A stretch of DNA of 62,649 bases, counting the filler, from Streblomastix strix (lineage: Eukaryota): assembly GCA_008636045.1 (NCBI GenBank). It is 4 parts of 4 records of this genome, joined end to end, with 100 filler letters (N's around TTAATTAATTAA, not from the genome) between each part and the next. Parts side by side here need not be neighbours in the genome. Positions count along the whole stretch, not along the records: positions 31,397 to 46,975 come from SNRW01000961.1; 3 more parts are not named here. The stretch is one strand, 5' to 3'. The stretch's first letter is position 1. The number at the start of each line of letters is the position of its first letter. The notes below the pieces were generated by a model. That model was not told where the DNA came from. It saw nothing but the letters and a program-made list of their open reading frames with translations, and ran no database searches. The translations under genes were made by a program, and so were the position numbers. Below are positions 1-62,649 of the stretch, one piece after another.

Positions 1-2
1 GA

Positions 3-1559
3 CTTGATGGTGGAAATGAATCCGTGAGATTAGAAGTTGAAATTGAAGAAGGAGAACAATTTGTTAATTTCATCAGGTTCTAATTAGCTGAATGGTGGGC
101 ATGGGTAGTTCCACCAATAGTAGTTGGATTCCTAACTGTAATCATATCTGGAATTGTATATATAATATGGAAAGATAGATATGAAAAGAAGAAAGAAGCT
201 GAACATCTGAAAGAACTACAAGAACAAAAAGAAAAGCGAAAAAAAGATGAAGAAATGAGTCGTTTGAATTAAGTTTTATATGATGAAGATAAAGATAATC
301 ATACAATGATTATAACTGAAGAAGATGAAGTTAAAACTTAATTACCTAAAGTAAACTTAACTGAATCACAATCGTCCATTCATTTTGTAAGTATTAGAAA
401 TACTCATTAATAAACTTAAAGTTAAATTTTACTTGAATCTGAATCAGAAAACTCATCTTCACTTCCAATTAAGCAGAAATCTCATTTACAAATAAATCCT
501 CGAGATGATGATTAATTTGCAGATGTCATGAAAGTAATTGATAAAGTTTCATAATCTTCATCATAATCTGAAACGAATCCATCAATATTACAGTAATTAG
601 AAACTCCAAAAGCTTGTTAATAATAGCTAATTACAGAATCTTTTGAAACTTTCCCTGATCTAACAAGAGTTCCATCACATTCATCTACAACTTCATTAAT
701 CGTGTCAACTTCTTAATCTTCTTAATTCTAAACTAATCAATAAATAATTCCTTAATCTTCATCTTCTTAATCAATTTCTAAATTAACGAATCTATCAAGT
801 ACTAATCAAAATTAGCTAAGTAAACACTTTGACAGACTTGAGTTATTATTGTAAACTCTTGAAAATAAATAAACTGTTAAAGAAAAACATCCACTTGCAA
901 CTTGCGAGTATGATTAACAAACTGATATAATATAAACTTCTGATACAAATATTAACGTTAAATCAAAGTCAAACATGAAATCATAAAACAGCGCAGTTAC
1001 AAAAATAAACAAAAGTGCATCAACACTTCATAAATAAAATTCGAAACCTCATATTTCAAATATAGCTAATGCACCTTTCACTGGATTTCTTGCTGATAAT
1101 GATGCACCTGATATTGACTTCTCTCTTATTTCATCTGATGCTCCTGAACTTGAAAGGGTTGTTTGGGGACCTTCTGGACCTCCAGCAACTCTATCATTAG
1201 CTAAATTTGGTATCTTCGTTCCCACACCAGAGATTCTATAGCTTTAAAGAAGGCAAAGCATGATTAACGATTAAATAGATAAACCAACAGATGAGTAAGA
1301 TAATAATAAAATAGTGAGAGCTGTTCAAAAATAAATATTGGAGGAAGAATAACTGGATTAAAACGATTTAGAATAAAAAGAGTAAGAAATTGAAAAAGAA
1401 AAAGAAAATTAGATGGTAGAAGAAAAAGCTAAAAGAATCAGATAAAGGAAGGAAAAACAATAATCAAAAGTTAATTTGAAACCTAAGAAAAAATCACCTC
1501 AGAAATAAGAACAAATTCCTCATCGAATTCTTTCTCCTGTGGAAGAAGATATTGAATGA
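3..1559 (+). CDS. 5'-partial host gene: single-pass membrane protein with a long S/Q/E/K-rich cytoplasmic tail
   Basis: Frame 3 is open from the contig start to TGA 1557-1559 if TAA/TAG are read as Gln. It has a TM segment WWAWVVPPIVVGFLTVIISGIVYIIW followed by the basic stop-transfer KDRYEKKKE. Confidence 0.8.
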
Positions 1560-2003
1560 AAATAGAACTCAAAATTTGTTACTTTTTTCTAATTTATATT
1601 TATTTATTATCTTTTTATTCTTTTTTACCATATTTTCCTAGTACTAATTTTTTATTTTTTTTAGTAAATTTTCCACTTCTGAAATATTATCACACCACTA
1701 ATAAATAAAAAATAAAATCTATTAAAATTATCTACTTATTTACTAACCTGTTTGTTAGCCTGGCCAATGCCACCCATGGGTTTTGATAAATATCACGAAC
1801 TAAATTTTTTTTTAAAAAAAAATTTTCAAAATATAAGTAATATTGATTAATGTAATAGAATTTTATATTATTTTTATTTGAGAATGTATATTAATATACA
1901 ACAACTTCGCCCTTATTGAGTGATTACCTTCGACTATTTGAAGTGATTCCTTTTGTCATTCCCCAAAAAATGTTAAAAGTTGGGTGGCCATTAAGGAAAG
2001 ACA

Positions 2004-2271
2004 GTAGTTATGATAATATGGAGAGTGCCCCACATGAAAGAAAATCATTGAAGAAAGAAAATAAATTATGTTATTTAATTAATGAATGTAATTAAATTTA
2101 AATAAAAAATATGTTTGAATAATGTGAAAGAAAAAAAAAACACTTGTTTTAAATTAATGATTGGCACGACTGAAGTTGGTTAGTGTATTGGATTAGTGAA
2201 GTACGTAAGTGTTATTCATTATTGAGTTGTATTATTTGTACTTATGGCTCTCTCTATATTCTCATAACTAC
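2004..2271. repeat. Short non-coding element with 26-bp terminal inverted repeats (MITE-like)
   Basis: GTAGTTATGATAATATGGAGAGTGCC (2004-2029) matches the reverse complement of 2246-2271, GTAGTTATGAGAATATAGAGAGAGCC, at 23/26 positions. No clear TSD. Confidence 0.5.
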
Positions 2272-2440
2272 ATTGGTATGTTGAATTAGGTATGTTAATG
2301 GTTTTAGTTGATGAAATTGGTTAATTGAAATAAACGAATGTAATAAACGTATTTTTAGACACTTCCTTGAACGTTTATTTAATTGTATAGACAGAAACCT
2401 AAAATTTATTGAAGAAATCTTTGATGAGTCTTTTGTTTTT

Positions 2441-2580
2441 TAAATATAAATATATGAAATTGATACGATAAATTGATGTGGATCGTTAATGTCTTTGAAG
2501 CGGTCAGGGTGCCCATATCCTAAGGCTTTTTTTAACTTATTATACAAAATAGCTGCCAATATGTCAATATGCCAATTGGT
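2441..2580 (-). repeat. ~140-bp repeat, inverted relative to the copies at 5119-5400
   Basis: Its reverse complement contains ...TTGGCAGCTATTTT...ATGGGCACCCTGACC...TCAATTTATCGTATCAATT, which recurs at 5119-5264 and 5266-5400. Confidence 0.75.
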
Positions 2581-2638
2581 TTGAAATATTAATGTTTTTC
2601 TCATAGCTGATATCTAAAAAAATTAATCTGTTTGTGTT

Positions 2639-5040
2639 TCAGAAGTCTAATATTTATGTCTTATCTTCATCCATCATAAAATCAATATCATCTTCCGAAT
2701 CTATCTCATCTTTTAATAATTCGAACTATGCATAATATTCATGTTTTAATTCATAGTATGATTTGCTCATTGATTATTTTTTATCTTTTTATGCTCACAA
2801 TATGTTTAAATTCCAATCTCAAAGAATTATTATTTCAAATAGTCAGGTTTAAAATATGAAGCACTTGAACATGGAAAATTTTTTAAAATGATCGATATGC
2901 TTTAATATTATATCTTCTATCTATGATTTTCGAGCCATAATTATTTCTCGATTTGCCTCTGTTATTAGTAGTAGAGGCATATCAAAATCATTCAAATCTT
3001 TTTATATAAAGAAAATAAATAAATTATTGTAAAATTAACATCTTAATTATTATAAAATTCTTTAAAATATAAATTGTCATCCATATGAGTTTGGCTGCAT
3101 TTTGATATAACATAATGTCTTACATTCATTTCAATTTTTAATGGATATGGATTGTTTGAATTGAATATAAAATTAGCTACATTTTCAGCATCACGACGAG
3201 GTTAATTTTTTTCATTTATTCTAATCGTATAATCTGTTTCAATTGATTTTAAACCTTCATTATTTGCTCGTTTATCTTCTCCAAAATTTGTCATCTCATT
3301 GGCTACAATCAATACTTTTCCTTCAACTATACTATTAAAATTTCCTGTTAGTTCCTTTATATTTGTGCAATTTTTGCAGCTGTAGCCCGCCATGAACTCA
3401 CATAAAACATTTGTAAATTTGTTCTTGCCAACGCCTTAAATTCCTTTTAAACAAGTGATGATTCGGTCTTCTTTCCCGCATTTTGAAGTATATAAGCTAT
3501 CCAATTAATTATATAATTATTTAATTTTTCATCGCCTGAACAAATAACGTTTAATATTAAATCTAAATATTATTTTATTATATTTTTATCATATTTTTCA
3601 AGTAGTTCATACTTCCATCCTTAAAATAATAAGAAAATTTAATGGTTTTTTTCATTAAATTTTATACCTTATGTGCTAAATAATGCTGCATATTTTTCGA
3701 ATATCTGCTATACTATTAATTATTTTTTGCCATCTTTTCATAACATCATTGTTTTTAATACTTCAGACGTACCCGCTTTTGTCTTATGTTCTAATATATA
3801 TCTTTTTGCATGAACATCATATGCTTTGACGAAGAAATCAATCTTCGACTACACAAATCGCATTATTTTTGTCAAATCTGATATAACTTCTTCATCTTTT
3901 GTATATTTCTTTTTTCTCATATCAACAAAATTAAAATCATCATGTAAATCAATTTCAAATATTTATATTTCTGTTATATTTCTATTTTAATTGTTTGATT
4001 TTCTGAGCTCTGGTAATATTATACTTTCATAGTATTATTTGTTGTGATATTTAATAATTTTTTACAAATTGAATATGAATTTTTTATCATTAAATCTTAT
4101 CTTTTTCTGTTCCCATTATTCCATTGCATTACTTGTTAAGTTACTGCTTTCTTTAATATCTTCATAAGCTATATCAATCTCTTCCTCATTAAGTCAGCAA
4201 TTAATTAGTCTATTAAGTCCTGAAAATAATGTTAATAAGCTTAATTCTTTTTCTACTTTTTAAGCTTCAATATGAATCTCTAATCCTTCTATACCTTGAA
4301 TCAATAATTCTGCATAAGAACATTATAATTATATGGTTCCTTCATCAGATATATAAGGTATTTCTTCATCAACTTATTGCCACAGGTCGATATCTAATAA
4401 ATCCAATATGCACTCAAGAAGAGCCAAAAATTATTTAGATTTAATACTATTTTAATCAATATATTTTAATATTAATCTTTAACTATTTATTTACTCACCA
4501 ATTATAGAGCCATCTTATAAAATCCAATGTTGTTTATCATTTATGCAACGATACAAATCAATCTCATTATTTTCATATTTATAAACTTTATTTTATGAAT
4601 TATTTTTTATTATTATAACGTTATGAATTGCAATATAAATGTAGTCCTCCATTAGTTATTTAAACAAGCCAAATTTAATCAATCACTTAACCAAGTCGCT
4701 TAATTACCTAATATCTTATTTATTTTCTTTATTCTTCATTTAATGACTTATTTATATCAGTATCAATAATTGCTAACCATTAACATTTTGCAATATCTAT
4801 AGCCTATCATGATTTATATACAATAACTTTATTCGTTGGAAATTTAACATAATTATATATATCTGTTGTTGCATCTCTAATTCTATCGCTAAGTGATTAA
4901 GTATAAATTTAATCAAAATGTTTATATAATTGTTTACTTTTTTAACTATTGTATGATGATTTTAATGCATGAATTGCTAACAAAATTGAACCCAGTGAAT
5001 AGTCAGTAGTTGGATTCTTATTATCTGCTATATCTTACAT
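2639..5040 (-). pseudogene. Viral-type primase (AEP/Prim-Pol) fused to a D5-like SF3 helicase, frameshifted
   Basis: ATG at 5040; N-terminal LAIIDTDI (DxD). NWIAYILQ precedes Walker A KGIQGVGKNKFTN; Walker B region KVLIVANEM; motif C NFIFNSNNPYP; TGA at 2639. Internal frameshifts and stops. Confidence 0.8.
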
Positions 5041-5118
5041 ATAAAAAAACTGATTTAAATAAAACAAACTCGTATATTTTTAAAATAAGTTTAAATATTT
5101 TTATTTTTATATTTTATA

Positions 5119-5400
5119 AAATTTGCACATTGGAATACTGGCAGCTGCTTTCTATAATAATTTGAAATAGCCTAGCGGCTACTGGGAACACTTTATAGAC
5201 ATTCAGCCACAGTCGGAGTGATAGACATACTCAACTCAATTTATCGTGTCAATTATTGTATATTTATTAGCACATTTGCACATTAGCAGCTATTTTCAAG
5301 AATAATTGAAAAAAATCTCAAAGTATGGGCACCCTGACCACTTTATAGTCATTCATTTATTATATCAATTTTTCGTGCAAAAATCATATATTTTTATATT
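5119..5400 (+). repeat. Two tandem diverged ~140-bp repeats upstream of the primase-helicase
   Basis: Copies at 5119-5264 and 5266-5400 share TTTGCACATT..GCAGCT..ATAAT..GAAA..CACTTTATAG.CATTCA..TCAATTT.TCGTG. Confidence 0.7.
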
Positions 5401-6354
5401 GCAAAATTGAAATGCATTAACAGTTCAATATATCAATTTAAACATTACTTTTAAATACAACGTATCAAAATTATATATCTCATTCTCAAAATTAAATGAA
5501 AAAATTTATTATTTTGCCTAATTATAATTCATTTTTTTAAAAGACCCACTATATAGAAATTAAAATATTAAAAAATAAAAAAAATAACTTTATTTCCATT
5601 AAATTTTAAAATCATTTGATAATAATCTATACGCACAATTCAAATAAACTGATTACGAAAATGACAATTTTAGCTCAATTTGATACTATTGATTAGGCTC
5701 AATTATCGGTTTTATTTAAAATGAATAATTAATTAGTTTTATTATGATTAAAATGAAGAGCCCAACTATTCTAGAAGTAGAACCATAATTTGAATAAAAA
5801 AGTTGTTACTATTATATCACTAATTGACCCATTTTAATAACCATTTCAGACGTAGATTATCAGATGTGATACGCCAACTTTGTCAACTAGGCGCAGAAGT
5901 TCAGAACTTGAAGAAACATAAACTCCTGATCAATCAATGAGTCTTTAACAGTTGTATATCACAAATGAAATTTAATATATGATTAAAGAATCGGCGCACT
6001 TTGTATTATCGGAAAAATAAATGATTCGGGTTGTTATTTACACTTTTAACGTCCTTGTAAGTTAAATTTAATTAAGAATATAGGATAAAAGATGAAATGT
6101 TATGTTTTATAGATAACACATATATACATTAAATGAGATGTTAATTGGGAACATTAATATCCTAATGCTGAACGTTGAAAAAGTTAAATTTTTTGAGATA
6201 GTTATAAAATATGCTTATAAGATTAAGAAAAATTACAAATACTTCAGATTTAGGAGAGATAACAAATAAAATAATTCATGCAATATCCAAAGGATTAATG
6301 AAAATATTAAATAAAATTTGAAACCGTAAATAAATTATTTTTTATATTTATAAA

Positions 6355-6840
6355 ATGGACGTATATTTTCATATGTTTGATGTAATTTTAAATAATGATT
6401 AAGTGCTTTATAGTTCAGGTAAGTATAATACTATCGGCTTAATTAATGTGGTAAAAAATATTGGAAATTTAATTAATATAATTAATGAAGCACCAAAACC
6501 TTATAATCATGAAGAAATTGATGCCATACTTGACGAAAAATTAAATATTATAGATTAAATCGATGCATACACTAATTATGAAGAAGATGATTTGTTAGCA
6601 TTAAAATTAAATATTTCTGACTAAATTGAAGAATAAGAAGAAGGATAGACTTCTGATGATGATGATGATTAAGTATTTGTATGGACTTCAGACGATTATG
6701 ATTAAGTTCTTGGATAGATTTATGATATTGATAATTAAGTATTTGGATAGACTTCGGATGATGAATAAGATGACGGATAGACTTCTGATGATGATGATGA
6801 TGATCAAGTATTTGGACAGATTTGGATTGACTTCTGGTGA
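6355..6840 (+). pseudogene. Fragment of a viral fibre-like ORF running into the minisatellite
   Basis: ATG 6355 to TGA 6840 (TAR=Gln). It contains YNHEEIDAILDEKLNIIDQIDAYTNYEEDDLLALKLNISDQI, a Y-x-x-x-E-x-D-x-L-L repeat typical of phage/Polinton fibre proteins. Confidence 0.4.
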
Positions 6841-7585
6841 TGATTAATTACTTGGATCGACTTTTGATGATGATGATATAGTATTTGGAAATACTTTTAA
6901 TTATAATGAATTAGTACTTGAATAGATTTCTGATGAAGATTATTAAGTATTTGGATATATTTCTGATGATTATGATTATGAATTTGGATAGACGTTAGAT
7001 GATGATGATTACGTACTTGGATAGACTTCAGATGATGATGATTGTGCACTTGGATATATTTCTGAAGATGATGATTAATTAGAAGGATAGACTTCTGATG
7101 ATGATGATTAAGTACTTGGATAGACTTCGGATAATGAAGATTAGGTAGTTGGATAGACTTCAGATGATGATTATGTATTTGGATAGATTTCTGATGATGA
7201 AGATTAAGTAATCGGATGGACTTCTGATGATGATGATTAAGTACTTGGATAAACTTCTGATAATGATTAAGTACTTGGATAGATTTCTAATAATGATGAT
7301 TATATATTTGGATGGACTTCTGATGATGACGATAAATATGAACTTAGATTGACTTTTGATGATGATAATTGTACATTTTGATAAACTTCTGATGATGATG
7401 ATTAAGTGTTTGGATATATTTGAGATGATTACGATTAAGCATCTTGATATATTTATGATGATGATGATTAGATACATGGATAGATTTATGATGACAATGA
7501 TGATTATGTACTTGGATAGATTAATTATTATTATTATTAAGTGCTTTGAAAGATTTCATTTAATTATTATTATTTACTTTGATTG
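6630..7585. repeat. Coding minisatellite, roughly 30 diverged units of 30-36 bp (consensus GATTAAGTACTTGGATAGACTTCTGATGATGAT)
   Basis: Directly visible tandem array whose unit length varies in steps of 3 (GAT)n. The minus strand reads SSSEVYPSTQ repeats. Confidence 0.9.
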
Positions 7586-8215
7586 ATTTACTCCGATTAC
7601 TATTATGAACTATTTAAATGCAAAATATGACTTTTTTATAGTTATTTTTATGATTGGTTAATATTATCATTATTATTAAATTATTTAGTTTTGGATTCTA
7701 CAACAATGAATGTCAGATCTTTACCAAATTCATTGATAATATAATTTCCATCAAATTCAGCTTAAATAGATTTTGATACTAATTTTTTTTTATTCCGGCG
7801 CAATATCATTAATAGCTTTTGAATACGTGAAATCTGGATGTTGAAGAGCAACAGATGCTGAAATTCTATTTTCGGGATCAAATTCCAATAATTTTGAAAC
7901 AAGATCCAAAAGGAAGCTATCTGTTATTTTAGAATGTCTTTTTATGCACTTCAAAGTTAAAATTTTACTAATTATTAAGAAAATTAAATAAAGTTAAAAA
8001 ATAAAACTATTTCAATATTATAAAAATAAACTTTTAATTAAAAATTGAATTATTTTATAGAAAACAAACTCATAAAAAATAACAATTTTTAAAATTTTAG
8101 TAATAACTTTGTACAAATTTTCCTGCTTTGCAAACCCGAAGTCTGCAGTCTTCACATAAACTCATGCTGAACCAGGTGGGCTATGAAGTAGGATATTATC
8201 GCACTTAGTGTCTCT
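6630..8215 (-). pseudogene. Ser/Thr protein kinase pseudogene with a Ser-rich repeat tail
   Basis: 8105-8215 reads RDTKCDNILLHSPPGSA*VYVKTADFGFAK (catalytic loop and DFG, with an in-frame TGA). 7680-7950 reads DLVSKLLEFDPENRISASVALQHP (subdomain XI), followed by the SSSEVYPSTQ repeats. Confidence 0.8.
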
Positions 8216-9419
8216 AAATTAAACTTTATTAAAATAAAATCAAAGTAAATTTATGCATTTCTACAAAATATTTTGACGTAAATAATAAATAAACATGAAA
8301 ATATCAAATAATTTATACGTTTAAAAATCGCGTTGTTTTTTCAAATTTTCAGTTCCAACTTTTCTAATAATAATATTTAAATAAAGTCAAAAATGTTTTC
8401 TTTCATTTTACCCTGATTCAAACAAATTTCCAGAAAATGGGAGGTATTTAAACAATTAATTATGTTAAATAATTCCTTATTTTTTCTCTTGATTCAAGTA
8501 TCAATTATTATTTTAATATCTTAAATTTAATTAATTTATGGGGCGAGACGCATATTTGCTGATCCATTTTCCTTATCTCAGCCTCATAATGTATATCATG
8601 TTTTTCTAAAAGTGATCCATCGTACATTTTTGCAGTTAGCTCAGATTTTTATCTATTGTGAAAATTTTTATTTATTTATTTATCTATCAAACAAGTTTGT
8701 TATAGTTTGAATTTTTACAATTGAAAAATTATTAATATATCGTTTAAGTGTAATATTGATTTAATATAAAAAACAATTCGGAATTTTAATTCATGAACAA
8801 TAACAAATTTTTATGAAATAAATTTGATGTGTGTATTTTTGGCTCTGATTAAAGTACATTTTGTGATTTTTTCTATAAAACAATTTATTAATTTAGTTTT
8901 CAAAATATAAAATTGCAGAATTATACAAAAGTGAATGAGAACATGCAGGAAAGTTCTTGAAAATTTTAATTTTTTATGCAAAATAACAAAGGTGAATGAT
9001 TGGTATTAATAATTTATAGATATGAGTGAACTGCAGGCTTTGGCGTTTCTGACATATTGACAAGTGAAATTTTGTAATGTCAGTCAGTAAATAGTAACTT
9101 TGTCGGTCAATTAAAAATATTAATTAATATCAAAATATTTTCATATATATTTATTCATTAATAAAGTATAAATATATATTACTAAATAAAACAGCAATCG
9201 AAGCAAATTATACGCATAAATAGACAGATATAATAATTTGTATTTAACTCCACCATTTCAAATAAATATTATATTTATGAAATAATTTACATTGCATATT
9301 TGTATTAAATCCAATTTGCAAATATTAATATTGTTATTACATCAACATGCGCAAAGATTTCCACTAAGAAATGATATTTCTCATTTACACTTTTTTCTCA
9401 ACAATTACATAGTACTCAA

Positions 9420-10320
9420 GTAAAATTATTTTGCAATTTAATTTTTTTATTGTATAATTTTACAACAATGAGCCTACAAATTTATCAAAATAGCTGCAGA
9501 CGATTGTAAGTTTGAGAATATTCCAATGATTCCAAATGTAAAGATTTCAATAGCCTAATAGATAATTACGTATTCTAATTCTTACTATGTATGCTGATGT
9601 TTCATTCCAGTCATTTCTGTGCGAGCAGCCTCAATAGTTGGAAAGGCAGTTGCGATGTTAGTATCATTGTCAATATTAAAAGCAATGATGTTCATGCAGT
9701 AGGTTATCACTCTCTAACGCTCTGAAGGAGTAATTTCTTGACCACCTACATGAGTATGAATATAAATGTCTATTGTCATTAATAACTATTATACAAATAG
9801 GCTTTTGTTTATAACATCTAAGAAAGAACCTCTCTTAACAAGTTAATGCAAAAGATCTAAAGAAAGTAGAATTAACTCATCATCATAATCATTTCAATCT
9901 GGAGTGTGCATAACAATATTACCTAACATAACATATGCATCTAACTATGCAAGAATTTGGAGTATATAAAGAGGTTGTATTTCACAATGGAAACACATTG
10001 GATAGAGTCTGTTTAATGCAATGTTGTTGAGAAGATTATATAAAGCATTACGATGAAGGATAATTTCTTTCATAGGAATCTTTCATAAAGTTTATTTGGT
10101 TATCATATTTTCATCGAGTATATGACCATCATAATAAGAAATAATGAAAAGCTGAACAAAATATAAGATCTAAATCCAATCATATACAGGTCAATCTACT
10201 GAATGGAATTGTGTGCGTGATACAAATCACCAGAGAATGTTCATACAATTCTGGGTCACATCAATATAAGTATCCATATTCTCGTGAATCACTGCACGGA
10301 TTACACCTGTAGCTTAACTT
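9420..10320 (-). pseudogene. Decayed ORF of unknown family
   Basis: Long protein-like stretches (e.g. IHTHVGGQEITPSERQRVITYCMNIIAFNIDNDTNIATAFPTIEAARTEMTG) broken by TGA codons and frameshifts. Confidence 0.35.
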
Positions 10321-10327
10321 CAACAAA

Positions 10328-12688
10328 AATCGATGCAATATATTTATTAGAACATACCGATTTTATTACATATTATCACTCTGGATATATAGGATTCTAA
10401 CAGATGCTGAAGATTGAAAAACAAAAATAAAACTTTTTTGCTAAATGCTGCGTGGATAGCTCTTGAAGATCAAGAAGTACATTTATCTAACTATGTCATC
10501 TGTGGTTTATCTGCGAAGAAAATAAAGTTTTAAATTATCGATGCATGAGAAATAAAGGCAAAAATCGCTATACAGACTAAGGATCACTATGGATTAACTT
10601 AATTACAAATATAAATTAAGATCAAGAATATAATAGATATTTTATTAAAAAAATTTAAATATATTTTGTTATTTTTGTTTAATTACAAATAAATCAATAA
10701 ATTTAATTTTTTATTATAAAATATTAGTGAAATTTATAATGGAAGATACCTGGAACGGCTTATTTTTGTAATTTTTAAAAGTTTGTTTTTATATGTGTGA
10801 CCTTTATTAATTCATTTCATTTTATTATTAAAAAATTGAAATTAAATCAAAAAGATCATCGATAAAGTTTATGTTACTGAACTATTGGAGAAATTAGTCA
10901 CGAAAACATATACCATAAAAAGGTGACAAAGTGATAAACAAAAATATCGCAGTAATAGATATGGCGCTCATTGGCTTATTAAAGTCACTGTCCCAGCTGA
11001 ATGAAAAAGCAATAAATATCAAAAATAACACATGAATATCAATATCAAAATTAGAAAACTAAACAATGATACCCAATGGTTACTATTAAAGAGAAGACAT
11101 GCAATTCTCGACACTGCCCAGAAAGTGTAAAGTTGGAATTTTACCAACTGTGACATCCATATATGAGATGAGAGGTCTATCAGTTATAGTGCCTAAATGA
11201 AATGGTGATAAATGTGGATAATGCAATCAGAGCTCGCTAGTACATGCACTTATTCGGTAATATAACCATTCTTACTTACATCTGAAGAATCATCAAAAGA
11301 TACTACCGAGAAATTTATCACTAAGCCTGATCATGACAAAAAATTCATAAGATTAAACTTTCATATCTAAGTATAGCTACCATATTGCATAAAATACAAT
11401 ATATATGATGAAACTTGTCTAACTAAAGTATTTTCAATGGTTCCACAACATATATATGATGATGAAGCTTAAAAAAGTGGGAATATTCAACTTTACTACC
11501 AATCTGTATTGATATTATAGAAACCACGTTTGAAAAACCGAATATCAAAACATTATAATTCCATCAACCACTTCTGGAATTCTCTGCTGCATTCTTTGAA
11601 TGTGACAAAAACTCTCTATATTAAACCAATTACACAGTTGTTTTAGTGAATGAATGATAATAGCAAATGCAATTGGATATTCATCTGTCTGGGGTGGGTC
11701 AGCTCCATGGTGTCCAAATGTAGTTAATTCTAAAGGGCATGGATCAGTTTGGGCAAATTCTCTATTTGAAGTCAATACTGAATATGGAATTGTAATGTTG
11801 ATTTCAACGATATAAAAATGTAAGAGAACCATAGATGTATAAAATAAAGTAGGGTCAAGTTCCGATACATAACAAGCAGTTAAAGAAGTTGAATAATATT
11901 GTATCGCAAATGTTAAACCAACTGAGAAACCTCATTCAACTAATGATGAATTAAAGAAATCTATAGTGGTATATGAAATTGAGACATCTTTATTAGATGA
12001 TCTATATAAATGTTTTGATTTATTCTCAAGGAAATCACTATTGATGATATGAGGAGATTGTTGAACATATGATATTGGCTTTGGTAGTCTTGATCATGTA
12101 ATTGCATATGATTAAAACTTGTATATTGCAGTACTTGATATTGAAATGTATTCAAATACAAAGAGACATATGTTATAAGGTATTTCACGAGTTGCATCTG
12201 TAAAATTCGCTTCTCCTGGTAAGAAAACAGCTAAAAAGAACCTTAAGTCTGATATTCATGGAAAATGGTAATATATAAGTTACACAAGTAGCTCTTGGAG
12301 TTAATTTGACACAGATATTTCTTACAATGCAAGAAACTAAAGCGTTTCCCAAGTCATTCAAATATCATAGAATATACACTTTGCTTGAATCATGGAATTA
12401 AAGATAGTTTTGTGAATTTGATACAGGAAGAGAACATAGCAGTGAAATATTGGTATTGGACTTTGATCAGGTATAATTCACTTCTGGTAAAAGAAGGGAG
12501 GGATTTATTATATTTTAATTTCGGCTGAACTTACTGGTGATCTGAAATAGTTCAAATACAGGGAAGTTAGGTTTGACTCAATGACAAAGTCATTTAGGAT
12601 TGAAGCTTAGCGATTACATGCATTACTTGTTACAGACACGACAGCTAACTATAAAAGATGCAATAACTTCGTTGATAATGAATTTTGA
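10328..12688 (+). pseudogene. PFOR: Pyruvate:ferredoxin oxidoreductase pseudogene, 5'-truncated and heavily decayed
   Basis: Motifs in PFOR order: TFLLNAAW..IKFQIIDA (domain III); TSIYEMRGLSVIVPK*NGDKCGQCNQ (ferredoxin domain); QPLLEFS; IANAIGYSSVWGGSAP; SVWANSLFE; GDC*TYDIGFGSLDHV; VLDIEMYSNT (TPP domain); GEVRF; TGA at 12688. AT-rich intron-like gap at about 10620-10870. Confidence 0.92.
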
Positions 12689-13718
12689 TTCTAATCAAAA
12701 TTATCATATTCAGCGAAGCTTATGAAAATACCATCCGAATGTAATCTATTAACAACTTATACTAACAATACACCTGACTGTAGAAATGAATTCAGCTGGA
12801 ATGAGGGATTGCTGTTTGTTTTATAGACTTCTTCCTATTAATAGTTTATTTTAATTTCTTCTACCCATATTGATATCTTTTTATCCTAGTTTTCTTGAAA
12901 TAATTCAACCAACTAACTCTAAATTTGTTTAGTTCTTTATATTTTTATATTAATTTCAATATTAATACTGAATTAGATAAAAGTAAGCAATTTTATTTAA
13001 ATTTTCTATTTAAACAAATTCTTCATTTAATCAAATATCTACATCTTTGGATAAGGAAGTACCATAACGGTGATCTTCCCTTCGTTATTACCTGTTATAA
13101 AACATATAAAATCAGTTGCCATTGTTTTAGTGAAAATTTACTTCTTTTTGATGATCAATTTTTGTAATTTAGTTACCCAATTGTTTCTTTGATTTTTCAT
13201 TTGAAGATTTAATAATTTTTTCTTCTTTATTTCTTCTTCCTGCTGTACTAATAGACACATTTAATGAATTAAAATTTTATTTTTGAGATGTTAGAAATGC
13301 CTATCCCACCTTCAAAAGCCCTATACCGATTTTGTTTTTTGCCCCATTTTGTTAAAAAAATTCTAAAAATAAAAAAATAAAATTTCTTCTTAGGATGATT
13401 ATAAGTATTGTCAATAATATTTTAAAAGTATTTTATTATTCATATTAATTAATATAAATAATAATTAATATTAAACAGGTCCTTAGATCAAAATTTAATT
13501 TAATTGGAAGTAAGTGGGGCAAGCTCTTTTTTAGACGAGAAATCAAACATGATATTACATAAATTGTTTAAAATGTGTTTATTATTATTTTAAATTTTTT
13601 CTAATTATTAATTTTTTGATTAAATAACCTTCAATTGTCTCAAAAATAAAAAGGTGCAGTTGCTCCAAATTAAAAAAATCTGCGCTTAATAATTTGTAAA
13701 ATTTTTTCTGTATACAAA

Positions 13719-15605
13719 TAGAGCTGAAAAAATTCGTCATTTTCGTTCGTTGAGGCTTTTTTTATGACGAAATTCGTCAAAATTGGTTTTTAAAAATTAA
13801 AAAAAAATTTCTTCTTTGATTAGTCTAAGCATAACAAAATCCGAGCGGATTCATCAGTTTTATTTGGAATCAAACTTGAACATGCGGAATTTTTTTAAAT
13901 TTTAATAAAAAAAATATAAAAAAATTCCAAAATTTCTATTTAATTTTGAAAAAGAATTTTTCAATGAATATTATAATTAAAATTTATATATATATTATAT
14001 ATATAGTTTTTATTAGAGTTAGACATAAATTCGCTATGATGTTGGAATCACAAAAAATTGTTCTCTATATTTCTTGATAATCTGACTTCAATTACGTATC
14101 CAAAATTATAAATTATAATCTAATAAATTATCACTCAAATTATTTTGTTAGTATATCTAAAATATTATAAGTCACAATTGATGAAAATTATTTTTTTTTA
14201 AATTTTATCAATATTTCATCAACAATACATTATTTATATATTAATTATTTATGATCAGTAAAAAGAAAATATCATTGAATCATTTTTTTTACGTCCTGTA
14301 ATAAAACGCAAAATGGATCATATTGATCGTGATGAAGATAACCTTGATCAGTTTGATAGTATGGTAATATGTATAATTTATTTTTTACTTAATTAATTTT
14401 TTTAAATACGATTATTATTTTGCTTTGAATACAATTTAGTTTACATATTAAGACATGTTCCAGGGACAGATTATTAATATTAAATTCATCCATAATTTAT
14501 TGAAAACGAAGATAGAAGCAGCTATATGATTTTTACAATAGTTTCAGATGATGAATTATTAGAAAATCATGAAAAGAAAATTGAGATGTGTATAAGGAGC
14601 TTATGGTAGGATTACTTTTAAGGAACAAACTTAAATATGAGAAACAATGAATGTAAACCTAGTCGTCAGCCTACATTGGCTGAATTCTAAGTCCGAAAAA
14701 GAAAAATTGAAGCACTAAAAATTGAAATTACATATATGCTAAAGCAACAAGAAATTAAAAATTGGTTTCTAATGGTGGGTCATATTCAGGTATATCAGAT
14801 GATATACACGCAATTACAATTTAATATGCAAAAAATTTAAGAAAATTTGATAAGAATGTGTTATATTAGTGAATGAATAGAAAATATGTATTTGATTAAA
14901 CTTAACAAACCGGAAATAAAATTTTAGATGAAAAATTATAGAAAAAGCTAGATTTTGTTAATGCAATGGCATTTAACTTAGGATCGCATAAAAGTAGATA
15001 TTGCAAAAAAAATTATATTATTGCCAACAGAGATTTTTTAATTATTACTAGTAGCTGTAGAAGAAAATATTCAGACCACCGCTGAGTATGCAAGTTTCAT
15101 TTCAAGAACAATTCGTGGACTTCACCATATAGGTGCCATTGTTCCTTCAGTAACAATTGATGAATTAAGAGTATAGCAGAAGACTTTAAAACTAGGAAAT
15201 GATAATTTTTATGTTTTATTTCTACTATTTAAAGCTGAAATAAGTGTTACACTAATAGGAGCTATTCTACAATGACATTTAATTTATAAAGTATTTACTC
15301 AAATCATTATTTAAGCTGCAGAAATCGCTCAAATCATATCAAATCAAAGGAATATAGTAAAATTTCTTCAATTTCGTATAAATAAGAAAATTCTTGGATC
15401 AAGATGCCTAGATCTTGTGGAGACTTAATGGGTATATATCGGACGTGCAATTGATTTCATCAAAAAATGAAAAGAATAAATTCTTAAACTAAAATATCTT
15501 CCAATAACTGCATTTGCATTTTAACAGATCCTGGTACTTTCTCACCAGCTATTTGTTTTTAACTAAAATCTTCATTTTATTCACCACTATTAGTAAAATA
15601 CTATT
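13719..15605 (+). mobile_element. hAT-like DNA transposon remnant, 3' end cut by the contig end
   Basis: Putative left end TAGAGCTG at 13719 with clustered TTCGTC/GACGAA subterminal motifs. Decayed ORF from ATG ~14314 with a GT-AG intron; IVPSVTIDEL resembles VVTDN and RCLDLVETQWVY..AIDFI resembles the hAT TRW motif. Confidence 0.5.
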
Positions 15606-15705
15606 NNNNNNNNNNNNNNNNNNNNNNNNNNNNNNNNNNNNNNNNNNNNTTAATTAATTAANNNNNNNNNNNNNNNNNNNNNNNNNNNNNNNNNNNNNNN
15701 NNNNN
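15606..15705. other. Artificial contig linker
   Basis: N44-TTAATTAATTAA-N44. Confidence 0.99.
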
Positions 15706-16049
15706 ATCACCATAGTTATTCCAAAAATCATCATATATCCGTATAGTTACTCATTAAGCGTTAAATGTAAAATTTCAGTTTATAGAATTTAAAAAGTTCT
15801 CATTATCAGAATTCAAAAAATAATATCCTCTGAAATATGTCTATTAATTAAGTTTATTATTAATTACTTAAATTTATTATTGAGTTTCTCCAATGTCTTA
15901 TACTGTTGTTCTTAATATTTATTGGATTACAATAATTTCTTATTTCAATGTGATTATTTTACTTAGAAAATCTTTATTTATTAAATTGAAGGTTACTCAT
16001 TTAAATTAATTTGAAACTGTTCTAATAAGCATCTGAGGATATTATTAGA

Positions 16050-16520
16050 AATTTCCTATGAATGAACATAAAATTAGCTTATAAATAGGTAAATTTTAAA
16101 TATTACTTATAGATTTATAGTAGCAACTTTCAAAATAAGTGAATTCCATTGAAGATGAATTGTTTACTAGAGAATTTGTACCATTCTTGGATAATCCATC
16201 GTATAAGTCTAGTGCACATGTTATTTACACGAATAATTTAGGTGATAATACGATTCCTTTAGGTTACTGTAATAGTTACAAATTACTGGTTTAATTCATA
16301 GACGAAAACTAAGTTAAGACATCAGAGATTTATTGTCCTTTGAACTAAGGTCTGTTAACGGCTGCGGAAATAATATCCAAATCATTCGAATTCTAACCAG
16401 AAAATAAAGAAATTTTCGTTATTGGGAATTTAATGGAACCGTTTATGATTGATTACATAGAAGTTTCCTAAATATTCATTAGTAAAGCAATTGGTTCTTA
16501 AATTGTACTGTTATCATTAA
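16050..16520 (+). pseudogene. Hypothetical ORF, probably part of the adjacent Polinton-like element
   Basis: Open stretch under TAR=Gln: EDELFTREFVPFLDNPSYKSSAHVIYTNNLGDNTIPLGYCNSYKLLVQF...; no recognisable motif. Confidence 0.35.
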
Positions 16521-18119
16521 TATATTATTATTTCTTATGCAAATTTCTTAATTTTATTGAATGAACTGAGATTGATATCATGATTGGTTCAAAAATTTTA
16601 ATAAAATCATTGATTGTTGAGCAATACAAGTTAAATAGTCAAAATTAGAGTCAGAACAAATAAATTTTTAAACAAATTAATAGAATCTTTAAATAACAAA
16701 CAAAAATCGTCTTAAGACCCAAAACAGAGTTGGTTCTAACTTTGTTCTTGCTCATTTTGTGAATACTTATATTAGTTTTAATGATAATTCTTATATACAA
16801 AATTTTTTTGTAATCTTGATGACAATATTTATTTATTCCAATTTTAATCTTTTGCTATACTAAAGTAGCATAAATCTCAGTTCAATTTCAGAGTCATATT
16901 TTGTTGCAATACATAATAATGAACTTAAAGTATTGAATACACAAAAAATTCTTCAATGTTATTTAACATATTGTTTAATTAATTGAAAAATAAAAGAATA
17001 ATGAACTCTTTTCAAGACATATTTTTACTAAATAAGTTAATGAGCTGCACTACAAGCAATATATACGGTGAAAAAGTTATAAATAAATTCCAAATCATTG
17101 AAATATTTGTCTTATATATTTGTATTTAACTCTAAAAAATATTGTCTAAAAGAAAGCATATCATGCCAGAGGTATTAATCCTTAAATGTGGTAAGATGAA
17201 ACAGTAATAAAAAATCCATTAGCTATAGACTGTAAAGAAGTTGATTCTTCTAGAGAAGAAAGAATAACATAAATGTTGAAAACTAAAGGTATCAAACTTA
17301 AAATAAGCATGCTTACTACATAAAAACAAAAATTTGAAGTTTAAATTTGCATAGCTGTTCAGGAAATTATTGCATATGAACCATAAGCAGGTTTACTATG
17401 TTTAACTAATAAAATAAAAAATAAACAAATTTATGGACCATTATTCGTTGAAGAATTAAGAACAGAATTCTATAAGAATACTATAAAATTAAATAATGAA
17501 GGAAAATTTATAACTTAAAATTTTGTGGTGAATACATAGCGACATGATTGAAAAATTGTTGCATGATTAGTTTAACCATCTATGCAATTAGGAATAAGTG
17601 CGCCATATTTAAGCTATTAACAAATAATTGATGGGATTATGTATTCGGATTTATTGAATTAAAAAGGAAAAGAAAACAATTGGTAAAGAAACGTATATAT
17701 AATATTCATATTTAAATAGGCCTAGGATAAAATTCAATTTTTGTAGATTTTCCAAAAATAATGCTGTGAATATATGAAGAAAAGAAAAAAATTTCATAAT
17801 AAGTTATTGAAAAAGATTTTATTCAATAGAAAAATTTTGCATAAATCTGTGAAATTCGTTCTTGAAATTTGGAGCTAAATGCCAGATAATGATATTTATA
17901 ACCGATTTTAATTCCAAATTCTAAAGACTTATTATTTGTTGAATGCTGATGGTTCAATATCTGCAATTGACAAGAAAGAAAATATAAAAGCAACACCTGA
18001 GGAAAAGAAACCAAAAACAAAAAAGAATTATATTCCAACAAGTTAATTACTATAATCTGCAAAAGAATAAAGTAAATTTAATAAAAATTGAAGCTCCAAA
18101 AAATGAAAAATATATATTT

Positions 18120-18445
18120 ATTTGAAATATTTGTATAATCGATAACAGATTCTGAAATATTATCATTTTTGTATAAATTTTAATCAAATTAGTTTATAAT
18201 TTCATATATTAACATATTTCAAGAACATTTGGAACTATTTTATTTTATAATTTTTTTATGTTATAATTAAGTTTCTGGTAAATTAATTTAAAATTCTATT
18301 TCTGTTCTGAATATTTTTGAGCAAATTATTTCCGTTACTATTTTGCAGCTTAATTAGCTTCTTTCTTAGTTTTATATTTACATTTTCTGCCTTTACGAAA
18401 TTTAGCAAAATTTTAAGTATTATCGATACAATTTTGATCTATTAA
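18120..18445 (-). pseudogene. Small basic viral protein (KYKTxxEA family), decayed
   Basis: FRKGRKCKYKTKKEANQAAK is similar to the ORF at 38900-39210 and lies in the same position after the integrase. Confidence 0.5.
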
Positions 18446-18493
18446 AGAAATTAAGCATTTATTGTAAAAAATAAAACAATTTTATAAATAGTA

Positions 18494-19800
18494 TCATTTA
18501 CGAAATTATTATTTAAACTTCTTAAATTACAGCTAATTTAGTTATTATTCATTGTCACAGATAAATTTTGTATAATATATCGGTACAGTTATCCTATCTA
18601 AATCAGTAAATGGTTTTAATAATAAACACTCTACATTATCACTATCATATTTAATCAAATTGGCTAATTTATTGAAATTACTTCTTTAATTCATATAACG
18701 ATCCAATGTACGTAAGTAATCAACATGAATCATTAAAATATTTTTTAGTTTATGTTTTGAATGACCTTTTTACTATTATTTTTATTTAATTTCACATAAT
18801 TTTTTATCATTCTTCCTTATTAAATAAGCTTCATGTTCTTACTAACTGTAAATTTACTTCGCAGTAAATTTATTATCAAATGCATTTTTAGGAGTACTAT
18901 TGTATAGTTCAAACATTTATTGTATTAACTTGAGATTTGAGAAATCAATATTATTATTTCATTCAAAAAAATTTCTTATTGTTCTTATTATAGAATCAAT
19001 TGTACGATTATGATTTGTTAATTTCTTGGAATCATACAAAAAATATGTTTTGATATCATTCTTATTGTGGAATTAAAAAAGTTAGTTGCTTGCAAATGCT
19101 TTTTCACCATCACCACTGATAAATTTTACATTTAATATGAAAAAAGTTCTGTCATCGTATTTTCCATATTTTCTTATGATTTTCTATGCAAAGAATAAAT
19201 AATAAGATATTTGAAATTGATGCTAATTCAGAATAAATAAAATTAATTAATTCTAACTAACTTAGGATTCATTGAAAAAACTATATAAATTTCCCAAGAA
19301 CCAATGTCATATGAGAAATATGGTCTTCGAAATTTTTAAGATAATTATTTAATTTAATAATCAGGAACTACTGTTTATTTTTTATCACCCTATAGTTTAA
19401 CTCAATGTGTTTATTCATATGCTTTCACTTTGGATTTGAATGGAAATTTTATTTACTAAGTTTAAATTGTTTATTCTTATGGTAATCTAATATTTTATCT
19501 CTTCTTACCTTTCTACAGCTCTTTTTCAATATAATCATCAAACCAGTCTTAAATAATTTTGCCACCATATTGAATCTTATTAGCATTCTCAATGGTAACT
19601 GATATTTCTCTGTCATTGTCTTGAATTTATATTTCATCAACAAATTCTGTAAGATTCAATCTCTTAGGTTATTTTAACATTGTTTATATAGATAATTTCA
19701 AAGAATCTTCTGCAGTTTCCGTTGATTTCTCGGTTATATCGAATTATCTGAGTAATTCATCAAGAATTTAAGCTTTTGATTTATTCCTACGAATTCGCAT
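18494..19800 (-). pseudogene. Polinton-type retroviral-like (rve) integrase
   Basis: RRPYFSYDIGSWEI..., DGEKAFAS, FTNHNRTIDSIIRTIRN, LYNSTPKNAFDNKFT, TVPIYYTKFI. ATG 19800, TGA 18494, with frameshifts. Confidence 0.8.
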
Positions 19801-19859
19801 AATCCTTTATATAAAAATAATTTAATGATTAAAAATAAAATTATGTATTCTTACTAAAA

Positions 19860-20469
19860 TCACATAATGATATATTTATCAACCAATTTCTAATAAATAA
19901 ATAGACAATAGCATTAATTTGGTAATACAATCATTTTCGTATGAGCATAAGAAACGTCATTTGTAGACGTTTAATTCCAACTTATTTTTCAATTATATTT
20001 TGCAAATGAAATATTTTTACCTTTAGTAACAATAACATTCATAATATTATCTGCAACTGCAATTTTATTCACTTGTTGAATAGTTTTTAAATTAAGACTT
20101 TAAAAATTTCATTGAATAAGGAAGTTTTTTATCATGATTTTCAAACAAACAGTAATTCTTTAGAGCTAATGCAATTTTTGATATTCTTCAATGTTCATAA
20201 GCAACATCAAGTAAATTGAATTCAACATAAGCATCTTTACTCGGATCTGGTTCGAATTTTTAGAAATTTTCATTATTGAATTATTATTCTGTAACAATCT
20301 CAGAGAATCTTTGAAAATAATCATTATTTAGATTACTGGTTAAAGCTAACATTATTTAATCAATATCACTATAAATGAAATGAAATTTATTGCTATCCTT
20401 GATATGTATAAAGGAAATAGAAGTAAATATTCTTATAAACCTATTTTGCACAATCTTATACACCATATG

Positions 20470-20505
<36 letters not shown>

Positions 20506-22200
20506 TACAATTAAATTTCTATTTCTCATACTCAACAGCTTAAGCATTATCAGCAAATTTACGATTACCTTTGAATTTTTTATTTAAGTGAGTACTAAAA
20601 GTTTCATTTCTATCACATATCTTGAAATCCATAAATTTTACTTAATTTGTACGATCACTTCCATATGAGCTGTTCGATGAAATCTTACTATACAATTCAA
20701 ATCTATTATTCTTACGAAAATTAGATGTAATGCGTTATTAACTGATATTTTATATAATTGATGAAAATTCATGATGCTTATAAATTGCTATAATAGATTT
20801 TGCTTCGTCAGTTATATAATGGTAATCATCAACAAGAAACCAAAAATAATATGAACTGAAAATCTTTATTTATTATATGGTTGATAATTATGAAAAAAAC
20901 TTACATTTTTCTTATTTCTTAGATAAACTATTTTTATTTAATGATAATTCATAAATTTTCTTCTTACATTTTCTAAACGTCGTTATTTTATTTTCTTAAT
21001 TTTATGTGTACAATTAATATAATCATTATTGTTTAACTTATAGATATGACCTGTAATCTCCATAATGAGAAACTTTACTTTATCAATTTTTGATTTCTGT
21101 AAAGATAACCATAAAATATTATTAATTTTTAGTAATGATTTTCATTTATGAACTAATGATTTAACCTGTATTTTTATAAAACGTAACCTGGAATTGAAAT
21201 CTAATAACCTAGATGTATAATATAATCATGTTTCTATTGGCTGATAACTGCTGTATACGAAAAATTAAATAAAAATCAATTAAATATTTCATTGTATTAT
21301 CCAGATCATAACTTATAAATTTTTCATCATCAATTTTCATCTAAATAATATGAGTTTCTCCTTAATTATTAAATCTATGAATATCATTATCTAAATCACA
21401 TGAATTTTCATTACATAAATCGTGATAAATATCACTGCTAGTAATTGACTTTTGGTAAACTTTTTGCAAAATAATATTTATTGATTTAATTTGCTAATCT
21501 AGAAATTTTTGAATCCCTGTAAGATCTTGCTTCTTAACAGTATTTGCAAGCAAATCTTTCGTTTTCTTTACTATGTCTAAGGGAATTATCAATTCTGTCA
21601 AATGTTGGTTAATCAGATATTGAAAATTTTGCTTTATAAAACCTTAATGAACTAGTCTTAATTAATTCTTTGTAATATTCATAATCAGATTCATTATTAT
21701 TATCTTTTCTATATCATCCTGCATTAAGATCCAAAATATGGTAATTTCCTATATTTTTTCACTAGCAATCATATACAAATTCGAATGGTTAATCACAAAT
21801 CATTAAGAAATCGCTATTACTATCAAAACGAGAATTCAAGTCAAAATCTTAACAATTTATCATTTACTTAATAGAATTTGCAAAGTATTCTATTTAATTA
21901 TAATTAAATATTTCAGTTCTATTACTAAAATTCATTTCAATAAGTCTATCTATTAGTATAGTAATGATAGTTGTATCCAATTCATTGTTATATTATAAGT
22001 AATCCCAACGATTATTAAAGTTCTTACTATCTTCTAATTAAAGTTTAAAATCATCATCAGATATCCGTTCTTCACGAAGTATTTTATTGAAATTTTCATA
22101 GGAAAATTGTTTGTTTTTTTCAAAACCTTCAATATTATTTTCTATTTTAATTTCATCAAAATTTAATACTTCTTTATTATTATTATAGTAAATTCAATTT
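19860..22200 (-). pseudogene. polB: Protein-primed family B DNA polymerase (Polinton-like, family A), decayed, 5' part missing
   Basis: ExoIII-like RWDYLQYNNELDT; HNH-like PTFDRIDNSLRHSKENERFACKYC; HRFNNQGETHI; WFLVDDYH; motif B SKISSNSSYGSD; motif C FIYSDID; C-terminal TKMIVLPNQ. Confidence 0.8.
20472..20501. repeat. (AT)15 microsatellite inside the dead polymerase gene
   Basis: Direct observation. Confidence 0.9.
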
Positions 22201-25200
22201 TCTAAAATATATATTAATCTGATTTCAAAAAAAATTTGTCAAAAATATTTTGCTAAAAAATTATACAAAAATAAAAATAAATTTACTAATAATTTATTGA
22301 ATCAAATTTATTAGTAAAATACAAAAAATTTGACAACAATATAAAAACTTTTTTAAAATTCTTATAAAAACGAAAATGAAATATAAAAAAATTATTCAAA
22401 ATAAAAAATTATTTTCAAAATTCATAAAACTATATGGACTTTGTGACTTTCTGACGTCAAAAATGACATTTAGTGATATTTAAGTTTGCATGCTAATTAA
22501 ATAAAAATTGAAGAAATATTTAAATATTAAAATAACCATATTTTTTGAAGTCGCTCTAAAAAATTTATTGAAAATTTACGTTTTTATAAAATAATTGGAC
22601 AATTTTTTATTTTTTTGACAAATTGTATTGAAATTAATGGAGAATTCGATATCATGTTTTCATTCGAAACGCAAAAATGAGCCGAAATCCGTAAACTAAG
22701 CTTTTCAACAAGGCGAAATGCTATTTTTTGGTATCAAAATCAGGTTTACCGATACAAAAACAAGTAAGAATTGAAAGCGCCGACTAACGCCATTTATATC
22801 CTATCTATAAGATTGCCATTGTAATCATTCATTTTCTAATTTAATTTAAAATGTGATAATTAAATTTCTTGACAACGAATATTCAATATTTTGGAGATAT
22901 ATATCAATTAAAATTAAATGAAAGGAAATATCTGAAGAAAATTTTAATTGAAATTTATTAAAAAATATTCATCAAAGTTATAAGCTATCTAATACTGAGA
23001 TATTGAAATCTTCGGTTGCTTATTGTCTCTCATGACAGTTGCAAAGTGTTAAAGCCTGAAAATAAATTTCAATAATAAAAAAATTGAAGGATTTTTCAAA
23101 ATATCCGAGTTTTTCAATCTTAGATAATTACAAAAGAGGAATTATAGAACTGAAATTTTTCTTTAAATACAGAAAAATTGCACTACTTTAAGAAATGTAG
23201 CTTAATTTTTCTAACTATTGGTTATATATACATCAAAATCTTAAAAATTTAAGATAAATTTAGAAATTTTATATTAAATAAGTAGTAACTGTGATGAATT
23301 GAATTAAAATCTTATATAATTAATTATATTTTTGAACGATATTTCGAAATCAATATAAAATTATTTTTTATTTATAAATACCATAGATGAATAATTCGGT
23401 TTGTTTATGAAGATCAGTGTAGAATTTTGAAAATTTTCAGATTCTCTGAATTATTTTCAAATAGATTCAAACCTGTAAAATGCACCTGAAATAACATTTG
23501 TAGTTATAAATTTTATTGTAATTGACGTAAAAATTCATCTAAAAAATAAAGTATAGCGCATATGAACAGAATTTTGAAACTTTGAATCTTAAAATATCGA
23601 GAATTGTTCAATACATGGCAAATTTCAAAGATTTAACTAGTCAATATATCCTTAATCTATGTTAAATATGCAAATTTAATAACATTAGCTCAATGTTGGT
23701 TTATGGTAACAGATAAAGAACTGTATAGTTTAGAAACAAATCTGAAATCATTGCTATGTAAATTTGAATATTTCTTTCAATAAAAAATTAAATTTTTTTA
23801 ATTTTAAAAAAATTTAATAAATGATAAGTTTTAATAAAAAATCAATAATGACAGTTTTGAAAACCAAAACAAATAATTATTTAATTTAATGATGATATTT
23901 ATTATATTTAATATTGTTTAATATTCAATTATAATGAAACGAAATTAAATCCATAAATATCAATAATGATTTATAAAATTAATAATTAATATTAAACAAC
24001 AATAAGTAAATATTTTTAAATTAACTTTATGCATTTAAGATCAAATACTAACTAACTAGTAAGATTTATTCTGTTAAAACAAAAATCCTGTTTATCACAT
24101 TTCCCAAATTTTATGGCTTCTTGCAACTAAAATGATTGATACGCAAAAGAAATCAATTTTTAAAAGTATCAGCCTTTGTACGAGATACTTGCACAAGCTT
24201 GAATCTACGAAGTTCAAATCTGCATTCAGTGAATATTATAAATTTCATTAAGGTAAATTTTGAAATTGCAATTAAGATTTAAAAGATAGTGTAATTACTA
24301 TGGAGATTGAATCTTATGGTATGCATTAGAACCTATATATCACAAATCCGAAGAAGAAATGAGGTTTTAGAAAAATTTTAAAATTTTGAAGACTGCGTTT
24401 CGATCAGATTTTTAAATGTTTCAAATAGGAAAGAATTAGAAACATTTATTCATTTTATTGTTCTGAAAGTTTTTCTGGTCTTTCTGATATTTATGAAGAT
24501 GATTTATGATGAAATGATTGTTTTGTTTATTATTTTGAAAATTTTGATATATTTAATGAAGATCAATCGTGTGTTAATTAATTTTTTTTGTTATTATTCG
24601 ATTTATTATTATCGATACAATTCAAACTAATCAATAATTTACTCTATATTTTTATGATTAGATATATATTATTAATCATTATTAATGTAATTTAAATTAT
24701 CATCAAATTGATTATTTTTATTATTCTTATTATTATTATTTCTTTGGCTCATCTCAATTTAATTTGCATATTTTTATTTTACAATTTTTTAGTTTATTCT
24801 GAATTTCTCTAAAGCTTATTGATAACCATTATTTATTATATTATTAAAAGGATATTTATTCAAATTTTAATTTTTAATATTTATTTATTAATTTACATTA
24901 TTTAATTAATCTTAATCTTCATTATCATCATCTTCATTATATTATCTAACTTATCAATAATTCATATTTTTAGTTCTGTTCTAATTCTTAATATTTGCTA
25001 TTCTGACAATCATCTTAGTTCTGACTGGTGTTTCTATTTGTGTTTCATAAATGATTTCAATATTTCTAACAATTATTTATGGTTTTTTGCTCTGCTATTA
25101 ATCTAATGTTGAAAGTGTATTTGAGATATTTTCTGGCTTTATTTATTCATTATTTTCAGAAATTTGGCTGAATTTATTCAAATTTTCAATTATTTGATTA

Positions 25201-25599
25201 TTATAATTAATATAAATGTTTAAAATTTCATCTATTTGTTGATTAATTATCAAAGAAGATAGTTTTTTGCTTTATTTTCTTTATTTTTTCTTTTTATTTT
25301 ATTAATTTTATTAATTAAATATTTATTATTAATATTATTTATATCATTTCTTTCAATAAACAACCGAAGTTTCTTCAATCTATCAATCTTTAATCCTTAT
25401 TATTCTTTCTCTATTCTATCTCTGATCCGAACTCACCCTTGCAATCCTGATTTAGTTAGTGTTACTTTTATTGATGCTGTGGTGATGATTAATGGGAACG
25501 AATGACCTAATTTTAAATTATATTTTTAAAAATAGAAAAATTTGCAGCTTATTTTCATCTTTTCAACTCCAAAAATAAAGGTTTGAGTATTATTTGTAA

Positions 25600-28500
25600 A
25601 AATAGATTTTCAAAAATAATAATTATGAATTTTATATTTCACAATGTAGATTGGTTTTTAACGATGGAATTTGTGAGATTTTTTCATTTCGTTGACTGGC
25701 GACAAATTCCCATTCATTTAATCCTTTTTCAATCATCTCAGCCTATTCGCCATGCAATTACTCAAATTTATGGCTCGAATTCCTTTTTTAATTTATAATC
25801 TTAACGTCGAATTTTCTTAATATACGTAACTTTATTCTCTTATTTTTCACAATCTCGATTTAAAATACTTTGTTTGCAATCTTTTTTGGTTTTTACTCCA
25901 ACACGCTAGATGTACTCATTCCATCTTTTTATTCTATAAAGCTGTTTTTTATAAATATTTCAATAGCTGCTAAATATGCTTCGATAATGTTTTTTTTTTG
26001 CTTTAGTAATTGGAATTTTACTTAAATTTACAGCTAAAATGTCTTTTTGCAAGAAATATTAATAAGTTATCATAAAATAGTTTTTAATGATCTAATTCGT
26101 AAACTTACTTGAAGAATTTTGTTTTATCAACACTAATAGTTAGACCATTATATATTATGAAGATACTGATAATGTTTAGTACTAAATATATTCAATTTGT
26201 TATAGATATTTATATGAGATTGCTATGATTTAATATTAAAATCAGCGTTGTAACGTTTTATTCAGTGTGTGGATTTACATATTTCACTTCATATTCTAAT
26301 TAATCGTCAGAAATTATTGATTTCAATGATTCAATATCATGTTATGACATATCGCTGAACTTTCTTAGCTCATTTCCAACAACTGAAACTATAAATAACA
26401 ATGAACTGTTGAATTTGCTTCCGATAAATGATAGTTTTGTAAAATTTCTCTCTGAATATCCATCAATTAATTCGCTTAATACATTCGTAATCATTTTTTT
26501 TTCTGTGCCTTTCAAGCCTGTTAATATAATACATACTTCTGTTTGTAACTACGGATATTAAATCAAGTGGGAAATCTAATTCGGGATATATTCATAAATC
26601 TACTCATAGTCATTTGCAATAACTTTTCTTAAAAGGTGCAGTATCGGTGAAATTACTTATAGTTAATAGTAATATGAAAGAAAATCGTATGTCCAGAATT
26701 AAAAATTTGAAAAAACACTGTGATCGCTGCTTATAAAACATATATCAGTAATTAATAAGAAATCCTATTAAATATTTGCTATTTATCACAGTACTTATGA
26801 CTTCAAATCAATATATTTCGAATTTTCATCTTGAAATTTTCTTGCTATATCAAAGTAAAACCTTAGAATTTCATAAAATAAATTCTTTCCAGATTGCTCA
26901 TCATCGTAATAATCCATGTTTTCGATTTGAAATTCAAATATTGTTTCAGACTTTTTCTTTTGCAACAATGTTGTTTCAGTTTTATTTTGCAAACCTTGAA
27001 ATACAGTAATTTATGACAGCTACTTCTAAATTCTTTTTTATTTTAGTATGTATACCACCTCTCCCCAATATTTCTAAATTCTAAGTATTTTTATCAAGTT
27101 AGATATGAGTTCCTCGATGCATTTATAAGATTTTACTCTAATTTTATGAGAAATATCATCTAAACTGAATTATACTTTTATTTCTATGTTTTGAACCTCT
27201 ATCTTCTTGAAATCAATTGCATCGGTTTACGATCCGTTGCGTTATTTCCTTTTTTGAAGCCAATAACGGAATAAATTATTATAGATAATATTCTAACTTG
27301 AACATTTTAAAAAATCCCTGAAAACAATACGATGACTATTATTTTTCAGAAAAACTTTCATGATGCACACGAAAACATGATTTTCACGTATATAAAAAAA
27401 TTACAATTTTCTTTTATATTATCATAATATTCATTTGTGAAATCTTAATTAACATCATCGAAGGATCTCATTCCAATTATATAAGAACGCAATGTTAAAT
27501 ATGCTTAATTCTCCATCTGCGTAAGGATTATTTGTGTGAATTATGGTCCAATTAAGTCCATTAACTAATTTTTCTGCTCATTCTTTGGTATTTTCACATT
27601 TTTCCATTCAATGCTTCGAGTTGTTTGCTTAGCAATTTTACATTTTTTCTTATTATACTTAATTATGCTGCATAACTTTTATATCAAAGCTTAATATTAG
27701 AAATAAATTTTATATTTCTACAAGATCTGATTTTTCATAAGCGTTATTTAAGTCCTAATATGTAAGAAGTGAATTTCTCAATTCGTCTGTTTAATGTCTC
27801 AATTTTATTTCTGGGTTTTATGGTTTTCTCTTAGAATCTCGATATTAATATATCATGGTTCCAGGATGTACAATTTTTCTTGTTTTATAACTTTCTTCAA
27901 CAACAAATATTTCACTCATTTCTCTATCAGAAACTGCGGCAACACATAAAAATACATCAACAGAAAAATCCTTTGTACAAATTATATTAACCATAGAATT
28001 TTGATGTAATTTGCATGGACCCATGTTATAATAAATATGAATCCGCCTCGTGAAAATTTAAAAAGTCCAACATTGCGGCGTCAATTGTATTTTTCCATCA
28101 AGACTTGCACATCTGTAGAAAATATATATATATCTTGAAAATCTAATTGTTTTGCAGGTTATAACAGTTATATTTTGCTACTACTTATCTCATCACTCTA
28201 TATAACATCAAATTTCATTTCATTATTAATGTTTATATTAATTGCTGTCAAGTATTTGCTTTAAGCAATCTCAAGAGTATGACTTATGCATGAATTATTC
28301 TTTTTTTTTGACATAGTCTTTATCAGAATGATAATTGGTTTGATATGCTATCTTATTATAATTATATAGAATAATTTGTCACAATATAACTTTTTCTGCT
28401 ATTCTTTTAGAAATTTAATTTTTAGAACTCTCTCTATACGATAAATCATGTGTGTTTTCTTGAACTACACCATTTTCATTAGTTTACACGAAGATCCATG

Positions 28501-28700
28501 TAAAGATCTAGTTAACCAAATTATTTATGTTATTTATAGCCCAATTATTCATATAATAAAGGATTATCTGTTTTCAAATCAAAAAGTCGAGCCTTCGGCC
28601 GTTAATATCATGTTTCATCTTTTGATTTTTACCTCTATTAAAATATCTTAGCGGATATATCCGAGATTTGAGACTTATTCTTATTTGTACATTTGTCAAA
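25600..28700 (-). pseudogene. Primase (AEP/Prim-Pol) fused to a D5-like SF3 helicase (family B element), decayed
   Basis: The 5' part aligns by eye with 45197-46854. The helicase part reads KVIANDYEQIYEYI..LIQYP..CIILTGLKGTEKK (degenerate Walker A), VVGNEL, LKSIISDD..EVKY. Confidence 0.8.
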
Positions 28701-28862
28701 TTATTAAAAGCGACAAGACAAAAAGTCAAACTTTAGGAATTTATAATTCAGTACAACATTAATTAAAAAATAAAAAATAATTAAATTTATTAAAAAATTA
28801 TTGTTAAGATTTAAATTATTTTTTAAAAAACTTTCATATTTTGGCATTTTGACAAATCTCAA

Positions 28863-31296
28863 ATGTCCACCAGATCTCACTGCAAACCTCATTATCAACG
28901 TCAAAAACAGTAACAGCAATCATTGTCTCCATTAAATAATGTAAAACGTAATAAAACCCACCCATCTTAAGATCAACTTTAACAAGTATTGATTTAATAT
29001 CGCTAAAGTAACGCAATCAACAGCAAAATCGCAACATAAATATTATGAAAACAATAACATAAACAACAACGTAAAAAAACGATTTCGAAAATAGCGTCTA
29101 ATACTTAAATCACAATCTCGCTAACAGAGTAATAAGGAGCGTAAATAACATAAATCTGCAAAAAAAATATGAAAAGAGATAGATGCATGACCAGATGAAG
29201 AGTGAAAAATATTTATCTTGGACATATCATTATGAACCAAGTTTAGAAGAAAATTCTCGCGAAACTGTCCAAAAAAACCAAGTTGGAATTCAAGATCTCA
29301 TCGATAAATACGAAGATTCTGTTTTATAACTAGTTTCTTCCGGCGATCCCGAGTTTATAAAATTATCTAAGCCTCTTAATAGGGGCTTGCTTACGTAAGC
29401 AATTAATAAATCTTGGACAAATCACAATGGAATTAAACTGGATTTTCATAATTTAGCTGGTACAACTGCAATAAAAGTTGATTTCTTTCATAATGATATC
29501 CGTCTACTAGAAGATATTGACAAATTCGTAGAATATTTATATATACATGAAAAAAGAAAATTATTTAAATGTACTTTAGATTTTGATGTCTGTATTGAAC
29601 GCAAAGAAATGCCCGAAAACATGAAGGAATTACTGAGAATCAAGAAACTTTTACATTAACTCTAAAATATTGATAGGTGCTACTTAGTTATTAATAGAAT
29701 TAAAATTCCTGAAAACAATTAAAGTTAATTACATGCCCCAATGATTCTCTTCGACAGTAATTCAATCGACATTTTCAAAGAATATATAAGCTCATCAATT
29801 TTGTTTATGCAAGAATTCGGAGAACTAATTGATGAAAAGGAATTGATTTTCTCCATATTTCCGATATAAGTTAAATCATACGGAGTACCTTTTCCTGGTA
29901 AAACATGGATGAATTGATTAAAACTCTAAAGAAAAAGAATTTTGTCAAATATATTCACCCTCATGATGATTATAAATTCAGATTCTGGTATAATTTAATG
30001 TGAATGACTATGCCTGATTCAGGATACGCCATGCTAAAGCCATAATGAGTGATAATTGATTGATATAAACGAACTGAGGAATGTAGACGTTAAATATTTT
30101 CCTTCTACAGAATTTCAAAACAAAATTAACGAAAATTTCTCAAAGAATATCCAGGATTTAATCGGAATTATGCTAATTAAAATTGTTAAAAAATTTTATT
30201 TAAATATCAATTGTTATGAATATGTCGGCAATAGATTCGATATCGATGTTAAAAAACCGAAATATTAACGGTAAATTTCATATGCTGATCCAAAAATTGA
30301 TGGATGAAAACCTAATTAAACTCTTTTATTAAATGATGATAATGGAAACAAACATACCATATATATCATAAATGTCGAGAAACAGAATCGTTTTCTTATT
30401 TGTCCAATCTTAAATAATCATTCAATCTATGAAAAGGATGAAAATAGGCACTTTTAAAGTAAATGGACGCTCATATTAAAGAATGCACGATGAAACTTTG
30501 AAATCCAAATAAATATGATAGATTAGAAAAGTTTTCAAAACCATCTATACTACATTTTACATCGAATTAAACTTAAAAATATCTGCTTGTCCACAATTGA
30601 TTATAAAAATATAAACTTACGTAATATTTCAAAATTTTTCTATTTAACTCAATATTCTAATAAGAAGATGATAGAAAATATCCTATTCTCAAAATAATAT
30701 CTGTTATATTAGCTATAAAAGCTAAGTAAGGATTAAAATCATGTTATTTTGACAGATGTCCACATAATTTCTGCGAAAGCAGCAACGATGAACGCATTTT
30801 TATAGATAAACCGCTTTATTAACTATTTGTTGAAGCAAAATAAATATAATTCGATAATAAACTCTCAGTTGATGTATTCTAACATTATGAAGTATCGATA
30901 ATTTGATTTGACTTGCATAAAACATAAATTACATTAATATTCAGAAATATCCGATCGAATAACTATGAAATTGTTGTTTTTATTGGATAATCAACATCTC
31001 CTAAAAATTTTATTATAAAATCAACTAAAAAATCTATAATTCATGAAAAAAAAGTATTTAAACTTAAGCCTTATTCGTCTTAAGTTTCTTGATGCAAAGA
31101 ACTATTTAGTTGACGATATTTCCTTTGAGAAATTCATAAAGGATGTATTCCCGAATGAAATTTAGACGCAAAGCGTCGTAGAAAATGATAAGATTTATGC
31201 AGATGCGGGTATTCTCGAAAAATCAAAATTGATGGTGAATTCCATTGGTTTCTTAAAATGTCTATGGTTCTACAAGAAAATTAACTTTTTGGCGAA
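28863..31296 (+). pseudogene. polB: Protein-primed PolB, N-terminal half (family B element), cut by the contig end
   Basis: ATGTCCACC at ~28863; colinear with the reverse complement of ~42600-45025 (VDFFHNDI, FKCTLDFDV, NINCYEY, RLKFLDAKNYL). Confidence 0.8.
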
Positions 31297-31396
31297 NNNN
31301 NNNNNNNNNNNNNNNNNNNNNNNNNNNNNNNNNNNNNNNNTTAATTAATTAANNNNNNNNNNNNNNNNNNNNNNNNNNNNNNNNNNNNNNNNNNNN
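31297..31396. other. Artificial contig linker
   Basis: N44-TTAATTAATTAA-N44. Confidence 0.99.
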
Positions 31397-31661
31397 CACT
31401 TGCAGTTGTAGTAATAGGCGTAGCTAATCCTGGAACTAAATTAAGTTATAACGCCAATCTTTCTCCAGGAATTGTAATTTGCCAGTTAACTTAACATGAT
31501 TATACCATTGAACATGTTGCATTGCCTCTTGCGCCAAGTGGAGCACGAGTATATCTTTGTCCATCACTTGTCATCTGAGAAACAGGCTGATCAAAGAATT
31601 CTTGTTGACTCAATGTAAAACTTTACGGATGAATCAGTGCTTATCTTAGCACTTCTGACAT
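31397..31661 (-). CDS. N-terminus of a viral ORF, candidate major capsid protein, 3'-truncated
   Basis: ATG 31661, open to the contig end: MSEVLRQALIHPQSFTLSQQEFFDQPVSQMTSDGQRYTRAPLGARGNATCSMVQSCQVNWQITIPGERLALQLNLVPG. The capsid identity is inferred only from context. Confidence 0.45.
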
Positions 31662-31713
31662 TGAAAAATATGTTAAAACATAGTCAAAATGTTATACTTT
31701 TGCAAACTTTTAT

Positions 31714-32034
31714 ATGTAATCGCTTGCTGAGAAACTCATATAGATATAATTTGTTTATAATTTAAAATAATTTGTACGTTTTATTATTCAAACAAACGCA
31801 CAAGCAAGAAAATATACTAAAATTACTTTGGCATTCTTTTATGGATTGAAGAATTTTGGCTCAAAATTATTAGGCGGTATAAAGAAAGTTGTAGATTGGG
31901 TTGCACCCACGCTTCATAAAGTAATCGATACGTTAAGCGGACCGGTAAGCATGTTACATCCAGGTGCTGGATAAATAATGGGTACGATTGACAATATCGC
32001 CGGCGGATTTGAGCGACATTTGAATAAACACTGA
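31714..32034 (+). CDS. Small viral protein with an amphipathic, adenovirus pVI-like helix
   Basis: Intact 107-codon frame. From 31828 it reads LAFFYGLKNFGSKLLGGIKKVVDWVAPTLHKVIDTLSGPVSMLHPGAGQIMGTIDNIAGGFERHLNKH*. Confidence 0.65.
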
Positions 32035-32081
32035 TCTGAATAATTGATTTGATTACTATTTTTCATATTCGAAACTTAAAG

Positions 32082-32339
32082 ATGGAGGAATTGTATTTAT
32101 TTGCAAAATATTTAGGTAAAACTCATAGTGCGTCAGATTACGATGTATTTAAAATATTTTAAGCTCTGATTGATGATAAAGAATTATATGATGAGCAAAA
32201 ATAGTTCAATGAATAGAAAAAATAAGAATATAATGACAGATTTGGAATAATTACTGAATAAACTTAAGATGTTATAAGTTATATTCACAATTTTGATATG
32301 TCAAATTGTGTAAGTTAATAGAATTCACAAAACAATTGA
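32082..32339 (+). CDS. Small hypothetical viral protein (85 aa)
   Basis: Intact ATG to TGA under TAR=Gln (MEELYLFAKYLGKTHSASDYDVF...); overlaps the convergent ORF by 55 bp. Confidence 0.5.
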
Positions 32340-32767
32340 TTATATGGATCTTGAATAAACTAATTATAAATCTATTTTTCTTCATCATTTGCTTCAGATA
32401 TAATGTATTTCTTTATTTATTATGGTAGCTGATTCATATCCATCATCTTTTCTATTTGATTATATTCATTTGCGTATTATTTACTGTTATCGCCATATTT
32501 TTTATTTTTATAGTCCTCTTCATTTACGAATTATTTCATTTGTTGCAATTTGCATTATAGAGTTGAAAATTATTTGCTAATTTTTAACAATTCTTTAAAT
32601 AACACTTGCTATTATTCTGATTTATCTTTGATTATCAGAGAATGCAGAGTTTCTATTGTTGTATTTATTAGATCTTCATCTTCATAATTTGATTTAGAGA
32701 GTTCAGTGAAGAGTTATTTTAGTTGTTTTGACATATTTTCTACCCAACTTTCAGTTGAAACATACAT
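32285..32767 (-). CDS. Hypothetical viral coiled-coil protein (160 aa)
   Basis: Intact ATG 32767 to TGA 32285 under TAR=Gln (MYVSTESWVENMSKQLKQLF...). Confidence 0.6.
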
Positions 32768-32802
32768 TACTTGCAAAAATAAATTAAATGCAACTATTTA
32801 AA

Positions 32803-35027
32803 TCACAGAAGAATCAATCCTAATGTTATTAATTTTGCACGCCAACATTCGTTAGACTCATCTCTATAGAATCGACCTGTTGTATCTGTACTATTTTAAC
32901 TCTATAAGATTGAATTTCAAGCAGAATAATTAATTGAACCACTGCTCGCACTACCAGTTGCTCCAGTTCCAGTAATTACTGATCCATTGAAAGATAAAGT
33001 ATTTCTTTCAGCACTTTTTAATAGCACTCTATTAGCTATATTTTATTCTGATGTTTTAGCTATTAATAATGATTTATCATATTTTTTGTATATTGACCAT
33101 TAATTATCAATTGCACCAGTAGTTGAATTTGGGTTGCAACCCAAGTAAAATAAAAAATAATTACCTGAGGTATTAGCTATACAGAGTCCGTCATTTTCAT
33201 TACCATTTAAAGGGTTAATTTATAAAAGTTTATTGAAATATTTTTACCAATAACTGTTTAATCAGTTCCAACATCCACTAATCCATTATCATTAAATCAT
33301 ATTTATGAACTTTCATTATTAATACTTAATCCAACGCTATGATCTGTTTATCGCAATGAACAAGGTACTAAAGTTAATACACCATCATTATTTTTACTCA
33401 CTTCCCATTATCCTGCTACTGTTCCACTAATTGTAGAATTATTGCATGCTAAATATAATGATGATTCATTCAAATGAATTCCAATTCTAATTCCCTTATT
33501 ATAGTTTGATTTCATTCGATCTGTTGGATTAATTTATAGAGTATTTGGCATTATACTTCCATACCCATAGTCATAATTGATAGGTATTTATGTTTCAGTT
33601 GATACTGTGGTAACGACATCTTATGTTAATTTCTCGGGGATTCTAGCAGTAGAATAAGTGTTTTAATCAGTTACTACTGTCTTAATAGTACCAACTGTTT
33701 CTAATCTAATATATGCAGAATAATAGCTGCTGTGCATCTTCAAGTATGAGTATGAAATAATTAATTTGCACCATTATCAATCTAATAACTAATATTTACT
33801 TTGGTTGGTGCTGTAAATATTCCATATATAGTAGTGAAAACATTTACAGTAAAATTACGTTATAGTCTGATGATTTGAACTGCATTGTAAGCTGAATATA
33901 CTTTAAATTCAATAAATGGACTACCATAATTTGCATCTGCAGGAAATACACATAATCTAACCCATCCAGAACCAGAATATGTTCTTGAAAGCATAATTTC
34001 TTTTGTGGTTGTTTCACCATTAGCACATAAAATTTCTGTAGCTAATCCTCCAGCTTTAATAAATTTAATTGCTGTTATATTTCCATCATTAGATAATTAT
34101 TTTGGAATAACATGATCATTTCTACAATAATAATCACTTGTACCATAAGCCACTGCTGATACATTGACTAGTAGTACATTAGTAACTGATGGATCAATAT
34201 TCAATGGATGTTAATGTTCCGATCTAGCATATATATTAGACGAACCAGCTGTTCCAGCACCAGTATCTTTTTTCGGAACACTATTACTTAAATTTACAAG
34301 ATGAGTATGGTCAGATCTCACATAAATATTGGCAGTGCCTACATCACCAGTTGCAGTATCTTTTGCAGGTAAAACAGTGGAAACTTATAGAGGATGTTAA
34401 TGGTCTCCTTTAGCATAATCATTTTAAATTCCAGAAACACCTGCTCCACTATCCGCTAATGGTGTATTATCACCTGCTGGGGCTACCTAATCAGGTACTA
34501 TATCACCACTATTATACCAATTAGTTTCATACATCCATACAGTACCACTTTCAGCTGAGAATGCAAAATCACCATTGGCAGAGTTTTCTAATTATTATAT
34601 ATCTGTGTTCAATAAATAATATCCCCTAAAATGTGTTTATCTATTAAGTTCATCATTAATTGCATTAATTTATAATTATAATCCACCAATATCTTAAGTA
34701 GCAGTTCCAAATGTCAATTATATTATATTAACTTCTTATTCTAATGTTGATATTTTTCCAAAGAAAAGATTATCAATAAACTTATATTTTTCGATATCAT
34801 AACACCATTTGTAACCAATTTCATTGCATAATTCTAAGAAATATCGATTGGCGCATATATTAATGAGTTTTAGTCATCAATTGTCAATTAATATTCACTT
34901 CTTGATATTTAATTACTGGAACTTGAGGATTTCCTATGATATTATATCAAATATTGGAAATCAGATTATATTAATGATCGTTCTGCTTATATCTGTTATT
35001 AACCCAGTGTCTTTGCCAACGTCACAT
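32803..35027 (-). pseudogene. Phage-tail-fibre-like protein, with a few frameshifts
   Basis: Four G-x-x-G-x-x-x-x-Y-x-R/K-x-D/E-H-x-H-P type repeats; ITAIKFIKAGGLATEILCANG; LVDVGTDQTVIGKKYF; duplicated C-terminal beta-rich modules (xINP...G.RI...LYL.C...QW). Confidence 0.7.
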
Positions 35028-36132
35028 TTGAAAGTTATGCAAAAATAAATCTGCAATGAATTTAAACATCAATTATTCATTCTTTAAGACCATATATTTA
35101 CTCAGCCACTTATTAAATTCAATGAATTCATATTTGTTACGAGTATCATATACTAACATAAATTCATCAAAATCTAAATTCCAAATAGAATTTTCTTCAT
35201 ATGCTTGCAATAAATCACTTTCGCTAAGATGAGTACCCAAACTTAAAATATGTGATAGTATTCTTGCTGTTTTGAACAAGTAACTTGGACGTAATGCAAC
35301 AAAAAATACACTGTTTTTTATATGTCTATTATCGGAAACTAAATGAGTTATTATCTTCGCTAATCAAGATGAAAATCTTTAAATTTCAGCATTACTTCCA
35401 ATATCATCAAAAAGTAACAGCGAATTCAGCAGAGAAACATGAAATAATATTGGAATTTTTTGTTATTTTTAACTCGGCATCTCCGTTCGCTTATGATATA
35501 GATAATTTCCTTTCGAAATACTCATTATGAATAATAGCTGGAACAGTAAATTTCATAATCATTGTCGGAACACTGTATTTCGTTATTTTATCAATTCATT
35601 CTTATTCAAATATCTCAGCAATTCTTCTTGCATAATCCTTTGGTTTCTCCATTTATTTTTCGATAGACGCGGATGCAAGACGTATTTGATTCTCTTCAAT
35701 TGGATTATTTTGAATAATTCTTTCCTTAATTCTTTATATATAATCTGATTTGTAAGATATGTTTAGTTCACGTAATTTCCAATAAGATTAGACTTCTTTT
35801 ACAGAATACTTGATCTCCTCAAATTTTGGTAAGAAATGCATTGCTTCCTCATAAGTTATATTGGTTAATATTATATTCTTCGAGTTAATATTCAATGCCA
35901 TAGTCTCATATGCACCAAAGTTAGAGAAATATAAAATGAAAAGATTAATTTTTTATTTGTATATTAAAATTCGTTTGCTTAATAATGTTGTTTTCCCTGA
36001 ACCAATTGCGCCAACAATATAATGATTCCCATTGGTTAAGAGTAATGAATTTCTGGTTAATGGTTTGATTTTGCATTCATCTAGCATAGAATTATCGTCA
36101 AATGTAACTGATTATATCTCTTCTAATGACAT
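35022..36132 (-). pseudogene. A32/FtsK-family genome-packaging ATPase
   Basis: ATG 36132; Walker A HYIVGAIGSGKTTLL; Walker B SLLLFDDIG; Arg-finger region LVSDNRHIKNSVFFVA. One frameshift and internal TGAs. Confidence 0.85.
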
Positions 36133-36589
36133 TTAGGATGTACGCAAATGATCGCCGTAAAAACGGCTTTATCCCGAAGGGATAATCTGTTATTATTAAT
36201 AATTAATTCTATTTTTTTGGTGTTAATTTCGTAGTATCCGTAATTTCATTATCTATTCCTGAATAGCTTACATAAATAATCTCATTAATAAAGTAATTAT
36301 GGAGTTATATTGATGCAATTTAAGTGCCATTGAATATAATCATCTATATATTCTGATTTGTTTATCGTCGTGGAAAGAAATTAAAGATGTAATCATTAGA
36401 GAAATCACAAGTGGAATAGCCTTATTTTCATTAGTCTAAGTATTCGGATGAATAAATAGAAGATTTTATTAAGGAAGCGATTGAAAAATAAGATGAATAA
36501 CTTGCTAAGATGTGGAAATATATATTGTATTTGAAGTTATTGAATTTTAAAACGAATGATAATTAAAATTAAAAAAAACATTTTACTTC

Positions 36590-38222
36590 AATTGTTATGA
36601 ACTGTGTATGAATCACATATTTGAATAGCAAAATCATCAGATAAACTAATTTAACAAATAGTTTTTATTGTAACATTATCATTAGGATCAATACAACAAT
36701 CGATAGGAATTGCATCATTCCAACATATCGAATAACTATAATTTTTTTCGGCATACATTATTGCATATAAAGGAATATTTCATGTTACTCCAGTGAATTT
36801 TGGTTTTATAGCATTATCAACGATTGAAAATAATGTATATCTTGTATTCCAAGCATTATTTGGATCTGGATGTACCATTGGTAAAGATAAATATACTCTG
36901 TTATTTTATGCTGTTAAAGTTCCCCATTAGCGAATTTCATACATTACATAAGCTATTGGTCACTAATTAATTGATTCAATTCATTCGTAATCTAATTAAT
37001 CTTTATCAATAGTATCCCCATTAGTCAGAAGAATCTGATTATTTGTTCCACTTAAATTAATGATTTTATTAGCTGTGATAGGTTATGTAAATGTCTAAGT
37101 TCCAGTAATAATTTATGTAGTATTTATTGTTATTAAATCAGTTAAAGATGATTTCTTAAAGTATTAACTTAAATAAGTAAAATTTTTTATAATTTCATTA
37201 TCTATTTATTTATTTAGTTGATCATTTATACAACTTCTATAGTCATTCTATTTCTAATTGTTATTTCATCATCGTGTCACATTCTGATTTCATTTATTAT
37301 AGTTCTTCTTCTGACGATGCTTCGAGATCTGAAATTTGTAATTCTTACTCCATTTGAAACAAAAATAAATTCGGAACCTCCATGTTTCTTTCAGAAATCA
37401 TCAGGACCAATGCCTGATTCTAGTTTGTCAGATAATCTAACGAAGTACTTTTTTACACGATATAGCTTCTCAATACTATTCCACAACACATTGTCAATGT
37501 TAGAATTAGAGACATTCTTGATGAAAACATCCATGCTTCTTACAATTTCTTTCTTCTTGTATTTTTTTGATGTGCAATTATTATATCTCATCAATGGTTC
37601 TTCCATAACAATCTCAATATCATTCTCTTCTTCTTATGTTATTAATGCCCAGAGTTTGATATTACTATCTGAATTGATTATGAAATCTTCACATTTTTTA
37701 CGGGAATTAACAGTGTGCCATGCAACATCAATGATAAATTTCTGCACTTCTAAGTTAGGATGAGATAAATATGTTTCTTTTACAACTTATTCTGGCTCAA
37801 CTTAAGCAGTTTCTCGTTAAACTTCTTTAAATTTAAGAATGTTATACTCCCTATGACCAAATCGTTAACGATTTGGCAACAAGGCTACGCAGTCTCGCGG
37901 GCGATCTGCTGAAATTCCTCTTTAGAATTCCTCATTTTCATCAGAGTTGAATTCTTTATTTAATTGAGGAGTTTACGCAGAGCGCAAGTTGATTACGTCG
38001 GTTTACATGGATGAACCGCTCAGTTCATAAGAAAATATAGGTTGGAGCTAGTTCCGTAAAATTTAAAGAAACGGAATCTAAATCTTTTTCCGAAAACCAT
38101 TTGTTACCGCATCATCAATGGTTTATAATCTCGCCTTATCTTCTTCTGAAAGTTCCTTTTTAGCAACATTTGCATGCTTACTTTTATGAACTCTAATCTG
38201 ATTCGTTTATATTGTTGACATG
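36590..38222 (-). pseudogene. Viral ORF(s) with a C-terminal fibre-like segment
   Basis: ATG 38222 starts a long open frame with a few TGAs. Near the end it reads TINTTQIITGTQTFTQPITANKIINLSGTNNQILLTNGD, a fibre shaft motif. Confidence 0.55.
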
Positions 38223-38293
38223 ATTTTGAAACCTTTTGGTTTGCTTGGAACTTAAAGTTGCGAGTTTAAATATAAATTAAATCAGATAACAAG

Positions 38294-38850
38294 ATGAATC
38301 AAGCATAAGTATTCAAGAATCTCGTAGAAAATAATACATCAATTGAGCATTTCAATGATGGATACATCATGAAAGCAAAGTAAAAGATAAAACTATATGA
38401 AGAAGGAAAGAAATAACCAAAAACATTGACTTAAGCGAACGTAAACTTTAACAAAGCGAACAATTATACAGCGATGATGAAGATATTAAATAAACTATTG
38501 TCGAAAAATCAGCGGAGCTAATTGAAGGTTATCGTCTGAAACTCGCGAAAACTCCAAAGCCAACTCCATAAAAAATAATAAAGAAATCATAAATAAATTA
38601 CACTTAACCATAAGTTGATTTTGAAGAATTAATACTTTTGCGAACTAAAAATGCACTTACTAAATAATTATATCAAGATTCAATAAAGTATGTTGAAAAA
38701 ATGTAAGGATAAAATAAAGATGTTTTAGGTAAAAGAAGTAATTTTAGGAAGCATAGCGTCAGCCATAAACTCTGCCTCAAACAGAGAATCCTGAACTGTA
38801 AGAAGTAATTTCTGAAATACGTTTCAATGAAACAGATTTATGGGGATAAA
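38294..38850 (+). pseudogene. Hypothetical viral ORF, frameshifted
   Basis: MNQAQVFKNLVENNTSIEHFNDGYIMKAK...; K/Q-rich. Confidence 0.4.
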
Positions 38851-38899
38851 TATATATATCATAAAACAAATTTTATTCTTATTTAAACTCTTATTTTTA

Positions 38900-39210
38900 T
38901 TTCATATATTCTTTTAAATCAACAATTTTTGCAGAATCTATTATTTTCTTTTCCTTTTCATCGTATTTATCTACGATTTAATGCATTAAAATAAGGTCAA
39001 CTTCATTGTTTACAATCAATCTTCGCAATCTAATTTAAAATATTGCTAAGAATCAGGTGTTAATCACCGATATACTTTCATTTTTAGTAATTCCTTTGCA
39101 CGTGCACGTTTATAGCTAATTTCAGCAGCTTTAAATGCTTCTTCTTCTGTTTTATATTTAAATCGAGATGATTATCTCTTTGCATCAACGACGTTTGTAG
39201 AATTTTACAT
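38900..39210 (-). pseudogene. Small basic viral protein (KYKTxEEA family)
   Basis: MQNSTNVVDAKRQSSRFKYKTEEEAFKAAEISYKRARAK; homologue at 18120-18445. Confidence 0.55.
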
Positions 39211-39269
39211 TTTTTCAATTTAACTATTTTATAAAAAGATAATTTCCATTCTAGCAGACATCATGTTTT

Positions 39270-40514
39270 GAAATTTTATTTATATTATTAATTTAATTAA
39301 TATATTTCTTTTTCAACCAATTTGCAATATTAGACAGGTAATTTATAACATTTACATCAGAATATGGCTTTAGCAACTTGGCAACAACATTTCCATTTGA
39401 ATATCTTATGAATTCAGCTAATTCATTGAAATTTCTTCTTTATTTAAAAAACTGATGCCCTGTTTTAGAATAATCAAGATGAATAATTAGGATATTTCCC
39501 GGAAAAAATAACATAAGCGCTTGTTTCTTTTGTTATTTTTTGATTTCAAACAGCTAATTTTACTATTATCTTAAGTAAATCCCTTCAATATCATGATAAG
39601 GATTGACTTATTATTGGGTAAATTTATTGTCATAGGCAGAATGAAGAGTCTAGTTATACATCTATACCATATATTGCATTAAATCATTATCTGCAAACTT
39701 CTCAGAATAATTGCCAAATCCATTGCGAATAGTTCTGATAACAGAATCGACGACTTTGTTATGATTTGTGAATTTAGATTCGGTAATGAATGAATTAATG
39801 TTATTCTCTAAATAAAATGTTTTCAATATATTTCCATCAAATCCTTTCTCGCCATCGCCTCTGATATTCGTAACATTATAATTTTTAACCAATATTTTCA
39901 ACGCATTCTTGATTTAACCTGCTGATTGATCTCATAATGGGAAAATTACCAGATATTTTGTGTTAATATTTTTTGCAGAAGAGATATATTTAATTTACAC
40001 GAATGATATGTTCGTCCATTGAAAATACCAAATTAATTTCTCAAGATCCGAAATATGGAGAATAATATGGACGATTTAGCTTTGATAAAGGTTCTATTTA
40101 ATAATCATTAGGAGTATCTTGTACTTTTTGAGGTATTTCGCCATGAATCTTCTCATATTATTCAATTTTCTTTTTAAATGGATAATTTAATAGTTTTGTT
40201 GAGACTGCGTCATTTCATCGCTAAATCGCTGGCGATTTTGATGTTACTTATTCTTGTTTTACTGCTTACTCACGAAAGTGAGCAGGCAACGAGGTTGCTT
40301 ACAAACTAGGTTTGTTTTGTAATCTTGGAACACTTGATTAATCATATTTTAAAACATACTATTTAAATAATTACTCAAACATCTTTTCATTGAATTTTTC
40401 TTGATTTCACTTATTCGAATTCTTGACAAACTCTTAAAATTTCATTTGATTCATGTTATGATATGCAATATATTCGATCCATTTTGACACTTTTTCCTAT
40501 GTTTGTACGTTCAT
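39270..40514 (-). pseudogene. Polinton-type rve integrase
   Basis: ATG 40514; LNRPYYSPYFGS*EINLVF, YLFC.NINTKYL, NIRGDGEKGF, FTNHNKVVDSVIRTIRN, MYNQTLHSAYDNKFT. Contains frameshifts. Confidence 0.88.
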
Positions 40515-43500
40515 TTATAAGTTTATGCAAAAAATAATTTAAGATAATTATTGACGGTTTAAAAGCTGCACATTGAATATGGCTCATCAATTATATATTT
40601 ATCAGCGTTAATTCCATATAAGATAGATGAGCATGATTGATTTTTAAGAACTATTGTTTTTGTTCTAATTCCACTAAAGCCAAAACGATTTGATATTACT
40701 TCTGACATTAAACCTTATTTTTAAATTACAGATTTCCGTGTAACTTCAGTGTGATAATCATCTTAAATATTTTTAATAAAGAATTTCTTGAAATATTCAG
40801 ATTTTACTATTGATTAATCACTCTTAGCTTCATAATTTCGCAGTTGTCATACGTCTCTAAATAATAACACTTAGGGGCTAAAGCAAAGCATGTTTTTACT
40901 TGATGTTCAATGTTTCAACCAAGTAATTTCTTCTTTTCATGAATTTAATCAGATATTGAGAAAAATTAAAGATACAATTTATTCCATAATTTTTAGCTAA
41001 GAATTGGCCAATTTTTATCAGCGATTCTTAATCATAACCTGTCTGTATCACCGTAAATTACATGTATTTTATTCATATCAAGACATCGAACAAGAAAATT
41101 AAAGAAAGCATTAAGATAGAAATATTTGGAAATATCCATCACGAAATAAGCTACTTATAAAAGTGTTGAGCATTAACAATTCCGCTTTTCTAACTCCACC
41201 TCAGATAAATTATCAGAAAAATATCTTTCTGACTTAAATGTATTTAGCATATGATACATGCCAAGTTTTTATCTATTGCATATCCTAATATCTTGAAATT
41301 TCTCAGTATTTAGTGCATCATAACCAAATGAAGCATTCAGTTTTATTTTATACATTAATTCTAGATTTTTATTACCTGCAGCTTAAGCATCACATTTAAG
41401 CTTATGAGTTTCATAGACGAATTCGTGAAATGAAGTATTTTTAATGTATATTGTGATTCATTGTATTTCATCAATTATAATATGACATCTATCTATAAGA
41501 AACCATAAGTAATAGTTGTTTAAAGTCATGAATTCATTATGCGTCGACGATAGCATAAGTAATTTTGATTCTTCTTTATCGCATGCTACTTGATGTTCAG
41601 TCATATTTTTGTAAGTATATTCTCCGACAGTTTGCATATTCATTACTATCTTAAAATTTTGCCTAATTACAAGTAAATTTATAAATTCATTGATAAATTC
41701 TTCTGGAATATGAGCTTTAACAACTGCAATGAACAATTAAACCTTGTTTTCGATGATATCCTCATCGCAAGAGAATCTATTTTCATTATAAATTATTTAT
41801 CTAGCTCTGTATTCGTCTTTCACTAATGGAGTTATATCTCCTGGCTTACACATCTTATGATTTGTGTACTGAATCAGAATATGCGAACTTGAGCTCATTA
41901 CAGAAAGGATAAAAGGAATTGAAATCAAGGCATGTTAGATGTGAGATGATATAGGACAAATCTATGGAATGAACTGCTTTATCTGAAGAATTATACTTAA
42001 ATCTGTTAATTGGTATTAATCCAGATATATTTTCTCTGTGCAATACGTACGAATTTCCTCCAATCATACTGTTCCGTAAGATTTTATAAACATCTTGGTC
42101 AGAAATAGTCATTGCAAGATGATTAAGTTATGCGAATTTTCGTAATTACTTCATTAGTCGACATATATCTTTATCTTTGTTTGATGCATATTTATTGCAG
42201 TAAAGAGAACAAGGCTTAACAATAGTTTTTATGTGAGACTTTTCGTTATCTATTCTATATAAAGTTGGTTGATTTTTATAAGAAAATCTAGATTAACACA
42301 TATGGCAGCTAAACGATATGAATAAATCATGAAAATGTTTATAATCAGAATCAGATGCATTGTGATCCACGCCTAGTTTTTTTTAGTTTGTCTTGTGGTT
42401 TATAAGATTCCACTTTATATTTCCATTATTTTTCGGTTAAATTAAATGACAGATCATTAGTTTAAGGAGAATAAGCAACTCCGTTGCCTGCGCACCTTGT
42501 TGTATAATCAATGTCAATATCAAAATTCTTATAAACTTGAGAATTTTTATCAAGACAAGCAAGTTTAGCAAGTGACATATTCACTAATAAGTCAATTTTG
42601 TTTTTGACATATAGATTTATTAAGAAATCGATGGAATTTATCATCAATTTTGATTATTCGAGAATGTTATTTTCTTAAAACATAGCTTAACCAACTTCCT
42701 CTATGAATTTCTCAATCGAAATTTTGTAAACTAAATAATTCTTTGCATCAAGAAACTTAAGACGAATGGAGACTACGTTTTAATCTTATTTTTTCATGAT
42801 TTAAATATATTTTTCGGTTGGTTTTACTATAAAATATTTAGTAGATGATGTTTATCCAACAAAATCGACAATTTTATAGTTTTTCGATCGGATATTTCCG
42901 AAAATCAAGGTATTTGTTATTTTTAATGAATCAAATCCAATTAACGGTACCTCGAAACGTTAAGATACCTCATCATGGTTCGAAACATTAGCATCTTAAC
43001 TGCTTTGCGGGGACATATTATAGATTTTAACTTACTTTGTTTCTGCAAATAGTTAATCAAGCCATTAATCTACAAAACTGCGTTCCTCATTGTCAAGCTC
43101 TGCTTGAAAACTCGCTTAACTTCAATTGAAATAGCATGTTTTTATTCCAGACTTAGTTTAAAAGTTGATACAACAGAAATTGGTTTGATTACAGGGTATT
43201 TTATATAATCTTCTTATTGAAGCGCTGAGTTAATTAAAAAAAAGTAATATAATATTACGTTGTCTTATATTCTTATAATTGATTGTGAGAAAGAAGATAT
43301 TTATAAGTTTAATTCGATGTAATATGCAGTGCAAATGGTTTTGAAATCTTCTGTAATCTAACTTATTTATTTGGATTTCCAAGTTTCATCATGTATTCTT
43401 TAATGTGAGCGTCCATTTTGCATTAAATATGTCTATTTTCATCCATTGCATAGATTGCATGATTGTTGCATATTGGACAAACAAGCTTATCAATCAGTAT

Positions 43501-45025
43501 CTCAACGTTTACGATATATATGATATGTTAGTTACCCATATTATCGTTTAATAAGAGAATATTATAAGGTTTATGCTCATCAACTTATGAATCAGCAAAT
43601 GAAATTAGTCGTTAATATTTTGGGTTTTTTAAATATCATCTTCGAATCCTTCGCCGACGTATTCGTAGCAATTGATATTTATATTATATTTTTCGGCAAC
43701 TTTATTTGCATCATTCCAATTAAATCCAAGATATTCTTTGAGAAATTTACGTTAATTTTGTTCTGGAATTCCGTAAAAGGAGAATAACAAACGTTTTCCT
43801 TCCGCAATTCGTATATGTCTATCAATTTCAACGTCTTTCGAATAAAGCATAGTTACGCATGTTAAATTATACCAGAAACAGATGTTATAATCATCGTCAA
43901 TATCTATATATTTGATAATATTGCTTTTCTTATGAATTTTAATCAACTCTTCCATGTTTTTACGCGGAAAAAGTAGTCTGTGAGATGTAATTTACATCGA
44001 ATAGATTGCGGCAATCAATTCCTTTGTATAAATTAGTTCTCCGAATTCTTGCATAAATAAAATTGATAAACGTACATATTTTTTGAAAATATCGATTGAG
44101 TTTCTATCAAAAAGAATCACTGGAGCATGCAATTAACTGAAATTGTTATTAATAAGCTTAATTCTGGAAGTAACTAAGTAGCATCCGTCAATATATTGGA
44201 GTTTATGTATAAGTTTCTTGTTTTTCAGTTATTCCTTCATGTTTTCGAGCATTTCTTTACGTTCAATACCGACATCAAAATCAAAAGTACATTTAAATAA
44301 TCTTCCTTTTTCATGTGTGTACACATATTCAATGAATTTGTCAATATCTTCCTGTGAACGGTTATCACTATGAAAGAAATCAACTGTTATTGCAGTTGCC
44401 TCAGTTAAATTATGAAAATCGAATTTAATTCCACTGCGTCTGGTCCTAGATTCATAAATTGTTTACGTAAACAAATCCATATTTAGCAGATTAGATAATA
44501 GCATAAACTTGGGATCGGCAGAAGAAACTAACTATAAAACAAAATCACCGTATTTGTCGATAAAATCTTGAATTTCAACTTGGTTTTTTCTGAGAATTTA
44601 TTGACAATTTTCATCTAAACTTTGTTCTTAATGATATATCCAAGACAAGTAATTTTCACAATTCATCTAATTGCGCGTCTATCTCTTTTCTTATTTTTTT
44701 TTACAGATTTACGTTATTTACGCTTCTTGTTTCGCAGTTTGTGAGATTCTGATTAAAGTTTGCGATACTGTTTTCGAGGTTAATTTTCGATGTTTTCTTT
44801 AAGATTATTTCTTGGAGGTTTTATATGCAGCTTCGTCGGCGAACTTTTAACTTACAAATTTTGCTGATGATTAAGTTGCATTTGTGATATTAAATCACGT
44901 GTCTGTTAAAGTTGATGTTAATATGGGCGTGTTTTATTATTTTTTGCCTTATTTAATGGAAGTTATGATTGCGGAAGCTGTTTTTGACGTTGATTACGTC
45001 GTCTGCGGCGAGACTTGGTGGACAT
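40511..45025 (-). pseudogene. polB: Protein-primed family B DNA polymerase with a basic N-terminal extension and an HNH insert
   Basis: ATG 45025 (MSTKSRRRRRNQRQK); RNSMIGGNSYVLHR; motif A CLDFNSFYP; YLWFLIDRC; motif B KIKLNASFGYDALN; motif C IYGDTD; FALAPKCY. Its stop overlaps the integrase ATG. Confidence 0.92.
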
Positions 45026-45196
45026 TTGAGATTTGGTAAAATGTCAAAAAAATCAAATTCATAAAAAATAATTGAAATATTAAAAATGATTTTTTATTAA
45101 ATTTTATTATTTCTAATTTTTTAGTTTTTAATTTTTGTCATAATTAATTATTAATTCGTGATATTTGATTTTTTATTTTATCACTTTTAGTAAATT

Positions 45197-46854
45197 GGCA
45201 AATGTTTAAATAAGAAAAAGTCCCAAATCTCGGATATATCCGTTAAGATACATAAATTAGGGAAAATCAAATGATGAAACATAAATTAACCGTTAGGTGC
45301 TGAATTTTTTGATTTTGAAACAGATAATCCTTTATTATTAGAATAATTGTGATATAAATCGCATGGAAAATATAGTTAAGTAAATCTTTACATGGATTTT
45401 CGTAAATATAGTGAAAAACATGAATTTTCACCAAAAACGCTTGATTTATCATATAGATAGCGCACTAAATATGAAATATCAAAAAAATTAATAGATAGAA
45501 TTTAGTTTGCGACAATTTATCTGTATAACTATAATAAGATAGCATATCAGATCAATTATGAATCCGAAAAAGCATATGCCAAGAAAAATATGAATAAAAC
45601 ATGCTCAGGTTATACTCTTGAGATTGCATTATGCAAACACTTCGCAGTAATTGATATAGACATTGATCATGAAGAGAAATTAGATGTTTCGCAGCATGAA
45701 AAGATAAGAAATAGCATAATATAACTGTTTTAACCTGCGAAACAATAAGATTTTCAAGATGCGTTTACAACTCCAACTGATGCACAAATCTTGATGGAAA
45801 AATGCAATTAACGTCGCAACATTGGACTTGTTAAATCAGCAAGAGGCGGACTTCATACTTATTGCAACATGGGCCTTCTCAAATTACATCAAAATTCTAT
45901 GGATAATGCAATTATAACAAAGGATTTTTCAGTTGATGTATTTGCATGTTTTGATGAAATGAATTTTAGAAACAGAAATGATTTAATTGAAGTTGACGAT
46001 ACATACAAAACAAGAAAAATTGTGCAACCTGGAACTTAAATATATAAATACCGAGATTCAAAGAGAAAACAACTAAGTCCAGAGATAAAATAGAAGTTAT
46101 AAACAAACGAATTGAGAAATCCAATTCTTACATATCAGGACTTAAACAACGCTTTTGAAAATACGGATCTTACAGAAATATAAAATGTATTTCTAATATT
46201 AGGATTTGATATAAAGATTATTCAGCTCGATGTAGCAAAATTAGAAAAGATCGAAGAACGCAAAAGTTGTAGTCAAACATCAGCTGCAGGCGGAATCTAT
46301 GGCTTAGAAAAATGCGAAATGACCAAAGAATAAACAGAAATATTAGTTCATGGATTAGATGATATCATAATTCATACAAATCATCCTCATGCAGAAGGAG
46401 AATTAAGCTTATTTATGAAGTGCACTTATATAAATGGATTGTGATCCATCGACGAAGTTGATGAAGATTTCATAAATGAATGCTATGATTATATTGAAGA
46501 AAATAACAATTACTCTTCATAAGCGTAAACATGGTTTCAAGCATATCGTTAACGTAATTCTGAAAAATAATAATCGCCATATTGTTGGCAGGGATTTATC
46601 AAAAAGTTCAAGCCAGACTATCACACATAACAATTTGTTACATTATTGGCATCAAAAATGAAATAAAGCTGCAGATCAGAATCCGCTGTTATCGATTTCA
46701 AGAAGATATAAGTGCATAACATCGAAATAAAAGAATAATTCTGATTTGATGACATTATACATAAAATTAGAGTAAAACCTTATGATTGTGTTGAAGAAAT
46801 AATATCTGACTTGACAAAAATACTGAGAATTAAGAAATATGGGAGTGAGGTGAT
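45197..46854 (+). pseudogene. AEP/Prim-Pol primase domain of the primase-helicase, 3'-truncated
   Basis: FAVIDIDID (motif I), LVKSARGGLHTYCN (motif II), FSVDVFA (motif III), KIVQPGT. The homologue at 25600-28700 continues into an SF3 helicase. Confidence 0.85.
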
Positions 46855-46975
46855 AAATTTACGTTAATTTTGTTCTGGAATTCCGTAAAAGGAGAATAAC
46901 AAACGTTTTCCTTCCGCAATTCGTATATGTCTATCAATTTCAACGTCTTTCGAATAAAGCATAGTTACGCATGTT
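46855..46975 (+). repeat. Exact 121-bp direct copy of 43743-43863 at the contig end
   Basis: AAATTTACGTTAATTTTGTTCTGG...GTTACGCATGTT is identical at both positions. Confidence 0.95.
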
Positions 46976-47075
46976 NNNNNNNNNNNNNNNNNNNNNNNNN
47001 NNNNNNNNNNNNNNNNNNNTTAATTAATTAANNNNNNNNNNNNNNNNNNNNNNNNNNNNNNNNNNNNNNNNNNNN
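46976..47075. other. Artificial contig linker
   Basis: N44-TTAATTAATTAA-N44. Confidence 0.99.
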
Positions 47076-47414
47076 GTCCTGACGCACATTCGTTTATATG
47101 CTGAATAGCCCTTGCTCCTTCACGATTGCTTTGGGGATCCCGCGAAATCTAACTTATATTTCGCCCGTTTATTCGTTAACATATACTTCACAGCCTTTGT
47201 CTTCCATGAAGTCGTCATCTATTCGTGTGTAACTATCTGTAGCGTGACACGAACTTTGGGATTGACTTCCCTAGCTTGGCAAAGTCAACGTTTCTGGAAA
47301 TTGTGATTAGTTCCCGCGTAGCTCCTTGTTAACCACACTATCTCGATCTCGTGGCTCCTTGTCTGGACCGTCTCTAGATATTAACGTGGGTGTAGGAGTG
47401 TCACACTAGCTCAT
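47076..47414 (-). CDS. 3'-truncated hypothetical ORF, markedly more GC-rich than its surroundings
   Basis: ATG 47414, open for 113 codons to the contig end (MSQCDTPTPTLISRDGPDKEPRDRD...QVRFRGIPKAIVKEQG). Confidence 0.5.
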
Positions 47415-47569
47415 TCGTGATTTTTTTGTATATTTTGTTTTGACTGGACCCATTGTATCATTTGATAGTCTCATAATAAAGGTAGTACGAGCTGATTAAG
47501 TGGATGCTTAGATAACTACGTAGTGGAACGTAGTGGTTATTGAAGTTATTGGTGAAGGTATTTTCATGA

Positions 47570-50500
47570 AAAATTGCATCTAAGTGTGAATGGAAGAACT
47601 GTATATAAATGCACGATATAAATCAAGCTTTCTATTATGATCATTAATTTATAGTAAATCAAATTTTGAATGGTTTTCAGAGAATTAAAGTTATTCATTT
47701 TATGATCTAATCGATCTAATTTCGCTTATTGCATAATGATATGGGATTATTGTAGATTATTTCTCCTGATTGTTATCATCTTGAGTAAAATATGGCACAG
47801 AATAAGAACAAATATCATACTATGAACTAATTTATGGTTTATTATTAATTATTTTATCTTTTTTATTATCTTCAATTTGTTCGATGTTTAATTACAATTC
47901 TTTACTTTTTGCTCCTTTCTTCCATATATCTGAGTCTTGAATAATGAACAACATCAGAGCTTTTCCATTCAAAACAAACAAAGAAGAAGTCTTTGAATAT
48001 ATTCCTTATACGCCTCCCAATATTCTTATTCTTTTAAGCATTACAAATTAAAGGGGAATTAAATCAATTTCTTTGTTTGAAAATGGGAAAATGTTCTAAT
48101 TTTAATGTTATTATTGAATAATTTCATTTGTAGCATCTTTATTTTAAGAATTATTTAAAAGTTAATATATCTTTGTAACGTTTTAGTCTGCTTTTTCTCT
48201 AACTACTTCAAATAAGAAAATATCACTGAATATCGGAGGACAAGCCATTACTCCATTTTCATTAACATTTCCTTAGTTTTCTTCATAATCTTTCTATATT
48301 TTATTTTATTCTTCATCGACCTCTCTTCCTACAACACATATTATCGTTCGTGCGTATCTTTCATCCATTTCTTCAGCTCTCATATTGCTTCCAATCATGT
48401 TGAATTCTGGAGTCTCTATCAATTTTTCAGATGTTTTCAGCCATCGGTTCAAAACATTCATTAAAATTTTCTTGTATTTAAAAAGAGCTCTGCGTTTTGG
48501 GATGTTCGTGCAGGACATTGAATGGAAGATAAAGTTCTTTGTTGTTGGCATTTTTAAATCTTATTTCTTTGTATTTTAAATGTTTTTATCATTTTCGGAA
48601 TTAAGTTATTGAGATAAATTTTGTTATTCATTATTGATATTAGAGCTAAAAGATTGTGAAACCATATTCAATACATTTCCTTCCAACAAAGTCAAATCAT
48701 TAAGATTCAGTTTTCCAATACATTATATCATATCGGCTTCATCATAAAGAAGAATTACATATTTTTATTATGAATATTAATTTCTTTTTTTTTCCTTTTT
48801 AATATTTCTAGTAGTTATTTGGAATATATTTCTCTTATTTATTTTGATGAATGTGCAAATGGTTTTTGTGATGATTTTAGTGAAGTGTAAGGTTATATGA
48901 ATGAAAACCAATTTAAAGTTATTTTTATTATTATTCATCCTTGCATTATTCCATTTCTTATGTTGAATTAGTTGTTGATGATAATGAAATATTTGATGAA
49001 CTATTTTAAGAGTTTTGAGAAAATAAAGACAACGAAGATGATTCATTGCTTAAAATTGACTAACTGCTGAGATTAGAAGAAATAGAATGCAATGATGTTT
49101 TACTTCCTTCCTATTATAATTACAACGTAATATGTTTATTCTTCGGTTTTTCATCTATTTTTTTATATTTATTCACTTAATATTATTCAATTGATGCTTA
49201 TGAGTAATTATTAGAGAATGAATGTGTAAAGTTTGTATTTGGAATATAAGATAAGTAATGTTTGTTATTTGACCTTAAATATAATTTATTTATTGCATTA
49301 AAATTGGTATTGAAAATTGAATGCTTTTCAGCATAATGATCATAAGCTATATCTGAGAAAAGAAATCCATTTGCATCAAATAATCCAACTCCTGTTTATT
49401 CAATTGATGTTTGAATTGACAATATTTTACTATTATTAGTTGAATTCAAAGTTTATAATTAATATTTTGGATTTATTTCACTTTATTAAGTTGTTTGCTA
49501 ATTTCGATTATTGCAATATTATTATAGAAGTTTTCGTAAAGGATAATGATTATAGAAATTAGAATGAGAAGAATAGTTTTTGTTTGAATGATTTAATTTA
49601 TTTGAAAACACCCATTACAATTTCTTTTTTATTTCTTTCTTATTTATTAGTTAATCTTATAATTTTATATCAGAATTTTATTCAATCTTATTCAGATTTT
49701 AATAAATCTAATTTAAATCATGCTCATCTTCGATTTATTTTTATTAAGTTTATTCATATTTAATTTCTTCTTTGCACAATACTGCAAATGCGTGTAATGA
49801 AGATAAATGTGTGATCTAAATTGGCACAGAAGGAATTTGTTTCGTCAATTTGTTCATCCTCTATTATTTAGTAATTACTCCGAAAGATACCGAAGAATTA
49901 TTTTCATTGCCAATCCAAGCGATTTGCGGAATTGGAATTTTAGCTTCTTATGATGAAGTTGAAGCGGATAAGTTATCAAAATCAGAGGATTAAGAAATTT
50001 CAGATGATGATAATGAAACAGGATCTTGATATGAATAACTTTCATCCTGTTTGATTAACAGCTGTTTATTTTCTATATTCATTTTCATTTATATTTATTC
50101 CAGACTTTTAATCTTTTATTATTTTTTATCTTAATTTTTCTTAACTTTTTCATTAAGCATAGATCCAATTGGTGCAAGGCATCTTATTCCACCTTCACTG
50201 AATATAGAACTCCATATTGTTTTACCATAACACGATTCAAATCTTATGATATAACTTCTTTCTCCTTTCACAAATATATATTTTCCATTTTCAGTTAATT
50301 AAACTGGAGATCTTCCTAAGTCCATAAATTACGATTCAGGAGGAAAAGTAAACATTTCATGAATCGAGTTTTATAATTTTTACTCTTTTGTTTACATTCC
50401 TATCTTTAATACATCAAAAGCAGAAGTATATTTCATTGGTGGAATATCAATCATTAATGCAGCTAAAGGAATAACTACAAATTCAACCAATCCAAATTGA

Positions 50501-51340
50501 CCGCCAATAACTAATAGTGCTCCTTCGTGTGTTTAATATTGCCGTTCTTTCTCTTTAATATCTAATTTCTTTTCAGATTACTATTATTAATTCAAATCTT
50601 TTCTACTATTTTCTGATTTATTTAATTTACTTTTCAAATTTTCTTAGTTTTGTTCATTGTTATTAATAATATTCTTTTTCATATCGAGCCCAAATAAAGC
50701 TTCGTTGGGCAAAACATCTTCTTCAGGGCCTTCCCTTTAAATATTTCTTTCCAATGTTGTAAACAAACAAGATGAGGCGGTATTATTCAGCTTCATATCC
50801 ATGACTGGTGAGGTAGAAAATTATTGGCTATTGAAATTCAGGAGAAATTTATTTATGCCTTATTTTGCTTCAATAAATTGTTCGTTCACTGGAACTTGTG
50901 GGTTTGGTGATGGAGATTAAAGGACGTTGAACGCATTCCTTCTTAAATATTTGAATTATGGAGAATTTGCAAGATCTAAATTATTAGCAAAAGAGTATAA
51001 TATTAAATAAAGAAGAATAAAATAAAAATTTTTAAAAAAATCAAAATAAAATATATTTATGTATAATAAAATCATACCCCAAATTTTCTAATTCTCTTTC
51101 TAGAACTCAATATCAGTCTTCACATCGTTCAATCTGAAAATTCTTGCCATATCAGGGTCAGATGTGCAAACAACTATGAATTAATTACCGCATATTGTTA
51201 CCGCAGCAAGAGCAGTAACATTAGAAGAAAATTTGAGCGTACAAACAAAAGTATAATTAATTTACTTGTTTATTTAATAATTTCCTACTGAAAACCGTTT
51301 TATTAATTATTCTGCTAGTATAGCATAAATTTAGACAACA
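47570..51340 (-). CDS. Large intron-containing host gene, possibly a DDB1/CPSF160/SF3b130-type beta-propeller protein (boundaries uncertain)
   Basis: Long TAR=Gln frames and a GT-AG intron at ~50976-51077. NVTALAAV..FIVVCTSDPDMARIFRL, ALLVIGGQFGLVEF and MDLGRSPVQL..KYIFVKGERSYII..GKTIWSSI resemble the DDB1-family propeller. Confidence 0.45.
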
Positions 51341-51613
51341 TGCTTAATAATTTTAGTAATTATTTATATATATAATTGTTGGAGATAAATTGTTATATTC
51401 AAACCAATGTTCTATGTTAATTTTTATAAATATATATTTTTCAACTATTTTCTTACAATATTTGAACAAATTTGATAAAATTTATTTTATATATTATTAA
51501 TATTATATTCTTTATCAATTTTTATTAAATTTTATAATATATACTTTACTTTAACGATTTTTTTTTATTTAGAATTAATAATTTTATTATTTTATTAAAG
51601 ATTAAACGTGTTC

Positions 51614-53875
51614 ATGTAAGGAAAAGGTCAATATTTGGAAGTTTTTTCAGATTTTACTGGAAATAATAATTAAAGTTTCCTTCAAGTTTCTAAAGGTGAT
51701 ATTGTTCGAGTGATAAAGAAAGAATTAGAATGGTATACTATTGAAAAAGATGGTAAAATAGGAAAAGCTCCTTAAAGTATACTCCGAGCAATATATGTAC
51801 AGCCTTCTATTATAAATCTGAATTTAACAGAAAATTCATTAAGTTTGAATTAAAATATAGCTAATCCTATAAAAACACCCAAGTCAGATAGATATATGCA
51901 TAATTTGAAAGAAAAACATACTCCATAATCCGTTTCATTCAGTAATTCAAATTCATAAATTCAGCGTATTGAACATACAACCCCCAAAAGATAATTTCAA
52001 TCTCCTCATTAATCTTAATCATAAATTAAATCTTAATATTAAATTAACACTGTTTTTCAATCTCCGTAAAATAAAAATATTATCAATTCACAATCAACTA
52101 AATCTAATTTAAGAAACAATTAATTAATCAATATTCAATAATGTCAAATTTCTTAGTCTCCTAGGCATAGATGATTATAACTAAACAATGAAGGTAATTA
52201 ACTTAATTAATTAGTAAATTATTAATAATCTATAATTAATATTTTTTACTATTAATTTTATTAATTGTTTAATATATATTTAATATTTATTATTATTATT
52301 ATAGATTAAGTCCTTTAAAACCGTCTATAAGAACACTAAAATGAACAAATAAAAGAAATAATAACTATTATTGAATAAAATAATTTAAATAATGATTAGA
52401 AAAAGGTTAAGATTAGAGAAATTTTCATTGAATTAAAACAGAAAGATTTAATTGAATTGATGAAGATATTTGATTTGGATGCATTAAATTACTTTCAAGC
52501 ACAAATTTTTAATTGTGAAAGTGAGTCTAAATTAATATTATTATTCATATTAGAACAATTAACTGAAATAGGATATTATTAATTTATGTAAAATCCTTTT
52601 TTTAATGATTTTTAATAATCTGGACTCCTTAATATAATTCAAGCACAATTAAACAGAAAATCCGATTTATTGATTAAATAAAGTTAAATTTCTCCACCTT
52701 CAGAAGAAATTTTAATATTAATGAGAATTTATTTGAATATAATGAACTGCCAAACAAATGCATTACTGAAGATATTAGATATATGTATAAAAATTATCGA
52801 AATGAACAATATTTATATAATGGATAATTTCTTAATATAATAATAGCAAATGTATAAATAAGCAATAATGAATAAAAACAAAATTAATACAGAATTATAA
52901 TAAATATCCAAAACTATTCGTACAATTGGATAATTCACATCAATATTACCTAATTATCTATTTGGAAAAGTGCCAGACTCGATTTTCAATCTTTTCCGAT
53001 TTAAAATCCTTCGCACACTACATATTAATTGCCCAGCTACAATTTAGTGTCAATTTCGCATTTCAATTCAAACAACATCAGAAATTCATGATTTCCAATC
53101 TGCAATATTTGAAGCTTATGCAAATATTATATAAGGAGATTCTGATTTTATAGATTTTTTAGTTCATGATCAGAATATTCTGCCTCATCTGATTATTCAT
53201 ATAGTATCATTTGCTGATTAAAATTAAATAGTAAAAATATAACACTAGAAATAATAATAATAATAATAATAATAACAATTCATTTCATTATCATTAATTT
53301 CATCAATCATTCATCTCCTATCAAATCTTCTTGATATTAATTAGAGCAATTGCAATTAGGCATCGAATACACCACATCTTCTTTAATCACTTATCAAACT
53401 AATCATATCCAAATATAATGATTGCCATAATTATGAAGATTAATAAGCAACAAAAACAATCAAGAGTTATAGTCTAGAATGTCTGAGCCGTTTTCATAAG
53501 TTCGGTGATGTCAACACATAAATAATACTCTCAGATTCAGGATATGTTAATGCACTAGTTATTTTTATTGGGCAATGTGGAGCCTCATTGGAATAAAGTA
53601 ATACGGAGATCACAAATGCGTTATTAAACGCCAGTAACTTCTTCAATTCGTTGCATCAAGGGAGAAATTCGTCATATTTCCCGCCATTACCTTTTCTTGC
53701 TAAATAATCAGACGAATAATTGGAAGAAGAAGGTGGAAATGAAGAAATTGGAGCTTAGATGGCCAATTAGAAGTTTGATATCAAATCTGTTGTTAATGAA
53801 ACATGGAAAGCTATATTGAACTTCTTCGCATATTAACCTAATTGGCAAAATTAGGATGATGAAAATAATTTATGA
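51614..53875 (+). CDS. SH3 domain plus Q-rich linker plus helical (ARM-like) repeat-family protein; in-frame TGA at 52172 (possible pseudogene)
   Basis: SH3: LEVFSDFTG..FLQVSKGDIVRVIKKELEWYTIEKDGKIGKAP. Intron 52194-52304 keeps the frame. C-terminus EQLEEEGGNEEIGAQM; TGA 53875. Confidence 0.7.
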
Positions 53876-54186
53876 TTTTAATTGTTTAATAAAAAATTAT
53901 ATACATATTATTGTGTAGTTATGAACTATATTTCTGTTCTTATCAATGTTTCATTCACATTTAATGAAATTAAAGAAAAAATAAAATGATTTTTAGTTCA
54001 ATTTCATTTATATCAATTTAATTTATTGACAATTAATTGGAAACTTATTAATAAAATTAATCTAAAAAAGGTAGCCATATAATTTAATAATTGAAATTAG
54101 ATTAAATAAAATAATAAAAAAAATCAAACATTATTTAAATTAAACTTTATAAAATGGATTAATCAATAAAAATAAAAATGTCCTGT

Positions 54187-56401
54187 TCAACGACCTAAAT
54201 AATTAAAAAAGCAATTTGAAATGGTTCTTTTAACAATATATGCTTCATTGTTTATTTCTTCATTGTATTCTTTTTTATTCAATTGCGCATCAATTTCTTC
54301 TAAGCCACTTTCTTCTTCAAATTGTTCTAAATTGAATTTAAGTTCTTTATAATTTATTGGTTGTAATTATTTAGAATTTGTTAAATAAGGATTATAAGTT
54401 TTAAGAAGAAATTAGAAAAAATCTTTGATGTTTTATAGTTATTATTGGATTTCTTCACTTTTTTCTTCACTGCAGCCTCCAGCAGTTGATATTGAAACTA
54501 CAAGAGCATTCATATATCCTTCATGATATAATTGAAATATATTATTATTATTATTGCAATAATCATAAAATGATTACAAAATATATCTGCTATTTAATCT
54601 AATATTATTTTAAATTTTACTTGTTTAATCTATTTTATCTAAATCATTCGATTTGAAATTATACAGATTAATAAGAGATTAGGTAAAATATGGTATGGAA
54701 GAAGTGATTTCACAAATAATATTTCTATCATTACTAAGCATATAAGAAAAGAATTCAAGTGTAGAATTCAATAATGAAATTGATGAAAATCTGATATTTT
54801 GATGATATTTCTTGGATAATTTTGTTTGAAGTTGAGTTTAATTTGCAAATTTAATTATGATTTAGGAAATTGAGTTTAGATTAAAATGTTCATTGAGATG
54901 ATAGGCGTTGAATTGATTATTTTTTAATGAAATTATCTGGAATAAAATGAATGCAGAATTTGGACAATTCCAAAATGTGTGGTCTTAATTCAACATGATA
55001 TGCATATTTGTTCTAATTTTTTTTGTGTAATATTGATGATGATTATAATTAATTTATGAGCACATGTCAATCAGTTATTTTTTAATAAAATCTTTTATTA
55101 TGAATTAATTGACAAAATCTAATAATATTTAAATTATTTTTGCTAATTGATTTTCTGATTATTCAATTTGCATCATATTAAGTTCATTATATTAATCAAT
55201 ATCTTATTTCATGATTATATCATATATAAATTTGATATTCTTTGTTAAAACTTTTAAACTTAATTCCAAGATCTTGCTTGAAATTATTTATCCTTTTGTT
55301 ATTTTTAGATAAATCTTAAGAAGTTGTTCAGATTGAATGGATAATGTTTAATTTTTATTGTCTTCATTAATTAATCTTTATTTTATTATTCTTTCTATCT
55401 TATCAACGAGTCCTGAATTTTAAATTTCATTGAATAGAAGAATTTTATAACTGTTTGAAGAAGCATCAAATACTAATGGATGTTCTAAAATACGGATTGT
55501 AATTATTTCCAAAATCTTCAAAAGAGTGAGTTACAATGGAGATGTTAAATCATTTAATCTCTTTTCAATCAATTCAAAAATTTCAATATCAATAAGCAGT
55601 AGAAAATTTTAAATTTCCATATTCTCAAGTTATATTTAAATCTCATTCAACTTCTAACACTTTTATTATTCTGTAATTTCTTCTGATTTAAGAACTTGTA
55701 CTATTAAGTGTAATTTATTTTCTAATTGTTTAATTTTAAAATTTAAGATTAATTACAATTTAAAAGCAATAATATAATTTTAATTAAAATATATTAAATA
55801 ATAATTTATGAAAACCTTTAGATGATTCAAAGTCAAGAAAACGCTTCAAATTTATGACTTTTATTTTGCTTTTATTTAACCATGAATCATTCAGAATCTT
55901 TTCAGCTTTGAAAATATCTTCTATATTCTACATTGTTACTAATGCAAATCCTTGGGTTTTCACTTTTGAAACTGGAATGAAAATTGATAAGACTTCTCCA
56001 ATAACAGAAAAATGAAACTTAATCTAATTGTATGTAGTTGAAGAATTTAGATTATATACAAGGATTTGAGCTTAATCTTTGGGATTTGGATTAAAATCTA
56101 ATTAAAATGTAATAGAAAATAATAATTTTATAATTAAATTTATTATTTATTAATAAAAATTATAATTTATTTTTAATTCCATACCTATTGATTGATTGAA
56201 ACTTGAAGATATTCCTTTAAATATTTCTATTTCAGTTTAAAATTCAGGAGCGATTAAGTTCAAAGGAACTAATTAACTTTCAATTGTTTAATCCTCTTTC
56301 AATTCTAAATCATTTGAAGTTTCATTGAATTATACTTTAAAAGCATCATGAGTTTCTTGAATTGACTCATCTTTTTCCAATTTTTCAGAATTTGTGATCA
56401 T
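54187..56401 (-). CDS. RRM plus helical (ARM-like) repeat-family protein, two introns, possibly decayed
   Basis: RRM: ILVYNLNSSTTYNQIKFHFSVIGEV..KTQGFALVTM. Introns at ~56098-56184 and ~55722-55816. C-terminus GYMNALVVSISTAGG..EQFEEESGLEEIDAQL is paralogous to the convergent gene. Confidence 0.65.
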
Positions 56402-57365
56402 TTCTTTGATGAACTATTTATATTCTAATAATTGTAATAAAATAAATAAATATTTAACAATTATTGAATAAATAAAATAAAAAGATGAACAAAAAGTAAT
56501 TCATAGTTGAAATAAAAGCAAAAGCAAACTAGAATATCAAAGATAAAATGAAACGAAATAAGGTTAATAATATTAGCCTGCTATTATGTAAAATTAAATT
56601 ATGTTTGAGTAACTGATAATTATAATATTATTTGTATATTAAGTTAATTCTACGGTGAGAAATTTGCAATTTATTAAATAATTTTTATTGTTATTAAATT
56701 GGTGTTACAAGGAAGGTAAATTTTAATTTGTTTGTGAAAATTAATCTAAATTAATTAATTAAATAATATATATAATAATACAATTTAATATAAGTTTGAT
56801 ATTTGAAAAAGAATAATAAATTAATTTTTTATTAATGGAAATCAAAACAAGAAAAGATGTATAAATAACAAAAATTTGATAGAAACACAGAAATTGAGAA
56901 TTGTTAAAGCAGAAGTTGGGATTAAATCAGAGGAAGTAGATGATGGATAAGAAGAGTTAGTAAAAGTATGATTAGATCAAATGATAGTTTCAGTTTAAAT
57001 AGAAGCAGAAGCAGAAGTAAAAGTGGTGATTATCTTAATTCAGAGATTATTTCAGTTGAAATTGGAGAAAAAAGAAGAAACGAATAAAGAAACAATGGAA
57101 AGAAAATTGTTCAGAAATGAAATACATTTTATAATTGCTATTATTTAGTAATTATTGTTCAATTTTAATACTTTCATTTCATTTTATTTATTTATTAGTA
57201 TATGCATTATATTTTATATTTGTTCAAAAATAGAATAAATTCAACGAAACAAAATTGTTCAAATTTAAGACAGATAAAATAAAAAATGATTAGAAATGAT
57301 ATTGAATTGAAATGAGTAGAACTCTTTCTATTAAATTTAATCATTATTTGTTTTAATTAATTTAT

Positions 57366-58400
57366 TCATTTCCATTCTTTTCCCCATTCAAGTGGTTTGG
57401 ATTCTGCAACTCTTTATGAAGTAAATTAAATCAGTCTTTCAAACTTTACCACTGTGAAGGAAGAAGATGGTCTCTATATAAAAGCCTGAATGAATGAAAT
57501 AAAGAATTAATAAATGAATTGTGAATATTAAAGAAATTGAAATATTAACAATGATTTAGAAAGATAAATAAACATATAAAATAATTTAAATAATATATTC
57601 AATGAAAGTATATATTTATTAACTTAATTTGCAAACGAACCCAGAATCTAAACTCAGATGGTATTCCAATCACATAGTTAGGCTGTTCAATGCCATCAAT
57701 GTAAAATACAACTTTACGTGGATTTGATGTCATGTCTACAATAGCACCAATTCATTATCCATATTCATAACTTCCATTTCCTTTTGTATTATCAATTAAG
57801 TGGTCAAGTTCTCTGCTGTTAATATTTTATAAGAGAAAAAGTATATGAAATTATAAAACAATGAAAGAAATAAAGATTCATATAATATAATAAAAATTAT
57901 GATTCATTTATTATCAAAATTTTACTATTAAAATTACTAATATATAAATATATATTATTCAAACTTTTTCCAATATCTAACAGTCATTTATTCAACTACA
58001 TTAGTCGAATTCAATGAAGAGTTGCATGAATAATAATAATTAATAGAAACAGAAAGAATTTAATATTAAATAAAATCAATAATTAATATCAAAAATTGTA
58101 TTGAAATAAAAATTAATTAAATTTAACTAATAATCAAATACTTCCATCATCAGCAGGATGTCTTTAAAAAGCAAAAGAACAAGATGCATCAGCAATACCT
58201 ATGCCTATAAAAAATATATAAAAAAGGTGGATTGAAATAAAGAATAAAAAATTATAATTTTCATTCATTTTCAAATTCACATTTAAATATTCATTTTTTC
58301 ATACCTCTATTTCAGAATTCATTATTCTTAAAGACTATTTCAATTAGAACAATGCCATCCTTTATAATAGGATCAATAGAAATGGCACATTTATCAAAAT
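57366..58400 (-). pseudogene. B30.2/SPRY-like domain host gene, multi-exon, with internal TGAs
   Basis: CAISIDPIIKDGIVLIEIVF | IGIADASCSF | IGAIVDMTSNPRKVVFYIDGIEQPNYVIGIPSEFRFW | SFTVVKFERL..LEWGKEWK*. The exons are separated by GT-AG introns. Confidence 0.65.
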
Positions 58401-59170
58401 TCTTGTCTAAATAGCCAGATAATAACTCAGAGAGTAGGTCAGTAAAACCATTTTTTCTGCAGCCAAATCCACATCTTAATAATATAGCAACTATTGATTA
58501 TATTTCTGGATAATATACTATGGAAGCAAACTAATTCAAAATATATTCAAAAATTGCTTTATCACCATTAGCTATAACTTATTTAATATGATATAACTAT
58601 TGTTATATTAGATTCATGTTTATTTCTTATAGTTCATGATATTTCCAGCCTTAAAACATAGAAAATAATTCTGGATCATCACTTTTGAAATCAACTTCAT
58701 TAACTACGAATAATTTGTGATAAGCAAAAACTAATTATCACAGTGTTTTAGACTTCTTTCTATTAAAATGTGCTGGAATCATGTTTAATACATCTTATAC
58801 GCATGATTTACTTTTCCAAACGAAAATATATTTCTTTTCCAGATTATCGTATTATTTGAATAAGAATGTATCATAATCTACGTGAACATATCTCATTACC
58901 TTAGACATATCAGATATAATATCATCAACACATTAATATTCTTCTAAATAAATATTATCTTTTATATCTGTTAATTTGAATTTCTCTGATAAATCAATTT
59001 TATTTACAACAATTTTACTAATATCGATTTTATCTTCTTCATTATAAGAACTATCATGAGATTTCACCGATGATTTTTTATCATCATCTTTTACTGATTA
59101 TTCTTTGATTTAGAGTTCAGATTCGATATCACCTTTAATTGAAGGATTGTTTGTAGATATTAGGTTAATT
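58400..59170 (-). pseudogene. Fragment of a viral D5-like helicase, ending just after Walker A
   Basis: FSMFQGWKY..HIKQVIANGDKAIFEYILN.FASIVYYP..AILLRCGFGCRKNGFTDLLSELLSGY; same family as 2639-5040 and 25600-28700. Confidence 0.75.
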
Positions 59171-60245
59171 CCAAAGGCGAAGTGGTTTGATGATCAAAAT
59201 TTTATCTACTCACATCACAGCATCTTTCTCTTATTTCATTTCACTTGTACGTATTCAGTTTTTCTTTGACTATTTGACAAACTTGTATGAGTTCTGAACG
59301 TATAGGCGAATAAAATTAATTATTATTAAATATTTAATTCAATTAATTCTTAAGATAGTTCAATTATCCAAAAGAATTTTTTTACTGAAAAGCTGCATGT
59401 ACGTTCTATTTATAATTAAATTATGCATTAGTCCATATATTCAAGAACAATTTTAATTTATCTAATTATTTTAAGAATTAGAATTTGAATTTGAGCATTT
59501 TTATTATTAAATAAAAAAATGATTGAAAACAATCAAAAGATTAAAATTAATGTACGTATCCTCAAACATAAGTTTACCAGTTAAAATATCAAATAATAAT
59601 AACAACTAATTGAAGATGCTCTTATTCACGATTTAAGATACATGCTTTATACGGCTAAATAAATGGAAAAACAAATTACACGCGTAATTCTCTGGCAATT
59701 GTTGCTTTGAATATTGCTATTGAAATTAAAATTATTGCAAAATGGTAATAAATTAAGTAAATAGAGAAGTACTATATTAATTGAATAACTATGTTAAGAC
59801 TTTGGCGCGAATATTTTTACGGTCACGAATGTATATTTTAGTGTCCAAATAATTTTTTTTGTACAACATAATTAGATATAAGTATGATCGTTTAGTAATA
59901 AAATCATATAGCGATCTTGGACTGACCGGAAACTTATATTTATTCGAATAAAACTTTGATTTATTTAACGGAAACTTTGACATAATTAGCTTTTGACTTT
60001 GTTATTTTGATAGTTTATTGCACTTTATACATCTTTTTTCATAACAATTACAAATTGAAATTGGCTATAAGCGATAAAAATAAGAGATTTTATTGATAAT
60101 TCAAGGTTTAAACTATCATATTTATTTGATAATCGACATAACACTCTAATAACTTTTTCATTTTGTTGGACTAATATTGAACAAGTGTAAGTGTAATTAA
60201 ACTCTACACATAAAGTGTATATTGTGTGAAAAAACAAATTTCAGC

Positions 60246-62648
60246 TCAAAGAACGTCCTCGCCCCATGAATTGACCTTAAACGCCACGTTCAGCCCTTCA
60301 AGCAAAGGCGGCATCGAATCCGAATTGGTCTAGGAATTTTCTTTTGTTAACTTCTGAATGTTAATTGGAGAATGCTATTTACTTCTTTCGTTTTGAAGTT
60401 CACCTTTGGAATTAACCTGAAAATCTACAACTAATCCTTCAAGTAAAGGCGGCATCGATTCAGAGCTATCAACGCTTCTTTCGACTTGAACTTCGGGATT
60501 ATTATTCAGTTATGCTGATTAATCCCGGTCTTTACGGGTATCGCGACGTAAGACAACTTATGATTCATCGAAGCCAGGCAATACAATGAGTGGAGGAATT
60601 AAATCTGAAGTAAGATCACTGCTTTTGCTGCTTTGTTGAAGATTACTCTTTGATTTTGAGGGTTTGCTTCTATTTTGGCTTTTCGATTGTGTATTTGAAC
60701 TTTTCTGTAATTTTGTTTTTATTTTATCCTTCTTTGGTGGACTTGATGTTGTTTCAGATGTTTTTGCTTTTCTCTTATTCAATATTGAGGAGACTTTTTC
60801 CTGATATTTATCTCCTTAATCAGAACTGGATGTACTTGAGGATAAACTATCACTATCATTATCTGGAGGTTATGGGGTCATCTCTTCTTCTTGATAGAGA
60901 ACATGTGTTTTGATTTTATCTTTCTATTTCTAATTATCAGTTTCAGCTTTCTTCTTATCCTTTTTCTTTTCTTTATTCTAAATTTTCTTCTTTGAAGTCT
61001 TTTTATTATTTGCAGTCGCATTTGCATGATCCTTTTCTTTCATTTCCTTCTTCTTCTTTTCAAGCACTTCCTTCACTCGTAATTCATTCATTTCTCGAGT
61101 TTCCATTGATGATGATGATTATTATTATTTATGGTCACTATCACTGCTGTAAGTCTATGAAGATGAACTTGAATCTAAATCTGAATCTGGACTGTAGGAT
61201 GATAGACTTCTGGATGAATCTAATTTTTCTGATTCTGAGGAATCTGAATCGCTTCTTTGCTTTTCTTTGCTGATTTTTCTTGATTTTCCTTATTTTTCTT
61301 TGTTTTATTTATCTTTTTATTTATTATTTCTTTCCTTACTTTATTATGATTGTTTTCTTGCATCTTTACTATTTTATGTTTATTTTTCAGTTTTATCAAT
61401 TTTCTGATCTTTCTGATCTTTTTTCTGCAAGTTTGAATCATTTCTTCCAGAAGTAGGTTAGTTTGATGTGACCGAATCTTATAAAACTCTTCTCATTAAT
61501 ATCCTTAATTATTTTGTCTATTTTCTTTCTTCTTCTTCTTCTTACTACTGTAATTGATACTGTTATTATTACTAACTTTGATTCTGAATTTATCTCTGCT
61601 TTTGATCAATTTCATAATCTCTGTTGTTACTACGTTCTGATGAAATCCTTTTCTCAGTATCAGATTCTGGGAAGAAAGTTGTACTTACATGAGTTTATGG
61701 TTTGTGCTTCTATTTATTAGGATTAATTTATTCCTCTTTTTCATCTTCTTCTTTCATTGATCGCACTTCAATGCAAGAAAGATTATCGAATAATTAGATA
61801 TTAGAGTCATTAGATTTCTATTCTTTATTCTTATGTCTAACATATAGAGCAATCACAACAATAATGATAATGACAGCAGCTATAACAACAACTGGTACAA
61901 CAATACTGACTATGAGAGTAGTTTTGCTTTATTTCTCTTTTGTTTCATCTCCAGGTTAATCTGGGCCAGCTTCTCCAATTATTGACGGTTTTACAGTAAT
62001 CCAATTTGCTTAATCTTTCTTCCCTAATTCATATACACTGACTTCCCATTCAAATGAAGAATTCAAACTGTTCAGCAAATAGGATGGAATTAGGATTACT
62101 AATATCTCTGAACTAATCCATTAATTAGTAAATAGAGGATTTTCAATACCAAATTCTAATATCACTCCTACGTCAACTTTATCCTTTTCATGGATTTCTA
62201 ATATAAGTCTTCGCATGCATGGCTCTAAGAATTTGCCTTTAATTACAACTTCAGCTTATTGATTTGTATTATTAACTGTTATTTATGCAGAGTTTGTCTA
62301 TGGAAGTGATCTTGGTTATGCTGATTATCCTTTATATGTAGCTATAACATCACATCTATCATCTAAAGAAGAAAATATCCATCCGTTTCCTGTGGATGTA
62401 AAACTTGTTACATTGTCCAAAGCAATATTAATTGTGGTTGTTCCAATTCCTCCTTCACAAACTACATTAGTCTGCATTGAACTGAGTGTGTTTCTATTTC
62501 TCTATCCATTATTATCAAGAAATGTGTTCTTATCAATTGTAACGCTTGCACCATTCAATGCTCTTACTGCAGGTCCCTCAAATGTTCGTATAGTTGATCC
62601 AGATATTTAAACAGTAGTTTGACCATCAGCAACAATTGCAGCACCATA
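60246..62648 (-). CDS. 5'-partial type I membrane protein: beta-helix (pectin-lyase-like) ectodomain, TM helix, long charged tail
   Basis: One frame is open from the contig end to TGA 60246 under TAR=Gln. Ectodomain VQISGSTIRTFEGPAVRALNGASVTIDKNTFLDNNG; TM LIVSIVVPVVVIAAVIIIIVVIALYV followed by RHKNK. Confidence 0.82.
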
Positions 62649-62649
62649 T

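Follow-up and report, generated by a model that had tools for sequence, protein, structure and literature searches.

A truncated and decayed member of a multi-copy family of Polinton-type DNA viruses in Streblomastix strix, with TAA and TAG as glutamine codons

The window, i.e. the whole stretch of 62,649 nucleotides of DNA of the termite-gut oxymonad Streblomastix strix that was analysed, consists of four contigs whose joints are 100-nt N/TTAATTAATTAA linkers. A single contig of 15.6 kb (31398-46975), flanked by N-linkers, is filled end to end by a viral gene block, which is intronless at the coordinates below. Its features, followed by two related copies in the window, are:

31398..31739, minus strand: 5' 114 codons of the gene for a 650-aa predicted double-jelly-roll capsid protein, 87% identical to the 652-aa P0003
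31828..32034, plus strand: 68-codon gene for a small basic amphipathic peptide, head to head with the capsid gene
32082..32339, plus strand: small ORF of ~85 aa, open under table 6, no significant Pfam match
32285..32848, minus strand: 187-aa ORF, weak matches only
32917..34873, minus strand: fibre-like gene 1, across three frames, with four D/E-H-x-H/I repeats
35022..36117, minus strand: packaging-type ATPase, putatively A32/FtsK-like, one frameshift and two internal TGA
36098..36427, minus strand: beta-rich open stretch, not matched by the penton-like ORF profiles of L002/L005
36582..37205, minus strand: fibre-like gene 2, four in-frame TGA (three internal if the last is the stop)
37391..38221, minus strand: open 276-aa ORF, no significant match in Pfam, PHROGs or NCBIfam
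39344..40454, minus strand: retrovirus-type (RVE) integrase with a D-D-D-type triad, one frameshift and four TGA
40511..45025, minus strand: DNA polymerase B of the protein-primed type (pPolB) with an HNH/endonuclease VII insert, putative start and end
45392..46850, plus strand: 5' half of a primase-helicase gene with DIDID and SARGGLH motifs, two internal TGA
46851..46975, plus strand: direct copy (125 nt) of 43739-43863, 99% identical, short microhomology at the joint
25700..31296, neighbouring contig: second, diverged copy, primase-SF3 helicase (minus) head to head with the 5' part of pPolB (plus)
15707..21710, minus strand: third, older relic of another subfamily, with a fibre piece, integrase (18557-19815) and pPolB (20077-21710)

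Read with table 1, the block holds a single ORF of at least 100 aa (37317-37763), antisense to a table-6 ORF, in agreement with the initial annotation of one intronless block readable with TAA/TAG as Gln. The description of the element as near-complete has to be given up, since the contig breaks off within the capsid gene, of which it has 114 of ~650 codons, and within the primase-helicase gene, and closes with 125 nt that are a copy, likely an amplification or assembly chimera. Neither host flank, TIR nor target duplication was found in the contig, from which both ends of the element are missing. A 105-nt "repeat" at 15604, 31295 and 46974 was considered as a terminal repeat and rejected, as it is the contig linker. 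The capsid gene at 31398-31739 (minus strand) and two relics in the neighbouring contig had been overlooked at first.

The capsid piece matches 70 of 297 candidates, all from S. strix, and open capsid frames of 644-652 aa are present in other S. strix copies. The predicted structure of the full-length relative P0003, built from a 67-sequence alignment, reached a pLDDT of 83 (27 close sequences gave just 37), and Foldseek gave E 4e-13, with the capsids of PBCV-1, mavirus and Sputnik among its matches. These structural matches, 5-10% identical, extend across virophages, adomaviruses and giant viruses, and those to mavirus and Sputnik are no better than that to PBCV-1. According to this model, the capsid of the lineage is a double-jelly-roll protein; a virion-forming lineage, as initially proposed, needs a jelly-roll capsid gene, and on P0003 it has one. 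Pfam capsid families gave no match for 15 members of the capsid family, the Sputnik-type Pfam capsid did not match either, and PDB sequence searches with capsid profiles returned non-significant matches alone. In the Atlas, the nearest clusters are Preaxostyla and Parabasalia proteins.

The small peptide encoded opposite the capsid gene has a pI of 9.6 and a hydrophobic moment of 0.58, and it is 30-41% identical to MG-starting ORFs in the metagenomic relatives L001, L004 and L005; the window gene shows TTG and Ala where these relatives have Met-Gly. A single-sequence search with the peptide gave 0 matches and the Pfam protein VI family did not match at E 0.1. When the peptide profile was compared with the PDB (E up to 10), three of the six matches were the adenovirus pre-protein VI helix, at non-significant E values of 1.4-2.3, with the alignment falling on LWSGIKNFGS. 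The peptide is likely membrane-lytic and protein VI-like, a resemblance to be taken as a lead. A short basic amphipathic helix is common to it, to adenovirus protein VI and to the 'VI'-like/cupiennin-like genes of MELD viruses/adintoviruses (Starrett et al. 2021, PMC8502044). It differs from protein VI as a stand-alone peptide of 68-77 aa with a Met-Gly start and a non-significant sequence match, and no protease that could process it was found here. A small peptide conserved in this way gives a testable mechanism of entry for viruses that have no known one.

The integrase matches 21 of 231 candidates, all from S. strix, 11 of which carry the UniRef name 'Integrase catalytic domain', which bears out its initial identification. 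Pfam rve/rve_3 fall weakly on its relatives (E 0.03-0.04), its profile has no PDB match, and the first catalytic Asp column is Asn in the window copy. Judging from the UniRef names and the D-D-D motif layout, the element carries the RVE integrase used as a membership criterion for Polintoviricetes. The pPolB expected of this class is present, and its gene is pseudogenised in the window copy, with five frameshifts and four TGA over 43841-40822 and a further frameshift near 44695. Motifs A (DFNSFYP), B (KIKLNASFG) and C (YGDTD) are all there, as the initial annotation stated, and Pfam DNA_pol_B_2 matches at E 8.5e-5. Furthermore, the window pPolB is 83% identical to P0001, which matches PHROG 1907 DNA polymerase (E 5.7e-12) and endonuclease VII (E 2.3e-9) and has no useful PDB match. 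By eye, the N-terminus shows vOTU-like motifs (Cys motif DDDYNICFW, His motif NQHII), with no profile match. An HNH-type nuclease domain inside pPolB is also found in the pPolB2 of oomycete and nematode Polintons, to which such an insert has been called unique (Jeong et al., 10.1101/2023.08.22.554363); here a domain of this type occurs in an oxymonad element.

The ATPase carries Walker A (GAIGSGKTT) and Walker B (LLLFDDIG) motifs, is 27-35% identical to ATPases adjoining related capsid genes, and is reached in two frames by tblastn of the L001, L004 and L005 ATPases to the window (E 5e-14 to 6e-7). Its relatives weakly match terminase/VirB4-type profiles and show no A32 profile match; the motifs and the orthology to ATPases beside related capsids point to a packaging-type ATPase, putatively of the A32 type first proposed. 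The AEP primase and the two fibre-like genes keep their motif basis, with no significant family match for any of them in Pfam, PHROGs or NCBIfam. A fibre role of gene 1, of which a paralogous piece lies at 15707-15990, is suggested by its repeats. For fibre-like gene 2, BLASTP against the L005 fibre gave E 0.007, and the L005 protein matches a PHROG tail family at E 3e-5. Phage-like fibres had been regarded as unusual; they are in fact common in Polinton-like viruses (PMC12220804). Neither the scanned frames of the window nor 26 ORFs from L002-L005, all of them partial sequences, gave a Pfam match to an Ulp1-family protease, and no penton (minor capsid protein) was found in the window, the contig being truncated. 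L002 and L005 contain ORFs that are putatively penton-like by a motif; the penton-like, beta-ORF and fibre profiles built from the L loci gave no match in the window.

The DIDID and SARGGLH motifs presumably mark an AEP-type primase, a domain for which the PDB gave no significant match either. The helicase half is absent from this contig; the paralogous copy runs on into a DUF5906 helicase (E 8.3e-11). This second copy, 75.7% identical to 42694-46855 over 4206 nt, has DUF5906 and PHROG primase matches and, compared with P0001, three frameshifts and five TGA. In the third relic the gene order and strand are the same as in the block, and the gene linkage of the block recurs in both relics. The co-occurrence of pPolB and primase-helicase, initially noted as unusual, is indeed uncommon (PMC3671162).

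The data establish the identity of the capsid and pPolB genes and, in the sister copy, of the SF3 helicase, as well as the code and the breaks. Our reading, held with good confidence, is that the contig carries one truncated and decayed member of a family of Polinton-type DNA viruses, present in S. strix in multiple copies and likely inserted into its genome; the active ancestor of the family read TAA/TAG as Gln, as the host does, and would have formed double-jelly-roll capsids. The first identification, as an element of Polinton-type viral origin that uses this code in an anaerobic protist, is upheld. The active form would be a linear genome of 18-23 kb, copied by the protein-primed polymerase, whose terminal-protein and vOTU parts are suggested by motifs, with the primase-helicase assisting replication. 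The ATPase would pack the genome into fibre-bearing capsids of the 650-aa protein, the amphipathic peptide with its Met-Gly start, which is likely myristoylated, would disrupt the membrane of the host at entry like adenovirus protein VI, and the RVE integrase would insert the genome into host DNA. During a long residence in the oxymonad, TAA/TAG would have built up as synonymous Gln codons, and the code match would restrict the virus to hosts with the same code; the window copy would then have died and drifted.

The code itself was used by the active ancestor. Fourteen coding segments (3207 codons) contain 127 in-frame TAA/TAG and 11 TGA, where the other two frames would predict 117.5 TGA; the TGA count is depressed because several of the segments were defined as open frames. 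The TAA/TAG share of Gln is 0.68 in these segments and 0.62-0.81 in host-like ORFs. It could be argued that a standard-code virus was inserted, died and gained TAA/TAG by mutation of CAA/CAG, the code match then being no adaptation, given that the copies are decayed, the genome is AT-rich and the relatives L001-L005 are open under table 11. This is largely refuted and keeps hardly any probability: beside the in-frame counts, the two diverged copies, 24% apart, share TAA/TAG at 22 of 887 codon pairs and TGA at 0 (a comparison covering 11 arms), and TAA stands at conserved Gln columns. Of the seven TAA codons in the capsid piece, three sit at columns where 8, 6 and 9 of 13 non-S. strix relatives have Gln, in line with the use of TAA at conserved Gln positions that the initial annotation presupposed; the other four, like every TAA codon of the ATPase, face residues other than Gln in distant relatives. 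The exchange of CAA/CAG and TAA/TAG between copies (5 exchanged, 32 kept) is not above that of His/Tyr or Pro/Ser and hence gives no support by itself.

Concerning the breaks, the genes had initially been described in part as intact, whereas pPolB, integrase, ATPase, primase and both fibre-like genes all have frameshifts or internal TGA. Many stops in such elements can be assembly artefacts, as Bellas 2023 (PMC10120064) warns, and an element that is intact and active, with breaks due to the collapse of similar copies in short-read assembly, would fit the collapse shown for other protists (section 7 of the same paper), the open capsid frames in other copies and the thousands of similar contigs (4554 contigs of run X1, most of them 85-95% identical, align to the stretch, which also speaks for a multi-copy family). 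However, a 446-nt contig of this run matches 44570-45015 at every base and spans the frameshift near 44695, at which two bases are missing from other copies; the two window copies have a dN/dS of 0.59, differ nearly evenly over codon positions (210/161/215) and have no TGA in common, which leaves an active element very improbable. Somewhat less improbable, and still unlikely, is a contig that is a mosaic of two elements or subfamilies, a capsid/fibre/ATPase half and an integrase/pPolB/primase half, joined by amplification or assembly, the gene set then being an artefact. The chimeric final 125 nt fit this, no contig spans the stretch among the matches listed, and depth summed over contigs at 31.9-38.7 kb far exceeds that at 40.7-47 kb, a measure that cannot rank genes. 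Against it, fibre, integrase and pPolB keep the same order and strand in the relic at 15.7-21.7 kb, pPolB and primase-helicase stand head to head in the copy at 25.7-31.3 kb, and four S. strix gene models (P0226, P0227, P0234, P0235) fuse the pPolB end to the integrase; these links cover fibre, integrase, pPolB and primase-helicase.

The decayed Polinton-type copy shares with Polintons/Mavericks (Polintoviricetes; Krupovic et al. 2024, PMC11161782) a pPolB with candidate vOTU-like motifs, an RVE integrase, a putative packaging ATPase and a predicted double-jelly-roll capsid. It differs in that Ulp1 protease and penton were not found in the available part, in the 5-10% identity of its capsid to the Foldseek matches and in a primase-helicase besides pPolB; the element works like Polintoviricetes and is not filed here as a member. 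Compared with virophages (Maveriviricetes/Virophaviricetes), the fold matches to mavirus and Sputnik show no preference over PBCV-1, and a cysteine protease was not found in the partial sequence. The sole earlier report of Polinton or endogenous capsid elements in Streblomastix that was found is that of Bellas et al. 2023 (PMC10120064), the available part of which reports table-6 viral elements in S. strix with 820 capsid hits in one cluster. Their 'Metamonada group' (S. strix, Trichomonas vaginalis) is alike in host species, double-jelly-roll capsid and the TAA/TAG=Gln host table, whose use was found here as well. In the same part, however, their named representatives either reach about residue 553 in the alignment or have 562 aa, at ~32% identity to T. 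vaginalis sequences, the cluster criterion being 25% identity to a T. vaginalis-type capsid, whereas the capsid here has ~650 aa. None of the 222 proteins retrieved contains the motifs of the representative that they list, and among the 150 matches listed, out of 214 hits of the profile, no Bellas-type protein was recognised by motif. Conversely, three motifs and five locus tags from the 650-aa family are absent from the available part of the supplement, whose Table S5 may list the family. On sequence grounds, the 650-aa capsid clade seems distinct from the published S. strix cluster.

Relatives outside S. strix come from metagenomes (L001-L005, P0094, P0110, P0153, P0161, P0163, P0167, P0172, P0178, P0198, P0215), with capsids 21-31% identical to P0003 (profile E 5e-96 to 4e-20), the same ATPase type and the same peptide; L004 also has a primase-SF3 helicase. 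L001-L005 are open under table 11, with intact genes and a GC of 32-41%, and no pPolB match was obtained in their available parts. The standard-code capsid relatives sit on contigs of 20-23 kb. In IMG/VR, no relative was returned with the pPolB N-part, P0167, P0172, alignment A2 or the capsid motif pattern, and GTDB genomes gave 0. What is likely new is a second capsid lineage in S. strix, with standard-code metagenomic relatives, pPolB plus primase-helicase and a small peptide. More tentatively, and with somewhat less than even confidence, we propose an unclassified double-jelly-roll lineage recognisable by a capsid of 650 aa, by a lytic peptide that is free-standing, myristoylated and protein VI-like, and by the lack of a maturation protease, having standard-code genomes of 20-23 kb in metagenomes and one oxymonad branch recoded while active, with pPolB and primase-helicase; it would be a second S. 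strix family outside the published cluster, would help to place metamonad 'Polintons', and its peptide might represent the origin of adenovirus protein VI. Trichomonad Polintons are still unplaceable in any group (2026 preprint, 10.64898/2026.06.19.733378), and more capsid and ATPase relatives bear on this question.

Standard-code annotation had been expected to miss these genes; they are annotated in NCBI as table-6 proteins and hence not lost to annotation. Recoded S. strix elements, so far a one-line remark, now have a gene map, direct evidence for recoding in the active virus and standard-code sister genomes. The recoded and standard-code sisters form a natural pair for asking how a virus changes its code and whether the code limits host range.

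The element studied takes up the entire third contig (31398-46975) of the four unrelated contigs forming the window (the others being 1-15605, 15707-31296 and 47076-62649), its edges being contig edges and not element termini, and its GC content is 28% versus 24-26% in the three other contigs. Adding the missing parts of the capsid (~ 1.6 kb) and helicase (~ 1.3 kb) to the contig gives a full element of at least 18.4 kb. Most of the length would thus lie in the contig, but neither end is included. The initial annotation of a near-complete element is not confirmed, the capsid and helicase genes being truncated. The last 125 nt duplicate 43739-43863 and are likely a chimera. The contigs joined are nearly equal in length, and their 100-nt linkers (15606-15705, 31297-31396 and 46976-47075; each 44 N, TTAATTAATTAA, 44 N) are called a spaced repeat by repeat finders.

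The capsid gene sought by the initial annotation is present as the leftmost gene, on the minus strand, interrupted by the contig end. Its first 114 codons are 87% identical to the full-length 652-aa relative P0003, and a search with this piece matched 70 of 297 candidates, every named match being Streblomastix strix. The model of P0003 (67-sequence alignment, pLDDT 83, pTM 0.87) matched in Foldseek the capsids of PBCV-1, iridovirus, mavirus and Sputnik (best E 3.8e-13, 5-10% identity), with further matches to virophage, adomavirus and giant-virus capsids. The ESM Atlas agrees with a capsid, the top-ranked clusters being from Preaxostyla, which may be the family's own cluster, and Parabasalia.

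After the capsid come a 68-codon peptide gene, two small ORFs, fibre-like gene 1, the ATPase, fibre-like gene 2, an open 276-aa ORF, the integrase, pPolB and a primase-like gene head to head with pPolB. The pPolB has Pfam support (E 8.5e-5); its 83%-identical relative P0001 matches a PHROG DNA polymerase (E 5.7e-12) and carries an insert matching PHROG endonuclease VII (E 2.3e-9). Passages of Jeong 2023 (10.1101/2023.08.22.554363) treat an HNH insert as peculiar to oomycete and nematode pPolB2. The N-part of pPolB matched one of 3132 candidates and the integrase 21 of 231, all named matches again being S. strix, which makes this oxymonad or a very close relative the host; WEID, IRGDGEKGF and RVVDSVIRT motifs are found across the integrase relatives. 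The primase-like gene displays DIDID and SARGGLH motifs, which we take to be of AEP type. Searches of its sequence gave no profile matches, and its sister copy (25.7-28.5 kb) continues into an SF3-type helicase (DUF5906, E 8.3e-11; PHROG primase, E 2.3e-8). The pairing of pPolB with a primase-helicase, put forward as unusual, is indeed called uncommon in passages of Yutin 2013 (PMC3671162), where S3H is noted in some Polintons. The fibre-like genes are named from repeats and one weak match (E 0.007) to a protein of L005, a metagenomic contig with a related capsid, that itself matches a phage tail family; they can no longer count as an unusual trait, phage-like fibres being common according to passages of Bulzu 2025 (PMC12220804). 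A penton and a Ulp1 protease were searched for in the window and neither was found.

Under table 1 a single ORF of at least 100 aa is seen inside the block. The 14 coding segments (3207 codons) contain 113 TAA, 14 TAG, 60 CAA/CAG and 11 TGA in frame, compared to 134 TAA and 117.5 TGA per equal length in the two other frames, the in-frame TGA count being lowered by the fact that several segments were bounded as open frames. TAA/TAG represent 0.68 of the Gln codons (0.62-0.81 in five long host-like ORFs). A cleaner test than single-copy counts is the ancestry comparison of the element with its diverged copy in the neighbouring contig (25.7-31.3 kb; 75.7% identity between the copies): over 887 codon pairs, TAA/TAG occurs in both copies at 22 and in a single copy at 39 and 42, while TGA occurs in both at none and in a single copy at 1 and 7. 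Encoding of conserved Gln positions by TAA is seen as well: the capsid piece has 7 TAA codons, and 3 of these align with columns where 8, 6 and 9 of 13 relatives from outside S. strix have Gln, whereas the remaining 4 and every ATPase TAA lie outside Gln columns. Judging from these codons, the active ancestor read TAA/TAG as Gln. The headline of an endogenous virus in the host's code is thus borne out for the code itself, but recoded S. strix elements were already published, as seen in passages of PMC10120064.

Several genes are broken in this copy. Compared with P0001 residues 4-994, pPolB is interrupted by 5 frameshifts and by 4 TGA. In the integrase, 1 frameshift and 4 TGA are seen, and the first catalytic Asp column holds an Asn immediately past a stop; the ATPase is split over two frames with 2 TGA; and the peptide gene has lost the Met-Gly start of its relatives. 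Many stops in such elements of other protists are assembly artefacts according to section 7 of Bellas 2023 (PMC10120064). For the present copy decay appears to be the better reading, because a 446-nt contig of sequencing run X1, identical to 44570-45015, carries the same frameshift, at a site that is two bases shorter in other copies (this agreement is not independent support, as the source sample may be X1 itself), and because the differences between the two window copies are almost even over codon positions (dN 0.218, dS 0.369, ratio 0.59, 879 codons).

In total, 4554 X1 contigs align to the stretch, 440 at ≥99% and 3263 at <95% identity. The neighbouring contig (15707-31296), largely viral relics, contains two more: one with fibre, integrase and pPolB ordered as in the third contig, an older piece from another subfamily, and one in which pPolB faces a primase-helicase gene head to head. 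Two further fragments were detected by tblastn with the protein P0069.

Primase-helicase-like fragments in the outer contigs
3756-4304, contig 1, E 5e-14
58753-59094, contig 4, E 1e-39

Elsewhere, a 33-nt tandem array at 6600-7590 (~ 24 copies) can be read through in table 6 in either orientation, the plus strand giving an Asp-rich and the minus strand a Ser-rich product. The long host-like ORFs 60246-62648 (-) and 3-1559 (+) display a hydrophobic span followed by a low-complexity tail and are likely surface proteins.

A profile built from 27 capsids of S. strix matched 214 of 1.84 billion representatives. Ten relatives, chosen as long and divergent among the 150 listed matches, derive from Logan, ENA, JGI and NCBI, and their contigs reach 20.6-21.8 kb. 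A capsid motif pattern led to five JGI contigs (L001-L005), all encoding the same capsid under table 11. L001, L004 and L005 have the ATPase and the peptide in common with the window, and L004 encodes a 942-aa primase-helicase; P0001 gave no matches in the parts of L001-L005 searched, which cover 17.7 of the 23.0 kb of L004 and 13.1 of the 21.8 kb of L002. A tree of 21 capsids, built without a root, sets the 8 S. strix sequences apart on one side of a long branch (support 100/100); which way the code changed is therefore deduced from the host only. Directly past the ATPase, L005 (5380-7293) and L001 (85-753) carry three paralogous beta-rich ORFs of 200-220 aa, possibly extra pentons, with zero Pfam matches. 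A 701-aa ORF of L005 (7338-9443) and a 1326-aa ORF of L002 (4576-8556), both with very large inserts, share a C-terminal stretch (E 2e-5), which by motif presumably resembles a penton end.

Passages of Bellas et al. 2023 (PMC10120064) report 820 S. strix capsid hits, one cluster of a Metamonada group whose elements use the host's table. The S. strix representatives named there are ~ 553-562 aa and ~ 32% identical to T. vaginalis sequences, whereas the present capsid is ~ 650 aa. Five locus tags and three motifs of the 650-aa family are absent from the searched supplement text of that paper, and motifs of its listed S. strix protein occur in none of 222 fetched proteins. We lean towards a clade separate from the published cluster. 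The polymerase, integrase, ATPase and capsid indicate that the element would work like a Polinton, for which the gene set and TP-vOTU layout are described in passages of Krupovic 2024 (PMC11161782). Placement in Polintoviricetes is withheld since the penton, protease, element ends and capsid cluster are not established; trichomonad Polintons could not be placed, according to passages of Bellas and Sommaruga 2026 (10.64898/2026.06.19.733378).

Relatives of the small peptide start with MG[FL][FW] and have K[ND]FGS[KR] in common. The pI is 9.6-11.3 and the hydrophobic moment 0.58-0.78; traces of the peptide gene are found next to the capsid start in 6 of the 222 fetched proteins. From the Met-Gly start the peptide may be myristoylated, and a lytic virion protein is its rather probable role. 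A five-sequence profile against 177,635 PDB sequences gave 6 matches at E up to 10, three being adenovirus pre-protein VI aligned on LWSGIKNFGS (E 1.4-2.3, not significant), and the window peptide as a single sequence gave none. Protein VI disrupts membranes during adenovirus entry, according to passages of the literature, and 'VI'-like genes occur in some MELD viruses (passages of Starrett 2021, PMC8502044); true homology of the peptide to protein VI seems doubtful. In L004 the Met-Gly amphipathic peptide gene is present in two tandem copies (16716-17196), and a 1400-aa fibre-like protein (8487-12689) contains the Gp10_C domain known from phage baseplates (E 1e-11 in Pfam).

Follow-up and report, generated by a model that had tools for sequence, protein, structure and literature searches.

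The small gene at positions 31828–32034 of the analysed DNA encodes a cationic amphipathic peptide that belongs to a family under purifying selection, and it is located head to head with a major-capsid-like gene. Our preferred reading, held with moderate confidence, is that it is a stand-alone membrane-active virion peptide that works like adenovirus protein VI and is predicted to help the particle to breach a membrane at entry. The sequence-only reading had proposed a penetration peptide resembling protein VI; the cationic amphipathic helix, the purifying selection and the capsid linkage support the membrane-active part of this proposal, while descent from protein VI is unsupported.

The window (the whole stretch of DNA that was analysed, 62,649 nucleotides) is AT-rich eukaryotic DNA composed of separate contigs. 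They are joined by linkers at 15606–15705, 31297–31396 and 46976–47075, each with the structure N44-TTAATTAATTAA-N44, and gene order across these linkers is meaningless because the joined contigs are unrelated. The peptide gene is located within a 15,579-nt segment, 31397–46975 (SNRW01000961.1), of Streblomastix strix, an oxymonad protist from the termite gut. The long frames of this segment are open under code 6 only (TAA/TAG = Gln), and both this code and numerous Polinton-like elements are reported for S. strix (PMC10120064). The segment is a decayed Polinton-like element with the peptide ORF inside. The following features were recognised in and next to it:

31297–31396, no strand: artificial linker (44 N, 12 nt, 44 N), with a different contig to its left.
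31398–31739, minus strand: first 114 codons of a major-capsid-like gene (~650 aa), cut by the contig end.
31740–31827, no strand: AT-rich spacer of 88 nt that separates the two divergent starts (92 nt in the metagenomic locus L001).
31828–32034, plus strand: small amphipathic peptide gene (P0002), 68 codons, with TTG as the start and without Gly2.
31831–31935, plus strand: codons 2–36 of this gene, the cationic amphipathic helix (hydrophobic moment, AlphaFold, profile).
32082–32339, plus strand: ORF of 85 aa with no assigned function, after the peptide gene; other copies have it as well (fused gene models P0066, P0138, P0028).
32833–35061, minus strand: gene with 2–3 frame changes, which we take to be fibre-like from its repeat motifs; no family match.
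35596–36339, minus strand: P-loop ATPase piece (AAA_29, E 0.006), presumably of the packaging ATPase.
39215–39931, minus strand: piece that we take to be integrase-like from its motifs; no integrase family match.
40387–44894, minus strand: protein-primed PolB, broken (PF03175, E 8.5e-5 on 41035–41457).
45353–46444, plus strand: ORF, presumably primase-like from its motifs; no family match.

The PolB gene is present in pieces, and its family match is below the curated cut-off. No terminal inverted repeats were detected within the contig, which lacks one end of the element or both. No adenain-type protease was found among 26 ORFs compared with Pfam or among 134 ORFs scanned for its motif; the contig stops within the capsid gene. 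As for the link to the adenovirus/Polinton lineage that had been drawn from the peptide, the Polinton-like affiliation follows from the other genes of the element and not from the peptide itself.

It should be mentioned that D/E-H-x-H motifs are repeated in the fibre-like gene, at 33740–34873 and 15706–15990 (both minus strand); we take these repeats to be reminiscent of phage tail fibres. In another subfamily the fibre-like gene is located downstream of the peptide gene on the same strand, and in some copies (P0057, P0197) an HNH-like ORF is found downstream of the peptide gene.

The peptide ORF was described correctly in the sequence-only reading: it begins with TTG at 31828–31830, remains open to TGA at 32032–32034 and contains the whole of the quoted peptide. 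Its codon 49 is TAA (TAG in other copies), and the frame therefore requires code 6; a reading under code 1 or 11 ends at this codon and was rejected. The suggestion that the TTG is a mutated ATG also proved right, since all four contigs covering position 31828 have A there (run X1); homologues have Met at this place. Two other starts or gene models were discarded. An in-frame ATG upstream, at 31714, overlaps the start of the capsid gene on the opposite strand, and the only gene models that use it are those of copies without a start; the database model P0003, in which antisense capsid sequence is joined to the peptide, is an artefact.

The window copy agrees with the natural copy nearest to it at 56 of 68 positions and has a net charge of +3, against a family mode of +6. 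Changes private to it comprise three synonymous and seven non-synonymous ones out of 10, as expected under neutrality (p=0.47). The sequence-only reading had noted an intact frame beside broken large neighbours. This is not a sign of selection, the start codon and Gly2 being lost and the private changes neutral-like. By simple arithmetic, a 204-nt ORF would have a chance of about 75–80% of staying open if breaks arose as often as in the fibre gene (2–3 frame changes per ~2.1 kb), so that an intact frame is unremarkable. Of the neighbours, the fibre gene is indeed broken; the capsid gene is not seen to be broken and is only cut by the contig end at 31397. The window copy probably makes no normal product.

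The family itself is large. A single-sequence search revealed 33 homologues, all of them named S. strix proteins, most exactly 68 aa long and starting with Met-Gly-Phe at the same place. A wider profile gave 212 matches, 120 of them listed. Among the collected proteins, 182 distinct Met-started family sequences of 66–76 aa were picked with a simple motif filter; 167 of them have Gly2 and 177 have Phe3. Several weak or multi-domain matches (for example P0147, P0185, P0191, P0205, P0212, P0214 and P0215), which look like unrelated amphipathic stretches, were left out. Identity is 60–91% among the S. strix subfamilies and 25–44% between metagenome relatives and S. strix. A metagenome scan yielded two loci (L001 and L002) out of 50 candidates; scans of viral contigs and of prokaryote genomes revealed no loci of the family.

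The peptide family is under purifying selection across copies. We classed 39 variants inside the ORF, 35 from one listing and four among those listed in another. Differences present in at least two contigs at a share below 90% were synonymous in 11 of 16 cases against 22% expected (p=9e-5), a count made in one run, of contigs and not of copies, in which most variants of codons 1–15 are left out. Variants seen in a single contig were synonymous in 3 of 13 cases, and the direct contrast between the multi-contig and private classes was not significant (Fisher p=0.11). The synonymous bias of the multi-contig differences, together with the neutral private changes, thus indicates that the family is selected and that the window copy is decaying. 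The selection on the peptide in turn suggests that the elements spread as particles until recently.

The amphipathicity proposed from the sequence was borne out. The hydrophobic moment of residues 2–36 peaks at 99 degrees, a value reached by none of 5000 shuffles; in the four sequences analysed the peak lies at 99–101 degrees and is reached by 0–1 of 5000 shuffles. Residues 2–19 have a moment of 0.50–0.68 and a charge of +2 to +4 in 14 out of 14 sequences (shuffle p 0.001–0.017), and the 100-degree periodicity persists down to ~30% identity. An AlphaFold model based on 14 homologues shows helices at 3–43 and 45–66 with a break at residue 44 (mean pLDDT 62). No signal peptide was seen in the peptide. 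Gly2 may be acylated; the PROSITE myristoylation pattern fits 3 of the 182 sequences, Ser/Thr6 occurs in one of the 182, and in the L001 family the Gly is located at position 3.

The second line of evidence is the neighbouring gene. The capsid candidate named beforehand is located on the minus strand at a distance of 88 nt from the peptide ORF; what is present of it is the 5' end of a capsid-like gene of ~650 aa. Its family has 70 matches, several of which are named major capsid protein in the database, and its nearest language-model neighbours are Capsid_N/Capsid_NCLDV (0.96), Sputnik MCP (0.95) and a parabasalid cluster (0.97). PDB and Pfam searches with this protein gave no capsid match; its AlphaFold model (pLDDT 37.5) is too poor to confirm the fold, and fold searches were uninformative. 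The linkage of the two genes is evident from locus tags, for which 210 peptide tags and 70 capsid records were used: for 20 of the 70 capsid records the next tag, on a contig of the same length, belongs to a peptide record, as compared with 0.5 expected, and in no case is a peptide record found farther off on the same contig. The head-to-head layout occurs in several subfamilies, as can be seen from the many gene models in which the peptide is fused to antisense capsid sequence. The 88-nt spacer may contain a divergent promoter common to both genes.

The two metagenomic loci bear on this linkage in different ways. In L001, which uses the standard code, a peptide with ~31% identity is separated by 92 nt from a long divergent ORF. 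Neither hhalign nor HMM comparison matched this ORF to the window capsid family, and no match to that family was found through Pfam or PHROGs. By eye, it has several motifs in the same order as the S. strix capsid of Table S3 in PMC10120064, and from this comparison it may be a capsid of the Trichomonas type. The same divergent layout in L001 would then support the capsid-peptide linkage; that its neighbour has no tool match to the window capsid family counts against our preferred reading. The same is true of L002, where no capsid gene is present within the 810 bases upstream of the peptide. Its positions 2–737, upstream of the peptide relative, contain a divergent ORF of 119 aa besides the end of a tail-like gene (phrog_88, E 6e-4).

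It appears that S. strix has capsids of two types, the ~650-aa family of the window (A3) and a Trichomonas-like one described by Bellas et al. In that study 820 capsid genes were counted in this species (Bellas et al. 2023, PMC10120064, Table S4 row). Five tags of the window capsid family are not among the listed rows of its supplement, and the family may be an uncounted lineage.

According to the mechanism that we propose, the peptide would be co-expressed with the capsid protein from the 88-nt divergent spacer, packaged under the capsomers and released on uptake. The helix would lie parallel to the bilayer, with its Phe/Leu/Ile/Val face directed inward and its Lys face on the headgroups, and a helix lying on the surface in this way would rupture the enclosing membrane. 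No protease would be needed for the peptide, because the helix begins at residue 2.

Amphipathic helices can also act as scaffolds or bind proteins, and designed coiled coils and a tape-measure protein are the best PDB matches of the family profile; this would count against a membrane function. We consider it rather unlikely that the peptide is an internal cement or scaffold whose helix binds the capsomer cavity or the genome and aids assembly without membrane lysis. Such a role agrees with the fixed linkage to the capsid gene, with weak similarities to tape-measure proteins and to proteins of the internal head, and with the binding of the N-terminal part of protein VI to the hexon cavity (10.1101/857581). 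However, the hydrophobic face and the charge persist while the sequence drifts to ~30% identity, and the peptide is found beside two very different capsid types, so that a lipid target would fit better than a fixed protein pocket.

Action on membranes at exit instead of entry is unlikely. In this case a late, non-packaged peptide would rupture the nuclear envelope or the cell for particle release; the physical chemistry would be identical to that of the entry role, and co-expression with the capsid gene is likely. However, the window scan revealed no transmembrane stretch of the long, uncharged kind that viroporins typically have, and an integrated, vertically inherited element would gain less from lysis.

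The comparison with protein VI concerns both the way of working and the origin. Both proteins have a cationic amphipathic helix at the N-terminus, in which a short motif is similar, and both come from double-jelly-roll viruses, the capsid fold being predicted in our case. In adenoviruses the protein VI gene is located next to the major capsid gene, as the peptide gene is here; unlike it, the peptide gene is divergent from the capsid gene. A profile of 12 family sequences, compared with the PDB, matched residues 40–50 of pre-protein VI with its positions 3–13. This region falls inside the lytic helix, the amphipathic helix of protein VI comprising residues 34–54 (10.1101/857581). The matches cover 11 positions with E 3.9 and 5.5; their ranks are 11 and 13 among 13 hits, and designed coiled coils and a tape-measure protein score above them. 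The other PDB searches, including those with A2, P0002 and P0229, gave no protein VI match, and neither 24 aligned members nor the further members searched matched Pfam MCPVI (PF02993). Cecropin (0.79), followed by pre-protein VI (0.75), is the nearest named language-model cluster; both are lytic helices, and both scores lie below the lead threshold of 0.9 on a scale where shuffled proteins reach 0.8 one-third of the time. Among 84 matches in 1.84 billion representatives no adenoviral protein was recognisable, as judged by reading the sequences. Overall, the likeness to protein VI is no stronger than chance.

The overall architecture differs as well. Protein VI has a 33-residue propeptide, a PPxY motif and an 11-residue cofactor tail (10.1101/857581, PMC4113798), and it is 250 aa long versus 68 aa for the peptide. 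The viral protease cleaves the propeptide off, and protein VI also has a basic import signal. The propeptide has no counterpart, for all 182 family sequences have the helix starting at residue 2, as do the distant relatives; PPxY and a four-residue basic run occur in none of the 182, and the protease-cofactor tail is absent, since the peptide ends at residue 68. Adenain-like sites at 14–17 in 112 of the 182 sequences were considered and rejected, as they are located mid-helix and are absent from most distant relatives.

We therefore regard it as doubtful that the peptide is a true homologue of protein VI, an origin compatible with the membrane mechanism. The exact position of the profile match at the lytic helix, the rank of MCPVI as the second named language-model neighbour and the double-jelly-roll context speak for homology; the shortness and low rank of the match, the missing MCPVI hit, the absence of the propeptide, PPxY and basic tail, and the higher score of cecropin speak against it. 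With the same low probability, the family would represent the minimal ancestral lytic helix of protein VI, stand-alone, protease-independent and head to head with the capsid gene, to which adenoviruses later added the propeptide, PPxY and cofactor tail. Were common ancestry demonstrated, entry in the adenovirus style would go back to early Polintons; such ancestry does not follow from the data presented here. The likeness, from the sequences compared, is most likely convergent. Descent from protein VI is unsupported, which does not lower the claim of a protein VI-like way of working.

Use by the host, for example of a domesticated peptide against bacterial symbionts, or a chance ORF is very improbable despite the likeness to antimicrobial peptides, because in the elements the peptide remains linked to the capsid gene, the window copy decays neutrally, no signal peptide is seen, and fixed length with synonymous bias excludes a chance ORF.

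The stand-alone virion peptide that we favour resembles several known systems. Cecropin and frog-type antimicrobial peptides likewise form a cationic, Gly-rich amphipathic helix; unlike them, the peptide has no signal or pro region and is encoded by a viral element, and the matches to them are not significant. Cupiennin-like genes, predicted to encode membrane-active peptides and annotated by their likeness to lytic peptides, were reported in the virion modules of adintoviruses (animal Polintons) (Starrett et al., PMC8502044) and have been used as Polinton markers in insects (10.1101/2025.02.07.637071). The 'cupiennin' genes belong to animal elements, are paired with GasderminX and adenain and were compared here by description only. 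Buck et al. (PMC11071296) proposed 'Macc' (membrane-active capsid core proteins) as a hypothetical polyphyletic class with proteins VI and X as canonical members; the available text of that work makes no mention of Streblomastix, Trichomonas or termite. Thus, genes of this kind are already known from proposals for animal Polintons. The Metamonada-group endogenous Polinton-like viruses of Bellas et al. (2023) have the same host species and code as the element studied here; the S. strix capsid in their Table S3 is of a different type from that of the window, and entry peptides are not discussed in the available parts of that paper (PMC10120064). In the literature surveyed we found no description of the metamonad peptide family, although subscription papers and the remainder of the supplements may hold one.

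Lipases, SLATT pores and fusogens have so far been the candidates for the way in which protist Polinton-like viruses cross membranes (PMC12220804, 10.1101/2023.08.22.554363). The peptide is a metamonad candidate of 68 residues that is easily synthesised, and its hundreds of natural variants show which positions matter.

Several duplications and repeats were also noted in the window. A second polymerase/primase region at 27053–31146, on a different contig, is 75.7% identical to 42694–46855 in inverted orientation. At the contig end, 46851–46975 is a near-identical 125-nt duplicate of polymerase sequence at 43739–43863, probably an assembly artefact. A degenerate tandem repeat region is located at 6611–7615.

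Follow-up and report, generated by a model that had tools for sequence, protein, structure and literature searches.

Inherited loss of the proofreading exonuclease motifs in a Maverick/Polinton polymerase lineage of Streblomastix strix, a candidate error-prone replicase

Introduction

Loss of proofreading in protein-primed polymerases has been represented by end points only, the mavirus and Tlr1-type enzymes, and helicase compensation has been proposed from them. Among the cellular B-family enzymes, Pol alpha and Pol zeta have an exonuclease fold that is retained although catalytically dead.

Maverick/Polinton protein-primed B-family polymerases (pPolBs) have the arrangement TP-vOTU-Exo-Pol (PMC11161782), and in a nematode study all three Exo motifs were conserved in the Polinton pPolBs surveyed, some of which carried HNH insertions (bioRxiv 10.1101/2023.08.22.554363). 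Mavirus and Tlr1-type/PLV enzymes are described as having lost the exonuclease and gained a helicase, which is proposed to compensate (PMC11161782), an account repeated in PMC13215967 and PMC12721341. In the phi29 polymerase, the exonuclease domain forms the downstream-template tunnel together with TPR2 (PMC6351526, PMC4974454), and metal-site mutants lose strand displacement (PMC6351526). Endogenous viral elements have been reported in S. strix, which reads TAA and TAG as Gln (PMC10120064).

Neither an exonuclease-dead Polinton clade nor the S. strix lineage turned up in the literature search, which took in a minority of the subscription papers, although supplements may list S. strix elements. 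An independent, graded loss of the exonuclease inside integrase-bearing Polintons was not found in print.

Results

The window, meaning the whole stretch of 62,649 nucleotides analysed, consists of four contigs of ~15.6 kb each with N-padded spacers between them; an apparent 15.7-kb repeat proved to be the contig spacer. Long ORFs are open under table 6 only (TAA/TAG=Gln), and a table 11 reading, which gave just 6 ORFs of at least 100 aa, was dropped. Every one of the closest proteins carries the label Streblomastix strix, a termite-gut protist.

The two family-B pPolB copies lie on different contigs, share ~72-83% identity in ungapped stretches, and belong to elements that both run off contig ends. 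Copy 2 (40586..44974, minus strand), located by tblastn with P0004, P0007 and P0008, matches P0004 with 80% identity across the 1277 codons mapped by frameshift-aware alignment. It comprises an N-terminal (TP-like) region, a vOTU, a zinc finger, the dead exonuclease, an HNH-like domain and the polymerase domain, and it carries 8 lesions (5 frameshifts and 3 stops). Copy 1 (28931..31296, plus strand), traced by tblastn and frameshift-aware alignment, carries 13 lesions and is without a polymerase domain because its contig ends at 31296, after the exonuclease remnant. A family-A pPolB remnant (20053..22187, minus strand; tblastn) is present from the ExoIII block onward, and an integrase remnant belongs to the same locus (18905-19407; tblastn).

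A Maverick/Polinton retroviral-like integrase remnant directly follows the copy-2 pPolB (39344..40163, minus strand). It was recognised by tblastn matches to P0015 and P0064, in the C-terminal part of each; UniRef names both as integrase catalytic domain proteins, and the remnant had zero Pfam matches. A packaging-ATPase-like remnant with the Walker A motif GAIGSGKT (35878..36018, minus strand) is a weak match (E 0.057) to the Pox_A32 ORF of the metagenomic locus L001. No capsid or protease gene was recognised in the decayed, cut contig of copy 2, and a six-frame Pfam scan of 31397-40798 and 45100-46975 returned nothing. The same element contains a 377-codon open frame (33743-34873, minus strand) of repeated RxDHxHP-like units, fibre-like in character and with no Pfam match. 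Elsewhere in the window, a 33-nt tandem array at 6591-7567 is open on both strands under table 6, where it encodes an 11-residue repeat that is acidic or Ser-rich.

The original prediction held that both family-B copies lack the exonuclease catalytic residues at the same places, and the frameshift-aware alignment to P0004 confirms this: each is without the ExoI DxE, the ExoII N..D and ~50 residues that include ExoIII. In copy 2, the ExoI position (43215..43260, minus strand) has no DxE and reads TQYYITF, then LINS at 43260. A frameshift private to this copy falls inside it at ~43241, and the aligned contigs omit 2 letters at 43234-43238. The predicted reading, TQYYITFFLINS, therefore spans two frames; uninterrupted relatives read TQYYITFL(F/L)N, likewise without DxE. 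The ExoII position (42906..42944, minus strand) reads LIGFDSLKITNTL at 42944, with GFDSLKIT in place of the motif and both the N and the catalytic D absent. At the missing-block junction (42657..42689, minus strand), ~50 residues from the GxFPY block to the ExoIII YxxxD are gone: FLDAKNYL..EKFIEEVG at 42755 is followed 11 codons on by QSKLMINSID at 42656. Copy 1, on the plus strand, reads TQYFKIFLFNSIF at 30619 for ExoI, FDLHKTQITL at ~30907, FLDAKNYL at 31085 and KSKLMVNSIG at 31220, so the near-direct jump from FLDAKNYL..IEKF to SKLM(I/V)NSI exists in both copies. This junction measures 29-31 aa in family B versus ~80 in intact relatives.

Two supporting points of the prediction held in part. 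The family-A copy, offered as an internal control, keeps the block length and YLQYNNELD, but the KGxFPY claimed for it reads KEVLNFDE; alignments to it begin at 22187, so that the window shows neither its ExoI nor its ExoII, and it is a weak control. Polymerase motifs A, B and C are present in copy 2, as claimed: motif A is DFNSFYPS (41897..41932, minus strand, with a frameshift at ~41905), and the frameshift-aware alignment places motif B (KIKLNASFGY, 41349) and motif C (YGDTD, 41058) within 41035..41349 on the same strand, a region with a weak Pfam DNA_pol_B_2 match (E 8.5e-5, below the cut-off). Motif C, however, reads YGDTDRL, which together with the 8 lesions indicates that copy 2 is itself dead.

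Aligned contigs number 774 over copy 2 and 134 over the exonuclease, representing many divergent copies, and one of them spans 42560-42851 gap-free. Among the joints listed for these contigs, none adds the missing block, a weak negative result given that one joint, at 42644-42702, has undefined content and that an 80% likeness filter would exclude intact relatives.

Because the two window copies are pseudogenes, with a frameshift on ExoI in one of them, the pattern might have been an artefact, either of descent from one dead element or of gene models that hide the motifs. A search with the remnant retrieved P0003 (995 aa) and 4 cluster mates. In all five of these open family-B proteins, the ExoI position is YITFL(F/L)N and the ExoII position GFDSLKTS, and 3 of them span the junction with 29-31 residues each; thus none of the five long open frames restores DxE, ExoII or ExoIII. 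P0004 is a 1290-aa frame occupying 3870 of the 3872 bp of its own contig, which leaves no room for a mis-called intron hiding the motifs. Over residues 2-743, where copy 1 has 13 stops or frameshifts and copy 2 has 3, the two share none. The pattern is moreover common to three subfamilies ~50% apart. The artefact of decay is refuted by the intron-free frame, the tree described below and the unshared lesions, and only the faintest chance is left to it.

Between the two copies, dN/dS is 0.54 over 679 codons, against a mean of 0.73 (0.57-0.91) in neutral simulations using the same base changes as the copy pair; 3 of 500 simulations were as low. For the exonuclease remnant alone (195 codons), the value of 0.56 is indistinguishable from neutral, with 57 of 500 simulations as low. 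The predicted order of events, in which the loss predates decay of the copies, is upheld by the pattern shared among open frames and the absence of shared lesions, and the loss was very probably inherited from one ancestor.

The homologue search gave 68 proteins, which with cluster mates made 72 aligned rows. Eleven rows are exonuclease-dead, all from S. strix, and fall into subfamilies B, C and D. Subfamily C (P0015, P0064, P0068 and P0072, the last covering little) is represented by broken gene models only and has a YITFRFQK-like ExoI, GFDCLKSA at ExoII and a 19-residue block. Subfamily D (P0008 and P0046) has YITYKFFT at ExoI and GWDSSKFD at ExoII and keeps the block, with HCIEQD. DxE occurs in 0 of the 10 dead-clade rows covering ExoI and in all 54 others (11/11 remaining S. 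strix rows and 43/43 remaining rows covering the site), a split that is not due to chance. At ExoII, the dead rows have N in 0/10 and D in 2/10, compared with 57/57 in the others (12/12 S. strix, 45/45 rest). The lineage does not show the set of signatures that marks a proofreading B-family enzyme (ExoI DxE, ExoII NxxxF/YD and ExoIII YxxxD). Since the dead set was defined by these motifs, the counts describe the split and the tree serves as the independent test. Two motif-intact proteins, P0037 and P0018, have short blocks of 15 and 41 aa at other break points, probably gene-model gaps.

A wider search, taking the best 150 of 1027 matches and their cluster members, added 164 proteins. Those nearest to dead rows had DxE in 0/12 and full ExoII in 0/8, and those nearest to intact rows in 30/32 and 36/41, respectively; ten near-dead proteins that were looked up are all labelled S. 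strix. A fragment among the relatives, P0198, reads YITYSIMS at ExoI, is 49% identical to subfamily D and possibly represents a fourth dead subfamily. The viral contigs searched contained no relatives, and metagenomes yielded 3 loci, no more, at 31-35% identity. No RNA run was among the sequencing runs listed.

The tree was built from post-exonuclease columns only (561 columns) for a hand-chosen 31 of the 72 rows. In it, all seven dead rows group as a single clade (100/100) whose sister is an intact S. strix family (99/98); two more intact S. strix rows fall outside, subfamily D branches first, and B and C group together (100/99). A mixture model on 20 hand-chosen rows gave the same shape (100, 95, 99). 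These subsets replaced a first tree, rooted on the distant P0074 and omitting 5 of the 72 rows for low cover, in which the dead groups were unresolved at the root. The loss is therefore wider and older than family B. Root-to-tip lengths are only slightly greater in the dead clade than in its sister (0.57-0.74 vs 0.44-0.70 with 31 rows; 0.83-1.03 vs 0.63-0.76 with 20 rows). Over the 0.6-0.7 substitutions/site from stem to tip, the catalytic polymerase residues stayed intact, which indicates long selection on the polymerase after the loss.

The branching order suggests that ExoI and the ExoII Asn would have been lost first, since subfamily D keeps the block and two Asp. The B/C ancestor may then have lost the ExoII Asp and the block and gained a Phe in motif A.

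S. strix has many exonuclease-intact pPolBs and most copies are broken, as would be expected if the lineage were non-autonomous, replicated in trans by intact sister Polintons while its own polymerase eroded from the exonuclease onward. Yet the catalytic polymerase and vOTU residues have been kept over ~0.6-0.7 substitutions/site since the split from the intact sister, which calls for selection on the element's own enzyme and makes such dependence improbable.

P0003 and P0004 carry the polymerase motifs DFNSFYPS, KIKLNASFG and YGDTDS, with APKCY (KxY) in P0003; Pfam gave no match at all for either protein, and a PDB sequence search returned nothing useful. The vOTU residues are present in family B (NICFWY, NQHIMY), with the Cys in 37 and the His in 40 of the 41 rows covering both; the name vOTU follows PMC11161782 by position rather than by fold match and is putative. 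The N-terminal region of P0004 spans ~270 aa. The YxGG region reads MIGGNS/MVGGNS in B and C versus ITGGLS.

The structural model of P0003 (pLDDT 85) has a phi29-like fold: its best match is phi29 polymerase (Z 17.3 vs 12.1 for the next family), at an rmsd of 3.5 over 477 residues starting from residue 197, the first strand of the exonuclease, and a TM by target of 0.63. The intact control P0027 (pLDDT 91) scores slightly better against phi29 (0.69). About 170 exonuclease-core residues are left and are modelled as strands and helices of the fold. Among B proteins, identity in the polymerase domain is 96%. Between B and D, identity is 0.49 in the remnant and 0.53 in the polymerase domain, against 0.46/0.57 and 0.51/0.65 in intact pairs; judged by these values, conservation of the remnant relative to the polymerase domain is like that in intact pairs.

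With the fold predicted to be conserved, proofreading might persist by another route, through shifted acidic residues that rebuild the metal site or through editing by the HNH-like domain or a host nuclease. The candidate acidic residues are an Asp at the ExoII Asn position, common to B, C and D, and an EDD run just after the ExoI strand; subfamilies C and D lack the latter, and B and C have lost the ExoIII helix region through deletion. The HNH/EndoVII-like zinc domain of copy 2 (CxxC..PTLDRIDN..H..C..CN; 42170..42310, minus strand; alignment) was rejected as a substitute because it is equally present in exonuclease-intact relatives. Persistence of proofreading by any of these routes is very improbable. 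The whole pPolB group has this domain after the ExoIII position and before the polymerase domain; its Atlas neighbours carry PF02945 on 14-25% of members, which is a lead to its identity.

In the 67 rows that show the pattern, the residue directly before the motif-A Tyr is Leu (47 rows), Gln (14), Met (3) or Phe (3). Phe occurs in P0003, P0004 and P0064, all B or C, and also in copy 2, so that support comes from two B proteins, one C gene model and the window copy. Motif-A readings of near-dead fragments among the 164 further proteins were mostly misalignments and were left uncounted, adding no reliable Phe. In the intact S. strix sister family (P0009, P0010, P0012 and relatives), motif A is DF(H/D)SQY(P/A)S, with an unusual Gln at the fidelity site (the 14 of 67 rows), which marks the site as labile in S. 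strix.

Changing the equivalent Leu to Phe is a mutator in yeast Pol alpha (DfnSLYPS, L868F; PMC4120765). In RB69, L415F without exonuclease raises mutant frequency to 0.025, compared with 0.0029 for exonuclease-deficient and 0.0008 for wild-type enzyme, and increases lesion bypass (PMC2475618). As in these engineered alleles, Phe in B/C stands directly before the steric-gate Tyr in DFNS-x-YPS; unlike them, it is natural, inherited and in a protein-primed enzyme. Carried over to the B/C enzyme by analogy, it would raise misinsertion, mismatch extension and lesion bypass, effects that would suit this enzyme because errors cannot be excised. The prediction of an error-prone or repurposed replicase thus gains support from motif A for its first half, by analogy, while repurposing stays a rival.

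Copy 2 lies head-to-head with a Prim-Pol (AEP) gene (45202..46861, plus strand) that is 70% identical to P0075 and cut before any helicase part. Its identity comes from Atlas Prim-Pol clusters at 0.93-0.94, with no Pfam match. At the contig end, inside the path of this gene, a 125-nt segment of the pPolB gene occurs a second time (46834-46974 vs 43739-43863, 99% identity), a chimera or assembly artefact. Copy 1 is likewise head-to-head with a Prim-Pol and SF3 helicase gene (25668..28692, minus strand), recognised by P0075 matches and by DUF5906 (E 7e-11) at ~26222-26524.

The exonuclease-intact metagenomic loci L001 (16.7 of 20.8 kb covered) and L002 (21.1 of 23.5 kb covered) have no match to the Prim-Pol/SF3 gene and no second credible Walker A. 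Both are near-complete Polinton-like elements with an A32 ATPase and protease- and capsid-like ORFs, although no integrase was recognised among the ORFs scanned; the pPolB of L002 equals P0065 in length and motifs.

Prim-Pol/SF3 remnants also occur on contigs without a pPolB. A ~2.95-kb stretch at 2444-5397, bounded by 92-nt inverted arms that are 72% alike with the shared core GGTCAGGGTGCCCATA, holds Prim-Pol and SF3 helicase remnants (3127-4902, minus strand) with no pPolB match and is possibly a small primase-helicase mobile element. A further remnant lies at 58384-59052 on the fourth contig. The link between helicase and dead pPolB has the two window copies as its basis. Besides the remnants on contigs without a pPolB, two points speak against a specific link: some Polintons carry D5-like genes (PMC4405056), and AEP-SF3 genes may be mobile (10.64898/2026.10.13.758929). 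The combination of pPolB with a primase-helicase is described as uncommon (PMC3671162).

Discussion

The lineage resembles Maverick/Polinton pPolBs (PMC11161782) in its vOTU Cys/His, phi29-like polymerase fold, motifs A-C, inserted HNH-like domain and adjoining integrase gene, and differs from the pPolBs surveyed in the nematode paper in the loss of the Exo motifs throughout the S. strix clade and in the motif-A Phe of B/C. Like mavirus-type enzymes, it lacks proofreading and shares its element with an SF3 (DUF5906) helicase gene (PMC11161782, PMC13215967). Mavirus, however, keeps a domain remnant only, whereas here most of the exonuclease domain has not been deleted, most of the fold is kept and intermediates survive; the S. 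strix clade also nests among exonuclease-intact Polinton enzymes, and its helicase is joined to Prim-Pol. The Tlr1-type pPolB-SF1 fusions of PLVs and transpovirons likewise combine exonuclease loss with a helicase, but they have lost the domain outright and carry a fused SF1 helicase (PMC11161782). The S. strix clade has an SF3 helicase and no SF1 fusion to the palm: P0008 and P0077, whose C-termini are complete, end as intact relatives do, and in copy 2 the integrase comes next.

The likeness to the cellular Pol alpha and Pol zeta, which are not protein-primed, is one of convergence and not kinship.

The reading that fits best is a Maverick/Polinton pPolB lineage in an oxymonad genome that is probably an active, error-prone and likely helicase-assisted replicase with a structural pseudo-exonuclease. 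The dead domain may be retained as a wall of the downstream-template tunnel, and loss of the metal site would weaken strand displacement, for which the neighbouring SF3 helicase may make up. By analogy with phi29, the tunnel would give a reason to keep the dead fold, and the strand-displacement role of the metal site would create the need for a helicase.

The main rival is a priming or repair-only role, which appears unlikely. A repurposed pPolB would only initiate, through terminal-protein priming, short extension, lesion bypass or integration gap filling, while Prim-Pol/SF3 or the host replisome would copy the bulk of the element and make proofreading dispensable. In its favour are a second polymerase-like gene flanking both copies, the lesion bypass that the Phe allele promotes in other B enzymes, the altered YxGG region of B and C, and a protein-level rate that is little raised. 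Set against this, the entire phi29-like architecture aligns in the model over 477 residues, and the polymerase domain, at 96% identity among B proteins, is no less conserved than in intact pairs.

Within the error-prone replicase reading, a more specific and tentative possibility is a natural hypermutator caught mid-transition, with stepwise loss of proofreading, a fixed Phe and a newly acquired dependence on Prim-Pol/SF3. If so, these elements would be surviving intermediates of the exonuclease-for-helicase trade proposed to lie behind the mavirus and Tlr1-type replicases. A single species label covers intact sisters, an intermediate with point mutations and descendants with the block deleted, and long open genes exist, so that direct tests can address in what order the events took place, what the loss cost in fidelity and whether the helicase is needed. 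The lineage also provides a phi29-like enzyme that is naturally exonuclease-dead and carries a known fidelity substitution, and it prompts the question of how a replicon of Polinton size would cope with an increased error rate.
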